A stretch of 64,000 bases of DNA from positions 20,810 to 84,809 of the forward strand of contig CAWBHS010000065.1 in assembly GCA_963788655.1 (NCBI GenBank). The letters are read 5' to 3'. Positions 1-64,000 of this stretch are shown here, one piece after another. This stretch comes from an uncultured Verrucomicrobiae bacterium. GTDB taxonomy: Bacteria > Verrucomicrobiota > Verrucomicrobiia > Limisphaerales > JAFGQR01. Every line of letters starts with the position of its first letter. The stretch's first letter is position 1. Below the pieces are notes generated by a model. It was not told the origin of the DNA. It was given only the letters and a program-made list of their open reading frames with translations, and made no database searches. Position numbers and translations under genes: made by a program.

Positions 1-2668
1 CGGGAAGGATGAGCAGGACTGGAGCGACCTCGTTGTCCACGCCCCACCGCTTTACATCCAGGAAAAGGTCCATCCCAAGGTGCTGATTGACGATTTGCTG
101 CGCCAGACCAAGGAGACCAAGGCGCAAGAGCCCGGTTTCCAGACCGACCTCTTTGCCGACTTCAACGGCATGCCCAAAGGGCGTGGACAAGACGGAGTTC
201 TACCAGCACGACCAGAACTGGTCCAACCGCATGATCCTGGGCGACTCCCTCCAGGTCATGGCCAGCCTGGCCGAGCGCGAGGGCCTGCGCGGGCGCGTGC
301 AGTGCATCTACTTCGACCCGCCCTACGGCATCAAGTTCAACAGCAACTTCCAGTGGTCCACCACCAGCCGCGACGTGAAGGACGGCAACGCCGGCCACAT
401 CACCCGCGAGCCCGAGCAGGTCAAAGCCTTCCGCGACACCTGGCGCGACGGCATCCACAGCTACCTCACCTATCTGCGTGATCGGTTGACAGTGGCTCGT
501 GATCTTGTTGACCGATTCCGGCTCCATCTTCGTGCAGATCGGCGATGAAAATGTCCACCGCGTCCGGGCGGTGATGGATGAGGTGTTTGGGAAGACAATT
601 TCGTCTCCAAATCACTTCGACGATATGCGGATGGCCATCGGACGTTCAAAGCGTCACCAACATCATTGGTGGTATGCAAAGTCCAAGCGCATTTCAAATA
701 CCGCGGCTGTCAAGCGTCTAAGACGAGGTGATCAGGTTCGATTTACCTGCTTACGCGAAGAGACGTTCGCCTACCATCCGGAACAAACTGACGCGACGAT
801 CCGTCGATGCTTTCCGACTGCGTTCAAGAGGTCCGGTTGTCGGATACACCCCAGTTGCGCAATCCGAGATTTCACTCAAAATGGATTCGAGACAGTGCTG
901 GCAATCGTTGGAACAATCGTCGGAATCGAACGACTGAGAGGGCGAGCATTCACTGGAAAGTCAGCGTTCGACATCGCCTTCCTGTCGACTATCCGCATGC
1001 GAGCGATAACATTTGGGCAGACACCGTCATTCGTGCCGACAAATGTATATCGTCAGACGGACCATCGTCATCAACGCTGCCTCCTCATGTGACCATGACC
1101 CCGGCGACCTCGTGCTGGACCCGACCTGCGGTTCCGGCACCACCGCCACCGTCGCCGAGCAATGGGGCCGCCGCTGGATCACGATTGACACTTCGCGCGT
1201 GGCGCTGGCGCTGGCCCGTGCCCGCATCATGGGCGCGCGTTATCCCTTTTACCTGCTGGCCGATTCCCGCGAGGGCCAGATCAAGGAAGCCGAAGTCACC
1301 CGCACCGCGCCGAGTTCGCAGCCCGTGCAGGGGAACATCCGCCACGGCTTCGTCTATGAGCGCGTGCCGCACATCACCCTCAAGTCCATCGCCAACAACG
1401 CGGAGATCGATGTCATCTGGGACCAGTGGCAGGCGAAACTGGAGCCGTTGCGCGAGAAGCTGAACGCCGCGCTCAAGCAGACCTGGCAGGAGTGGGAGAT
1501 ACCGCGCGAGCTTCCCCCTGAATATTGTAGCAGCCGACGTGAGGAGGCTCATACTTCTTCCGGGAAAAGTCAGAGCCTCGTTACCTCGTCTGCTACCGAG
1601 ATTGAGAAGCTGCACGCCGACTGGTGGCAGGCCCGCATCGCCCGGCAGCAGGAGATCGACAAGTCCATCGCGGCCAAGGCCGAGTTTGAATACCTTTACG
1701 ACAAGCCCTACGACGACAAGAAGATCGTCCGCGTGGCCGGTCCCTTCACCGTGGAGAGCCTCAGCCCCCATCGCGTCCTGGGCGTGGATGAAGACGATGA
1801 ATTGATCGACTCGCTGAAAGAGGACAGCACCGAATACGGAGCCAAGCAATCCTTCCCCCAAATGATCCTGGAGAACCTCAAGACCGCCGGCGTGCAGCAG
1901 GCGCACAAGGAGGACCGCATTGTGTTCGATTCGTTGACGCTCTGGCCGGGCGAGGGAATGATCTGCGCGGTCGGCACGTTTGAAGCCAGTGATGAGTGGC
2001 TGGGGGCTGGTGCTTCGTCCCAAGCCACAAACCACAAATCACAAACCACTGCCCGCAAAGCGGGCATCTTCATTGGTCCAGAATTCGGCACGGTCACCCG
2101 TCCCGATCTTGTGGAGGCCGCCCGCGAGTGTGGCGACGCGGGGTTCGATGTATTGATCGCCTGCGCCTTCAACTACGAGGCGCACGCCACGGAGTTCAGC
2201 AAGCTGGGCCGCATCCCCGTGCTCAAGGCCCGCATGAACGCCGACCTGCACATGGCCGAAGACCTCAAAAACACCGGCAAAGGAAATCTCTTCGTCATCT
2301 TCGGTGAGCCGGACATCACGCTCATCAACGACAAGGACGGCAGGCTGCGCGTGAAAGTGAACGGCGTGGACGTGTTTAAACCCCAGACCGGCGAAGTGGT
2401 CAGCCACGGCGCCGACGGCATCGCCTGCTGGTTCATCGACACCGACTACAACGAAGAAAGTTTCTTCGTCCGCCACGCCTACTTCCTCGGCGCGAACGAC
2501 CCGTATTCCGCGCTGAAGACGACCCTGAAAGCGGAGATCAACGCAGAGGCATGGGCGACGTTGAACAGCGACACGTCACGGCCTTTCGGAAAGCCCAAGT
2601 CCGGCCGCATCGCCGTGAAGGTGATCAATCACTTGGGAGACGAGGTGATGAAAGTGTTTAAGGTGTGA
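1..2668 (+). CDS. Type III restriction-modification-like N6-adenine DNA methyltransferase (Mod), 5'-partial; frameshifts near 180 and 505, garbled between ~600 and 1090
   Basis: Catalytic motif IYFDPPY (ORF 87..548), [14 protein letters not shown] (ORF 499..), SAM-binding [11 protein letters not shown] (ORF 1013..2668), C-terminus [17 protein letters not shown]; beta-class motif order. Confidence 0.85.
1527..1596. repeat. GTAG-type REP-like inverted doublet, in-frame inside the methyltransferase
   Basis: Arms gtagcagccgacgtgaggaggctc (1527-1550) and gagcctcgttacctcgtctgctac (1573-1596), 20/24 complementary; same element at 7802-7887. Confidence 0.85.
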
Positions 2669-2718
2669 CTGGACTCGACTGGCGAACAATCTGCCTGTAG
2701 CTTACTGACGAACCGCAA

Positions 2719-3825
2719 ATGAAATCTGAGTTTATCCAACCCCGGTTTGAGGGTGCCCGCTTCGCGGAGCACACCCTGCCCTTGGACGTGGCCAAGGATT
2801 TAGCTGCCTACGAGACATTGCTGGTGGAGTTGGCAAAGCACCTCTACCTGAAAGACCACCCGGAACGGCAACGTGTCCTCAAGGGGTTTGCGGCGGACTT
2901 TCACCTGCATTTGGAACGGGTCGATGACGGCTGCGCCCGAACGATGCTGTCGCTGGTTACCGCCGGCACGCTGGCGCTGGGAGCGGGGGCAAACACCTAT
3001 TTTGAGCGTGCGCGCGATTTGATCACTGAGTGTGTTGGCGCCCCGGATGGGCAACTGCCGCCAGACTTTCCGCAAGAACTTCTGGCGTATTTCAATCAGA
3101 TTGGTCGCTCGCTCAATGCGGATGAACGCATGGAACTGCCGGTGGCAGGCGCGCGACCGGCAGTCCTGACGCCGGAGCGGCGCAAGCGGTTGGTGCTGGC
3201 CGCCAATGCCGTTTACGAGCAGCCCATCGAACTTGTCGGCACCGTCGTGGAGGCGAACTGGGAGAAATCATCGTTTCAGTTACGGCAAATGGCCGGCGAT
3301 CCGGCAGTGGTTGTGGTGCCGATGCCCGACGCGTTTCACGGACAGGCGCGGAATTTCGGAGGTCGCGACCGCCATCAGATTACGGTCAAGGGCGTGGGCG
3401 CATTTGATTCGTGGGATCGACTTCAGAAGATTGTTTCCGTCGAGTCGCTGGAGGTGCAACCGGATTACCACCTCGCTGGCAGGTTTGACGAATTGCGTAG
3501 TCTGGATGCTGGCTGGCATGACGGTCAGGGAGTTGCGCTGGACCGAAGCAAGCTGGACCAAGTGGCCGCGAAGATGGTCGGGCACTACCCCGAGAAATTG
3601 CCTTTGCCTGCCATTGTGCCAACGCCTGAAGGCAACCTCTTGTTCGAATGGAACACTCCCAGCGAACCGTCACTGGACCTGAATCTTGCGACGCTGGCGG
3701 GTGCATTTCATGCCTTTGACCCCGAGAAGGGCGATTTGGAGCACGAATTCAAGCTCTCGGAATCAGACGAGTGGCCGAAACTGTTCTCCTTTCTGACACA
3801 CAACCTCGGCCAAGTCTCCGTATGA
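2719..3825 (+). CDS. Hypothetical protein, 368 aa (defence-island type)
   Basis: Intact ORF 50 bp after mod; stop overlaps next ATG; C-terminal motif LRSLDAGWHDG...PAIVPTPEGNLLFEW. Confidence 0.8.
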   Translation: MKSEFIQPRFEGARFAEHTLPLDVAKDLAAYETLLVELAKHLYLKDHPERQRVLKGFAADFHLHLERVDDGCARTMLSLVTAGTLALGAGANTYFERARDLITECVGAPDGQLPPDFPQELLAYFNQIGRSLNADERMELPVAGARPAVLTPERRKRLVLAANAVYEQPIELVGTVVEANWEKSSFQLRQMAGDPAVVVVPMPDAFHGQARNFGGRDRHQITVKGVGAFDSWDRLQKIVSVESLEVQPDYHLAGRFDELRSLDAGWHDGQGVALDRSKLDQVAAKMVGHYPEKLPLPAIVPTPEGNLLFEWNTPSEPSLDLNLATLAGAFHAFDPEKGDLEHEFKLSESDEWPKLFSFLTHNLGQVSV

Positions 3826-4205
3826 ATGTTGATACGTTGCTCCTCCGCCAAGCACATCCGAATTTCGTGGACGGAGATCTGCCAACCAGTCAGGTCTTCA
3901 TGCCGAATTCTGAAGACCAAGGGCGGATGTCCGCATACGATGGTGATCAAATTAGTCCGAGCGACGCTCACGCTCACTACACCGGCACCTTGAAGAAGCA
4001 ATCCCACAGCGTCTGGGCGGTATCGAAAGGCGAGGCCGACAGCAATTCCGTTCCTGCTTCGCCTGACCCGCTTCCTGATTTCCCATCGCACTCAAAGATT
4101 GATTTTAGTCAGTTACCGGAGACTCGTTGGCGCAGAGTAGCCAAGAAGCTTAAGGCGCTGGCCATTGCTCGCGGATGCCAGTTCAAGGCAGACTCACTTG
4201 CGTAG
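3822..4205 (+). CDS. Hypothetical protein, 127 aa, possible ADP-ribosyltransferase-like fold
   Basis: ATG at 3822 in an ATGA overlap with the upstream stop; pattern LLLR...SQVF...MSAY...PSHSKI resembles small ART-fold proteins (inference). Confidence 0.7.
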   Translation: MNVDTLLLRQAHPNFVDGDLPTSQVFMPNSEDQGRMSAYDGDQISPSDAHAHYTGTLKKQSHSVWAVSKGEADSNSVPASPDPLPDFPSHSKIDFSQLPETRWRRVAKKLKALAIARGCQFKADSLA

Positions 4206-4215
4206 TCAGCCCGCC

Positions 4216-4299
4216 ATGGACTTCCGAATCGCCGATACCTTCACCGACAGCCTTGCTCGCCGGAACGGCGAGGAGCAAAAGGCCGTAAGAAGAAATTGA
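4216..4299 (+). pseudogene. Truncated N-terminus of an island-associated UvrD-like helicase
   Basis: Translates MDFRIADTFTDSLARRNGEEQKAVRRN*, recalled as the start of helicases found next to this Mod family; stops after 27 codons. Confidence 0.6.
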
Positions 4300-4643
4300 A
4301 TCCGTCGCTGCGTGGCTGGCTGAGCACGAGAAAGCCGGAGTGCTTCCCCATGAGTTTGGTGTCTTTGTTCGCTCAGCAGGTCAATTGGACCGCGCCAAAG
4401 CCGCGGTCCAAGAGTCAGGATTGCCCTTCAAGATTCTCGACGATCACGTCCAGACATCCAGCGGTCACGTGTCAACACTTCGGTTATCATGAGCGGAATC
4501 GACCTGAGGTTGGCTGGCGTGGTTAATCGGTCGGCAAGAACTCGGCGCTGCGGCTGCATACCGAGCCTGTGGATAATCTGAAGCCAGCCAAGTGGGCCGG
4601 CAACTTGCCCCGCCCGCTCGCCCCGACTAACATTGGAGGCACA

Positions 4644-7600
4644 ATGACGAAATCAGCGCCGATGCCAGTCATCCGTTTGCAGGGTGTGCGGCACAACAAT
4701 TTGAAGAATTTCGACCTCAACCTCCCGTTGGGGCGGCTGATCGTCATTACCGGGTTGAGCGGCTCGGGTAAAAGCTCCCTGGCCTTCGACACGCTCTACG
4801 CCGAAGGCCAACGGCGCTACATCGAGACGTTTTCCCCTTACGCCCGCCAGTTCTTTGACCGCATGGACAAGCCGCAGGTGGACCGCATCGAAGGCATTCC
4901 GCCGGCGATCGCCATCGAGCAGCGCAACACCGTGCGCACCACGCGCTCCACCGTGGGCACCATGACCGAGTTGTGCGACTACCTGAAGCTCCTGTGGCCG
5001 CACATGGCGCAACTGCACTGCCGCCAGTGCGGCCAGCCTGTCCGCAAGGAACCGCCGCAATCCGTTTGGGAGACTGTGACCGCCCGGCTGCAAACAGATT
5101 GCGAAGTGCCTCATTACCTTCGACGTGCCGTTGTCGGAAAAGCTGTCGCTGGCGGATTCGTTGGGGCTGGTTGCCAAGCAAGGCTACCAACGCCTGCTGG
5201 TCGAGGGCCAGGTGATCCGCGTGGACGATGTTCCCGCGCACTTCGCGTCCGACGCCACGCAACTGACGATTGTTCAGGACCGCTGCAAACTGGCTTCGGA
5301 TCAGCGGGCCCGCTTCATCGAAGCCTGCGAACAAGCCTATCATTTCGGCAAAGGCAAACTGGCGGTGCATGCTTTGACGTCGGCGGTGGGCAACGCGTCG
5401 CTTGCCATTGCCGAAAAGCTGCCATTTTCCAGTCGCCTTCATTGCGCCACCTGCGACCTGGATTATCACGATCCCTCGCCGGCGCTGTTTAGTTACAATC
5501 ATCCGGTCGGTGCGTGCCCGCACTGCAAAGGCTTTGGCCGCATCATCTCCATCGATTACCATCTCGCGGTCCCGGACCGTTCGTTGAGCTTGGCGCAAGG
5601 TGCGGTCAAGCCCTGGCGCCACGGCTTCAGCGCCGAATGCCAGGATGACCTGCGGAAGTTTTGTCGCCTTCGTAAAGTGCCGATGAACGTGCCGTTCGAA
5701 GACCTGCCATCCGCGCAGCAAACCTGGGTGATTGACGGCGATCCCGGTTACGGCACGGACGACGCGCACCAATGGCCGCGAGCCTGGTACGGCGTCAAAG
5801 GTTACTTCCGCTGGCTGGAGAGCAAATCCTACAAGATGCACGTGCGCGTGCTGCTGTCCCGCTACCGCGCCTACACGACCTGCCCGGAATGCCAGGGCAA
5901 ACGGTTCCAGCCGGAGACGCTGCTCTACCGCATCCCCGTGAACGCAAACGTGCCGCCGCCGGCGCCTGTTCGCCGCGGCAAGAATGGTAAATCGTCCGAC
6001 AACGGGCTGGTTTCCCATATCAAATCGGAGGATTTGACTCTGGCCGATCTCTACGCCCTGCCAATCGACGGGGCGCTCCGAGTGATCGAGCAACTTGTCA
6101 CCGAGCATTCGTTCGCGCCCAACGATCCGTTGACCCTCGTCCTCGAAGAAGTCCGCGCCCGCTTGCGCTATCTCGTCGAAGTTGGCCTGGGCTACCTGAC
6201 GCTTGATCGCACCACCCGCTCGCTGTCGGGTGGCGAAACCGAGCGCGTCAACCTGACCACCTGCCTCGGCACACGATTGGTCAACACACTCTTCGTATTG
6301 GACGAACCCAGCGTCGGCCTGCACCCGCGCGACACCGCCCGACTGGTCCACATTTTGGAACGGCTGCGCGACACCGGTAACTCGGTGGTCGTGGTCGAAC
6401 ACGAAGCGAACGTAATTCGCGCCGCCGACCAGATAGTCGATCTGGGTCCCGGCTCCGGCGAAGCCGGCGGACAAATCGTTTTTCAGGGGCCGATGGAAGC
6501 GATTCTGCACAGCGACCGCTCGCTGACTGGCCAATACTTGAGCGGGCAAAGGCAAATCGAAATTCCACCTCGCCGGTCGGTCAAAGTTGGACCAAAGCGA
6601 CTGAACGATCATTCCTCGCTAATCATCACTGGCGCCAATCGGCACAACCTCAAAAACCTGGCGGTCGAAATTCCGTTGCAGCGGTTTGTTTGCCTAACGG
6701 GGGTGAGTGGCTCGGGCAAGACCACGTTGGTCCGCGACGTATTGCTGCCGGCACTCGAATCCCAGTTGAAATGCGGCCTGGGCGAACGCAAAGCCTCGGA
6801 CCGCATGGACGACCATCACGAGCGCGAAGACCAGGAAACGACGCTTGCCCCCGGAACGGCGAGCGCGCAAGCCAAAGTGGTCGGCGGCGACCCACTCGCG
6901 CGCGTCGTGTTGGTGGACCAATCGCCGCTGGGCAAATCGCCGCGATCCAATCCGGCGGTCTATACGGGGGCCTTCGATCACATTCGCGAACTCTTCGCCC
7001 AAACTGAGATGGCCCGGCAACGCGGACTGAAGGCCAGCGCGTTCAGCTTCAATTCGGCCCAGGGCCAGTGCGAACGCTGCCGTGGCGTCGGCTTCGAAAA
7101 AGTCGAAATGCAGTTTCTTAGCGACGTGTTCATCCGTTGCCCCGCCTGCAACGGCCGGCGCTACCGGGAACACATTCTCGAAGTGAAGGTTGAGGGCCAT
7201 TGGACGTCTTCCCTCCGCGCTGTATCCATCGCTGATTTGCTGGAAGCCACCGTGGATGAAACCATCGCCTTTTTCTCCCCGATGAGCGACAGCCGACCGG
7301 CGCAGCGGGCGGTGGCGAACCTGAAACTGCTTCAGGAGGTCGGTCTGGGTTATCTCCGTCTGGGCCAGCCCATCAACACGCTCAGTGGGGGTGAAAGTCA
7401 GCGGCTCAAACTGGTCAGTCATCTGGCTGAGTCCGCTGTGGCGGCGGTGCCAGGCCCGCGCGCCAAATCGAAGTCCGGCAAGCCGGAACCGCCGCCGCCC
7501 CCCGCCCAGCGGCACACCCTCTTCTTGTTCGACGAGCCCACGACCGGCTTGCATTTCCACGACGTGGGGGTGCTGCTCAAAGTCTTCCAACGCCTCGTGG

Positions 7601-10600
7601 ATGCCGGTCATTCACTGTTGGTGATCGAGCACAATCTCGACGTGATCAAATGCGCCGATTGGATCATCGACCTGGGACCCGAAGCCGGCGAACGCGGCGG
7701 CCAGGTCGTTGCCAGCGGCACCCCGGAGGACATTGCCGCATGCGATGCCAGCCATACCGGCCAATTCCTGCGGACCGTCTTGCCAACACCGAAATCCCCT
7801 CGTGGCAGCCGACGTGAGGAGGCTCAAATTTCATCGAAAGACGATTCTGTTCTCGCCAAGAATGAGCCTCCTTACGTCGGCTGCTACGATTCTTCAGACA
7901 AGACCGTAAGTCCTACGGCTGGAGCTTTACGGGAAGCATCTACGTCCAGCGTCTCGCCGCGCGCTTTACCGACGGTCCATCGCAATTCGAGCATCACCAT
8001 CCTCGGCGCGCGCGAGCACAATCTGAAGGATCTCGCTCTCGACATTCCGCGCGACCAATTCGTGGTCGTGACCGGCGTCAGCGGTTCGGGCAAAAGCACG
8101 CTGGCGTTTGACCTGTTGTTCGCCGAAGGCCAACGCCGGTTTCTCGATTCGATGAACACCTACGCCCGACAGTTCGTCGAGCAAATGGCGCGGCCCGACG
8201 TGGACCTCATTGCCGGACTGCCGCCGACGGTCAGCATCGAGCAGCGCACCACCCGCGGCGGCGGCAAGAGCACCGTGGCCACGGTGACCGAGGTGTACCA
8301 TTTTCTGCGGCTGCTCTTTGCGCGGCTGGGGACGCAGCATTGTCCCGACTGCCAATTGCCGGTGGAGGCCCAGACCCGCGACCAACTCGCGCGCGGCCTG
8401 ATGGCCGAACTCAAACAACGCGGCGCGCTGCGCCTGCTGGCGCCCGTCGTCCGCAACCGCAAAGGCTTTCACTCCGACGTAGCCGACTGGGCCGCCAAAC
8501 ATGGCTACGCCGAAATCCGCGCGGATGGAAAATTCTACGACACCGGGAAACCCTTTCGCCTCGACCGCTTCCGCGAACACGACGTGGAGATTGCCGTGGG
8601 CCGCCTGGATTCCCGAGGCACGCGCTCCGGACGGCAACTCATCGAGGAAGCTCTCAAACTTGGCCAGGGCGCGCTCTTCGCCCTGGACCAGCGCGACAAG
8701 CTATCCATTCACTCGACCGAACGCGCCTGCCCTCGATGCAGCCGTTCGTTCGCGCCGCTGGATCCAAAGATGTTCAGCTACAATTCCGCGCAAGGTTGGT
8801 GTCCTCGTTGCCGCGGCTTCGGTGAAATCTTTTATATGCCGGAGGACGTGGATCGTGGAGAACGCGCCGATGCCATCGAGGAAACGTGGTTCCGATGGAT
8901 GGAGGACCAACGAGAGGTGTGCCCGGAGTGTCACGGCGCGCGCTTGAATCCCATTGCGCGAGCAGTCCGCTTGTCGCCGGCCGATTCCCGACTGAGCCTC
9001 TCCAAGTCGCGGGCCGGCGCAACGATTGACGACATTTCGCAACTGGCCGTCGAGCCGGCCTACGACGTTTTCCGCTGCCTCAAATTCAAAGGGCGCGCCG
9101 CGGCGATTGCGCGGGACATCCTGCCGGAAATTGCGGAACGGCTCAAATTCCTCACCGACGTCGGACTCGGTTACCTCCAATTAGGCCGCGGCGTGACCAC
9201 CCTCAGCGGCGGTGAAGCCCAACGCATCCGGCTGGCGGCGCAACTGGGCTCGAATCTTAGCGGCGTGCTCTATGTGCTGGACGAGCCAACGATTGGTCTG
9301 CACGCGCGGGACAACGAACAACTGCTCGGCGCGCTGGCGCAGCTCCGTTCGCGCGGCAATTCGCTGGTGGTCGTCGAGCACGACGAAGACACCATGCGCC
9401 ACGCGGACTACATCATCGATCTCGGTCCCGGGGCGGGCATCCATGGCGGGCAACTGGTGGCTGGCGGCACGTTGGACGAACTGCTGCGCCACGACGAGTC
9501 GGTCACCGGCCAATGCTTGCGGGCGCAGGAAACCAAGCAATATCCAACGCGCGGCCAACGGCGGCCGGTCAACGGCGGAAGATCATCTCGCGGGTCACGG
9601 CCTGCCAACAGCCGTGGCTCATCCGTAAATGGCACTACTCGCATTCGGAGCAGGCAACCAGCCACTCAGTGGTTGGTGTTCCGCAAAGCGGCGGTCCACA
9701 ATTTGAAGAACCTCACGGTCCAGTTTCCTTTGAACCGGCTGGTACTAATCACGGGCGTCAGCGGCTCCGGCAAAAGCACCCTGGTTCGCGAATGCCTGTT
9801 GCCCGCGCTGAATGAAGCGCTCAAACCGCGCCGGTCGCGTGCCGCGGCGACGAAGGGGACGCTCACTGGCTACGAAGCGCTTAAGGCGGTCTATGAGGTT
9901 GATCAATCGCCCATTGGCCGGACGCCGCGTTCGGTGCCGGCCACCTACGTGGGTTTCTTCGACGAGATTCGCCGCCTGTTTGCCCAGACGCCCGAGGCCC
10001 GTTTGCGCGGCTATGGGCCGGGACGATTTTCCTTCAACAGCAAACAAGGCCGTTGCCCCGAATGCGAAGGCGCGGGCATCATCAAACTGGAAATGAACTT
10101 CCTGCCGCCCGCGTTTGTGCGCTGCGAACGCTGCGGGGGCTCGCGCTTCAATCGCGAAACGCTCGACATCGAATACGCCGGCAAGACCATCGCGCAGGTG
10201 CTCGAAATGAGCGTCGAGGAAGCGCTCCGGTTCTTCTCCGGCATTCCCAAAATCCGGCGGGCGCTCGAAGCCCTGCACGACACCGGCCTCGACTATTTGA
10301 AGCTGGGCCAAACCAGCCCAACGCTGAGCGGCGGCGAAGCACAACGGGTGAAGCTGGTAACGCATTTGCTGACCGGCTTAAAGCCGCAGCTCGAATTGAC
10401 TGATCCCAACGACCCGAAGCAGAAACGCAATCTCTTCATCCTGGAAGAACCGACCATCGGCTTGCACATCGCGGACGTGCGCCGCTTGGTCGAAGTGCTG
10501 CAACGGTTGGTGGACGCCGGACATTCCGTGATCGTCATCGAGCACAATCTCGACCTCATTGCCGAGGCGGACTGGGTGATTGACCTGGGCCCGGAAGGCG

Positions 10601-10713
10601 GCGATGACGGTGGCCGAATTGTGATGGCCGGCACACCTGAAGAGATCGCCCGTCACCGGCCCTCGCACACGGGGCGGTTCTTGCGGAAGATGTTGAAACG
10701 GCGAAAACGTTGA
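4644..10713 (+). CDS. uvrA: Excinuclease ABC subunit A, tandem-duplicated (two UvrA units, ~2,020 aa); frameshift near 5110
   Basis: Four Walker A motifs ([32 protein letters not shown]), four LSGGE signatures, many CxxC zinc fingers; GGAGG at 4635-4639 before ATG 4644. Confidence 0.95.
7802..7887. repeat. GTAG-type REP-like inverted doublet, in-frame in the UvrA inter-unit linker
   Basis: Arms gtggcagccgacgtgaggaggctc (7802-7825) and gagcctccttacgtcggctgctac (7864-7887), 22/24 complementary. Confidence 0.85.
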
Positions 10714-10858
10714 AGGAGTTAAGTTTTCGTTTGCGCCCACCGTTTGCACCGGGTGAAGATGCTCGGCATCCGTGGTGCGCAATTCGCTTTGGGGCTTGGG
10801 AATTGGGACTTTTCCGGAGCTTGGTCATTAGTCCAGCGATGGGCAATCCCGGCTAAAC

Positions 10859-12679
10859 CTACTGGTTCCCTGCCAGCCGGGTGATTTGTTCCACTTCCTG
10901 GTCCAGCGTTGGCACCCAGGTCTGGCCGGACGCCTTTTGGGTTTGCTGTGCCTCGAGGAACCATTTCTTGGCCGCTGAGTAATTGTGAAGTTTCCAATAG
11001 GCCACCCCAATGGCGCGGGTGAGGTGGGTCACATTTTCCTGGCGAACCCGCTCATAGCTATGGGTGCGGGCCAGGCGAAGTCCCTGTTGAAATTGGGCAA
11101 TGGCTTCTTCGGGCCGGCCCCGGTTTACCAGGATCATGCCCCGGCGCATGAACAGGTTCGGCGTGTTGACTGTGCCGCGTCGGGCGACCGCCAGTTCAAA
11201 TTGCTCCCAGGCCAAATCCCACAAGTGGTCGCGATAGGCCGTGGACTCGGTTTTGGTTTGGACCTTGCCTTCCCATTCAGCCTTGAGGCTGGCCACCTGC
11301 GCCGCGTTGGTCATTACCGCTTCCGCCAGCGTGAGTTCACGCGGCAAATCCACGGCCTGGTTAGCAGTGAGGAACTGGTTCATGCGATCGCCGGCCTCCT
11401 GGTAAACGGTCCCCAAATACTCATTGTTTTGGTAGGCACGGGATTTGGCGGTGGCGGCATACCACACGGAACGGGGATCGTTCCATTCATTCAAATAGAG
11501 CCGCGTCTTGCCGGCCCAAAGGCCCGCCACGCACAGGAAGGCAATCCCGTAACTCCAACGATTCGACTCCGGCCGGACCGCGCTGCGAGTAATCGCCTCG
11601 GCCAACAACAGGCATAAGCCCACGGACGGCAGGAACAAGTAGCGATCGGTGATGGGGGTGATGAAGCTGAAGACCATGGGTGGGATCAGTTGGATCAGAA
11701 TCCAATACCACAACATCATCGCCACCGGATTCAACAAACGGTGCAATAGCAGCGGCCCCAGCCAGGCGAAGGCGACGAGGACAATGACCACGACATTGAC
11801 GGGAAAGGTGAGTTGTTCCGCACTGAGGGTTGGCCGGTACAACACGTAATCACCCAAGCCGGTCAACAGCCATAAATTCGAAATCTGATTGGCGGCCAGC
11901 ACCGCCAGGTCGTAGGACCGGCGAGTGTCGGGCTGGGCGCCCATGGTCGGCAACGCAAATAGAATGGTGATCAGCCCAAAGGGTATCTTGTCCAGCAACA
12001 GCGACCATCCGCGCCGTTTTTCGACGAAGAAATCCCAACCGACCATGACCGCCGGCAGCAAGACCACGGACTGTTTGCCGGCAGTTGCCAGCAGGAAACC
12101 AACGATGCTCGCGGCATAGAACCACTTGGCAAATCGGGTTTGCCGGCGATAGAGCAAATACAAGGTCATGGTCAGCACGCCAAACGCGGTGGCCACCAGG
12201 TCCTTCCGACTGGACAGCCAGGCCACCACTTCGACGTGGGCCGGGTGGACCAGGAACAGCAGCGCGGCCCCCGCCGACATGACCAAGTTGGGCCGGATGG
12301 TGAATGCCAGGCAGTAAACCATGCAAACCGCAAAGCCATTCCACAGCACGTTGGAAAGGTGCATGGCGAACGCATCTTTGCCGCCGGCCAATAAAACGTC
12401 CAAACTGTAGCTTAGCAGGTGGAGCGGCGAGAAATTTGCAAAATAGGGTGCGCTACAAATCCGGACCAGGTTGGCGACAGCGAACGAGTTGATGTACGGA
12501 TTGTTGACGACGTAATCGGGATCATCCAGCGAGAAGAATCCCAAGCGCAACGCTGGCCAGTAAAGGGCCAAGTTGGCCAACAGCAATCCACCGATGATGG
12601 CCAAATGCCATTCCCACCGCACCTGGTTCTTCGAGGCGGCGGCAACTGATGCTTTTCGTTTGGTGCGCTTGCGTTTCAC
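10859..12679 (-). CDS. TMTC-like GT-C membrane glycosyltransferase with C-terminal TPR region
   Basis: LDDPDYV acidic loop, HPAHVEVVAWLSSRKD, DRYLFLPSVG, many TM segments, helical TPR-like tail; GTG start is a guess. Confidence 0.75.
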   Translation of the reverse strand: MKRKRTKRKASVAAASKNQVRWEWHLAIIGGLLLANLALYWPALRLGFFSLDDPDYVVNNPYINSFAVANLVRICSAPYFANFSPLHLLSYSLDVLLAGGKDAFAMHLSNVLWNGFAVCMVYCLAFTIRPNLVMSAGAALLFLVHPAHVEVVAWLSSRKDLVATAFGVLTMTLYLLYRRQTRFAKWFYAASIVGFLLATAGKQSVVLLPAVMVGWDFFVEKRRGWSLLLDKIPFGLITILFALPTMGAQPDTRRSYDLAVLAANQISNLWLLTGLGDYVLYRPTLSAEQLTFPVNVVVIVLVAFAWLGPLLLHRLLNPVAMMLWYWILIQLIPPMVFSFITPITDRYLFLPSVGLCLLLAEAITRSAVRPESNRWSYGIAFLCVAGLWAGKTRLYLNEWNDPRSVWYAATAKSRAYQNNEYLGTVYQEAGDRMNQFLTANQAVDLPRELTLAEAVMTNAAQVASLKAEWEGKVQTKTESTAYRDHLWDLAWEQFELAVARRGTVNTPNLFMRRGMILVNRGRPEEAIAQFQQGLRLARTHSYERVRQENVTHLTRAIGVAYWKLHNYSAAKKWFLEAQQTQKASGQTWVPTLDQEVEQITRLAGNQ

Positions 12680-13020
12680 GATTGTGCTCGGGCTTGTTCC
12701 ATACCGATAGACCTCCGGGAGCGCGAGCAGAATTGTAACGACCACCGGAAAGGAATCAGGCGGAGCCGCGGGACAAAGTGACAATCCGAGTCCCGAAATC
12801 CAAGGTCTGCAAGCAGGGTTCCCCCCACCGAAAACTCCTTAAGCTCTGGGACTGGTTGCCGAAGTTTACTTTGAATAGACGCGATTCCAGCGAATTGAGT
12901 CCGAGGACAGTGATGCGTTGGAATACCAATGGAAGCAGTAAAACCGTCCTCCATGCGCGGCGGAACCATCCGCCACCGACCTGGCAGTTGGCATGGAAGA
13001 CGACATTCGAAGTCTAAGTT

Positions 13021-14232
13021 ATGCCGTCATACGTTTACGTCGCGAGAGAAACGGGGAGCGGACGAGAAATTCGCAACAGCCTCGAGGCTGCCTCCGAGCA
13101 GGCGGCCATCGCCGCCCTGCTGAATCGCAATTTGCTCGTCGTCTCCATCCAGGAGCGCATCGGTAAAAAGGGTAAAACCTCCGGAGGCAAGGTCAACCTG
13201 GCGGATCTGGTGGTATTCACCCGCCAATTGGCCACCATGATCGACGCCGGTCTGGCCATGGTGCAATCATTGCAGGCGCTGGCCGACCAGACCAAGAACA
13301 AGGCGATGCGCGATGTCATCCGCGACGTTTGCACCCGGGTCGAAGGGGGCGACAGTTTTTCCGAAGCCCTGAGCAAGCATCCCAAGGTGTTCGCCCGGCT
13401 TTACGTGTGCATGGTGGGCGCCGGCGAGCGGGGCGGTTTGTTGTCGGAGATTCTCAGCCGCCTGGCCACTTACCTGGAAAATGCGGCGCGCCTGCGCAAG
13501 AAGGTCAAATCGGCCATGATGTATCCGACGGTCGTCACGATTGTGGCCATCGGGATCACCATTTTCCTGCTGATCAAAGTCGTGCCGGTGTTCGGGGACG
13601 TTTACAAAGGCTTCGGGGCGAAATTGCCCGCTCCGACGATGGCGTTGCTGGCAGTCAGCAACGCAACCCAGAAGTACATTCTCTACATTCTCCCGGCCAT
13701 CATCGGTATGGTTTACGCCTGGATTGCCTACATCAAGACCGCTTCGGGACGCGAGTTTTGGGATCGCCTCCGCATTAAGCTGCCGATCTTCGGTTCGATT
13801 GCCCACAAGATTTGTCTGGGCCGGTTCACGCGCACCCTGGCGTCGCTGATCCGCAGCGGCGTGCCCATCCTTGAAGTGCTGCAAATCGTCTCCAACACCG
13901 TCGGCAACGTGATCATGGAGAAAGCGGTGCGGGCGTCGGCGGCCGATATCGAGCGTGGCGAAAGCATTTCGTCTTCGCTGGGCAAGCATCAGATCTTTCC
14001 CTCGATGATCATCCGGATGGTGACCGCCGGCGAACAGACCGGCAAGATCGAGCAGATGTTGGAACAGATCGCCGATTTTCTGGACGAAGAAATGGAAACG
14101 ACTTTGTCCGGTTTGACCTCTCTCATCGAACCCTTGTTGATCGTGTTTCTGGGCGTGACGGTGGGCGGTATCGCCATCTGCATGTTCCTGCCGATCTTCA
14201 AGATGAGCGAAATCATCAATCCGCCTAAATGA
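13021..14232 (+). CDS. pilC: Type IV pilus / T2SS inner-membrane platform protein (PilC/GspF)
   Basis: FTRQLATMIDAGL, AGERGG, KVKSAMMYP, GEQTG, LIEP, MFLPIF; two T2SSF repeats. Confidence 0.92.
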   Translation: MPSYVYVARETGSGREIRNSLEAASEQAAIAALLNRNLLVVSIQERIGKKGKTSGGKVNLADLVVFTRQLATMIDAGLAMVQSLQALADQTKNKAMRDVIRDVCTRVEGGDSFSEALSKHPKVFARLYVCMVGAGERGGLLSEILSRLATYLENAARLRKKVKSAMMYPTVVTIVAIGITIFLLIKVVPVFGDVYKGFGAKLPAPTMALLAVSNATQKYILYILPAIIGMVYAWIAYIKTASGREFWDRLRIKLPIFGSIAHKICLGRFTRTLASLIRSGVPILEVLQIVSNTVGNVIMEKAVRASAADIERGESISSSLGKHQIFPSMIIRMVTAGEQTGKIEQMLEQIADFLDEEMETTLSGLTSLIEPLLIVFLGVTVGGIAICMFLPIFKMSEIINPPK

Positions 14233-14308
14233 CGGTGACGGCCGCGAGTCGCCAGGAACTCGCGCGGATGAAATTGGAGTCCGGACGCGAGTCCGGGCTC
14301 CAATTGGT

Positions 14309-15654
14309 TTAGGGTTGGAAGGGATTGAGCATCCGAATGCGCCGGTCGTTGCCCAGTTCAACCGCTTCCCAATCGAGGAAATAGGAACACTTTTTGTCCA
14401 GGATTTCGTGCATCAACCGGCTGCGCAAATGGGCCCGCGAATTGGGGGGCGGCCGCGTCATCGCCTGGCGCAAGCCCGCGGCCGGCCACAAATCGCCGGG
14501 TTCGGCCATGGCGATTCCCAAACTCCGCTTCGGGTGAATCTGGTGAAACTCGAGATCCTGTGACTCGAGCCAGGGATCGCCCCATTCCAACCCTTCGCGG
14601 GTGCAGAATTCACGGAACAGATATTCCTTGCTCACCCAATCCAACTTACCCACCAACGTCAGGGGATCCGCGGCGAGACTTTCAATGACCTGGCCCCAGA
14701 GCGTGAGCAACGCGTCGGTTTCCGTGTCCCGCCCCTGGAAATTTCTTTTGGCCTTTTGATATACACCTCGAGGAGTTCGAGCGCATCGGCCGGTTTGCCA
14801 TCGGCCAGCGTCACACTCCAGGGCGGCCGCAAATTGCGCGAGAGCGTCCGCAGCGAGGTGACGGCGTCCAACAGGGCCAGTTCCGGCAAATCGTCGGCGT
14901 CCAGGAGGTCCAACACGAGACGGGTGGTGCCGACTTTCAGGAACAAAGCCCGCGGTAGCACATTGCTGTCGCCGTGAATGAGGTGCAACCGACGGAACAA
15001 CCGCGGATCGGCCAAGGGTTCGTCGCGCGTGTTAATGATGGCGCGATTGTGTTGCACCCACTCGAAGAAATCATTTTGGATGTAGTCGGCCCGCTGGCTG
15101 ATTTGAAAGAGAGCCGGATTCTCGCGCATCACAATTTCACCGCGGAACCGGGTTGGCCGGATGGCTCCCACCCTGCCCGAGCCGGAATAGAGGACCCGCA
15201 ACGTCAGAAAGGCCAGCAAGGACAACACGTTCTTCTCGTGCAGCGGCGCCTTGCGGTCGAGGGAATAATTCTCATGACAACCAAACGTCGCCCCGGTGTG
15301 ATGATCGACATTGTTGCGGATGATGCTGACGCGAGTTTCCAGACCCAAGTCGCGCACGGCTTCGAGCAGAAGCATGTCGCCGGCCCGATCGTAATGCACA
15401 ACTTCGGTGGCGGTGGTACATTCCGGGGTGCAATACTCCAGGTGCCCCATGTCGATGTAAACCCGGCCCCCGTTGAAAAGAAATCCTCCGTTGCCGGCCG
15501 GTTCATCCCAATCCCGGTCATGCCGGTCAATCAAACCGTAGCGGTGTTTTTCGAACAACCAGTCCCGAATGCGCGGCAGGAGATCCGACGCCTGGACGGG
15601 CGGCTCGACCAAACATCCGTATTCAGTTTCAATGCCTGTAATGCGACGTGACAT
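14309..15654 (-). CDS. pafA: Pup/UBact-protein ligase (PafA family); frameshift near 14760
   Basis: GIETEYG, FLFNGGRVYIDMGHLEYCTPEC, GCHENY, IINTRDEPLAD, RLHLIHGDSN; second frame has LDWVSK and DLEFH. Confidence 0.9.
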
Positions 15655-15789
15655 GTTTCAAAGACTTACGGGCCCTGCCCTTTTGGTGACAAGCCCGGAC
15701 TCCCACAATCGTTCCCTTGCGCCGGCCACGGGTGAGTTCCTGCCGCGCACGCCCCGTTTCGTTCTTTGGGTGAAACAAGTCGGGGTTGG

Positions 15790-16503
15790 TTACCCGAGCT
15801 TCAATTCCTGATATTGCACCGAGCCGGCGCGTTGCCGATCCAACCACCCGGCTTCCACCGTCTTACCCGAGATCGACAGCAGCGGCTCGGACGGCAGAGC
15901 CAATTCAGCGAAGGTTTTGCCTTCCGTCACTGCTTGCCAGGCGGTCAGGCAGGCGGAGGCGACTTGGTCCAGGGAATCCTTGGCCCGCAGATGTTCCTGG
16001 AGCCAGCGGGTGGCATCTTCTTCCACTTTGGGATCGCTGCACGCCACCAGCACGCCGGAGGTTTCATAACGGTGGTTGCCGTCAAAGTGCAGACGCACCA
16101 GCACGTCCTGCTCCGGCGATTCCCCCAGTTCGGCAAAAACGGCTTCGACGATTAGCGGCGGCGAAAAGATCTGTTCGAAACTATTCTTGAACGAAGGACT
16201 CAGCGCAAAACTGATCAGGCGGCGCAACGTGACGTCTTTGGGCGACCGGGTGAAGCCCTCGAGATGAGCCGCTTCAATGGCCGACTGACGGACTTTCTCG
16301 ATGTCCACCGGATGGCCAAGCGCCGCAAAACCGTGCCGGTTGTAAATCTCGAACACTTTGGAATGCCCGTGCCCAACGCCCAGCAGCAAAATGCCGGTCG
16401 GTCGGGAGACCGCAAACACCGGTGTGCCGCCTTTGAGTTGCTCGCGGATGTACTCCCGGCGATTGCCGATGGCCTCCAACCAACGATACGGTTCTTCGGT
16501 CAT
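15790..16503 (-). CDS. prcA: 20S proteasome alpha subunit
   Basis: MTEEPY start, SKVFEIYNR, DVTLRRL; start overlaps the beta-subunit stop; operon context. Confidence 0.85.
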   Translation of the reverse strand: MTEEPYRWLEAIGNRREYIREQLKGGTPVFAVSRPTGILLLGVGHGHSKVFEIYNRHGFAALGHPVDIEKVRQSAIEAAHLEGFTRSPKDVTLRRLISFALSPSFKNSFEQIFSPPLIVEAVFAELGESPEQDVLVRLHFDGNHRYETSGVLVACSDPKVEEDATRWLQEHLRAKDSLDQVASACLTAWQAVTEGKTFAELALPSEPLLSISGKTVEAGWLDRQRAGSVQYQELKLG

Positions 16504-17258
16504 GACTGGGATTCTTTCCAAAACCGGGCCTGCTCCTCCGGGCTGATCGAGCGGACTCCCTCGCGCGACAACACTTTGATGGTGGCAAACAACTTCCGAT
16601 CCGGGTGAACGCCGCCGGTGGCCGTGTCAAATTCCGCCGCGGTCATCAGCAGGCGATTGGCCAAACTGCAAGCCGGTCCTAAGGCCATCTCTTCCGGTCG
16701 CGGTTTCCCCCATTTCTCCAGGTAGTGAAGGACGCTCTTGATGCTGGCGGAACCGGAACCGCTGCCGGCGTATTGAGCCGCTTCAAACTGGGCGCCCAAC
16801 GGATCGTAAAATTGAATTACCGGTTTGGCATCAGGCTCGTTGACCTCGACCCCGGCAAAAATCGGAGAAACCGCCCCAAAGCCTTGAATGGTCGCCGGAA
16901 TGTTATCGCGGAGCAATTTGGACAACGCCCGAATTTTGGCCGGCACACTCATGGATTGCAACTGGCTGCGGCGATAAAACTCGAAGGTGGTTTGCAGCGT
17001 GCGCGCCATTTCGAACGCGGTGGCCGGCACGCCCGCAATTGCCATGAGCGAGTGCGAATCCAACTCCAGGATCTTGTCCGTCTTGTCGGAGAAGATCAGG
17101 TTACCGGCCGTGGCCCGATGGTCGCCGGCGATCACCACTCCATCGGCACAATGGAAGGCAAACACCGTCGTCGCCTCCAACGGCAACGGTCCACCGCTCG
17201 GCACCCCGAGCGCCGGCAGTGGGTTCTTCGGCAGCAAGGCCAGAAAATCGCCGTTCAT
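16500..17258 (-). CDS. prcB: 20S proteasome beta subunit (29-aa propeptide then catalytic Thr)
   Basis: PLEA|TTVFAF, AGDHRATAG, DKI, GSGSGS, DTATGG Ntn-hydrolase motifs. Confidence 0.92.
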   Translation of the reverse strand: MNGDFLALLPKNPLPALGVPSGGPLPLEATTVFAFHCADGVVIAGDHRATAGNLIFSDKTDKILELDSHSLMAIAGVPATAFEMARTLQTTFEFYRRSQLQSMSVPAKIRALSKLLRDNIPATIQGFGAVSPIFAGVEVNEPDAKPVIQFYDPLGAQFEAAQYAGSGSGSASIKSVLHYLEKWGKPRPEEMALGPACSLANRLLMTAAEFDTATGGVHPDRKLFATIKVLSREGVRSISPEEQARFWKESQS

Positions 17259-17427
17259 TGCCCCGTGCGCTGGCGATAGCGTCGGGCCTGGTCCGGATCC
17301 ACCTTGCGCATGCGCTTCAGCAACTCCTCGGTGTTGGGTTTATCGACTTGCGGGGCGCGTGGCCCGTCACCCCTCCTCCCCCGGGTGCCGGAGCGGTCGG
17401 ACGTGGTTTTTGAATTCTTTCTGGCAT
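17255..17427 (-). CDS. ubact: UBact ubiquitin-like modifier (~57 aa); one base missing in the G-rich tract at ~17370-17382
   Basis: Manual translation MPERIQKPRPTAPAPGGG/GDGPRAPQVDKPNTEELLKRMRKVDPDQARRYRQRTGQ*; C-terminal R[TS]G[EQ] signature; sits between dop and prcB; stop overlaps the prcB ATG. Confidence 0.9.
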
Positions 17428-17446
17428 ACAGTTAACTACTACATCA

Positions 17447-18967
17447 CTAAAGCACCTTTGCAAAGTTCAGGTGGATTAAATCTTCCACCGCCTCGGCAGC
17501 GCTGATGACCTTCAAACTCTGTCGGACCTGGATCGGATCGAACAAATTGCGCAGATCCAGTTCAACGCGTTGCCGACTGCCGCGCAGCAACAGGTAGTCC
17601 CATTGCGTGGCTTCCACCGCGCTACCGAATTTCTCAATGCAACGGCCGCGTACCGCCGCGCGGGTGGTATGCGGCGGGCACATGCTGTGATGAGAAATCT
17701 CCGGCAGCGAATACGGGAGCCGAAAGGCCTTCTGGCCCATCAAGCCGTAGAATAGACCCAGGTCGCGATCCAGTTGGTGATAGGTCAGGTCGAGGCTGCG
17801 CAACCACGGATCCTCCGGGGACAGATGCTCCAATTCACGGAATTGCTCGACAAGTTTGTATTTGGCCGCCCAGTCCAGGCGATCGGCAGTGGCCAATGGA
17901 TCACGTTCCAAGTCGCCCAAGATTTCCTCCCAGGCCTGGATCAGTTGGCGCCAGTCGGCATCAAGGTCGGGACAAAATTCCTTCACCAGTTCCACGTAGC
18001 GTTGCTGCACGGCGAGCGCCGTAGTTGGTCGGCCTTCAGCTTCCTGGCAGTGCCACTTCCACGTCGTGTCACGGGAGATGCGTTTCAGGGTCTGAAGCGG
18101 ATCGCCGAGATCGGGTACGCGTTCGACGGGTGCGCCGTTCAGCAGGGCCTGCAATACCAGGGCGGTAGTGCCGATCTTCAAATAGGTCGAATAAAACGAC
18201 AAATTGGCATCGCCAATGATCACGTGGAAGCGGCGGTACACCTCGTTGTTGGCGTGCGGTTCGTCGCGGGTATTGATGATCGGCCGGCGCTGCATTGTGT
18301 CCACACTTTGCAACTCGGAGAAGAAGTCGCTGCGCTGCGAAATTTGGAAACCCGGACCGAGGAACTTGTCTTCGTCTTCCCAGCCGAACTTGCCGGCGCC
18401 GCAATAAATCTGGCGCGTAATCAGGAAGGCGAGCACGCCTTGTGTCAGCCGGTCCCAGGTCAAGGTGCGGGGCATCAGATAATTCTCGTGGCAGCCGTAG
18501 CTATGCCCCCGAAAGTCGGTGTTGTTCTTGTAGAGCACCACCGGGTTGTCCGAGCCTTGACTCACCACGCGGGCGCATTCCAGCAGCAGGCAGTCGCCCT
18601 GGTAGTCCTGCTGCAGAATTTCGAGCAACGTGCTGCACTCGGGCGTGCAATACTCGGGGTGGGCATGATCGTTGTAAAAGCGGCCGCCATTGCGCAGCAC
18701 CATGTCGCTCTTGATTTCGTGGAAGGTGAGCGAGCGTTGGGCATCCTGCGCAAAGTAATGATTTTCGTCGCGGTCCTGGAGCAGTTCTTTGACCCGGAAT
18801 CCACGAGCGTCGCAGTGAGGATCTTCGCAATTGTAATCCCAGCGCATCCGTACCCCCGGCGCTTTGGTGGCCCGAACCAACGCGATGGACTCGGCCACGA
18901 CATCCACTTCCGCGGGCTGCTGGCGGGAGATGCCGATCTCTGTTTCAATGCCGAATTGAATATCCAT
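17447..18967 (-). CDS. dop: Dop-family deamidase/depupylase (PafA2)
   Basis: GIETEIG, LRNGGRFYNDHAHPEYCTPEC, SYGCHENY, RPIINTRDEPHA, RFHVIIGDAN, LDWAAK. Confidence 0.9.
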   Translation of the reverse strand: MDIQFGIETEIGISRQQPAEVDVVAESIALVRATKAPGVRMRWDYNCEDPHCDARGFRVKELLQDRDENHYFAQDAQRSLTFHEIKSDMVLRNGGRFYNDHAHPEYCTPECSTLLEILQQDYQGDCLLLECARVVSQGSDNPVVLYKNNTDFRGHSYGCHENYLMPRTLTWDRLTQGVLAFLITRQIYCGAGKFGWEDEDKFLGPGFQISQRSDFFSELQSVDTMQRRPIINTRDEPHANNEVYRRFHVIIGDANLSFYSTYLKIGTTALVLQALLNGAPVERVPDLGDPLQTLKRISRDTTWKWHCQEAEGRPTTALAVQQRYVELVKEFCPDLDADWRQLIQAWEEILGDLERDPLATADRLDWAAKYKLVEQFRELEHLSPEDPWLRSLDLTYHQLDRDLGLFYGLMGQKAFRLPYSLPEISHHSMCPPHTTRAAVRGRCIEKFGSAVEATQWDYLLLRGSRQRVELDLRNLFDPIQVRQSLKVISAAEAVEDLIHLNFAKVL

Positions 18968-19072
18968 AAAATCTGGTGCTGGCGCGAAAGGTTTCCTTGG
19001 GCCGCCAGTATAGGGGATTTGACGGAGCCGGAAGTGCCGCATTCATTCCCATCAAACCAGGCAATCCATGCG

Positions 19073-20770
19073 CTAAATTGTTCCGGACGAGTTGGTGGAG
19101 TCCGCGGTGCGATACGGCGCGAGTCGCACGACATTGCCCGGATCAAAATCCGTCAGTTTAAGCCAGTCCTCCGTGATGTCGCTAGGCGGGAACAGATCGT
19201 TTTCGCGATATTCGCAGTTTAGCGCTTGCTGCAAATCCTGGAGGGCTAACGGCGACTCCGTCTTGACCGCAATAGACCGCTTGATGGCGTATTCCTTGGC
19301 CCGTTCGACAATTGCCGCAATGATGGCTCCGCTGGCCAGATCGCCACGGAATAAATAGTCGTGTTTGCCACTGCGGTAGGTGATGTCCAAAAACCGGTTG
19401 TCCTCCGATTTGGCATAGTGCTGGTCGGCGATCTTCTTCACCAATTCCGGCTGCGGTGTTTCCAACGGCAGATCGGACGTCAGGTAAATCCGGTATATTT
19501 CCTCCGCCGCTTCCTTGTTTGGACGTTTCACGCGAATCTTCCGGTCAATGCGCCCCGGACGCAAGATGGCGGGATCGATCAAGTCGGCGCGATTGGACGC
19601 CAAGATCACCACGACGTTTTGCAGCGGTTCCAAGCCGTCCATCTCCGTGCAGAACATCGGCACGAGCGTGGACAGAATACTGGTTCCGCCGCGGAGCGCG
19701 TGCCGGGTGCCCAAGATGGATTCGGCTTCATCAATGAACAGAAAGGCCAGGTGGCCTTCGGCGGCTTTCTCGCGGCACTGGGCAAACAGGTCGCGCACCT
19801 GCCGCTCCGATTCGCCCAGCCACATGTTGAGGATTTCCGGACCCTTGACGGTGAGGAAGAATTCCGGGCGATCTTCGCCGGTTTCGGCCTTGATTTGCTG
19901 CCGCAAATTGTGAGCGGTGGCTTTGCCCAACAAGGTTTTGCCGCAACCCGGCGGCCCGTAGAGCAGGAAGCCTTTGGGCACGGGATGATTGAACCGCTTG
20001 AACAAGTGCGCGTGGAGGAACGGCAGTTCGATCGAGTCGCGAATCGCCTCGACCGCTTCCTGTTGTCCTCCAATCTTGTTCCAAGGCAATTGCTCAACCC
20101 GAGCCAGGGTGCGATCGGCGCGCTTGGCGGTGCCAATGATTTCCACCGCCACGCGTTGATTGGCGTCCAAACGCAGGTCAAGTCCGGCTTTCAATTTCTC
20201 TTTCACCAGCAGCGACGAACGCGCGACGATCAGATCGGAAATGCCGGTTTCATTGCCGACCCGCAAACGGCCGTCGGTGAGCAATTCCATAACTCGCACC
20301 ACGGGACCGTTTTGATCGAACTCGAAGGCGTCAATCACGGCAAAGGCTTCATTGAGCAACACCCGTACACCGGTATCGAGGCTGTCCTTGGGCAACGAAG
20401 GATCGACGCTGCAGACGTAATCCGATCCATTCGCGCAAACCAGCGCGCGATCCTTGCCCAACTTTTGGAGCAACGTGCCCAATCGCAACGCGGGCGACCG
20501 GAGTTTTTCCACCGCTTCGCTGAGCTTCTCCACCGCGTGACGGGCCTGGTCCTGGACCTCTTCCATTTCCTGAATCCGCCGCCGTAACAGAGACATGTCC
20601 GCGGACATCGCCCCCTGCAGAGCCATCTTATGGGTAATGAGATCCACCAACTGGAGGGCCGACATCTGTTCGACCTGCTCTTCCGGGACCGCTTCCTCAA
20701 TCGCGGGGAACTCAAAATCCGTTGCCCGATGGGTCGCGGACTGTGCTCGGCTCTTGCTCGATTTGTTCAC
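19073..20770 (-). CDS. arc: Proteasome-associated AAA+ ATPase (ARC/Mpa family)
   Basis: N-terminal coiled coil, OB-like interdomain, GPPGCGKT, VKGPEILN, FIDEAE, RPGRIDRKI; start position uncertain. Confidence 0.92.
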   Translation of the reverse strand: MNKSSKSRAQSATHRATDFEFPAIEEAVPEEQVEQMSALQLVDLITHKMALQGAMSADMSLLRRRIQEMEEVQDQARHAVEKLSEAVEKLRSPALRLGTLLQKLGKDRALVCANGSDYVCSVDPSLPKDSLDTGVRVLLNEAFAVIDAFEFDQNGPVVRVMELLTDGRLRVGNETGISDLIVARSSLLVKEKLKAGLDLRLDANQRVAVEIIGTAKRADRTLARVEQLPWNKIGGQQEAVEAIRDSIELPFLHAHLFKRFNHPVPKGFLLYGPPGCGKTLLGKATAHNLRQQIKAETGEDRPEFFLTVKGPEILNMWLGESERQVRDLFAQCREKAAEGHLAFLFIDEAESILGTRHALRGGTSILSTLVPMFCTEMDGLEPLQNVVVILASNRADLIDPAILRPGRIDRKIRVKRPNKEAAEEIYRIYLTSDLPLETPQPELVKKIADQHYAKSEDNRFLDITYRSGKHDYLFRGDLASGAIIAAIVERAKEYAIKRSIAVKTESPLALQDLQQALNCEYRENDLFPPSDITEDWLKLTDFDPGNVVRLAPYRTADSTNSSGTI

Positions 20771-21074
20771 AGTGGAACTATACGACAGGTTGGTATTCGC
20801 GCAAACGAGGGTGGGAAGTTTTCGCGGTAGTTTTGCAGTCAACGGTTGCTGCACCCACCACTGTTCTCGACGAGCACCCGGGAGTGCTCCCCGTCAGGGG
20901 TGGGTACGGGCTGGCTGTGCAGCACGACTATCGCGCAGAATGGACTTCAGCCATCCCATTCGCTGTTGGTTCAGCGTTTCAACTTTTCGCCCCTTCTCTC
21001 CTTCACCCTCCGTTACGGAGCAAATCCGAATTCAATGGCCTCCCCGGATCCGGTTGGTTAGGTAAAAATGATAG

Positions 21075-21120
21075 TTAGAATTATTCCAATTATTGACAAG
21101 CCTCCGGCACTTGTTAGATT
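21075..21120 (+). promoter_or_regulatory. Fur-family operator (Per/ICE-like 7-1-7 palindrome) and sigma70 promoter
   Basis: TTAGAAT-T-ATTCCAA at 21075-21089; TTGACA at 21093-21098; TGnTAGATT extended -10 at 21112-21120. Confidence 0.7.
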
Positions 21121-21128
21121 GCCGCAGG

Positions 21129-21569
21129 ATGAAATCGGTGGGCAATACGATTGATGGCCGGCGGTTGAACGAACGGCTGGCCACGAGCGGGCTGCGCTTC
21201 ACGGCGCAGCGCCGCCACGTTTATGAAGTGCTCCTGCAAAAACAGGATCACCCGTCCGCCGAAGAAATCTTTATCCGGGCCAAGAAGGGTATGCCGGAAA
21301 TTTCCATGGCCACGGTGTACAATTGCGTGGATACGCTGGTAAAGTGCGGCTTGGTGCGGTTGGTGCATTTGGATCGCGGCCCGACCCGCTATTGTTCCAA
21401 TATGCGGGAGCACGGACATTTTTACTGCGATGTCTGTGGCAGCGTTTATGATTTCGACCTGGCCCGAAATGCGCCGCCCGCCGAATTGCAACTGCCGCGC
21501 GGCTACAAGGCCAGCCATTACGAGATTGCCGTCCATGGCGTCTGCCCGGATTGTGCGGACGCAAAGTGA
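21129..21569 (+). CDS. Fur/PerR-family transcriptional regulator
   Basis: GLRFTAQR, DHPSAEEIF, ISMATVYN, HGHFYCDVC, GVCPDC. Confidence 0.92.
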   Translation: MKSVGNTIDGRRLNERLATSGLRFTAQRRHVYEVLLQKQDHPSAEEIFIRAKKGMPEISMATVYNCVDTLVKCGLVRLVHLDRGPTRYCSNMREHGHFYCDVCGSVYDFDLARNAPPAELQLPRGYKASHYEIAVHGVCPDCADAK

Positions 21570-21638
21570 ACAGCCGGTTGTGCGGATCAAAACAGTCGAA
21601 CGATTTAATTTTAACGAGAGTAACCAGTTAACGGAAAC

Positions 21639-23087
21639 ATGAGTTCAGCCACGGAAACCATCGAAGGCTTTGTCAAACGCGAGTACAAGTACGGGTTCTA
21701 CACCGACATGGAAGCCGACTCTGCGCCTCCCGGTTTGAATGAGGACATCATTCGGTTCATCTCGCTCAAGAAAGAAGAACCGGAGTGGCTTTTGGAATGG
21801 CGGTTGAAGGCGTACCGGCACTGGTTGACGATGAAGGTGCCCGCCTGGCCGAAGGTCCACTACCCGCCGGTTAACTTTCAGGACATCGTGTATTACTCGG
21901 CGCCCCGCGGACAGGTCAACGCCCCCAAGAGCTTGGACGAAGTGGATCCCAAACTGCTCGAGACCTACGAAAAACTGGGCATTCCCCTGAAGGAACGTGA
22001 ACGTCTGGCCGGGGTCGCGGTGGACGCGGTGTTTGACAGTGTGTCGGTGGGCACCACGTTCAAGGAGCGGCTGGCGGAGAAAGGCATCATCTTCTGCTCG
22101 ATCAGCGAAGCGGTACGGGAACACCCGGAACTGGTGCGCAAGTACCTCGGCACGGTGGTTCCGTACAAGGACAATTTCTACGCGGCATTGAATTCCGCGG
22201 TGTTTACCGACGGATCCTTTTGTTACATCCCCAAAGGCGTGCGGTGCCCGATGGAACTGTCCACCTATTTCCGCATCAACGCCGCCAAGTCCGGCCAGTT
22301 CGAACGCACCCTCATTGTGGCCGAGGAAGGCGCGTATGTAAGTTACTTGGAAGGCTGCACGGCCCCAATGCGCGATGAGAACCAGCTTCACGCCGCGGTC
22401 GTCGAACTGCTCGCGTTGGAGCGGGCGGAAATCAAATATTCGACCGTGCAAAACTGGTATCCGGGCGATGAACAAGGACGCGGCGGCATTTACAACTTCG
22501 TGACCAAGCGCGGCCTGTGTAAAGGTCGCAATTCGAAGATCTCCTGGACCCAGGTCGAAACCGGCTCAGCGATCACGTGGAAATATCCGAGCTGCATCCT
22601 CCAAGGCGAGAATGCCGTGGGCGAATTCTATTCCGTGGCGCTGACCAACAATTACCAACAGGCGGACACGGGCACCAAGATGGTTCACATCGGCAAGAAC
22701 ACCCGGAGCACGATTGTGTCCAAGGGCATTTCCGCCGGACACGGCCAGAACAGCTACCGCGGCCTGGTCAAAGTGCAGAAGAGCGCCGCCCACGCGCGTA
22801 ATTTCTCGCAGTGCGACTCGCTGTTGATTGGCGACCAGTGCGGCGCCCACACGTTTCCTTACATCGAAGTGAAAAACACCTCGGGCCGGGTCGAGCACGA
22901 GGCGACCACTTCGAAGATTGGCGAAGACCAAATTTTCTATTGCAACCAACGGGGCATTTCCACGCAGGACGCGGTGAACATGATCGTCAACGGTTTTTGC
23001 AAAGAAGTGTTCCGTGAGCTGCCGATGGAGTTCGCCGTGGAAGCCCAAAAACTGCTGGGCGTGAGCCTGGAGGGTAGCGTAGGTTAG
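21639..23087 (+). CDS. sufB: Fe-S cluster assembly protein SufB
   Basis: [41 protein letters not shown]-terminus. Confidence 0.97.
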
Positions 23088-23147
23088 CTGGCCGGACAGG
23101 AACACGAACCGACCGGTGCCATGGTGGTGTCGGAGGCGGGCAAAACT

Positions 23148-23642
23148 ATGGCAGAAGGCTTTTTCGACACAGCGCAGATTTGCAAGAACGGTCATCTGGT
23201 GAACGACAGCATGAAACGGTTTCCCGAAGCCAATTCACTATTTTGCTCCAAATGCGGCGAACCCACCATCACCGAGTGCGAAGCGTGCCACACGCCCATC
23301 CGCGGTTACTATCAGGTGCCGGGCGTCATCGGCTATTCCGAACGCAAAAAGGTGGCGCCGAACTTTTGCCACCACTGCGGCAAGACGTATCCCTGGACCG
23401 ACCGCTGGCTGCAAACCAGCCGGGAAATGGTGAACGAGCTGGACGAATTGGCGCCGCCGGATCGGGAGCAGTTTCAACGCTGTCTGCCCGACTTGGTGCG
23501 GGAAGGCCCGGCCACGGAACTGGCGGCAGTGCGCGTCCGGAAGATTATGAAGAAGCTCAACAAAGAGACCTATGAACTGACGCGAATGGTCATTGACGAG
23601 CAGTTGAGCGAACCGGCGCGCAAAACCTTGTTTGGATTGTAA
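23148..23642 (+). CDS. Cys-rich zinc-ribbon protein (DUF2321-like)
   Basis: AQICKNGH, FCSKCG, CEAC..PIRG, FCHHCGKTYPWT. Confidence 0.7.
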   Translation: MAEGFFDTAQICKNGHLVNDSMKRFPEANSLFCSKCGEPTITECEACHTPIRGYYQVPGVIGYSERKKVAPNFCHHCGKTYPWTDRWLQTSREMVNELDELAPPDREQFQRCLPDLVREGPATELAAVRVRKIMKKLNKETYELTRMVIDEQLSEPARKTLFGL

Positions 23643-23718
23643 AACGCGCGAGGGGCGCACCGCCGATGGCGGGAACAATTTACTAATGAAGTAAGCGACG
23701 AGAACGAACAAAGAAGAC

Positions 23719-24489
23719 ATGACTCAACCAATCCTTGAAATCAAAAACCTGAGTGCCGGGGTCGAGAACAAACAGATTCTCAAAGGCATCAACCTGACCG
23801 TCAATCCCGGCGAAGTCCACGCCGTCATGGGCCCGAATGGCAGCGGCAAGAGCACCCTCGCCGCGGTGCTCGCCGGTCGCGCCGGCTACGAGGTCAACGG
23901 CGGTGACGTGCTTTATCTGGGGCAGAACCTGCTCGAATTGGCTCCGGAAGAACGCGCTCGCGAAGGGCTCTTTCTCGCGTTCCAATACCCGGTGGAAATT
24001 CCCGGAGTCAACAGCACCTACTTTTTGAAAGCAGCCTACAACGAGATCCGCAAACACAAAAGCCAGCCCGAGCTCGACGCCATGGAGTTTCTCGAACTGG
24101 TGAAGGAGAGGATGAAGCTGTTGCACCTGCCGGATGACTTGCTCAAGCGTCCGGTGAACGAAGGGTTCTCCGGCGGCGAGAAAAAACGGAATGAGATCTT
24201 TCAAATGGCGGTGCTGGAACCGCGCCTGGCCGTGCTCGATGAAACGGATTCCGGCCTGGACATTGACGCGCTTAAAGTCGTGGCCAACGGCGTCAACAAA
24301 TTGAAAAGCGCCGACAACGCCCAGCTTGTCATCACCCATTACCAACGGCTGCTGAATTACATTGTGCCGGACTTCGTGCATGTCTTGTACGACGGCCGGA
24401 TCGTCAAATCCGGCGGCAAAGAGCTGGCGTTCGAACTCGAGGAAAAAGGCTACGACTGGATCATCAACCCGGAGCCTGTCCCAGCCTGA
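23719..24489 (+). CDS. sufC: Fe-S cluster assembly ATPase SufC
   Basis: GPNGSGKST, FQYPVEIPG, FSGGEKKRNE, LDETDSGLD, ITHYQRLL. Confidence 0.97.
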   Translation: MTQPILEIKNLSAGVENKQILKGINLTVNPGEVHAVMGPNGSGKSTLAAVLAGRAGYEVNGGDVLYLGQNLLELAPEERAREGLFLAFQYPVEIPGVNSTYFLKAAYNEIRKHKSQPELDAMEFLELVKERMKLLHLPDDLLKRPVNEGFSGGEKKRNEIFQMAVLEPRLAVLDETDSGLDIDALKVVANGVNKLKSADNAQLVITHYQRLLNYIVPDFVHVLYDGRIVKSGGKELAFELEEKGYDWIINPEPVPA

Positions 24490-24514
24490 TCCGACAACCC
24501 GTTTAAGGAACCAC

Positions 24515-25900
24515 ATGGTGACTGCTCTTCCCGCCAATTCGAATCAAGTCCTGAAAGAAACCGGCCCCTACTGGGACAAGTTCGCGCGGCTGCAAAAGGT
24601 CCTCCACGATCCGGACTGGGTGGCGGCGGCGCGCAAAGCGGCGATGTCCCGCTTCACCGAATTGGGCTTCCCCACCTTGCAGGATGAAGACTGGCGCTTC
24701 ACCAATCTGGCGCCGCTGGTCAAGCTGCCCTTTCGTCCACAGTTTGCGCTGCCCACCGAGGGTTTGACCCGCGACATCTTGGAACCGCTGGCCTTTGCCG
24801 GCGGCAACGGACCGCGGTTGGTATTCGTCAACGGCCATTTCGCCCCGGAACTTTCCACAGTAACTTCGCTGCCGGACGGCGTGATCGTGAGCAGCCTTGC
24901 CGCCGCGCTGGCGAAGGAGCCGGAACTGTTGCGGAAGCATCTATTCCGCGTGGCGAAAACCGAGGCCAATGCCTTTGCGGCTTTGAACACCGCGTTCTTC
25001 CAGGACGGCCTGTTCATTTATGTTCCTGCAGGCCAGGTTGTCTCCGAACCGGTGCAAGCGGTTTATGTCTCCACCGCCAAAGAAAATGGCGGCACCGCGC
25101 ACCCGCGCAATTTGATCGTGGCCGAAGCCAACAGCCAATTGACCTTCCTCGAGAATTACGTCAGCGCCACGACGGCGGCACATTTTACCAACGCCGTGAC
25201 CGAATTGGTGGCGGGCGACAATGCGCAAATCGAACACGTCAAATACCAAAACGAAGGTCTGCAGGCCTTCCATTTGGCGGCGCTGCAATCCGACCTGGGC
25301 CGCAACTCTCGGGTGGCGATGCATTCGTTTGCCCTCGGCGCCCGGCTTTCCCGGAACAACATCGACACCTATCTCGGCGGCGAAGGGCTGGAGTGCATGT
25401 TGAACGGTCTGTACGTGACTCGTGACGACCAACTGGCCGACCATCACATGGTGGTCGAACACGCCCAGCCTCATTGCGACAGTCACGAGTATTTCAATGG
25501 CATTCTCGCCGACCGATCCAAAGGGGTCTTCCACGGACGCATCCTGGTGCAGCCCGGTGCGCAAAAGACCGACGCCAAGCAAACCAACAAAAACTTGCTG
25601 CTTTCCGACGACGCCACGGTCGATACCAAACCGCAACTGGAGATTTACGCCGACGACGTGAAATGCACCCACGGCGCTACCATCGGCCAGTTGAACGAGG
25701 AATCCATTTTCTATCTCCGCTCGCGCGGCATCGGACTCGAAACCGCGCGCCGGATGTTGATTCATGCGTTTGCCGGCGAAATCATCGAACGCATTCGCCA
25801 TCCGGCGGTGCGCGAGGAACTCGATCAAATTATTTGGGACCGCCTGGAAGAACATCCGTTGGTGGGTGAAAAACATGACGCCGCGTTGGTCGAAGCCTGA
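24515..25900 (+). CDS. sufD: Fe-S cluster assembly protein SufD
   Basis: EDWRFT, QKTDAKQ, TKPQLEIYADDVKCTHGAT, FYLRSRGI. Confidence 0.95.
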   Translation: MVTALPANSNQVLKETGPYWDKFARLQKVLHDPDWVAAARKAAMSRFTELGFPTLQDEDWRFTNLAPLVKLPFRPQFALPTEGLTRDILEPLAFAGGNGPRLVFVNGHFAPELSTVTSLPDGVIVSSLAAALAKEPELLRKHLFRVAKTEANAFAALNTAFFQDGLFIYVPAGQVVSEPVQAVYVSTAKENGGTAHPRNLIVAEANSQLTFLENYVSATTAAHFTNAVTELVAGDNAQIEHVKYQNEGLQAFHLAALQSDLGRNSRVAMHSFALGARLSRNNIDTYLGGEGLECMLNGLYVTRDDQLADHHMVVEHAQPHCDSHEYFNGILADRSKGVFHGRILVQPGAQKTDAKQTNKNLLLSDDATVDTKPQLEIYADDVKCTHGATIGQLNEESIFYLRSRGIGLETARRMLIHAFAGEIIERIRHPAVREELDQIIWDRLEEHPLVGEKHDAALVEA

Positions 25901-25947
25901 ACCAATGGAACGTTTGAAATCCCCCCACCACTGGCCGTGCGCAGCCT

Positions 25948-26403
25948 ATGTTTGACGACTTAACCGATTTGTATCAGCAGGTCATTCTCGACCACAGCAA
26001 GAGCCCGCGTAATTTCCACAAGCTCGAGGGCGCCACCCACACCGCGCGCGGCCAAAACCCGTTGTGCGGCGACAACGTCACGCTCTATCTGCAAACCGAA
26101 GGCGACGTCATCAAGGACATCAGTTTCGAAGGTTCGGGCTGCGCCATTTCGAAGGCTTCGGCCTCGTTGTTGACTGCCGCGCTCAAAGGTAAAACCAAGG
26201 CCGAAGTGAAAGCGCTGTTCGACAAAGTTCACGATATGGTGACCACCGGCAAAGGCAGCGGCGAAGTCGGCAAACTCTCAGTGTTTGCCGGCGTCCATAA
26301 ATTTCCCGCGCGCGTCAAATGCGCCATTCTCCCATGGCACGCCGTCATGGCTGCCTTGGAAGGAAAACAGGAGCCGGTGAGCACGGAGAAAGAGGACACT
26401 TGA
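25948..26403 (+). CDS. sufU: SufU (NifU-family) sulfur-transfer protein
   Basis: LYQQVILDH, NPLCGD, GCAISKAS, ARVKCA. Confidence 0.93.
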   Translation: MFDDLTDLYQQVILDHSKSPRNFHKLEGATHTARGQNPLCGDNVTLYLQTEGDVIKDISFEGSGCAISKASASLLTAALKGKTKAEVKALFDKVHDMVTTGKGSGEVGKLSVFAGVHKFPARVKCAILPWHAVMAALEGKQEPVSTEKEDT

Positions 26404-26460
26404 TTGGCGCTCAACTGATGCCGTTTGTGCAAAAAACGTTTTCCCAAGATCTTTCAACCT

Positions 26461-27030
26461 ATGGACACGAATGAATCCGTAACGCTCGTTCGCGACGTCG
26501 AAGCCGCCATGGTGCCCGCGGGCACCCCGGTCACTTTGGAGAAAGGTGTTTCCGCCCGCATTACCCAATCGCTGGGCGGCACTTATACCGTCGTAGTCAA
26601 TGGCAACATGTTCCGCATCGACAGCCGGAATGCCGACGCGTTGGGACTCAAGCCGGAAACACCATCCGCCGCGCCCGCCACGGAAGCGGGTCCGGGTAAA
26701 TCCACGACGCCGGAAGACTTGGAAAAGCAGGTCTGGGACGAGTTGAAGAACGTTTACGATCCGGAGATCCCAGTCAATATCGTGGACCTCGGGCTCGTGT
26801 ACGATTGCACGGTCAGCCCGCTCGGAACGGACAACACGTTCAAAGTCCACGTGCGCATGACCCTGACCGCGCCCGGTTGTGGCATGGGACCCATGATTGC
26901 CCAGGATGCCCAGAACCGCCTGCTCTCCCTCGAACCCGTCGATGAAGCCGAAGTCGAGTTGGTGTGGGATCCGCCATGGAACCAAGACATGCTGTCCGAA
27001 ACCGCCAAATTGCAGCTTGGATTGATGTAG
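26461..27030 (+). CDS. sufT: Fe-S assembly protein SufT (DUF59)
   Basis: ITQSLGG, YDPEIPVNIVDLGL, MTLTAPGCGMG, WDPPW. Confidence 0.9.
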   Translation: MDTNESVTLVRDVEAAMVPAGTPVTLEKGVSARITQSLGGTYTVVVNGNMFRIDSRNADALGLKPETPSAAPATEAGPGKSTTPEDLEKQVWDELKNVYDPEIPVNIVDLGLVYDCTVSPLGTDNTFKVHVRMTLTAPGCGMGPMIAQDAQNRLLSLEPVDEAEVELVWDPPWNQDMLSETAKLQLGLM

Positions 27031-27042
27031 GATCGCAATTCC

Positions 27043-28305
27043 ATGACCACGGAAAACGCCACCTCATCTGCCGCCACCCAGTCGGTCGATTGGCCCTCAT
27101 TGCGCGCTGACTTTCCCATTCTCGATCAGCAGGTCAACGGCAAGCCCTTGATCTATTTTGACAATGCGGCAACGTCGCAAAAACCGCGGGCCGTGATCGA
27201 GGCCTTGCGCCATTATTACGAGCACGACAACGCCAATGTCCACCGCGGTATTCACAAGCTGAGCAACCGGGCCACCGCCGCCTTTGAAGCCGCGCGGGAA
27301 CGCACCGCGAAGTTCATCAATGCCCATAGCGCCGAGGAAATTGTCTTCACGCGCGGCACCACCGAGGGCATCAACTTGGTCGCCCAGGCTTGGGGTTCCC
27401 AGCATCTTCAGCGCGGCGACAAAATTCTGCTCACCGAGATGGAGCACCACAGCAACATCGTGCCCTGGCAACTGCTGGCGAAACGCAGCGGCGCGCAACT
27501 GGTGTATTTACCCGTAACCGGTGATCTGGGTTTGATCGATTTCTCCCGACTCGACGATTGGCTGACCCCGGAGGTCAAACTGGTTTCGCTGACCCATATC
27601 TCGAACTCACTCGGTACGATCAATCCGGTAGCCGAAGTCTGCGCGAAAGCGCGAAAGCGCGGTATCACCACGCTCGTCGATGCGGCCCAAAGCGCGGGCC
27701 ACCGGAAGCTTGATGTTCAGGAGATCGGCTGCGATTTCCTGGCGTTCAGCGGACACAAAATGTGCGGGCCCACCGGTTTCGGCATTCTTTATGGCCGCGC
27801 CGAGCAATTGGAAGCCATGCCCCCATACCAGGGTGGCGGCGAAATGATTCTGTCCGTGGATTTCCAAGAGACGACCTTCAAGCAAGCGCCGCACAAGTTT
27901 GAAGCGGGCACGCCCGACATCTCCGGCGCCATCGGGCTGCACGCCGCGATGGATTATCTGGACCGGATCGAGCGCGATAACATTGCCCGGCACGATCTGG
28001 AACTGGGCGCCTACGCGTACGAAAAGCTCGCGCAACTGAAGAACATTCGCCTCTTTGGACCCGCCACCGGCCGGGCTGGCTTGGTAAGCTTTTTGTTGAA
28101 AGACATCCACGCGCATGACGTGGTGACGGTGGCGGACCAATTCGGCGTGGCCCTGCGCGGTGGGCACCATTGCAATCAGCCGTTGATGCACAAGCTGGGC
28201 GTCGAATCCACGGCCCGCGCCAGTTTCTATTTTTACAACACCACCGCCGAAATTGACCGGTTCGTGGAAGTCATTCGTGAAATCCAGAAATTCTTTGGTG
28301 CGTAA
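27043..28305 (+). CDS. sufS: Cysteine desulfurase SufS
   Basis: DNAATSQKP, EHHSN, FSGHKM (PLP Lys), RGGHHC. Confidence 0.96.
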   Translation: MTTENATSSAATQSVDWPSLRADFPILDQQVNGKPLIYFDNAATSQKPRAVIEALRHYYEHDNANVHRGIHKLSNRATAAFEAARERTAKFINAHSAEEIVFTRGTTEGINLVAQAWGSQHLQRGDKILLTEMEHHSNIVPWQLLAKRSGAQLVYLPVTGDLGLIDFSRLDDWLTPEVKLVSLTHISNSLGTINPVAEVCAKARKRGITTLVDAAQSAGHRKLDVQEIGCDFLAFSGHKMCGPTGFGILYGRAEQLEAMPPYQGGGEMILSVDFQETTFKQAPHKFEAGTPDISGAIGLHAAMDYLDRIERDNIARHDLELGAYAYEKLAQLKNIRLFGPATGRAGLVSFLLKDIHAHDVVTVADQFGVALRGGHHCNQPLMHKLGVESTARASFYFYNTTAEIDRFVEVIREIQKFFGA

Positions 28306-28353
28306 CAGTTCAACCCGACTGCAATCGCCAGCCAGCGAGCCAGTGACGAAACC

Positions 28354-28902
28354 ATGACCACTCTCGTTCGCGAATTGGAAGCCCGACTGCAGCCGTGGCG
28401 TCCCGACAATGCGCCGGAGGTTGAGCGGGATTTGCTGCGCACCCTGGCCCGCCTCGAAAACGAAGAGGCCTTGGGCCCCATCGACGCCACTGGCCAACCG
28501 GGGCGGTTCATTCTGGCGGCCGGTGGTTTGGTTTGGCATCGGCCGGCCCACGAACGATGCCTGGCGCTCATCCATCGTCCGCGCTATGACGACTGGACCC
28601 TGCCCAAAGGAAAAATGGACCACGGGGAAATCCCCTCCAAAACGGCGCGCCGCGAAGTCTGGGAAGAAACCGCCTGCCGGGTCGAACTCCGCCAATTTGC
28701 CGGCATCATTGATTACGTCGTCAAGACTGGCCCCAAATTTGTGCTCTACTGGGAAATGGAGGCCATTCAGGTCAACCCGCTCAAGCCCTCTTCCGAAGTG
28801 GACGACCTGGTCTGGCTGCCTTTACCGGCGGCACGGCAGCGGCTGAGCTACGACGTGGAGCGTAATTTCTTACAGCGCGTTCTGGCGCCGGAAGACGTTT
28901 GA
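28354..28902 (+). CDS. NUDIX hydrolase
   Basis: HRPRYDDWTLPKGK followed by Nudix box GEIPSKTARREVWEET. Confidence 0.9.
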   Translation: MTTLVRELEARLQPWRPDNAPEVERDLLRTLARLENEEALGPIDATGQPGRFILAAGGLVWHRPAHERCLALIHRPRYDDWTLPKGKMDHGEIPSKTARREVWEETACRVELRQFAGIIDYVVKTGPKFVLYWEMEAIQVNPLKPSSEVDDLVWLPLPAARQRLSYDVERNFLQRVLAPEDV

Positions 28903-28964
28903 AAGCCAAGCTTGCCACAGGAAAACGAGTCGTTACCCTGCGCCGCAATACAACATTTAACACT

Positions 28965-29411
28965 ATGAAAATCTTCTCAATGATTATCGCGCTGTTGGTG
29001 GCGACGTCCTTCAACCTGCTCGCCGCCGATGGTGGAGCCCGGAACGCCAAAAAAGCCAAGGCCCCCAAGGAAAGCAAGCAGGCCAAAACCGCCAAGCAGC
29101 CCAAGGGCAAGCTGTATCACGTCGTGGCGTTCAAATTTAAAGCCGACGCCACTCCGGAACAAATCAAGGAAGTGGAAGACGCCTTCGAGGCGTTGAAAGG
29201 CAAGGTTGCGGAGATCAAGTCCCTGGAATGGGGCACCAACGTCAGCCCGGAAAAACACGACAAGGGCTTCACCCATTGCTTCGTCCTCACCTTCAAAAAA
29301 GAAGCGGATCGTGATGCGTACCTCGTGCATCCGGCCCACAAGGCCTTTGGCGCTCTGGTCGGACCGGTAATGGACGATGTCTTTGTGGTGGATTTCTGGG
29401 GAAAGAAATAA
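28965..29411 (+). CDS. Dabb-family (stress-responsive A/B barrel) protein with signal peptide
   Basis: HVVAFKFK, EWGTNVSPE, GFTHCF, YLVHPAH, VVDF. Confidence 0.88.
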   Translation: MKIFSMIIALLVATSFNLLAADGGARNAKKAKAPKESKQAKTAKQPKGKLYHVVAFKFKADATPEQIKEVEDAFEALKGKVAEIKSLEWGTNVSPEKHDKGFTHCFVLTFKKEADRDAYLVHPAHKAFGALVGPVMDDVFVVDFWGKK

Positions 29412-29423
29412 ATCTTCAGCGGC

Positions 29424-29642
29424 CACAGCCGCACCAAGGCGCATCGTCAATGGCGCGGCCAGGAGTTTCAGCGCGACCTCCAAGCCCGCGGGATTTACGT
29501 CCCCAGCACCTCCTGGGCAGGACTGGCCGAAGAAGCCGGCGGCGCGTACAAGGACATAGATGAGGTTATCGAAGCGTCTGACCTCGCCGGATTGTGTCGG
29601 CGCGTAGTGCGGCTGACGCCCATCGGTAACATCAAAGGTTGA
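29424..29642 (+). pseudogene. rtcB: C-terminal remnant of RNA ligase RtcB
   Basis: Manual translation SRTKAHRQWRG...LAEEAGGAYKDIDEVIEASDLAGLCRRVVRLTPIGNIKG*; no start codon, in-frame TAA at 29409. Confidence 0.8.
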
Positions 29643-29643
29643 C

Positions 29644-29853
29644 ATGCCCAATCGCACCCCCACGACCATCATCAGCGGTCCGCTCGGTAGCGGCAAGACC
29701 ACCCTGCTGCGTTATGTGCTCGCATCTACTCGACGCAAGCTCGCCATTGTGATGAACGAGTTTGACGGAGTAGCGATTGACATCAAGATCATCGAAGACA
29801 AAAGCATTCGCGTGGCCGAACGGGCCGGACAACGTTACCCGAAAACCCAATAG
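29644..29853 (+). pseudogene. N-terminal remnant of a CobW/COG0523 GTPase
   Basis: TIISGPLGSGKTTLL and AIVMNEF; similarity lost before the expected CxCC motif. Confidence 0.75.
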
Positions 29854-30062
29854 ACCACGACCTGGACCGCGCAAATCAGCACTGCCCAGAAACGCACATT
29901 GCGCCACCACGGCGGTACCCCATCTTCCTGGCCAATCAGTCGTTTGGGCAGGGCCATGATGCCGATCAAGAGCAGCAGGAACACACCGCTGAACATGATT
30001 TGTCCGATGGACGCCAGCAGCAGGATTGAAATACCGGTGGACATAAAGAGAACCATTTCCAT
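29835..30062 (-). CDS. Small membrane protein downstream of the SSS transporter
   Basis: 75 aa, hydrophobic, PWWRNVRFWA...YWVFG; starts 4 bp after the symporter stop. Confidence 0.55.
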   Translation of the reverse strand: MEMVLFMSTGISILLLASIGQIMFSGVFLLLLIGIMALPKRLIGQEDGVPPWWRNVRFWAVLICAVQVVVYWVFG

Positions 30063-30066
30063 CGCT

Positions 30067-31590
30067 TCACTTGAGGGGAATCCAACACACCAATCCCCGT
30101 AACCGTTCTTCATCGTGCGGTTGGGTGAACAAACTCACGCCCACCGTGACGGCCAGCGATGCTACGAAGGACCACCAGGCCGCCCAAAGAAACGGCACCC
30201 CGCCCGTGATGCCCAACAGCACTTCGGCCCAATTCAACACGGCGGCCGTGCCGACACCAGCCACCATCCCCACCATTCCCCCGGCGGCGGTGGTGCGGCG
30301 GGTCAGCATGCCCAACAGTAGCAACGCCAGGAGCGGTCCTTGGAAGAAGGTCAGAAACGTTTGAAACGCCTCGAAGACCGAGCTGAATTGAGTCTTGATC
30401 GGGTAGCTCAAGACCGCGCCGCCCAGCAAAAGCAACACAACCAGCCAGCGGCCAGTTTTCAGGCACTGGTGATCGGTGGCTTGGGGATTGATGAATGGTC
30501 GATAGAGATCGGTGACCAACAGGGTGCTCGCCGAATTGACGTAGGAATCGAGATTGGACAGTACGCCGGCAAGAAACGCCCCAATGACAATCCCAAGCAC
30601 GCCCGTGGGCAGCAGGTGGGCCACCAACATCGGGAGCACGCGATTGCCATCCCAATGCTCGCCGGGCTGGCCCAATTGTTCGTGGAACAATGCCAGCCCG
30701 ATCAGTCCGGGCACCACCAGTAGAACCGGAAAGATCAATTTGATGCCCGCGCAAAACACATACGAGGCCCGGGCTTCGTTTTGACTGCGCGTTCCCAGGG
30801 TGCGTTGCACGATGGCCTGGTTGCCGATCCAATACGCCGGCCCCAGCACGAAGCCCAACCCGAGCAGGACCGCCGGCCAGGGATAGACCGGATGATCTGC
30901 CGGCGGTAACAAGTCGAAATGGTGTTGGGTCCAATTCAGGCTGCCAATCGTGGCCTTGAGTCCCCCCAAGCCCCCGGCTTTCCAGAGTCCCAACCCACAG
31001 ATCAGGGCGGCGCCGATGATCAATACAATGCACGAAAGCACGTCCGTGAACACCACCGCCTTCAAGCCGCCGGTGGTGGTGTAAATGCCCACGGCTACCA
31101 CCGAGACACTCACCGAGAACCAGAACGACCACCCCAGCAACACTTCAAACATGGCCGCGGCACTCACGAAGATCGTTCCCAACGTTGCCGTCATGAACAA
31201 CACCCAGATCACGGCGAAGAAGGTGCGCACGCTCAGGTTGTAACGGCGTCCCAAATACTCGGGCACGGTATAGACTCCCGCGATCCAAAAATACGGCATG
31301 AACAAGAACGCCGCCAGCAGGACCGGGAAAATGCACCCAATGAAATCGTAGTTCATCATCACGATGCCGTGCCGGTAGGCGTCGCCAGCCAGGCCGACCA
31401 TGTCCTTGGCGCCGATGTCCGAAACCACCAGTGACATGCCGGCCGCCCACCATGGCAACGATTTGCCGGCCAGGAAGAAATCGCGGCTCGATTTAATGCC
31501 CCGGCTCAGCCAAAGCCCCAGCCAGACCACCGCCGCGAGATACACCACCACGAGGGCCACATCCAAAGGTGCAAGTCGCAGCGTGTCCAT
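30067..31590 (-). CDS. Sodium:solute symporter (SSS family)
   Basis: DFFLAGKSLPWW, YTVPEYLGRRY, GGLKAVVFTD, NQAIVQRTL; multiple TM helices. Confidence 0.93.
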   Translation of the reverse strand: MDTLRLAPLDVALVVVYLAAVVWLGLWLSRGIKSSRDFFLAGKSLPWWAAGMSLVVSDIGAKDMVGLAGDAYRHGIVMMNYDFIGCIFPVLLAAFLFMPYFWIAGVYTVPEYLGRRYNLSVRTFFAVIWVLFMTATLGTIFVSAAAMFEVLLGWSFWFSVSVSVVAVGIYTTTGGLKAVVFTDVLSCIVLIIGAALICGLGLWKAGGLGGLKATIGSLNWTQHHFDLLPPADHPVYPWPAVLLGLGFVLGPAYWIGNQAIVQRTLGTRSQNEARASYVFCAGIKLIFPVLLVVPGLIGLALFHEQLGQPGEHWDGNRVLPMLVAHLLPTGVLGIVIGAFLAGVLSNLDSYVNSASTLLVTDLYRPFINPQATDHQCLKTGRWLVVLLLLGGAVLSYPIKTQFSSVFEAFQTFLTFFQGPLLALLLLGMLTRRTTAAGGMVGMVAGVGTAAVLNWAEVLLGITGGVPFLWAAWWSFVASLAVTVGVSLFTQPHDEERLRGLVCWIPLK

Positions 31591-31776
31591 GGGATTACCG
31601 GGTGCCTGTTTGTTGCCGTCGAATCATGAGAACGGCGGGGAATGTAAAGTGGAACGGGGGTGCAAGGCTATCGGAAAGTTGCATAAGCGGGAGAGTCCGG
31701 TGAACGAAGTGCCCCGCGCCGATTCGGTCCGCGTAGCCAGGCTTGACTTCACGCTGACGGCCCCTAACTTTCGGTT

Positions 31777-31983
31777 ATGCGTAACTTCTTTGCCGACACT
31801 GTGCTCCAAGAAGACGGAAAGCTGAACCTGGACCATTTGCCCTTTCAGGAAGGAGACGCTGTTCGAGTCTTCATCACCGCGACTGAACGTCCGGTAGAAA
31901 ATCATCATCTTCGCGGTACCGTGCTCAAGTATGAGCAACCCTTCGACCCTGTTGCGCCAGAGGACTGGATCGCCGTCCAATGA
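31777..31983 (+). CDS. Putative VapB-like antitoxin, 68 aa
   Basis: DGKLNL..LPF..GD.VRV beta motif, LRGTV..YEQPFDPV..EDW tail; ATGA overlap with a PIN-like start. Confidence 0.65.
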   Translation: MRNFFADTVLQEDGKLNLDHLPFQEGDAVRVFITATERPVENHHLRGTVLKYEQPFDPVAPEDWIAVQ

Positions 31984-32030
31984 TCGTATTGGACACTCAC
32001 CTCTGGATCTGGTGGGTCAACGGCAGTGCC
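31980..32030 (+). pseudogene. N-terminal remnant of a VapC/PIN toxin
   Basis: MIVLDTHLWIWWVNG is a typical PIN first strand; the rest of the domain is missing. Confidence 0.7.
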
Positions 32031-32078
32031 GCACTTGTGCCTGAAACGGAATTGCGTTCGGCTTTGTCCCTCATACCC

Positions 32079-35040
32079 ATGAATTATCCAATTCGTCCAA
32101 CTTCAAAGGGCCAAACCATTGGTCTGATGGCCGTCCTGTTGTCTCTCTTTTGGCTCACTGTCCCGCCGCCGGCAAACGCGCAAATGGTCACGGGCAGTAG
32201 CATGACGGATTTTGCCAAGACGTTCGGCATTTCCGCCCAAGGCTGGTCGGTGCAGCAGTTGGAGTGCAACCTCGGGGCCAATGCGCTTTGGCCCGCGGAA
32301 ACGGCCACGTTCACGTTCTTCATCAAACCGGGGCAATCGTATCAAGGTCCGCTCAAAGTGGACGTGATTCAGTATGGCACCCGAGGCAAACCGGGCGATT
32401 GGTGGCAACCCGTCGTGTTCAAAATCGCCGACGTGAGTTCGCTCAGGCTGAACGTGGATTTGCCGGCCAAGGGCGGGCTGGTGACGGTCGGGCCAAAGAT
32501 CGGTGATGCCTTTGGCGGATACGCCGTCATCCTCGAGTTGGGCGAACGCGGACGGGCCTTTGGCGCCGCCTGTGTGCGCGTTCCGGCGCCTGAGCCCAGC
32601 CGGGTCTGGCTACCGACATACGCGATGGATTTGGGTTGGCCGCACGAAATGTCGCCGGTGGTCTTCAATGTGTTCAAGCGGCTGGGGGTCAAAGGCGCCC
32701 GCACCGAGGGCGGCTATAACACCATACGCGACGCGCACACCGACTGGGCGATGGCGAATGATCTCACCCTTATGCTCACCGTGGGCTGCGGCAACACGCC
32801 GCGGGAGCAACAACCGCTCGGCCGCGGCCGGCCTTGGTTGCGGGCGAACGGGGAGATGATCGAGGGGGTGAAAGAGGACTTGGCGTGGCTGCCTTCCTTC
32901 GATCCGGAATTCAAACGTTACCTGAAAAATGTGCTCATCGAGCAAGGCTGGCCCAAAGGTCCGATTAACGCCGTCGAGTTGTGGAACGAACCGTGGGAAG
33001 GCGTCTCCATTTCCGGCTGGGGTGCGGATTGCCTGCGCTACCGGGAAATTTACCAGGTGATGGCCGAGGCGGTCATCGAGGCGCGCCAGGAAGCGGGCGT
33101 TAAGGTGCTCATTGGCGGGGCTTGTTCCTCGGCCAATACGCGCGACAAGTTGTTCTGTGACGGGACGGACAAGTTCCTGCCCTGGCTGGATTTCGTCAGC
33201 ATCCACTACCAGCCGTTGGCCGCCGATCCGGTGCTCGAACCCAAATGGATGCACCGCCAAGGCCCCTACGGACGCGTGAAAGTTTGGGATACCGAAAGCT
33301 GGGTGGCCAATTCCGATGACCGCGTGGCGGCCGTCATTGCCTCGATGCGCGCCATGGGCCAGGATCGCACGGCGGGCATTTACGCCGGCAATGTGTTCAC
33401 CTCCCAGAAGCCGCGCCTGAATGGCAAGGAATACGCCGTCGCCCAGGTCTGGGCCCCCGGTGCCGCGGTGGCTGCCTGCCAGAAATTCATCGGTCAGCGG
33501 GCGTTCAAGGAAATCCTGTTCAAGAACGGCTTGCCGTGGGTGTTCGTCTTCGATGGCTTGCCCAAGCGAGTCGGCAAAGAACGCACCGGACCCGTCGATC
33601 CGGACGATGGCACGCTCGTCATCGTGGGCGACCTGGGCGCCAGCTACGACAAAAACCGCACCTTGTTCCGTTCGGTCAACTTGGCGCCGGATGCCAAGAT
33701 GGAACTCGGCGACGGTGGCGGCCAGTTTGTGCTCCATGATTTCTATGCCAATCCGCTGCCGTCCCATGGGGACAAGATCACTGTGCCACTGAATGGTCTG
33801 GGTTACTTCCTTCGCGCGGACGGAAGTCACGGTTCGTTTGCGCGGCTGCTGGCGGCGGTCAACACCGCAACCATCACCGGCATCGATCCCGTGGAAATCA
33901 TCGCCCACGATATGACGGCGCCCATTGCCGCCCGGCCCAAACTCAAATTGAAAATCACCAACGTGCTGAACCGGCCCGTGAAGGGCACGTTGTCGGTTCG
34001 CCTCGAAGGGCTCACGGTCGAGCCGGCGGAACAGGCGGTGACCGTGGCCGGTCAGCAGAGCCGGGAAGTGTTCGTCACCGTTACCGGCGGAACAGCGGCG
34101 GCCGACAACAATTACAAGTTGCTCGCCACGTTTGACGCGGGCCGCGACGGCACCAAGAAACACGCCGAGCTTGATGCATGTGAACTTCGTTGCCAAACGC
34201 ACCATCACCGTGGACGGGAAACTGGACGACTGGCAGGGCGTCATCCCACAAACCAGCGCTCAGACCGTCGGTGCGAGCCAAACCGAAAAGGCCTATCGGC
34301 CCTTCCTGAATTGGGACCACCAGGGCGGTGGTGGCGCGGTGACTGCCTGGCTGGCGCACGACGACACGTTCTTCTATTTCGCTGCCAAAGTCCCGCGCAT
34401 GGGCGACATGATCCGCTTCGAAACCCGTCGAGACGACGACTATTTCTATCCGGCCAAGGTCATCAGCAAAGGCCAGGAACTCACCTGGCCGGCGGGAGTG
34501 CGGCGGTTTTCATACCGCAAGAATTTCGACATTCCTTCCGGCAACGGCCAACACAACGTCCAGATCGCTTTCAACGTCATTCCGCCGGAGCAGAAGGCCC
34601 ATCTCCAATATCCCGTCGGCACGATGCCGCACTTTTGCGCCTACTTCGACACCGACTACGAGTTCGCGTTGAACAAAGTCGGCCGGTCCTACGGCGGCGG
34701 CACGGAAATCTTCTGTCTCCAACGGCCCGGCATGATGCGCAAACATTTCTTCCCGCGACAGCCGAAGGCGCCCATTGACGGTGGGCCGGTCAAAGGCGCC
34801 GCCAAATTGGTCGTGCAGGACAACTTGGTCGAGTGCGCCATCCCTTGGAGTGAGTTGCCGGAAGTGCAGGCGCGACTCGCGGCGGGACAGACCGTGAAGT
34901 TCAGCTTCCGCGTGAACGACGGCGGCCAGGCCTTCGAATTGGCTGCCGGTCGGAGTGTGTCCAAAGACAACTGCCTGGCGTTTCACAACGATTGGTCCAC
35001 GCACTGGGCCAACGAAGTGGAGTTTGGCTTTGAGAGGTAA
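32079..35040 (+). CDS. Large secreted glycoside hydrolase (clan GH-A-like) with C-terminal CBM9/DOMON-like domain; frameshift near 34170
   Basis: Signal peptide ending ANA-Q, ELWNEP acid/base motif, VSIHY, VWDTES nucleophile-like motif, ITVDGKLDDW and VECAIPW. Confidence 0.7.
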
Positions 35041-35068
35041 GCAAGCACGGGGGCAACTCACGCTTTCC

Positions 35069-35138
35069 GGAGCGCGGACATTCCTATCCGCTTCCCAGTT
35101 GCCCGAACGCTCCAAGCGGACAAGAATGTCCGCGCTCC
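35069..35138. repeat. REP-like inverted doublet (GGAG-type)
   Basis: ggagcgcggacattcctatccgctt / aagcggacaagaatgtccgcgctcc, 23/25 complementary. Confidence 0.8.
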
Positions 35139-35195
35139 AATCGCCCTCGGTGTGGATTCCGCGAGATGCTGGTTCCAAGCTCCCGTGGCAAATCA

Positions 35196-35328
35196 GTAGG
35201 ACAGGCGTCCCGCCTGTCCCGAACGGCAGTAAACCAGGGACTTGGGACGCAGCGCCGCGACATTCTCAGCGTCTCCAAAGGTGAGGACATCCCTGCGCTA
35301 TTCGAGACAGGCGTGACGCTTGTCCTAC
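35196..35328. repeat. REP-like inverted doublet (GTAGGAC family)
   Basis: gtaggacaggcgtcccgcctgtcccgaa / ttcgagacaggcgtgacgcttgtcctac, 25/28 complementary; relatives at 44152-44178 and 60708-60822. Confidence 0.8.
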
Positions 35329-35410
35329 GTTGCCGAATCGTCTCGTGACGCTTCCACTTGCTGAATCGTTACCCCTTGCGATCGGCGGAGGGACAGGCTA
35401 AGCATGGAGC

Positions 35411-36256
35411 GTGGTTAATGAACGTTATGGTGATGCCTCATTGGTGCTGGTGGGGCATGGTTCCGCGAAGAATGCCGATTCCTGCCGCACTGTTTATCAA
35501 CATGCCGCCACCTTGCGCGAACGGCATTTGTTCGCCGAGGTGCGCGAGGCCTTTCTGCGGCAGGAGCCCTCGCTGAAGGATGTATTTGCCACCGTCACTG
35601 CCGCGCGGGTGTTCGTGGTGCCGTTGTTCATCAGCGAAGGCTATTTCACCGAACAGTTCATTCCTCGGGAATTGCGGTTGCGCGCCGAAGGCGAATCGGA
35701 TTTTGCCCGGCGCCAGCATCGCGGTTCCCAAACGATCTTTTATTGCAGTCCCATCGGCACGCATCCCAGTATGACCGGCGTGTTGCTCGAACGCGCCCGC
35801 GAAATCGTGGCGCAACATCCGTTTCCCCACGCCCCCCTGCCGCACGAGATTGCCTTGTTCATCGCCGGCCATGGGACGCCTAAAGACCGCAACTCGCGGC
35901 AAGCCATTGACCGGCAGGTGGAAGATATTCGCCGTCTCAAACTCTACGCGGAAGTCCACGCGGTGTTCCTGGAAGAGTCACCGCGCATTGCCGACTGCTA
36001 TCAGTTGACCGCGGCCCGCAACTTCGTGCTGGTGCCGTTCTTCATCAGCGACGGTTTGCATGTGCGGGAAGACATTCCGGTCTTGTTGGGCGAACCGGAG
36101 CAACTCGTCCGGCAACGACTCGAGCAAGGACAGGCTTCGTGGCGCAATCCCACCGAACGCCATGGCAAACGCGTTTGGTACAGCGCGAGCGTCGGCAGTG
36201 AACCCCGTATCGCGGACGTCATCCTGGAGCGCGTGCGCGAAGCCCAGGAAGAATGA
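35411..36256 (+). CDS. cbiX: Sirohydrochlorin chelatase, CbiX/SirB family
   Basis: Two domains with LVGHGS and AGHGT, VVPLFISEGY, LVPFFISDGLHVREDIP. Confidence 0.85.
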   Translation: MVNERYGDASLVLVGHGSAKNADSCRTVYQHAATLRERHLFAEVREAFLRQEPSLKDVFATVTAARVFVVPLFISEGYFTEQFIPRELRLRAEGESDFARRQHRGSQTIFYCSPIGTHPSMTGVLLERAREIVAQHPFPHAPLPHEIALFIAGHGTPKDRNSRQAIDRQVEDIRRLKLYAEVHAVFLEESPRIADCYQLTAARNFVLVPFFISDGLHVREDIPVLLGEPEQLVRQRLEQGQASWRNPTERHGKRVWYSASVGSEPRIADVILERVREAQEE

Positions 36257-36393
36257 CCAAGGACCAATGAACCAATGACCAGAGAATGATCAAGAGCCAA
36301 TGACCAACTTGCTACCGACGGGCTGCTCGAAGTGGACTTGGATCTTGGGCCTTGGACATTCTCTGGTGCTTGGTCCTTGGTTCCTTGGTCATT
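36252..36393. repeat. Heptamer-armed (aatgacc/ggtcatt) long inverted repeat between convergent cbiX and recQ
   Basis: Left arm aatgaccaaggaccaatgaacc...accagagaatg, right arm cattctctggt...ttggtccttggttccttggtcatt. Confidence 0.75.
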
Positions 36394-38551
36394 GCGGTTT
36401 CGCGGCTCGATAAATACGCAGCAGTCCAAAATCCACTTTCCCGCCGAGTAGTTCGTGCGCGCCAGTTAAATTGCCGGGGCCGCACTTGGCGAAGGCCGCG
36501 GCTATTTGTTGTTGCTCGTCGTCCGTGAAAATGCGTCCCAAATCCACGGCTTCCCCGGCTTGAATCGCGGTGGCCAAATGGCCGCAAACGGTGCTGGTCA
36601 CCAGCATTCGATGGCTCGCAATTTCCTCGATGGACTCCCCGGCCCGGAACCGCCGTAGCGTTTCGAACGTCGTATCGTTCAAGCTGGACCGGGCGGGAGC
36701 GGCGGCTGCAAACGAATCATCGGCAAACATCTGCCGCGGATAGGTGCGCAGGTGACCGGCGATTTCGGCCTCGAATTGGGCGCCGAACTCCTGGAGTTTG
36801 CGTTCCCCAACCCCACTGATCCGGCGGAACTCGCGTTCGTTCGCAGGATAGTACCGCGCCATTTGTCGAAGGGACACGTCGGAGAAAATGATGTACGGCG
36901 GCACCCCGCGTTCGTCGGCCAATTGTTTACGCAGCGTGCGCAACCGCTCGAACAACACCTCGTCGCACGCAATCTCGCCGGCCCGACCGATCTTCGGCTC
37001 GGGCAGCTTCATCGGGCGGGTCAGTTGGATGGGGGTCCGTTGACGCAGCACTTGCAACCCCTCGGCAGTCAACTCGAGCACGTTAAACTTTTCCGGCAGT
37101 TGCCGCACATAGCCCAACCGCATTAACTCGCGTCCAATCACCGCCCATTCGGGCCGGCTGTGTTCCTTGCCGATGCCGTAGGTGGACAATTCGGCGTGAT
37201 GAAATTTGCGAATCTTTTCCGTGTCGGCGCCGGTCAGCACTTCGATGACGTGGTTCAAACCCACGCCAAAACCGCTGCGCTCCCGAATGCGATAGATGCA
37301 CGACAACAGTTTCTGCGCGGCCAGCGTGCCGTCGTACGTTTCACGTGGCGACAGGCAGTTATCGCAGCCGCCGCAATTCTCCTCGGTGTGCTCCTCGCCG
37401 AAATAGTGCAGCATCGTCACCCGCCGGCACTCGCTGCTTTCGGCGTAATGGACCATTTGCTCCAATTGCTCGTAAGCAATCTGGCGCTCCTTCGGATTGG
37501 GTTTTTCCTCGATGAACTGTTTTTGCTTCACCACGTCGCCGGCGCTGAATAGCAACAGACATTCGCTGGGCAAACCATCCCGACCCGCCCGCCCGGTTTC
37601 CTGGTAATAGCCCTCGAGGTTCTTGGGTAAGTCGTAATGGACCACGAAACGCACGTTCGGCTTGTTGATCCCCATGCCGAACGCGATCGTCGCGCACACC
37701 ACGCGCACTTCGTCGCGCAGAAAGAGATCCTGGCTGTTCGAGCGATCTTTGTTGCCCATTCCCGCGTGGTAGGACGCGGCCTTCACCCCGTCCGCATTGA
37801 GCCGCGCCGCCAGGCGTTCGGCAGACTTGCGCGCCTGACAATACACAATCCCACCGTCGCGTGGTCGGGCGTGCAGGAAGTCGAGCAACTGCTCGTAAGC
37901 CCGCGACTTGGGAATGACCCGATACGTGAGATTGGGCCGGTTGAAGCTGGCGACGTAGCAACGCGGCTCGCGCAAGTGCAGTTGCTGGACAATGTCTCCG
38001 CGCACCCGTTCGGTGGCGGTGGCGGTCAAAGCCATCAACGGTACCGGCGGAAACAACTCGCGCAGTTTGGACAACTGGCGATATTCCGGCCGGAAATCGT
38101 GTCCCCACTCGCTGATGCAGTGGGCTTCGTCGATGGCCAGCAAGTTGACCTTCCACTGCTTGAGCGCGTCCAGCGTGCCATCCAGCATCAACCGCTCAGG
38201 CGCTAAATACAGCATCCGGTAATCCCCCTGATACAGTCCCCGGAACCGCTGCCGCGACTCGCCGGCGGCCAGGGACGAATTGAGGAACGTGGCCGGCACG
38301 CCGCTGGCCTGCATGGCATCGACCTGGTCTTTCATCAAGGCAATCAGCGGCGAGACGACCACCGTCAACCCGTCTCGCACCATCGCGGGCAGTTGGAAGC
38401 ACAGCGATTTACCACCGCCCGTTGGCAGCAGGGCAAACACATCCTGGCCTCCGAGGGCATCGCGGATGATTTCCTCCTGCAACGGGCGAAAGGAAGTGAA
38501 GCCGAAGTATTGCTTCAGCAGCGGCATCAAATCAATGGTAGCGGGCTTCAT
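36389..38551 (-). CDS. recQ: DNA helicase RecQ
   Basis: PTGGGKSLCFQLP, IDEAHCISEWGHDFRPEY, QETGRAGRDG, Zn-binding CRR...CGGCDNC, RQC and HRDC regions. Confidence 0.97.
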   Translation of the reverse strand: MKPATIDLMPLLKQYFGFTSFRPLQEEIIRDALGGQDVFALLPTGGGKSLCFQLPAMVRDGLTVVVSPLIALMKDQVDAMQASGVPATFLNSSLAAGESRQRFRGLYQGDYRMLYLAPERLMLDGTLDALKQWKVNLLAIDEAHCISEWGHDFRPEYRQLSKLRELFPPVPLMALTATATERVRGDIVQQLHLREPRCYVASFNRPNLTYRVIPKSRAYEQLLDFLHARPRDGGIVYCQARKSAERLAARLNADGVKAASYHAGMGNKDRSNSQDLFLRDEVRVVCATIAFGMGINKPNVRFVVHYDLPKNLEGYYQETGRAGRDGLPSECLLLFSAGDVVKQKQFIEEKPNPKERQIAYEQLEQMVHYAESSECRRVTMLHYFGEEHTEENCGGCDNCLSPRETYDGTLAAQKLLSCIYRIRERSGFGVGLNHVIEVLTGADTEKIRKFHHAELSTYGIGKEHSRPEWAVIGRELMRLGYVRQLPEKFNVLELTAEGLQVLRQRTPIQLTRPMKLPEPKIGRAGEIACDEVLFERLRTLRKQLADERGVPPYIIFSDVSLRQMARYYPANEREFRRISGVGERKLQEFGAQFEAEIAGHLRTYPRQMFADDSFAAAAPARSSLNDTTFETLRRFRAGESIEEIASHRMLVTSTVCGHLATAIQAGEAVDLGRIFTDDEQQQIAAAFAKCGPGNLTGAHELLGGKVDFGLLRIYRAAKPQ

Positions 38552-38703
38552 AACCAGGCAATTGAAACAACCGGATTTTCGCTAAAAATGCGCTCGGCTC
38601 AAGCCGTTTGTTTGCGTGGCGGGAACGCGCCGGCGAAAGTCGAAGAGGCAGGGGTTGCCATTCTGCTTGCCGATCGTTCGTGTCGGGCCAATCATTCTCC
38701 CCC

Positions 38704-39468
38704 ATGAAAACAATCCTGACCGCCGTTGCCGGCCTGTGTTGCTGCTGTGCTCCTTTGTTCGCCGCGCAAGGGCTCATCGTGGCCGACGAAATTCCCGCCA
38801 TGCAATATTTGGCCGATCAAATTAGCGCCGAAGAAAACATCGCCACCACGGTCGTTACGCAGGACAAGCTGCCGGCAGACTTGGCGAAGTATTCGGCGGT
38901 GATCGTTTATATCCACCGCGACCTGAATGCGCCGGCGGAAAAGGCCCTCATCGATTACACGCAGCAGGGCGGCAAGCTCATCGCGCTGCACCATTCGATC
39001 AGCTCCGGCAAACGCAAAAACAAACAGTGGTTCTCGTTCCTCGGCGTGCAACTGCCGACCGGCGATGTTAGCCAGGGCGGCTACAAATGGATCGAACCGG
39101 TCACCTTGCAGGTGGTCAATCTGGCGCCCAAGCATTTCATCACGAGTCATCAGTTGGAATACCCAGGCCGGATCGCCTACACGCCCTCGGACGTAGGCGG
39201 TAGCGAAACGTCCCGCCCCGGTTTCACGCTGCCCGAGTCGGAGGTGTATCTCAACCACACCTACACCGAACCGCGCACCATCCTCCTCGGCTTCAAATAC
39301 ACCGACGCGAAGTCCGGGAAGGTGTACATGCAGGACCGCGCCGGCTGGATCAAACCGGCGGGCAAGGGTTGGATCATTTACTTCCTGCCGGGGCACAGTC
39401 TGCGCGACTTCAAGAATCCCGCTTATGCCCGGCTGGTGTTGAACGCCGTGATTTATCAACCCCATTGA
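38704..39468 (+). CDS. Secreted ThuA-like (class I glutamine amidotransferase-like) domain protein
   Basis: Signal peptide; GGKLIALHH, SEVY, GKGWIIYFLPGH. Confidence 0.7.
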   Translation: MKTILTAVAGLCCCCAPLFAAQGLIVADEIPAMQYLADQISAEENIATTVVTQDKLPADLAKYSAVIVYIHRDLNAPAEKALIDYTQQGGKLIALHHSISSGKRKNKQWFSFLGVQLPTGDVSQGGYKWIEPVTLQVVNLAPKHFITSHQLEYPGRIAYTPSDVGGSETSRPGFTLPESEVYLNHTYTEPRTILLGFKYTDAKSGKVYMQDRAGWIKPAGKGWIIYFLPGHSLRDFKNPAYARLVLNAVIYQPH

Positions 39469-39493
39469 CTCGCCACCGGTCCGAACAATTCGG

Positions 39494-40420
39494 CTACCGG
39501 TGGCGCCGGAGAAACTGCTCGATTTCCTGGCGAAGGGGGGCGGAAGGTTGTGCGCCCATCCGGGTGACCGACAACGCTCCCGCGGCGTTGGCAAAACGCA
39601 CCGCTTCGGCTAGCTCCCGACCTTCGGCCAGGGCAACTGCCAAAGCGCCGTTAAAAACGTCACCGGCGGCAGTGGTATCCACGGCCTTCACTTTGAATCC
39701 GCGTACAAACGTACGGGCTTCGCGAGTGGCAATCAACGCGCCGCGGGCGCCCAGAGTCACGATGACCACTTCGATGCCTTTAGCCAGCAACGCTTCGGCA
39801 GCCCGCGTGGCCGAAGCATTGTTGCGCACCTTGATCCCGGTCAGCAATTCGGCTTCGCTTTCATTGGGCGTCAGGATGGACACCCGCCGCAAAAGTTTGT
39901 CCGGCAACCTCCGGGCCGGTGCCGGATTCAGAATAACGCGCACGCTGTGTTCCCGCGCCAGTTCGACTGCGGCCTGTACCGTTGGCAGCGGCGTTTCCAG
40001 TTGCACCACCAGCACCCGGGCGTGAGCAAAGGCTTGCTTTGCTTTCTGCACGTCCGCCGGGGAAAGCCGACGGTTCGCTCCGGAGGCCACGGCGATGCTG
40101 TTCTCCCCGTCGCGGGCGACAAAGATTAGCGCCACACCAGAGGGACAGGTCTGGTCGCGATAGACGTGGTCCACGTGAATCCTGTCCCGCTGAAAACCCG
40201 CCACTGCCTGATCACCGAACATGTCCTGGCCGACGCGCGCTATGAACGTCACGTCGCCGCCAGCCCGCGCGGCGCCGACGGCCTGATTGGCCCCTTTGCC
40301 GCCCGGCGCGGTCACCAACTCACCCCCGAGAATCGTTTCGCCGGGCCGGGGAATGCGCGCCAGTTTGATGATCATGTCCGTGTTGGAACTGCCCACCACA
40401 ATGATGCTTGGTTTTGCCAT
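39494..40420 (-). CDS. rbsK: Ribokinase
   Basis: VVGSSNTD, GGKGANQA, TPNESEA, DTTAAGDVF. Confidence 0.95.
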   Translation of the reverse strand: MAKPSIIVVGSSNTDMIIKLARIPRPGETILGGELVTAPGGKGANQAVGAARAGGDVTFIARVGQDMFGDQAVAGFQRDRIHVDHVYRDQTCPSGVALIFVARDGENSIAVASGANRRLSPADVQKAKQAFAHARVLVVQLETPLPTVQAAVELAREHSVRVILNPAPARRLPDKLLRRVSILTPNESEAELLTGIKVRNNASATRAAEALLAKGIEVVIVTLGARGALIATREARTFVRGFKVKAVDTTAAGDVFNGALAVALAEGRELAEAVRFANAAGALSVTRMGAQPSAPLRQEIEQFLRRHR

Positions 40421-40437
40421 GGATTGCTCTTTTGCCT

Positions 40438-41424
40438 TCAGCTTTTGCGCCGGTTCATGCGTTGACGGTATTGATCCAAAATCACCGCGGCAATGATCAC
40501 AAACCCGGTGACCAGCCGTTTGGTTTCATCCTTGGCCCCAACGGCGGCCAGCCCTGAGTTCAGCACGGCAATGATCAGTACGCCAAAAAAGGTGCTGACC
40601 ACCGAACCACGTCCGCCCATCAGGCTGGTTCCGCCGATCACGGCCGCCGCGATGGCCTGCAATTCGAAGCCGTTGCCGGCGTTAGGATTGGCCGACTGTC
40701 CCAGCCGCGCCGTGTCAATGATGGCCCCCAGGGCCACCAGAAATCCACTGATGACAAACACCGTGATCTTGATCGGCCGCGGGTCGATGCCGGACAGGCG
40801 AACGGCTTCTTCATTGGTGCCGATCGCCACCATGTATCGGCCCAGCACCGTGCGCGACAACACCAATTGGCCAGCCACCACCACCCCGATCGCCAGCAGA
40901 AACGGCAGTGACAAACCGAAGACGGAGGTTTCGGTAATCCAGGCAATCGGTGCGCCGACATAGATCGTCCGGGATTGGGTAACGAGATGCGCTCCACCGC
41001 GCGCGATTTCCATCATGCCCAGCGTGACAATGAATGACGGCAATCCCCAGCGGGTCGAGACCCAGCCATTGAAACCGCCGCACGCCAGACCGGTGGCCAG
41101 CGCCGCGACCAGCGCCAGTTCCAACGGCCAGTGCAGGCGCATCAAGCACGCGCCCATCACCGCCCCGCAGAATCCGAGCACCGATCCCACGGACAAATCA
41201 ATCCCAGCGATGATCAACACGAAGGTCATCCCCGTGGCCACGAGGACCATCGCGGGAATTTGGTTGGCGATGACCAGGAGATTCCGCGACTCGGTAAAAT
41301 GCTGGGTGCTGAGGTTGAACACCACGATCAGCAGCACCAGCGCCCCGATCAGACCGAGATACTCGACGGCCCACCCGAACCATTCGGAGCGGCGAAGCAG
41401 TTTGCGCATGAGATTCATGTTCAT
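40438..41424 (-). CDS. rbsC: Ribose-type sugar ABC transporter permease
   Basis: GIDLSVGS, PSFIVTLG, AIGTNEEAVRLSGI, ELQAIAAAVIGGTSL. Confidence 0.88.
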   Translation of the reverse strand: MNMNLMRKLLRRSEWFGWAVEYLGLIGALVLLIVVFNLSTQHFTESRNLLVIANQIPAMVLVATGMTFVLIIAGIDLSVGSVLGFCGAVMGACLMRLHWPLELALVAALATGLACGGFNGWVSTRWGLPSFIVTLGMMEIARGGAHLVTQSRTIYVGAPIAWITETSVFGLSLPFLLAIGVVVAGQLVLSRTVLGRYMVAIGTNEEAVRLSGIDPRPIKITVFVISGFLVALGAIIDTARLGQSANPNAGNGFELQAIAAAVIGGTSLMGGRGSVVSTFFGVLIIAVLNSGLAAVGAKDETKRLVTGFVIIAAVILDQYRQRMNRRKS

Positions 41425-42945
41425 TCGTGGTTGTCTTCTGAACCAATCCGGCTGAGCGCGGCGGCCATGATTTTGTCCTGCGTCCAGTCGCCGCGGCGAA
41501 AGGTCGCCGCCAGGTGTCCGGCCGACATCACGGCGATCCGGTCGCAGAGGGTGAGCAATTCCTTGAGGTCCGAAGACACCATGATGATCGCCTTGCCTTG
41601 TTCGGCCAATTGACCGAGCAACTGGTAAATCTCGAACCGCGCGCCCACGTCGATGCCGCGGGTTGGCTCGTCAAAAATCAGAACGTCGCAATTGCGGGAC
41701 AGCCATTTGGCAATGAGGACTTTTTGCTGGTTGCCCCCGCTCAACTCGTCCACCGGTTGTTCGATGGAATGGCATCGCACCGTCAACGCCCGTGCCCAGC
41801 GCGTCGCCTCACTTTGCTCGAGGAGCGAACGAATCCACGCACCCGCCCGGCTGAGTTGGCGAAGGCAAATCAGGCTGACGTTGGCCCGTACCGACAGTGG
41901 CAGTAACAAGCCTTCTTCTTTGCGGTTTTCCGGCAGCAACGCGATCCCATGGCGCACCGCGTCGCGCGGCGAGCGAATGGCAAGTGGGGTGAGCGGACCC
42001 GTGAAGATAAACCTCGCCTCCCTCCGCTACGTCCGCTCCGAACAAGGCGCGCATCGTCTCGGTGCGGCCCGCTCCCATCAATCCGGCAAATCCCAAAATC
42101 TCGCCCCGGTGGACTTCGAAGCTTACGGAACGCACGGCGGTCCCGCGATTGAGGTTCTTGACCCGCAGGGCCACCGGACCAGCTTCCTTGGTCGGGCGCT
42201 GGACGGTTTCCCCCAATTCGCGCCCGACCATCAGCCGAACCACTTCATCCTGGTTACATTCCTTCGCAGCGCGCGTGGCCACCTTATGTCCGTCGCGCAG
42301 CACGCTGACGCGGTCGCTGATGCGCTGGATTTCCTCCAGCCGATGGGAGATGTAGATGATGCCGGTGCCAGCGGCCTGCAAGCGGGCGATTTGCACAAAC
42401 AGCCGTTCGATCTCGGGATCGGTCAGCGCCGCGGTGGGTTCATCGAGAATCAGAATATCGCAGCGCTTCGAGATGCCGGCGGCGATCTCGACCAATTGCT
42501 GTTGGCCAACGCCCAGGGTTTTAACTGGGCGCGATGGATCCAAATCGCCGAGACCAACTTCCGCCAAGACTTGATGCGCTTCGGCGTGCAAGCGCGGGTA
42601 ATCAATCCATCCCCAGCGATGGGGCAACCGTTCCACGAACAGGCTCTCGGCCACCGTGAGGTTACCGATGAGATTCAACTCCTGCATCACCATCCGGATG
42701 CCGTGTTGTTCCGCGTCGGTTTTGTTGCGGGGATGATACGGAGCGCCGATCAGGTGCAGGGTGCCGGCATCGGCGGGTGTTAATCCGGCGATGATGCGGG
42801 ACAAGGTGCTCTTGCCGGCGCCGTTCTCGCCGACCAGGGCGTGGACTTCGCCGCGTTGCAGGTCGAAGTGAACCTGACTCAGCACCGGGGCCGCGTAGGA
42901 CTTGCACAGGCCCGTGATGGCCAGCAAAGAAGCGGCTTCGGCCAT
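41421..42945 (-). CDS. rbsA: Ribose-type sugar ABC transporter ATPase (two NBDs); frameshift near 41988
   Basis: GENGAGKST, LDEPTAAL, GLMGAGRTE, LSGGNQQK, DEPTRGIDVG. Confidence 0.88.
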
Positions 42946-42958
42946 GCGGCGGCAGGCG

Positions 42959-43972
42959 TTAGTTGCTCTCGGGAAGGCGTTGTTTGACGACCAAATCCAC
43001 CGGCGTTTCGCGATCAGCCGGGGCGCTTTGGTTGCGCAACATTTCGAGCGCGTACTCGATGCCATACACCGCCAGGCGGTCGGCATATTGGTCGGCCGTC
43101 GCCAGGACCTTGCCCTCTTTGACCAATTCCCGCACCGCCGCGATGTTGTCGTAGCCCACCACTTTCACCTGCCCGAGTTTGCCGGCGGCTTGCAACGCCG
43201 CCACCGCGCCGAGGGCCATGCTGTCGTTGGCGCATAGCACGGCTTTGACATCGGGATGCTCGGTGATCAGAGCCGCCACCACCTGGTTGGCTTTGTCGGT
43301 TTCCCAATAACCGGACTGCGAACTGACAATCTCCGCGCCGGCTGCCTTCATCGCGTCTTCGAAGCCGAGCTGGCGCTGGATGCCGTTAAAGGCATTGGGG
43401 GCGCCTTCAATGATCACGACCTTGTCCTTCGGTTTGAGAAAATGGGCGAGGTATTCCCCTACCTTGCGGGCGCCCTTGCGGTTATCCGGGCCGACGAACG
43501 GACACTTCACCTGGTTGGCCGCCAGCACGTCCTCGTCGAACTTGTTGTCAATGTTGACGACGATGATGCCGGCCTGCTGGGCTTTCTTGCACACGGGCAC
43601 CAGCGCCTTGGAATCCGCCGGCGCGATCACGATGGCGTTCACCTGCTGCGCCATCATTTGTTCCACCAGGTCAATCTGTTTGCCGACGTCCAGTTCGTCC
43701 TTGATGCCGTTGGCAATCAGGTCGTATTCGCCGGCATGCTGCTTTTGGTGGGCTTTGGCGCCGTTCTCCATGGTCAGGAAGAACTCATTGGCCAGCGATT
43801 TCATGACCAGCGCGATGCGCGGCTTGCCGGGAGTGCCGGCCGATTGGGTTTCCTGGCGCTGGCAACCGGTGATGCCGACGAGACCGACAAGTCCAACGAA
43901 AGCAGCGGCGCTGAGCAGCCGCCCGGTCCGGCGAGAATGGCGAGGTGTCCGTATTTCCATAGCGTTATTCAT
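42959..43972 (-). CDS. rbsB: Sugar ABC transporter substrate-binding lipoprotein (RbsB-like)
   Basis: Lipobox ITGC, KSLANEFF, CANDSMALGA, VVGYD. Confidence 0.82.
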   Translation of the reverse strand: MNNAMEIRTPRHSRRTGRLLSAAAFVGLVGLVGITGCQRQETQSAGTPGKPRIALVMKSLANEFFLTMENGAKAHQKQHAGEYDLIANGIKDELDVGKQIDLVEQMMAQQVNAIVIAPADSKALVPVCKKAQQAGIIVVNIDNKFDEDVLAANQVKCPFVGPDNRKGARKVGEYLAHFLKPKDKVVIIEGAPNAFNGIQRQLGFEDAMKAAGAEIVSSQSGYWETDKANQVVAALITEHPDVKAVLCANDSMALGAVAALQAAGKLGQVKVVGYDNIAAVRELVKEGKVLATADQYADRLAVYGIEYALEMLRNQSAPADRETPVDLVVKQRLPESN

Positions 43973-44214
43973 GGTTCGTTTTGTTAATCAGTGACCGCCC
44001 AGACATCCGACGGCCGTGGGCAACAACCGGTGATGCGACATTAAGGCGATCCCGATGCGGAAACTCAAGTGGGAAGTGCGGGCTGGCACTTTGGGTTGGG
44101 ATGCCATGAAAGACTGATTTCGCCGTGATACAAATTGTTGGTTTGCACTCGTTCGGGACCGCGGGATGCCTGTCCTACTGAATAGTCACGGCTAAGACAT
44201 CCCCACCGCCACTA

Positions 44215-44323
44215 CGAAAGCGGGAGCAAGCTCCACGCACTCCAAACGCTGCGCGAAGTTTGGCGCGGGTAGTGAGAAATTCGCGCCAGCGTTTGGAGTG
44301 CGCCCGGCTTGCCGGCGCTTTCG
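44215..44323. repeat. REP-like doublet (TGGAGTGCG family), copy 1
   Basis: cgaaagcgggagcaagctccacgcactccaaacgctg and tcgcgccagcgtttggagtgcgcccggcttgccggcgctttcg. Confidence 0.85.
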
Positions 44324-44548
44324 CCGGCAGCTTCGGGGGCAGGGTCGGAGGTGGGATCGTGGATCAGAGGGGACGAGTCGTTCGAAAGCGGCGGCGGTTC
44401 AAACCGAGCATTGCATCCGACCACTTCAAAAGAGCGACCCTATTGCCACTTGGTCCCTGGTTACTGGGCCTTCCCTGGGCCTTGGGTTTTGGTCATTGGC
44501 CATTTTTTTCCTTTCTCCTAAGGGCGTTTGCCTCTTTGCTTGCGGGCC

Positions 44549-45727
44549 ATGTCGGCGTCGTTTCAGCCACAACAGTTTATTGCCGCGACCGTGCGCAACA
44601 TCCCGCGCTCGGGTATTCGGGACTTTTTTGACATCGTCCAGGGTATGCGGGATGTCATTTCGCTCGGCGTAGGCGAACCAGACTTTGTCACGCCGTGGCA
44701 TATTCGGGAGGCAGCGATATACGCCCTCGAACGCGGCAAGACCAGTTATACGTCCAACTTGGGCCTGCTCAAACTCCGCGAAGCCATCGCGGCTTATGTT
44801 GCCCGGCAATTCGGCGTGACCTACCGCGCGCAGGACCAGGTGCTCATTGCCGTCGGGGTGAGCGAGGCCATGGACATCGCGTTCCGCGCGGTCATCAATC
44901 CGGGCGATGAAGTGATTTATCACGAACCGTGTTATGTCAGTTACGCGCCGGGCATTGCGATGACGCACGGCGTGCCGGTGGCGGTCTCGTGCCGCGCGGA
45001 AGAGGGTTTTGCGGTGACGGCCGAAGCAATCGAGCAAGTCATCACTCCGCGGAGTAAAGTGTTGGTTCTGAATTTTCCGACCAACCCGACCGGGGGCACG
45101 ATGTTGCGTGGCGAACTGGACAAGATCGCTGCCTTGGTACAACGCCACAACCTGGTAGTCATCACCGATGAGATTTATTCGGAACTGACGTTTGAAGGCG
45201 AACACGTGAGCCTCGCCGCGTTGCCGGGTATGGCGGAGCGAACGATCTTCCTGCACGGCTTTTCCAAGGCGTATGCGATGACCGGCTTTCGCATCGGTTA
45301 TGCGTGTGGACCGGTCGAACTCATCGATGCCATGATGAAGATCCATCAATACTCGATGTTGTGCGCCAGCATCATCAGCCAGGAAGCCGCGCTGGAAGCG
45401 ATTCAAGCTGGTGATCGGGATGTCGCCGAGATGCGCGACCAATACCGGTTGCGCCGGAATTACATTGTCAAAGCCCTGAACGAAATGGGCTTGAAATGCC
45501 ATTTGCCGCGCGGCTCGTTTTACGCTTTTCCCTCGATTGCCTCGACCAGGCTAACGTCCAAAGAATTTGCCGTGCGCTTGCTCGAACAGGAAAAGGTGGC
45601 TTGCGTGCCGGGCACTGCGTTTGGCCCCAGCGGCGAAGGGTATCTGCGTTGCTGTTTTGCCACGTCGCTCGAGCAAATCCAAGTGGCTATGGAACGAATG
45701 GAGCGATTCGTCAAACGGGGAGGTTGA
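44549..45727 (+). CDS. PLP-dependent aminotransferase, class I/II
   Basis: SLGVGEPDF, NFPTNPTG, TDEIYSEL, GFSKAYAMTGFRIG, VPGTAFG. Confidence 0.93.
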   Translation: MSASFQPQQFIAATVRNIPRSGIRDFFDIVQGMRDVISLGVGEPDFVTPWHIREAAIYALERGKTSYTSNLGLLKLREAIAAYVARQFGVTYRAQDQVLIAVGVSEAMDIAFRAVINPGDEVIYHEPCYVSYAPGIAMTHGVPVAVSCRAEEGFAVTAEAIEQVITPRSKVLVLNFPTNPTGGTMLRGELDKIAALVQRHNLVVITDEIYSELTFEGEHVSLAALPGMAERTIFLHGFSKAYAMTGFRIGYACGPVELIDAMMKIHQYSMLCASIISQEAALEAIQAGDRDVAEMRDQYRLRRNYIVKALNEMGLKCHLPRGSFYAFPSIASTRLTSKEFAVRLLEQEKVACVPGTAFGPSGEGYLRCCFATSLEQIQVAMERMERFVKRGG

Positions 45728-45808
45728 GGAAAGGCCGAAGGCCGAAATCCGAAGCCCGAAAGAAGGCTGAAATCCGAAATCTGAAAATTCGGAAGGGGCA
45801 GCCGAAAG

Positions 45809-45957
45809 TCGCGCCAGCGTTTGGAGTGCGCCCGGCTTGCCGGCGCTTTCGGAAGGGAAAGCAGCAACCAACCATTTCAATGGCGCTCCACTGCTCCTGG
45901 CGCGTTGCGTTTAACGAAAGCGGGAGCAAGCTCCACGCACTCCAAACGCTGGCGCGA
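45809..45957. repeat. REP-like doublet (TGGAGTGCG family), copy 2
   Basis: Both arms identical to copy 1 (43 bp and 37 bp) but in swapped order; preceded by ccgaa-type heptamers at ~45732-45790. Confidence 0.85.
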
Positions 45958-45979
45958 GGTTCGAAGAGCACAATTTCCT

Positions 45980-47156
45980 TCAGGCCGCTGCTTGCGATTC
46001 TCTCGGCGCCTGGCTTTGCACGTGGATTGGTTCCTTAAGCCCGTCCAAGCGGGCGAAGTTGTTGAACTTTTCCATTACCATTTGGGTGACTTCCGTGCCC
46101 GGTCCGGCGATCACCGTGCCGGTGGTGGTTTCGACTTTGGCGGCCAGGACATGGCCAACCCGCAGGTCTTTCAACGCAATCGCCTCGGTCGTGGAAACGA
46201 CGGCGTCCGGCAGGTAAATGTCAAATCCCACGAAGGCGGCATCCAGCACTTTGGGGTCGTACCTTCCCGTCCGGGTCCGCAGTTCCTGCAATGCCTTGAA
46301 ACGGGGCAGGCCCTTGACTTCCAGTTCGATGAGATCCGCCAGCACCTTGAGAATGCGCGCACCGGCGGGAATGTCCTCACCGGCAACGGAATCGGCCGGG
46401 AAACCGGTCCCATCAAAACTCTTGGCCTGATACAGCACAATGCGGGCGACTTTCTCCAACCGGGGGATGTTGGCCAGCAACCGGGAGCCGACTTCGGGGG
46501 TGCGCTCCAGCACATCTTTTTCCGGCCCGGTCAAACCAAAACCGGCCCGGAATTTTTGCAGCAATACAGGGGGCACCGTGACATAACCGATTTGGGACAG
46601 CATGGCGGCCAACTCCAGTTCCCAAGTCTTCTCCACGTGCAGCGATTCGGCGAACACTCGCATGTAATCGCGCAGTTTCTTTCCGACGCCGAATGATTGC
46701 GGATCGGCCATCGAAAGCACGTCGATCAGCACTTTCACGCTGCCATTGAGGGTCTTTTCCAATAGTTCCCGCTCGGCGGTAAGGAGTCGGGTACTGTCGC
46801 AAGCCTTGCTCCAGGGCGCTGCCCAGGAACTCCGGCGGACAGGGCTTGGTGAGGAATCGAAAGATGTGACCCTGGTTTACCGCTTCGATGGCGGTCTTCT
46901 GGTCGGCATTGCCCGTGAGCATGAACCGCACACTGTCGGGGGCAGCTTGCCGGGCTCGTTGCAGGAACTGGATCCCGTTCATGCCCGGCATGTTCATGTC
47001 GGCGACAATGACCGCGTAGGGCCCGTTGGCGCTCATTTGCTCCAGCGCGATTTCCCCGCCGAGAACGGTGTCGATCGTAAATTGCTTCCGCAGGCTGCGT
47101 TGATAGCCCGCGAGAATGTTGGCATCATCATCAACGCACAATATTTTCGTGCTCAT
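45980..47156 (-). CDS. Response regulator with degenerate HD-GYP-like output domain; frameshift near 46790
   Basis: REC: ILCVDDD, ADMNMPGMNG, LTG, FLTKP; output: AAMLSQIG, QAKSFDGTGFP, ARILKVLAD, YDP. Confidence 0.85.
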
Positions 47157-47229
47157 ATAACGGCTCCGTCATTCGTCCGAACCGGGTCCGGCAGTACTAA
47201 GGGGTTCATCGGCAATTCCCAAGAGTTTA

Positions 47230-48459
47230 TTACGTGTTTATCCATATTGGCGGCATTCCCCTTATGCGGCCAGGGCGGGGTCCGAAGTCTTCAGATCCGC
47301 GCCAGGTTTCAATCCGCTCGCTCAACCCCAAGTCCTTCAGATAGGCGTCGTCCAACTCGGCCGCCTCATCGCCCTGGTTCTGATGAACCAGGACATTGGC
47401 GACGTGGACCGCTGTGAGCGGACCGAAGCTGCGGTCCGGTCCCTCACCGGGGGTATGGTGCAGGGCGATAGCTTCCACCACGGGGACCGGCAATCCCCAC
47501 AGACCCAGCAAGTAGCCGCCTACTCCGGCATGCGCGGCGCCGAAGACCTGCGTCTCGGCCGCCAGAGTCGTCAAACCCGGGATGTGGAGCAATTCGAGGA
47601 CTTGCTTATATTGATCTGAGAAATTGGCGGCCAGCACCAGCTTGCCAATGTCGTGCAGCAGGCCCGCGGTAAATGCGGCATCCTGCAGCCAGCGTGGACC
47701 GTTTTCCGCGGCCACGATCAATTTGGCCCAGGCGGCGGTATCCTGGCTGTGCCCCCACAACGTTTCCAGCGACAATCCTCCGAGGGCCTTGTCCTCAAAC
47801 TGGCTGAAGGCGTGGACTGATAGAACGAGCGACTTGACGGTGTCGATCCCCAGATAGGCCACGGCTTCTTCGAGACCGGTGATATGCCGGCGCATGCCGA
47901 AGAAGGCGGAATTCACCAATTTGAGTATTTTGGCCGTCATGCCAATGTCCTTGAGGATCACGTTGCTCACTTCGTCCACGCTAACTTCCGGATCTCGCAG
48001 CTTTTCGACAATGGCGGTATAGACCGCGGGAATGCTAGGCAATTGGTCGATTCGAGAAACCAATTGTATGAGCCGCTCGCCGTTCAGCGAGGATTCCAGC
48101 GCGGTCGTCCGGTGCAGCGTGTGTTTGAGCGCCTCGGGGTCGCATGGTTTGGAAAGGTATTGGTGCGTGGAGCCGACGCACTTGAGAATCAAATCACGAT
48201 CGGCGTGGCCGGAGAGAATCAGCCGCACCGTCTTCGGGTATCGCTTCATCACCTCACTCAGCAGCTCAACGCCGTTCATGCCGGGCATGCGCATGTCCGA
48301 AACCACTACGTCAAAGGGCATTTCGGCCATCATTTCCAGCGCCTTGGCGCCGCTGTCCGCAAAGGCCATGTCCCATTCACTGCGCAGACTGCGGAGCATC
48401 CGCTGCAAGCCCTGGAGGATCATGGGTTCGTCATCAACAAAGAGCAGTCGTTTTTTCAT
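47230..48459 (-). CDS. Response regulator with HDOD domain
   Basis: LFVDDE, SDMRMPGMNG; LPSIP, ILKLVNSAFFG, AGLLHDIGKL, WGLP. Confidence 0.9.
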   Translation of the reverse strand: MKKRLLFVDDEPMILQGLQRMLRSLRSEWDMAFADSGAKALEMMAEMPFDVVVSDMRMPGMNGVELLSEVMKRYPKTVRLILSGHADRDLILKCVGSTHQYLSKPCDPEALKHTLHRTTALESSLNGERLIQLVSRIDQLPSIPAVYTAIVEKLRDPEVSVDEVSNVILKDIGMTAKILKLVNSAFFGMRRHITGLEEAVAYLGIDTVKSLVLSVHAFSQFEDKALGGLSLETLWGHSQDTAAWAKLIVAAENGPRWLQDAAFTAGLLHDIGKLVLAANFSDQYKQVLELLHIPGLTTLAAETQVFGAAHAGVGGYLLGLWGLPVPVVEAIALHHTPGEGPDRSFGPLTAVHVANVLVHQNQGDEAAELDDAYLKDLGLSERIETWRGSEDFGPRPGRIRGMPPIWINT

Positions 48460-48461
48460 AA

Positions 48462-49634
48462 TCAAGCCGCTTGGGAATTCATTTCGGCCGCGAGCGGTTC
48501 CTGCCACACGGGAAGGAACACTTCGAAAGTCGAACCCTGGCCGACCTGGCTTTGCACATTCAACCAGCCGTCATGTTGCTGAATAATCTCCGCCACGACG
48601 GCCAAGCCGAGGCCCGTGCCATGGTCGTCGATTTTGGTCGTAAAGAACGGTTCGAACAACCGGGTTCGAATTTCGGTGTTCATGCCGCAACCGGAGTCGC
48701 TCACCCGCAGACAAACAAACCGGCCCACCCGGCCCGGTGGCTCGCCCTGCGCAGTGTCACCGGTCAACGTGCGGGGTTCCACCTGAATCCGCAGCGAACC
48801 ACCGCCGGGCATGGCGTCGCGGGCGTTGAGCGCCAGGTTCAACAGCACCTGTCCCAGCATGCCGGCATCCGCCCGGATGGGCGGCGCCTCCGGAGGCAGT
48901 TCCGCGCTCATGGAAATACTTCGGGGAAACACGTGCCGGATCATCTCCGTGAAATTGCTCAGAAAGCCGGGTAACTCCAGACGCGCGTAGGTGACCTGGT
49001 TGCGGGGCTTGCCCAACGTCACCAATTGTTGGGTCAGCTTTACGGCGTCGCCGGCAGCATCATGGATTTGCTGGAACGCTTTCACGATGCCCGGGGGCAT
49101 GTCTTGGGGCCGCACCAACGCCAGGTCCGCGTTGACACTGATGATTGTCAGGATGTTCTTCAGATCGTGATACACCCCGGCGGTGCAACGCCCGATCAAC
49201 TCCAGTTGCTGCGTGTTGCGCAGGCGGGTTTCGAGCAATTCGACGCGGGTTCGCAACAGCCGCCGTTGCTCCAACGCGCCCTCGATGGCTCCCACCAGCA
49301 CCTCCGGCGCGCACGGCTTGGTCAGGAACCGGAAGATGTTCCCGTGATTGACCGCGTCAATGGCGGTTTGCACATCGGGATAACCGGTCAGCATGATGCG
49401 GATGCTGTCCGGCTGGAGTTCTTTCGCCCGCGCCAGAAACTGGACGCCGTCCATCCCCGGCATGCGCATGTCCGAAAAAATGACGGCATAATCCGGCGAA
49501 CGTTCAATGGCGGCCAGGCCGGCTTCCGGACCGAGTTGGGTTTCAATCTCGAATTGTTTGCGCAGCCGGCGGGCCACCGCCTCCAGCAGGTGCTGGTCAT
49601 CATCGACAAACAGGATCTTCTCAGTTGGCTTCAT
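48462..49634 (-). CDS. Hybrid REC-histidine kinase
   Basis: REC then GVYHDLKN H-box, QVLLNLALNARDAM, DSGCG, FEPFFTTK, GTGLGL. Confidence 0.9.
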   Translation of the reverse strand: MKPTEKILFVDDDQHLLEAVARRLRKQFEIETQLGPEAGLAAIERSPDYAVIFSDMRMPGMDGVQFLARAKELQPDSIRIMLTGYPDVQTAIDAVNHGNIFRFLTKPCAPEVLVGAIEGALEQRRLLRTRVELLETRLRNTQQLELIGRCTAGVYHDLKNILTIISVNADLALVRPQDMPPGIVKAFQQIHDAAGDAVKLTQQLVTLGKPRNQVTYARLELPGFLSNFTEMIRHVFPRSISMSAELPPEAPPIRADAGMLGQVLLNLALNARDAMPGGGSLRIQVEPRTLTGDTAQGEPPGRVGRFVCLRVSDSGCGMNTEIRTRLFEPFFTTKIDDHGTGLGLAVVAEIIQQHDGWLNVQSQVGQGSTFEVFLPVWQEPLAAEMNSQAA

Positions 49635-49637
49635 AAT

Positions 49638-52600
49638 TCAAGCGGCTTTCCGGTGTTGTGCCGTCGAGCCGGATTGCAAGGGCAAGCGGATGTTAAAAGT
49701 AGTTCCGCGTCCGACTTCGGACATAAAATCAATCGTGCCGCGGTGCTTGTCCACGACCACCGAATGGGCGATGGCCAATCCCTGGCCGGTCCCCTGCCCC
49801 ACCGGTTTCGTGGTGAAGAACGGCTCAAAGACCCGGTCCCGGATCGCTTCGGGAATTCCCGGTGCCGGTGTCTGCGACGCCTACTTCAACCCACTCTCCG
49901 TTTCGCCGCGTGCTGACCGTAATGGTGCCTTTATCCTCGCTGCCGTCGCCGACCACGTCCGCAATGGCGTGGGCCGCGTTGATGATCAGGTTGAGGATCA
50001 CCTGGTTGAACTCATCGGCCAGGCATTGCACCGGCGGCAGCGACTCGTCCAGGTTCAAAACCATTTCGGCAACGTATTTCCACTCGTTGCGCGCCACGGT
50101 GACGGTGCTTTCGATGGCGCGGTTCAAATCGATGGCAGTCCGGTCGCCTCCACCCGGGTGGGAAAATTCCTTCATCGCCCGGACAATTCGGCTGACCCGT
50201 TCAATGCCTTCCAGCGACTGTTGAATGGCCGTGGGGATTTCCGCGGCCAGGTACTCGGCATCGATCGCTTGCGCGGTGATCAGGACCTGGCCGGTCAACT
50301 CTGGCAACACGGCCCGGGCCTCGGCCTCGCGGCGCAACCGGTCATAGTCCACCAGCAACCGGCGCAGATCGGCAAAGGCATCCTGGAGAAAACGCGTGTT
50401 GTCCCCAATGTATTGCGTGGGCGTGTTGATCTCGTGGGCAATGCCGGAGGCCAGCCGGCCGATGGATTCCAGCTTCTGCGCCTGGTGCAATTGCACTTGC
50501 ATGGACAACCGTTCCTGCTCGGCGTGCTTGGTGGCGGTGATGTCTTCCACCGTGCCATCGAAATACATCACCTTGCCCTGGTCATTCCGGATGGCTCGGG
50601 CGGTCACGCGGGCACAAATCGGGGTGCCATCCTTCCGCTTGAGTTGGAGTTCCTGGCCATCCACAAATCCAGCCACCACCAACTCCGCCGCGAATTGGGC
50701 CCGGTTCTTTGGATCCTGATAGAGCTCCCACACCGGACACTTGAGGAACGCTTCGACGGTTGCGTAACCAAAGATACGGGCCATCGCCGGATTGGCCATG
50801 AGGAAACGCCCGCGCTCGCCCGGCGTGTTACGGAACAGGCCCACCGGCAGATTGGACATGAGCGTGAGCAGGCGCTGCTCGCTTTTGCGGGAAGCTTCTT
50901 CGGCCCGTTTGCGCAAGGTGATGTTCTCGTGCGCCACCACCACGCGTGCCTCGCCGGCCTCCGCAAACCGCGTCACCCGGCCCAGGAACCAGCGCTTCTC
51001 GGTGGGCGAATGGCAGGCGTATTCGTGGTGAAAATAAGAGGTCTCATTCCGGATCACCGCCCGGATTCCTTGGGCAAACGCCTTGGCTTCGTCCGCGTCA
51101 GTCTCGGTGGCCGCCTCACAAGCAGCCAGATAGTTGGCGCCTTCCAGCACATTGCTCGACTGGGGGGGATTGGCGGCGGCAAATTCCCGCCACGCCCGGT
51201 TCACCGCCACGATCGTTCCCGAATCATCGAGCACGCACACGTGAGCGGAAAGTGCATCCAAAATGGACCGCGCAAAATTCTCCGATTCGCGTAGCGCGGC
51301 CTCCGCTTCTTTGCGGGCCGAAATGTCCTGGCAGAACGCCATGACGCGGTCGGTGCCGAGGCAGACGGCGCGCACACTGACCCAGCACAACCGACCGTCC
51401 TTTCGTTGCAGCCGAAAATCACCTTCGGCGCACCCGTGCTGAACGACTTGGGTGAAGTTTCGCAATCCGGCCTCGCGGTCTTCGTCGGCTAGCACTTCCG
51501 GCACGCTCATCCGCCTCAGCTCGTCCCCGTCATAATCCAGCAACTCGCGGGCGGCCGAGTTGAATTCCACATAACGGCCTTCCAAATCCGTCACGAAAAC
51601 CGCATGCGGGGCGTTCTCAACATACGACCTGAATTTCGCCTCGCTCTCCCGCAACGCCACCTCAACGCGCCGCCGCTGCTCCACCTGCTCCAACTGTTCC
51701 AACGCAAACGAAATGTCCGCCGCGATTTCCTCCAGGAGCGCGACTTCTTTGTCGCGGAACACCTGGGGTTCGTCGGCATAGACGGTAAACGCGCCGCCCA
51801 CCGCGCCGCCAAAGCGAATGGGCAAGGCCACCACCGCCCGCAAGTTGTGCGCCGCCGCTGCCTTCCGCCAGGGCTGGGCCGACGGATCGTTTAAGAAATC
51901 GTTGAAGACCCCGGGACGGCCTTCACGCACGCAAACGCCAATCGGACCCCGGCCTTCGGGCCGGTCATCGGTCGCATAGACTTCGATCTGGTCGAGGTAG
52001 CCTTCGTCATCACCGGCCCGGCCGACCGGGGCGAGCCGCTGGGTCGCCGGATCGGTCCAGCCGATCCAGGCCAGTTTGAACCCGGCGTATTGCACGGCAA
52101 TCCGGCAGGCCTCCTGAAACAACGCCTCGCGGGACTGGAGGCGCACGATGCTTTGGTTGATCTGACTGAGCGTGGCGTAAAGCCGCGTCAACCGCTCGAT
52201 CTCCCGCGCCTGCGCCTGTCGCTGGGTGAGGTCGCGAATGATGCTCAGGCCGTAGCGCACGCCCCCGATTTCCACCATGCGCGCGCTCACTTCCACCGGC
52301 AAGGTCGAGCCATCTTTACGTTGGTGTCGGGTTTCAAAAAAGGCGCTGCCGCAGTTATTCAGTTGCGCCAGCAACTGGGGAAACGTGGCGCGCGCTTCCG
52401 GCACGCGCAGTTCGGCCGGCCGCATGTCGCGCAACTCGGCCCGGGTGTATTGATAGGTCTCCTCCGCGCGGTCATTGGCTTCGACGATCTTCCAGTCGCC
52501 ATCGGTCAACAACACCACGTCGTTGGCGCACTTCATCAAATGCTCGACGCGCTGCGCCAGGGCGGCTTCCCGCCGCTGCCAGGACAGCACCCCCACCAAG

Positions 52601-52821
52601 GCGGCGGCCAACAGCACGGCCACGAGCGCCAGCGTGAATCCGAAATAGCGCCGCACCAGGTCCTGGTCGAGCAGACTGCACCCGACCACCACTCCGATCA
52701 GCAGGCCAATTCCCAGCAATCCGGCCGCGAACCAGGCGCCGCGACGGTGCGGGCGCCGCGGCAATTCGTCGGCACCGCCACGGGCGCGCCAACGGTCGAG
52801 CATATTTAATCGCCAATTCAT
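49638..52821 (-). CDS. Membrane PAS/GAF sensor histidine kinase (~4 PAS, 1 GAF); frameshift near 49858
   Basis: Two N-terminal TM segments; GIAHEINTP H-box; NLIINAAHA; manual translation of the shifted tail gives FEPFFTTKPVGQGTGQGL...QHRKAA*. Confidence 0.88.
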
Positions 52822-52880
52822 CGGCCTCGATTACGGTTTTGCCTCGCCATCCAGATTGGAAGAGTCATGTCGTTCATGGT

Positions 52881-55800
52881 TCAAGCGGCGGCCTTGCGCG
52901 GCAGGTTTTCGGTCTCCTTCAACGGCAGCCGGACGATGAACGTCGTGCCGCGACCGAGTTCGGTTTCGAAATCAATGGTTCCGTTGTGTTTGTCCACGAC
53001 CACTGACCGGGCAATGGCCAGGCCCTGGCCGGTGCCCTGGCCCACGGGCTTGGTGGTGAAGAAGGGCTCGAACAGGTGCGGGCGAACGGGTTCGGGAATG
53101 CCGGAGCCGGTATCCCCCACCCGGATTTCCACCCAATCATCCTGCTTCCGCGTGCTCACAGTGATGGTGCCTTTGCGGCCGCTGTCACCCACCACGTCAG
53201 CAATCGCGTGGGCGGCATTGATGATGAGATTGAGGATTACCTGGTTGAACTCGTCGGCCAGACATTGCACCGGCGGTAACGACGGCTCCAAATCCAGCGC
53301 CAATTCGGCCACATATTTCCATTCGTTGCGCGCCACCGTCACGGTGCTCTCAATGGCCCGGTTGAGGTCGATGGCACTCTTGTCTCCGCCGCCCGGATGG
53401 GAGAACTCTTTCATGGCGCGAACGATTTTGCTGACTCGTTCGACCCCCTCGAGCGATTGCTGAAGCGCCTTGGGAATTTCGGTGGCCAGGTAGTCAACTT
53501 CGATCTCACGCGCGGTGGCGCGCACCTGGGCGGTCAACTCGGGTAAGAGCGACTTTGCGTCGGCCGCTTCGAGTAACTGGTCAAAGCTGGCCTGCAACCG
53601 GCGCAGATCTTTAAACGAATCCTGGAGGAAGCGGTTATTGTCGCCAATAAACTGCGTGGGGGTATTGATTTCGTGGGCGATGCCCGCAGCCAATCGGCCA
53701 ATGGACTCGAGCTTCTGTGCCTGGTTCAACTGGATCTGCATGCCGGCCTTTTCCCGCTCGGCCTGCTTGCGTTCGGTGATGTCGCGGGCATAGCCCAGCA
53801 CCCCCCAGACCTCGCCGTCGGCGTCTCGCAGCGGGAATTTGTACGTATCCAGGATATGGATCCGGCCTTGAAGGTTGGCGGATTCTTCGGCGATAAACTT
53901 GGGCTGGCCGGTGTCCATTACTTCCCGGTCGTCCTGCCAAAAACCCCGAATGCCCCGCGCGGGATCGCCTTTGACAATTGCTTCTGGAAAACCCATTTCC
54001 AGGTCGTTCTTGCCTACGAATTCGTCCTTGGAGCAGCCCATGTCCCGGGCATAACACTCATTGACCAGGACATAACGGTGCTCCTGGTCCTTGATGAAAA
54101 TCCAATCGGGTGAGGAATCGATCATCATGCATAACAACGTTTCATTCTGATGCGATTCCTCCTCGGCCCGTTTGCGGGCAGCGATATCCGCGAACAGCAC
54201 CAGCAAATGCGGCTGGTCGGCAAAGGTGAACGGTACCATGCGGCAGGAAATCCAAATTTCCCGTTCGAAGGACGTCATCAAGTGGGTGTCGAACTCCTGT
54301 TCGGTCTTGGTGGTCAACGCCGTCTCGGCCCGCGCCAACAACTCGGAGCGTTGCCAGGAGGCGAGTTGCCGGAAATTCTGGGCCAGCACTTCTTCCTGGG
54401 TGGCGCCAATCATCCTGGCCAAGGCCTGGTTGCACATCACGGTTTCCCCGGTGGCGCGATACGCGAGCACGCCGACCGGGGAAGCCTGCAGCAGAGTCTG
54501 GTTGAAGTGCAACGCATCGGCGACCTGCTGTTCGGCCTGTTTGCGCGCAGTGATGTCCTCGACAGTGCCGTCGAAGTATTCGACAGTGCCATCGGCGTTG
54601 CGCAGCGCGTGAGTTGTCAGCCGACACCACACCGGCGTGCCGTCCAATTTTTTGAATTGCAGTTCCAGGCCATCTACGGAGTCCTGCCGGGCCAGGTTCT
54701 CGACCAATTGCCGCCCAGCTTCGGGTTGCGCGATCAGTTCGATCGGCTTGCAGCGCAACAGCTCTGCGGGTGATTGGCAACCGTACATCCGCGCCAATGC
54801 CTGGTTCACCATCACGAACCGCCCGTCCGGCTCGGGCGTTTTGCGGAACAGCCCAATCGGCAGGTTTTCCACCAGGCTGGAATACTGTTGCTGACTTTCC
54901 CGCTGCGCCGCTTCGGCGTGCTTGCGCCGGGTGATGTCCTGGAGCACGCCGTGAACACATTGGACGTTGCCCGCCTGGACCAAGGGGCGGGCCATGGCCC
55001 GCACCCAGCGTTCGCTGCCATCGTCCAATTGGAGGCGATACTCGATTTGAAACGGCACCTGTTCCTTTACCAGTCGTCGCACCCCGGCTTCGATGCGTTC
55101 CCGATCGTCGGGATGCATCCGCTCCGTCCAGGCCTGGTGGGCCAAGGACCGGGACGGCGGCAAGCCCAGAATCTGGCAAAACTCCGGCGTCACGGCGACT
55201 TGCTCGGTGGCCAGGTTGTGTTCGAAAACGCCCAGTTGTCCGGCCTCTAACGCCAGTCGCAACCGCTCCTCACTTTGCTGCAGCGCTGCTTCCGCCTGCC
55301 TGCGCTCGGTGATGTCCTGGGCCACCCCGACATAGTGGGTGGCCGTGCCCTCCGGATTGCGAACGGGGAATCCACGGTCCCAAATCCAGCGTTCGGAACC
55401 GTCGGGCCGCCGGATGCGATACTCATGTTGGAACGATTGGTTGCTGCCGCGTTGGCTTAACGCGCTGGCCACCCGCTCCCGGTCTTCGGGATGAATGGAA
55501 TCGATGAAGGACCGGGGCGCCGCATACAGGCTTTCCGGAGAGCGCCCCCAAATCCGCTCGTAGCCGGGACTGACGTACACGGTTTCCTGGATTTGGACGT
55601 CCGCCATCCAGAAGACCTCGCCGATGGTTTCCGCGAACAACCGGAAGCGTTCCTCGCTTTGGCGCAAGGCTGCTTCCGCCTGCTTGCGCTCGGTGACGTC
55701 GGCGATGAAGCCCTCCAGCGCCACGACCGAACCTTCGTCGGTATAAATTGCGCGGCCTTGTTCCCACACCCATTTCTCCGCTCCTTGCGCGGTGCGAATG

Positions 55801-58800
55801 CGGTAGTTGAGCCGGTAGGGCGCTTGCCGCTTGACGGCGTCTTGGATTTCGCGCGCCACGGCGACCCGGTCTTCAGGATGGATCAACTCGGCAAAGGCTT
55901 TCTCGCGGTTGTGAAGGAACGCTTCCGCCGGATAGCCGGTGAGGTCCAAACAACCTTCGCTGGCGAACAACATGGTCCAATCTTCATCACCCAAGCAGCG
56001 ATACGCCATGCCGGGCAGGTTGCTCATCAAGGTGGCCAACTGGCGCTGGTTTTCGCGCAAGGCCAGTTCGCTCCGGTGGCGGGAGAGCATCGTCAACAGG
56101 ACTTCGGCGACCAGTTGGAGCAGGCGCACGTTTTCGTTGGCCCATTCCTTGCCCGCCTCCTGCGAGGACAACCCATACAACCCCACTAACCGGCCCTCGA
56201 TCACGAGCGGCATGATGACCAACGAACCGATCTCCAGCCACTGGATGAGTTCCTGTTCCGCGCGCGCCGCGGGTGGCAGTTCCGCCACGGACGGGATGTT
56301 GATCACCCCGTGCTGACGCAGTTGGGGCAAGGCCCATTGCAGCGGGCGGAGCGAGCGGCCTTCCAACAACCGGGCTTTGGGCGCCAATCCCTCCGCGTGC
56401 CACTCGAAGGACTGTTCGAATCGCTCTTCGTCGGGCGACAGCAGATTCAGGTGACACCGGTCGGCGCCAGTAAATTGCCCGATGGCCTGGAGGACCTCGA
56501 CGATCTGGGCCGACATGGTTTCGGGCGTCGTTTGCAGGAAACGGTGGGAGACGCAGGCTACGAGTTCTTCAATGGCCAGGCGGCGTTGCAACTTTTCTTC
56601 AGCTTCCTTGCGTTCGGTAATGTCGAAGCAGGAGCCAATAAATCCGGCAAACTGCCCCTCCAAATCTTTAAAGGGCCGGCCGCAATCGCGGATCCAGCGC
56701 TCGGCCCCATCCGCCCGCCGCCGGCGATAATCCATGGCGAAGGGGCGGTGCTGTTCGAAACCCTCGGCAAATGTCCGCCGGCGCGCTTCCCGGTCGTCCG
56801 GATGAACGCTCGCCAGCCAACCGTCGCCGGTTTCCTGTTCCAACGTGCGTCCGGTAAAGTCGAGCCAGGTCTGGTTGACATAGTTGCATTTGGCATCGGT
56901 GCCGGTTCGCCAGATCAACGTGGGGAAATTCTCGAACAGGGTCAGGTAATGATCACGCGATTGTGCCAAGGCAGCCTGCGACTGCTTCAACGACGTGATG
57001 TCATCCACGGCCACAATCACATGCCGGCAGCCATTCAATTGCACCGGTTCCGCGCTGAGGCGCAGCCACGGGCGGACTGTCTGCCCCCGGCCTTGAAGCG
57101 TGGGTTGCACCTCCAGACCATGAACCCGTTCCCCGGTGGCCAGTACCTGCTGGAGCGATTGGCGCATCGGGCAAGTCGGGCAGCCCGTTCCGTGGCCACA
57201 GCCGCACTCTTTCTCGTGGCTGGACGCGCACCCAAGCGCCTGGCCCCAGCGGTGCCCAATGATCGCCTCCAACTCGCCCGGCACCATAACCTCCAGCCCC
57301 CGATTGGAATCCACGACTTCCAGCGCTTCGTTCAACAAGAGCATTCCCACCGGAGCGCTGGCAAAGATGGCTTTCAGGTTTGCTTGTTCGCGTTGGAGGG
57401 ATTGTTCCCATTGTTTGCGTTCGCTGATGTCACGCACCACCGCTTGCAGCAACGTCCGCCCCTGGACTTCGAGGCAGTTCAATGACACCTCGGCTTCAAA
57501 CAGCGTGCCGTCGAGCCGCCGGTGTTGCCATTCGAAGAACTGCGGCCGGCCGGCCTGGACCGTCAAAAACGCTTTGCGGCCCTTGCTGATTGAGTCCTCC
57601 CCGTCCAGTTGCACCTCGGGCGAAAATTCGAACGGCGAATGACGCAGGATCTGGTCCCGTGCGCCCCCGAACAATTTCACCGCCTGGTCATTGCACTCGA
57701 CGTAGAGCCCGTTCTCCAAAATGAAAATGCCGTCGTTGGCGGAATCAAACAGCGTCCGGTATTTCAGTTCATTCTCCTGTACGATTTCTTCCGCCCGCTT
57801 CCGCTCGGTAACGTCCAGGACAATGCTTTCGTAATGAGTGACCGTGCCGACGGCATCCCGGCAAATCCAGGTGCGGTCGTCCACCCAACGCGTGGCCCCG
57901 GTGCGGGTGAACAGCCGATACTCGCGGTTGAACATGAGCGCCCCCTCGCGGGTAAAACTGCTGACTTCGGCCAATACCCGCGCGCGATCTTCCGGATGAA
58001 CCAGGGAAACAAAGCCAACCCGCGGGCGCGCCAATTCCTCCGGCGCATAGCCGAATTGGGTGATGTTGTCGGAAACGAACGCGATCGGCCATCCCGCAGG
58101 CGCTCCCCATTGCAGTGCCACGGCCGGGCTGCGATTAACGATCAGCGCCAGTTGCTGGGCCGCCGCCTCGGCCTGATGTCGCTCGGTCAAATCCCGCACC
58201 GTCATCATCAACCCGGAGGGCAGTCCCGCGGCGTCAGTTAGCACCGTGCCGTTGACTTCTGCCGAAAACTGCGAGCCATCGGGACGGCGAATGACGTATT
58301 CGCTGTTCAGGAGGTTGCCTCGTTCCACCGTGAGGCGGAGGTTTCCCTGGGCCCGCTCCCGCTCCTCCGGGGCGACCATCTCCAGGACATTGCGGCCCAA
58401 CATCACGTCCGGGTCCGGGACGCCATACAAGCTGACTGCCCGAGGATTGGCCATGCGGACGGTCCCGTCCAAATCGGTCATTACCACTGCATCGGGGGAA
58501 TGCTCGATCAGGGTCCGGTAGCGGGCTTCGCTTTCGTGCAGGTGCTGCTCCATCTGCATACGCTGGGTAATGTCCCGCACCGCGGCAATGTGGACCGGAT
58601 TTCCCTGCCAGACAAAATGGCTTCCGGTAATTTCCACAGGAAACACAGTCCCGTCCTTCTTTCGATGAAAACGCTGGAGCACCAGAGGAGTACCTCCTTG
58701 GTTGCGAGGCGGGTTTCGTCCGGTTCGGCGGAAAGGTCGGTGTTTTTGAGCGCCAGCAGTTCCTCATGCCCGTAACCGTATAATCGGGTGGCGGCCTGGT

Positions 58801-60331
58801 TGGCTTCCAGAATGCGGCCTTGTTCGTTTTCAATCAGGAAGATCGCGTCCGACTCTGATTCGAACAGTTGACGGTATTTGTCTTCGCTCTCGCGCAGGGT
58901 TGTTTCCGCCTGCTTGCGCTCGGTGATGTCTTCGCAGGCGATGGCCGTAAACTGCGGCTCGCCCTGCTCGTTGCGGTAGAGCGACACGGATAAACGTCCC
59001 CAGACCACGTCGCCTTGCTTGCGCACGTAGCGCTTTTCGGTCACGTAATGGTCCAGTTCACCCGCCAGGAGGGCGCGGTATGGCTGACTATCCCGCGCCA
59101 AATCATCCGGGTGCGTGAATCTGGAAAAGTGCAGGCCCACCAGTTCTTCCCGGGAATAGCCAAGGAACGCGCAGTCGGCGGTGTTGGCCTCGAGGACGTG
59201 CCCGGATTGGTCCACCAAGGCCATGCCTACGGCGACGTTCTCAAAAACGGCATGGAACCGATCCGCCATCAGTTTCTGTTGCCGGACATGGCGGGCTTCC
59301 GCCCGCAACAACTGCACTTGTTGGTGCTGCCAAACGACGCGGTGACCCAAGCCGAGCGTCAGGAGCAACAATCCCAGTCCCGTCAGAATCAAATGGCTCC
59401 GGGCCTGCCACAAGTTATCCACTTCGTCCTGATCTTCTTTGGCGATCACGCACCACGAAGTTTCCGGCACCTTCTCTCCCATCGCCAGCACTTGCCTCCC
59501 GCGGTAATCAGTGCCCATCAAGGGCCCAACCGGAGTCAATGTGGCCTGAACGGCGGGCGAATTGGTGGAGTCAGCCGATAATTGCTGCCAACCATTCTGC
59601 TGTTGCTGATGCCGCCGGGGACTCCAAACTCTCACTTCATTGCCAGTCCGCCTGGCAAGTAAGGTTTCCCCGGTGCGGCTGAAGGTGGGCCATTTTCCAA
59701 TCAACGCGTGCAGGAATTGTCCAGCGTTGATCCGAAAGACCAGCACACCCCGCGGCGGTTCCGTTCGCGCGTCGGCGAGCCGAGTGTCTGGATGGGCGAC
59801 GACGGGAATGAAAATCTCCAAATGGAAATCGCCTGGCGCACCGTCCGCCGGATCCTGATGGAAATCGGACATCACAATTTGGTGGTTCGTCAGGGCTTGA
59901 GCGAAGTCGGAGGTTGCCAGCGGTTCGACCATTTCCGCCGTCGCCGGACTGCTCAGGCAAAGCCGGCCTTGCGCGTCGTAGAGCAGAATGCGCTCGTATC
60001 GGTTGCTAGCCTGCAGCAGACCAAACCATTCTTGGAGTTGCGCTTGGGTGTCCGCCGAGGCCGAGTTGGCGACCAAATCCTGCAAGCGATCGGAAACGAA
60101 ACGTGCTTTTTGGAAAAACAAGGCATCGCGCATTCGTTCCTGCCGCCAATTGTGGATTTGGCCCGCCTGCAAGTCGGCCACTACCATCAATTCATGTTGG
60201 GCCGCTTCCATGAACGCCTGCCGCTGCTTGTGGAGGAAGAAGCTGCCGGCCGCCACGACCAAAAGAGCCAGCAACAGTCCAGTCCCAGCGTGGACGATGC
60301 CGAGCTTGCTCAGTCTATGTGCTTGAACCAT
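52881..60331 (-). CDS. Giant membrane multi-sensor histidine kinase (~2,480 aa; periplasmic domain, ~13 PAS, 1 GAF); frameshift near 58690
   Basis: ORFs 58508..61006 and 52881..58682 join within one PAS domain; repeated DITERK linkers; GIAHEINTP, FEPFFTTK; start uncertain. Confidence 0.87.
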
Positions 60332-60504
60332 AAGGCGTAACCAAATGCGTGGACGCAGAAGACAGTGCGGACCACGCATGCTTGGAACCTGTGAGGCAAA
60401 TCTGGTGCCAGCGAGAGGATGAGACGTTGGAGGCGTGGAGTGCCGGAAAGGTGACGGGGACAGGCGACAGGAGCCGCGCGCTCCGCCTGCAGATGACATT
60501 GAAT

Positions 60505-60654
60505 GTCGCGCCAGCGTCTGGAGTGCGTCCGGCTTGCCGGCGCTTTCGCAGGGAGAAAGACTGTTCAATCCTGCAATCGTTCTCAATGGTTTCGGCCGTC
60601 CGATGTCCAGCGAAAGCGGGAGCAAGCTCCGCGCACTCCAGACGCTGGCGCGAC
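60505..60654. repeat. REP-like doublet (TGGAGTGCG family), copy 3
   Basis: gtcgcgccagcgtctggagtgcg... / ...cgcactccagacgctggcgcgac; near-identical to copies 1 and 2. Confidence 0.85.
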
Positions 60655-60707
60655 GTTTCACCGTCCCGTTCTGAAGCGCGAGTGATGGGCGCAAAAGTAG
60701 TGAAATC

Positions 60708-60822
60708 GTAGGACCGGCGTCCCGCTTCCCGAACTGCCCATGAACGTCCACTTTGTTCCGAACCGTTTCATTATCTACGGAGCGTTTGGGAACATTCGGG
60801 ACAGCCGGGACGGCTGTCCTAC
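60708..60822. repeat. REP-like inverted doublet (GTAGGAC family)
   Basis: gtaggaccggcgtcccgcttcccgaa / ttcgggacagccgggacggctgtcctac. Confidence 0.75.
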
Positions 60823-60935
60823 GCAGCGTGCAACCGATGGCAGGCTTTTTGTGCGCGGAGCGGTTAACCCATCCGGCTGATCGCTCGCTGCCCTTTGCGC
60901 TTGCTTCCCACGCCGGCTCTGGAAATGCTCGGCGC

Positions 60936-61316
60936 ATGGACAAACCGGACCAACTTCGCGAATTGTTTCGCCAACAACAGGCGTTGAACGAGCGCATCGG
61001 GGTCAAAACGGACGGTATGACGGAGAGCGATAAAACGCTCTGGCTGCTGAATTACTGCCGGGCCATGACCCAGGAAATCGCCGAATTGACGGACAGCGTG
61101 CCCTGGAAATGGTGGGCCAAATATCAGAAGTTCGACGAACAAAATGCCCGCGTTGAAGTGGTGGACTTGTTCCATTTCCTCATCAGCGCCGCCCAGGTGT
61201 TGGGCATGAGCGCCGACGACGTGTTCGAGGCGTACATGAAGAAGAACCAGGTCAATTTCCAGCGCCAGGAAAGCGGCTATACCCGGAAGGACGAAGCAGA
61301 TTCGAAGCATATCTAA
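60936..61316 (+). CDS. Dimeric all-alpha dUTPase
   Basis: QEIAEL...PWKWW, EVVDLFHF, KNQVNFQRQ. Confidence 0.85.
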   Translation: MDKPDQLRELFRQQQALNERIGVKTDGMTESDKTLWLLNYCRAMTQEIAELTDSVPWKWWAKYQKFDEQNARVEVVDLFHFLISAAQVLGMSADDVFEAYMKKNQVNFQRQESGYTRKDEADSKHI

Positions 61317-61327
61317 CGCTCGGCTGG

Positions 61328-61969
61328 ATGATGGCTCGGCCGCTGCCTCCTTCACCAAACCCCTTGGCGCCTGTGAAAAAAACAACCTCCACCGCCGCTC
61401 GTCGGCGGTTGCCGCCGCGGCGTTGGCGTCGCGAAGTGGAACGGGTGCTCATCACCCGTGGCCAGATCGACCGGCGGATCCGCGAATTGGCCCGCGAGAT
61501 CGAGCGCGATTATGCCGGGCGCGACCTGGCGATTGTGTCGTTGCTGAACGGCACGGTGATGTTCCTGGCCGACTTGATTCGTCATTTGTCGCTGCCGCTC
61601 CGGTTGGATTTCATGGGCGTGTCCAGCTACGGCACCGGCACGCAGTCACGCGAGTTGGTGTTTACCAAGGAACTGCGGATGGAAGTCCGCGGGCGCGATG
61701 TGCTGGTGGTGGACGACATTTTGGATACCGGCAAGACGCTTAAACACGTGCTGCAAAAGCTTCGCGTGCTGAAACCCCGCCGCCTCCGGGTGTGCGTGTT
61801 GCTGGACAAAAAGGAACGCCGGACCGAACGGGTTCAGGCGGATTATGTCGGCTTTCCCATTCCCGACTTGTTTGTGGTGGGTTATGGATTGGATTTCGCC
61901 GAGCGGTATCGCAACCTGCCCTTCGTCGGCGTGCTCCACCCGCAGATGTATGAAGAAGACGATGGCTGA
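61328..61969 (+). CDS. hpt: Hypoxanthine phosphoribosyltransferase
   Basis: VSSYG, VLVVDDILDTGKTL, LLDK, FVVGYGLD, YRNLP. Confidence 0.95.
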   Translation: MMARPLPPSPNPLAPVKKTTSTAARRRLPPRRWRREVERVLITRGQIDRRIRELAREIERDYAGRDLAIVSLLNGTVMFLADLIRHLSLPLRLDFMGVSSYGTGTQSRELVFTKELRMEVRGRDVLVVDDILDTGKTLKHVLQKLRVLKPRRLRVCVLLDKKERRTERVQADYVGFPIPDLFVVGYGLDFAERYRNLPFVGVLHPQMYEEDDG

Positions 61970-62033
61970 AGCCCCCGTTAACCCGACAGCCGCAACCTCC
62001 CCCGACACGGGCAGTCCGACGGCAGGTGACGTC

Positions 62034-62276
62034 ATGATCCGCGTTTGTTTTTATTCGTATTTTAAGGATCTGGCGGGTTGTGCCGAATCGTCCGAGACGG
62101 TAGCGCCTGGAGGCACCATTGCCGAATTGTTGACGCGGCTTTACGTACGGTTCCCACGATTGCAGGCGATGCAGCGGTCCACGCTGATCGCGGTCGGCGT
62201 CGATTACCAACCGCGCAGTTATGTGTTGCAGGACGGAGATCAAGTCTCGCTGTTTCCGCCGGTCCAGGGAGGGTGA
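62034..62276 (+). CDS. moaD: MoaD/ThiS sulfur carrier
   Basis: C-terminal LQDGDQVSLFPPVQGG; adjacent to moaE; alternative start at 61962. Confidence 0.85.
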   Translation: MIRVCFYSYFKDLAGCAESSETVAPGGTIAELLTRLYVRFPRLQAMQRSTLIAVGVDYQPRSYVLQDGDQVSLFPPVQGG

Positions 62277-62341
62277 CGGACTGGTGATGTTCGGGATGCC
62301 GATCCCAAACCCCAAGGCGAGCTATTGCCGAGTTTAGCGCC

Positions 62342-62731
62342 ATGAAACACGAACTCATCCTGACACCCGAGCCCATCGATGAAGCCGCTCTGATCGCGGC
62401 GCGCTCGTTCAGCGGCAACGCGGGTGCCAGCGTGTCGTTTCTGGGGATCGTGCGGGACACTGAAGCCGGCCAACCAATTCGTGCCCTGGAATACGAGTCG
62501 TTTGGCAGCATGGCGGAGCATCAGTTCCACCTGATTTTCCGGCAAATGGAACAGCGGTGGCCCCTCGCATCGGTCCGGCTGGTGCATCGCGTGGGCATGG
62601 TGAAGGTCAACGAGCCATCGCTCTGGGTGGAAGTGATCGCCCCGCATCGCGCTGAAGCCTTCGCTGCCTGCCAGTTTCTCATCGACGAAATGAAACGCGT
62701 CGTGCCGATTTGGAAAAAGCCGGGGCGGTAA
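62342..62731 (+). CDS. moaE: Molybdopterin synthase catalytic subunit
   Basis: GASVSFLGIVR, LEYE, HRVG, HRAEAF, MKRVVPIWKK. Confidence 0.92.
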   Translation: MKHELILTPEPIDEAALIAARSFSGNAGASVSFLGIVRDTEAGQPIRALEYESFGSMAEHQFHLIFRQMEQRWPLASVRLVHRVGMVKVNEPSLWVEVIAPHRAEAFAACQFLIDEMKRVVPIWKKPGR

Positions 62732-62734
62732 GGG

Positions 62735-62776
62735 AATGACCAATGACCAATGACCAATGACCAATGACCAATGACC
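62735..62776. repeat. Heptamer tandem repeat (aatgacc)x6
   Basis: Six perfect copies immediately after the moaE stop. Confidence 0.95.
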
Positions 62777-62790
62777 AAGCACCAGAGAAT

Positions 62791-63895
62791 GTCCAAATCC
62801 CAAACACCAATCGGACTACGAAAAACCTTCCGCGCTTTCATTGGTTCTTGAACATTGGGCCTTCTCTGGTCATTGGGCATTGGTCATTGGGCATTCTTCG
62901 AGGCGTCCGTTCCAAACTGCCGGCAAGATGCCGGCAGCACGTTGGGCAGCGTGCTGCTGGCGTCTCGCCGGAAGAAACGAATGCAAGCTGGATGTGCGAA
63001 TTCCCAACCGCCAGAGAAAGTCCAAATCCCAAGCACCAATCGGACTACGAAAAACCTTCCGCGCTTTCATTGGTTCTTGAACATTGGGCCTTCTCTGGTC
63101 ATTGGACATTGGTCATTGGGCATTCTTCGAGGCGTCCGTTCCAAACTGCCGGCAAGATGCCGGCAGCACGTTGGGCAGCGTGCTGCTGGCGTCTCGCCGG
63201 AAGAAACGAATGCAAGCTGGATGTGCGAATTCCCAACCGCCAGAGGAAGTCCAAATCCCAAACACCAATCGGATTACGAAAAACCTTCCGCGCTTTCATT
63301 GGTTCTTGAACATTGGGCCTTCTCTGGTCATTGGACATTGGTCATTGGGCATTCTTCGAGGCGTCCGTTCCAAACTGCCGGCAAGATGCCGGCAGCACGT
63401 TGGGCAGCGTGCTGCTGGCGTCTCGCCGGAAGAAACGAATGCAAGCTGGATGTGCGAATTCCCAACCGCCAGAGGAAGTCCAAATCCCAAACACCAATCG
63501 GATTACGAAAAACCTTCCGCGCTTTCATTGGTTCTTGAACATTGGGCCTTCTCTGGTCATTGGTCATTGGTCATTGGTCATTCTTCGAGGCGTCCGTTCC
63601 AAACTGCCGGCAAGATGCCGGCAGCACGTTGGGCAGCGTGCTGCTGGCGTCTCGCCGGAAGAAACGAATGCAAGCCGGATGCGCGAATTCCCAACCGCCA
63701 GAGGAAGTCCAAATCCCAAACACCAATCGGATTACGAAAAACCTTCCGCGCTTTCATTGGTTCTTGAACATTGGGCCTTCTCTGGTCATTGGTCATTGGA
63801 CATTGGGCATTCTTCGGGGCGTCCGTTCCAAACTGCCGGCAAGATGCCGGCAGCACGTTGGGCAGCGTGCTTCCTGGCGTCTCGCCGGAAGAAAG
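62791..63895. repeat. 229-bp tandem array, ~4.8 near-identical units
   Basis: gtccaaatccc recurs at 62791, 63020, 63249, 63478 and 63707; a further partial motif at ~63946-63985. Confidence 0.95.
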
Positions 63896-64000
63896 GAACG
63901 CCAGGGCGGTGTGCAAGCGACCAGCAGGTTATAATTCGGAAGGGGCCGTTCCAAACTGCCGGCAGGATGCCGGCAGCACGTTGGGAACAGCACATTGGGA

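Follow-up and report, generated by a model that had tools for sequence, protein, structure and literature searches.

The closest described counterparts of the locus analyzed here are the UBact clusters of Gram-negative phyla. UBact was reportedly named in 2017 by Lehmann, Udasin, Livneh and Ciechanover (said to be in BBRC 483:946), who are also said to have given the gene order as Mpa-Dop-UBact-PrcB-PrcA-PafA. The C-terminal motif of the modifier is ...R[TS]G[EQ] before the stop. The UBact-proteasome operon is already known, the family being curated in both Pfam and NCBIfam and widespread. A second point of reference is the actinobacterial Pup-proteasome system, made up of Pup, Dop, PafA, Mpa/ARC and PrcBA, with solved structures of Dop (4b0r) and PafA (4b0t and 4bjr) for comparison. 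Iyer, Burroughs and Aravind (2008; PMC2588565) reported scattered loci for Pup conjugation in verrucomicrobia, nitrospirae, deltaproteobacteria and planctomycetes, where the tag gene has a paralogue of PafA as its neighbor and, in the majority of those lineages, proteasome genes as well. That paper treats the tags as Pup orthologues, with the roles of Dop and PafA not yet separated, whereas the tag in our window, the whole stretch of 64,000 nucleotides that was analyzed, belongs to the UBact family.

The UBact-proteasome locus of the window is complete and runs over about 6.5 kb of the minus strand (20854..14309), in the order arc/mpa, dop, ubact, prcB, prcA and a pafA-like gene. A preliminary description had proposed the operon order arc-dop-modifier-prcB-prcA-pafA, and six minus-strand genes do lie at or very near the positions that it gave. 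Models for UBact, Dop, Mpa, PrcB, PrcA and the Pup-ligase family are the top matches of the respective genes; in searches against UBact, Pup and Dop/PafA models the UBact cut-offs were passed, Pup gave no match, and the proposed family assignments hold. The locus resembles UBact clusters in its tag, which passes the family cut-offs and ends in ...RYRQRTGQ, in its gene order and in its phylum, Verrucomicrobiota, as well as in the tight coupling of ubact to prcB and of prcB to prcA. This coupling, also proposed beforehand, is visible as two ATGA overlaps, one between the ubact stop and the prcB start (caATGAac, 17258..17255) and one between the prcB stop and the prcA start (tcATGAcc, 16503..16500); upstream, dop ends 19 nt before ubact starts. 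We find no substantive difference from UBact clusters, with ubact and the pafA-like gene each one base short in this assembly. The enzyme families and operon logic are also those of the actinobacterial Pup system, but unlike their actinobacterial counterparts the enzyme and proteasome components all score under the curated (actinobacterial) equivalog cut-offs of NCBIfam. Promoter-like and terminator-like sites in 14000-21300 are not above chance (3 versus 2.1 expected and 8 versus 9.1 expected, respectively).

Gene order is shared beyond the window. A same-genus genome (G001) carries an intact, syntenic locus with identical gene order, again adjoining pilC. The run arc-dop-ubact-prcB-prcA also occurs in the Verrucomicrobiota loci L038, L039 and L041 (L045 being the G001 contig), and two further loci (L043 and L044) have dop-ubact-prcB-prcA and no arc upstream; a PafA-like gene lies farther along in both. 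Taken together, it appears quite probable that the window's operon is a canonical UBact-proteasome one, from an uncultured Verrucomicrobiota bacterium of soil, that both one-base breaks are assembly errors, and that the organism probably has an intact system that it uses. The discovery value is small, as the system is catalogued and thousands of close ligase homologues are present in public metagenomes.

The two breaks call for an explanation. The ubact gene (17255..17427, minus strand) has 57 codons from an ATG at 17427-17425 to a TGA at 17257-17255, with its N- and C-terminal parts in different frames. The ATG frame reads MPERIQKPRPTAPAPGGGG... and ends early at a stop, and the following frame, ...GDGPRAPQVDKPNTEELLKRMRKVDPDQARRYRQRTGQ*, is without a start codon; in the assembly as given, ubact is not a single uninterrupted ORF with its own start. 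The gene is missing from the ORF list because it is split over two frames, the second of which has no start codon, and the hidden modifier that had been placed at 17255-17427, absent from the ORF track, is this frame-split gene. The run of Gly codons at about 17370-17374 is one base short, and alignment to the same-genus gene leaves a one-base gap there (GGAGG-GGTGAC versus GGCGGCGGTGAC). The pafA-like gene (14309..15654, minus strand) likewise lacks one base, at about 14752-14757 (ATCAAAAG-GCC), and falls into two ORFs, 15654..14659 (331 aa) and 14710..14309 (133 aa), which align with positions 1-312 and 324-440 of the PF03136 profile. Indels had been proposed at ~17375 and ~14760, and each proves to be one missing base relative to G001, within a few bases of those positions.

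Both breaks are most likely assembly indel errors and not lesions in the organism, an indirect reading based on the single-base gaps, the family-like downstream parts, the intact relatives and the high background rate of indels. An unlikely alternative is that the frameshifts are real and that the strain has recently lost tag and ligase, leaving a decaying UBact-proteasome operon. Both breaks are indeed present in the assembly as given and contradicted by no reads, and 24 of the 41 genomes searched are without a UBact match, which may mean that loss is common, although these genomes are incomplete and such absence is not firm. Decay fits poorly, however, with breaks of a single base each and no other lesion over 173 nt of ubact or over 1346 nt of the pafA-like gene, the latter compared with the intact 448-aa same-genus gene. 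The parts downstream of the breaks are still fully family-like, with 83.7 bits for the C-terminal part of the pafA-like gene and a complete C-terminus for UBact.

Break density also argues against decay, as it equals the assembly background. Among 96 ORFs of G001 whose best match in the window's genome (G000) has at least 50% identity, 11, the pafA-like gene itself being one, are frame-split by reciprocal tblastn, giving 18 events in 109.5 kb, or about 1 per 6.1 kb. At that rate about 1.1 breaks are expected in the 6.5-kb locus, and 2 are seen. In the reverse control, 4 of 189 G000 ORFs were split against G001 (5 events in 187 kb); G001 is thus not a clean control, and this direction has lower power because the G000 query ORFs are shorter, their genes being broken. 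In both rho-like loci of the assembly the frame is broken likewise: one has three shifts of frame with 98% identity at the amino-acid level, and the other has a TGA within the gene plus a segment out of frame. A biological origin for this pair of breaks is hard to accept. Two further domains in the window, ABC_tran and HATPase_c, are split. One point against the artefact reading is that five other indels that we inspected are extra bases in G000, whereas the two in the UBact locus are missing bases.

Public data added little at the break sites themselves. One soil-metagenome DNA run contains 9% of the sampled words and over 14000-21000 gives short, low-depth contigs (about 151-173 nt); its listed pieces do not reach 14752-14757 or 17370-17374, and there is no indel row at those sites. 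Metagenome contigs were also scanned for exact patterns around the two breaks, allowing a variable gap, with 0 matches in either case, and no RNA run with the genome's sampled words was found among public runs. No "pseudogene," "split gene" or "hidden ORF" reported for this genome should be given weight before its reads are checked.

The C-terminal frame of the tag gene scores above cut-off with both PF20513 (77.9 versus 27.8 bits) and NF033388 (75.9 versus 35 bits), UBact is the sole Pfam family returned at E <= 0.01, with Pup not among the matches, and RYRQRTGQ* stands directly before the stop. The preliminary claim that the modifier is UBact and not Pup, made from this ending, is borne out by family models and terminus alike. 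The gene adjoins Dop/PafA-family and proteasome genes, as in the identical layout of G001. Of the 41 genomes searched, namely, the window's genome and relatives of its order, 17 gave a PF20513 match, and in all 16 UBact-bearing relatives ubact is uninterrupted, with the form MPD..QK.RP..GGGG[DE]GP...RYRQRTG[QE] and with ends divided between RTGQ (13) and RTGE (3).

That the small gene is an ordinary Pup, the locus a Pup-proteasome operon and "UBact" another name for it seems very unlikely. PMC2588565 does place verrucomicrobial, nitrospiral and planctomycete small proteins with Pup, and describes a common G[EQ] end, common neighborhoods and a common predicted chemistry. Against this, the window's tag belongs to a different Pfam family from actinobacterial Pup and ends in TGQ instead of GGQ or GGE, so that it has neither the Pfam Pup match nor the GG[EQ] end of the actinobacterial modifier. 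Which of the two names is used bears more on nomenclature and on how deep the homology goes than on mechanism. Programmed -1 ribosomal frameshifting, or transcriptional slippage on a G-run, as a step required for full-length UBact and hence a means of setting tag level is rejected as scarcely credible. The ubact break does lie in a stretch rich in G (GGGGGAGGAGGGGTG), and conservation of the N-terminal frame extends as far as the break. None of the 16 relatives needs such an event, however, all being in frame; the zero frame has no X XXY YYZ heptamer at this position, runs of G reach just 4-5 bases, and breaks of this kind occur assembly-wide, including an unrelated one in the pafA-like gene.

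With the tag taken as UBact, every biochemical step of the pathway here is one that we infer by analogy with the Pup system. UBact would be made with a C-terminal Gln, implying deamidation before ligation, and the Dop homologue would convert this Gln to Glu, as described for actinobacterial Pup in PMC7947786. The PafA-like enzyme would then phosphorylate the gamma-carboxylate of the Glu with ATP and join UBact to lysine side chains of targets, and the Mpa-type ATPase would recognize the tag, unfold the target and feed it to the PrcAB 20S core. Dop may also be able to remove the tag. No bench test of UBact conjugation was found in the searchable open-access literature.

The product of dop (17447..19042, minus strand; 531 aa) is a probable Dop-type deamidase/depupylase homologue, and the identity first proposed for it is upheld by model scores, structural alignment and tree placement. 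It scores 460.7 bits with PF03136 and 417.7 bits with the Dop model TIGR03688 versus 312.9 with the PafA model TIGR03686, both below cut-off; the TIGR03688 cut-off of 492.3 is not reached, but this is still the best model, 105 bits over PafA. As in the actinobacterial system, Dop is conserved end to end, with residues 30-486 aligning to residues 5-458 of 4b0r and the loop motif MRWDYNCEDPHCDARGF falling within this alignment. According to PMC7947786, Dop differs from PafA by the Dop-loop, an inserted segment of about 40 residues; here the loop is present as RWDYNCEDPHCDARGF, aligned with the loops of 4b0r and of 7 Dop equivalogs. In an unrooted, quick-search tree without bootstraps, the gene falls inside a 41-row clade (SH-aLRT 97) that takes in every one of the 15 Dop equivalogs used and none for PafA, and that includes some rows without the Dop-loop.

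Placement of the last gene is less straightforward. The label "pafA" holds insofar as the protein belongs to the Pup-ligase family and has no Dop-loop, but the Dop model scores slightly better and the gene lies outside the PafA clade. Its two fragments score 202.5 + 67.1 bits with the Dop model versus 186.5 + 57.6 with the PafA model, and the intact G001 orthologue scores 271 versus 249.4, the PafA (TIGR03686) cut-off being 551.3; the gene is thus neither above the PafA cut-off nor above its own score with the Dop model. Its architecture is nevertheless that of PafA, in that alignment revealed no Dop-loop motif, the match to the PafA profile starts at its position 1, and residues 2-431 align end to end with residues 9-442 of 4b0t. 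A ligase role for the gene is one that we infer from these sequence features.

Unlike actinobacterial PafA, the PafA-like enzyme lies outside the 11-row clade of PafA equivalogs in the unrooted, quick-search tree, and has a hybrid catalytic loop, YID--MGHLEYCTPE, compared with YLDVGSHPEYATAE in PafA and YVD--HAHPEYSTPE in Dop. It sits instead in a separate 9-row clade (SH-aLRT 96) with zero equivalogs, on the non-Dop side of the split between Dop and the rest. The equivalog-free clade, the scores slightly favoring Dop and the loop alignment give thin support to a rather unlikely possibility, that the verrucomicrobial UBact-locus ligase may be no orthologue of actinobacterial PafA and may instead stand for a deep branch of its own in the Pup-ligase family. 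Such a branch would be without the Dop-loop, would keep the pre-loop helix and would have a catalytic loop partway between those of Dop and PafA. On that view, the gain of a ligase by the UBact system, or its divergence from the Pup system, would predate or be independent of the split from which present PafA arose. Were the tree rooted on the Dop stem, the 9-row clade would simply be divergent PafA. Homologues of the PafA-like protein are abundant in public metagenomes, where 4823 of the scored candidates reach E <= 1e-10. The best 120 of these share 70-100% identity and are nearly all 448 aa long, with a few of 434-479 aa; among them, the closest to the window's N-terminal part has 92.6% identity, and therefore none of the 120 comes from the same species.

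The prcB gene (16500..17258, minus strand) encodes a predicted 20S beta subunit of 252 aa, its ATG overlapping the ubact stop, that scores 82 bits with PF00227 (cut-off 22.4) and 134 bits with TIGR03690, below the cut-off of 191.9. The beta subunit reads ...LEA|TTVFAFHCADGVVIAGD...DK, a propeptide being followed by TTVFAF, and Thr1, Asp17 and Lys33, counted from Thr1, are all present, with the alpha subunit gene adjoining. The latter, prcA (15790..16503, minus strand), likely starts at ATG 16503, overlapping the prcB stop; the ORF list has an alternative upstream start at TTG 16521. PrcA is matched by TIGR03691 only (66.7 bits, below the cut-off of 139.05), with no Pfam match, and its MTEEPYRWLEAI is common to relatives.

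Upstream of dop, arc/mpa (19073..20854, minus strand) encodes a Mpa-type proteasomal AAA+ ATPase of 593 aa when read from GTG 20854. The start is uncertain, being GTG 20854 in the ORF list and 20770 in the preliminary description, and the match to TIGR03689 (pup_AAA; 427.5 bits, below the cut-off of 504.75) begins at residue 85. Two OB domains (PF17758 and PF16450) are followed by an AAA domain (PF00004), all above cut-off. The docking tail of mycobacterial Mpa is GQYL, with a penultimate tyrosine. Unlike that tyrosine-containing tail, the window's ATPase ends in ...SSGTI, and the penultimate tyrosine is not present. The ATPases of 12 relatives, one aberrant long ORF excepted, end in SGTI, AAAV, SAAV, CAAV, QSAI, SGIV, AGIV or SGVV.

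This locus is a typical representative of a system that is already known. It consists of six minus-strand genes arranged head to tail (window 20854..14309), in the order arc-dop-modifier-prcB-prcA-pafA that the preliminary description had proposed, and the same locus is found in a relative from the same genus, G001. The Mpa/ARC-type ATPase (20854..19073) scores 427.5 bits against TIGR03689, with both proteasomal OB domains and the AAA domain above Pfam cut-offs. It is followed by dop, a Pup-ligase-family gene of 531 amino acids (19042..17447; 417.7 bits on the Dop model versus 312.9 on the PafA model), and by the small ubact gene (17427..17255), matched by PF20513 and NF033388. Next come the proteasome beta subunit gene prcB (17258..16500; PF00227, 82 bits), encoding a propeptide and then Thr1, Asp17, and Lys33, and the alpha subunit gene prcA (16503..15790), whose 66.7 bits on TIGR03691 fall under that model's cut-off. 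A second Pup-ligase-family gene, split into two ORFs, ends the series (15654..14309). The ATGA overlaps said to couple ubact to prcB and prcB to prcA are both present in the sequence, and a sequence scan for promoters and terminators at the locus gave none above chance. A SUF iron-sulfur cluster operon (sufB, sufC, sufD, a NifU-like gene, an FeS_assembly_P gene, and sufS) occupies 21639-28302 on the plus strand, downstream of a Fur-family gene and with a DUF2321 gene between sufB and sufC.

The name UBact reportedly dates from a 2017 paper, and curated models for the family exist in both Pfam and NCBIfam. Pup-type loci with proteasome genes had already been described in verrucomicrobia in 2008 (PMC2588565). 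In the window, the ATG frame from 17427 reads MPERIQKPRPTAPAPGGGG... and then runs into a stop, and a neighboring frame without a start codon supplies ...GDGPRAPQVDKPNTEELLKRMRKVDPDQARRYRQRTGQ and the final stop. This C-terminal frame exceeds the curated cut-offs of PF20513 (77.9 bits; cut-off, 27.8) and NF033388 (75.9 bits; cut-off, 35). No Pfam family other than UBact was returned at an E value of ≤0.01, so that Pup is absent from the matches, which upholds the modifier's earlier identification as UBact. A PF20513 search of 41 genomes, the window's own and 40 relatives (1 congeneric and 39 from its order), found matches in 17, the window's own and 16 relatives. In every one of these 16 relatives ubact is a single unbroken ORF with the pattern MPD..QK.RP..GGGG[DE]GP...RYRQRTG[QE], ending in Gln in 13 and Glu in 3, and the window's two frames, combined, give this pattern exactly. 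What kept the gene hidden is simply its short length, together with a split that is probably an assembly error.

The nature of the two breaks can be addressed by comparison with G001, where the locus adjoins the same pilC-like gene and both UBact (57 codons) and the last gene (448 amino acids) are intact. Relative to G001, the window's ubact lacks exactly one base in a run of glycine codons (GGAGG-GGTGAC versus GGCGGCGGTGAC, ~17370-17374), and the last gene has a single one-base gap across 1346 nt (ATCAAAAG-GCC, ~14752-14757), in agreement with the indels previously placed near 17375 and 14760. Neither gene carries other damage, and the parts downstream of both breaks keep strong profile scores. 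Among the best 120 database homologues of the last gene, identity to the G001 protein is 70 to 100%, and nearly all are 448 amino acids long, with a few of 434 to 479.

The G000 assembly, to whose contig C65 the window belongs, is indel-rich as a whole. Its bin of 8.96 Mb (115 contigs; N50, 126 kb) is 86% complete and 5.6% contaminated. A tblastn search of G000 with 166 coding-like ORFs, taken from 327 kb of G001, gave 96 with a best match of at least 50% identity, and 11 of these matched as adjacent pieces in different frames, the last gene of the UBact locus being one of the 11. Across the 109.5 kb of coding sequence aligned, this makes 18 events, one every ~6.1 kb. The reverse control, G000 ORFs against the G001 sample, split 4 of 189 queries (5 events in 187 kb) and is imperfect, since breaks in G000 shorten its query ORFs and one or more of the flagged queries originate in a broken part of that genome. 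The frame-split genes of G000 include a rho-like gene on contig C58 that changes frame three times at 98% amino acid identity; kbl, which does so twice; and a ClpX-like gene, cinA, a sugar porter, and an SNF2 helicase. The genome's other rho-like locus, on contig C49, is interrupted by an internal TGA and includes a piece that is out of frame. Example break regions are C58:26864-28006, C57:271266-272449, and C49:29457-30677. In each of five other indels examined at the nucleotide level, G000 has a single extra base.

Background alone, with an event every 6.1 kb, would put ~1.1 breaks in the 6.5-kb locus and two are seen, so we consider both breaks quite likely to be assembly errors. Real, recent inactivation of the two genes is an improbable reading, set against this background and the otherwise undamaged frames. 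Two exact-pattern scans of metagenome contigs did not find the break sites; the single sequencing run listed matched 9% of the sampled words, with none of its listed pieces extending to those sites. Programmed frameshifting in ubact is very improbable, since the gene is in frame in all 16 relatives that have it and there is no slippery heptamer at the site.

The dop product aligns end to end with the Dop structure 4b0r (319.7 bits), including the Dop-loop motif RWDY..EDP..DARGF, a loop that separates Dop from PafA (PMC7947786). The last gene has no Dop-loop, and its product aligns with the PafA structure 4b0t from end to end. It nevertheless matches the Dop model slightly better than the PafA model, and its catalytic loop (YID--MGHLEYCTPE) is intermediate between those of Dop (YVD--HAHPEYSTPE) and PafA (YLDVGSHPEYATAE). 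For a phylogeny, the best 150 representatives were reduced to 110 of 420 to 640 amino acids, and 90 of these were scored against NCBIfam, with 7 above the PafA cut-off and 16 above that of Dop. After 24 rows were left out by eye (one truncated Dop equivalog and rows whose model matches were partial or in two pieces), 66 representatives and three locus proteins made up 69 rows. In the resulting quick, unrooted IQ-TREE run, supported by SH-aLRT only, dop falls in a 41-row clade (97) with all 15 Dop equivalogs used, and PafA equivalogs form their own 11-row clade (99). On the non-Dop side, a separate 9-row clade (96) without any equivalog contains the last gene's intact orthologue. Architecture and context make it reasonable to regard the last gene as a ligase, with orthology to PafA putative.

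By analogy with the Pup system, as presented in PMC2588565 and PMC7947786, Dop would deamidate the terminal Gln of UBact to Glu, and the PafA-like enzyme would use ATP to activate the gamma-carboxylate of this Glu and attach it to lysines of target proteins. The tag would be recognized by Mpa, which would unfold the target and pass it to PrcAB, and Dop could reverse the tagging.

The ATPase tails depart from the mycobacterial arrangement. In the window (19073-19130, minus strand) and in Verrucomicrobiota loci L038-L051, Mpa-type ATPases end in small hydrophobic tails (SGTI, AAAV, SAAV, QSAI, SGIV, AGIV, and SGVV) lacking a penultimate tyrosine. Mycobacterial Mpa, in contrast, ends in GQYL, with a penultimate tyrosine. 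Docking of the ATPase to the 20S core may differ in these loci. In the more distant Verrucomicrobiota relatives (L042 and L046-L051), arc-dop is not immediately followed by ubact or prcBA.

Frame splits also occur elsewhere in the window, and pseudogene or split-gene claims from G000 call for comparison with reads. In a sugar-type ABC ATPase (41424-43164, minus strand), the second of two ABC_tran domains is divided near 41995 between frames 41424-42026 and 41812-43164, with profile positions 55-136 in a separate ORF. In a PAS/GAF sensor kinase (49641-52830, minus strand), HATPase_c is split (49641-49880 and 49828-52830) at an apparent one-base excess in GGGAATTCCC (~49855), and the DTGTGIP... 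motif continues in the next frame. A 76-codon frame after a Dabb-domain ORF (29412-29639, plus strand) is matched only by the C-terminal 72 positions of RtcB (PF01139 355-426 of 426) and may be a gene remnant or a further product of an assembly break. GC content is 59.6% in the window versus 66.6% in the 327-kb G001 sample, a large gap for the same genus. Finally, an 1877-amino-acid open frame (5080-10710, plus strand) contains, besides several ABC/P-loop stretches, the interaction and DNA-binding domains of UvrA; an ordinary UvrA is about half this size.
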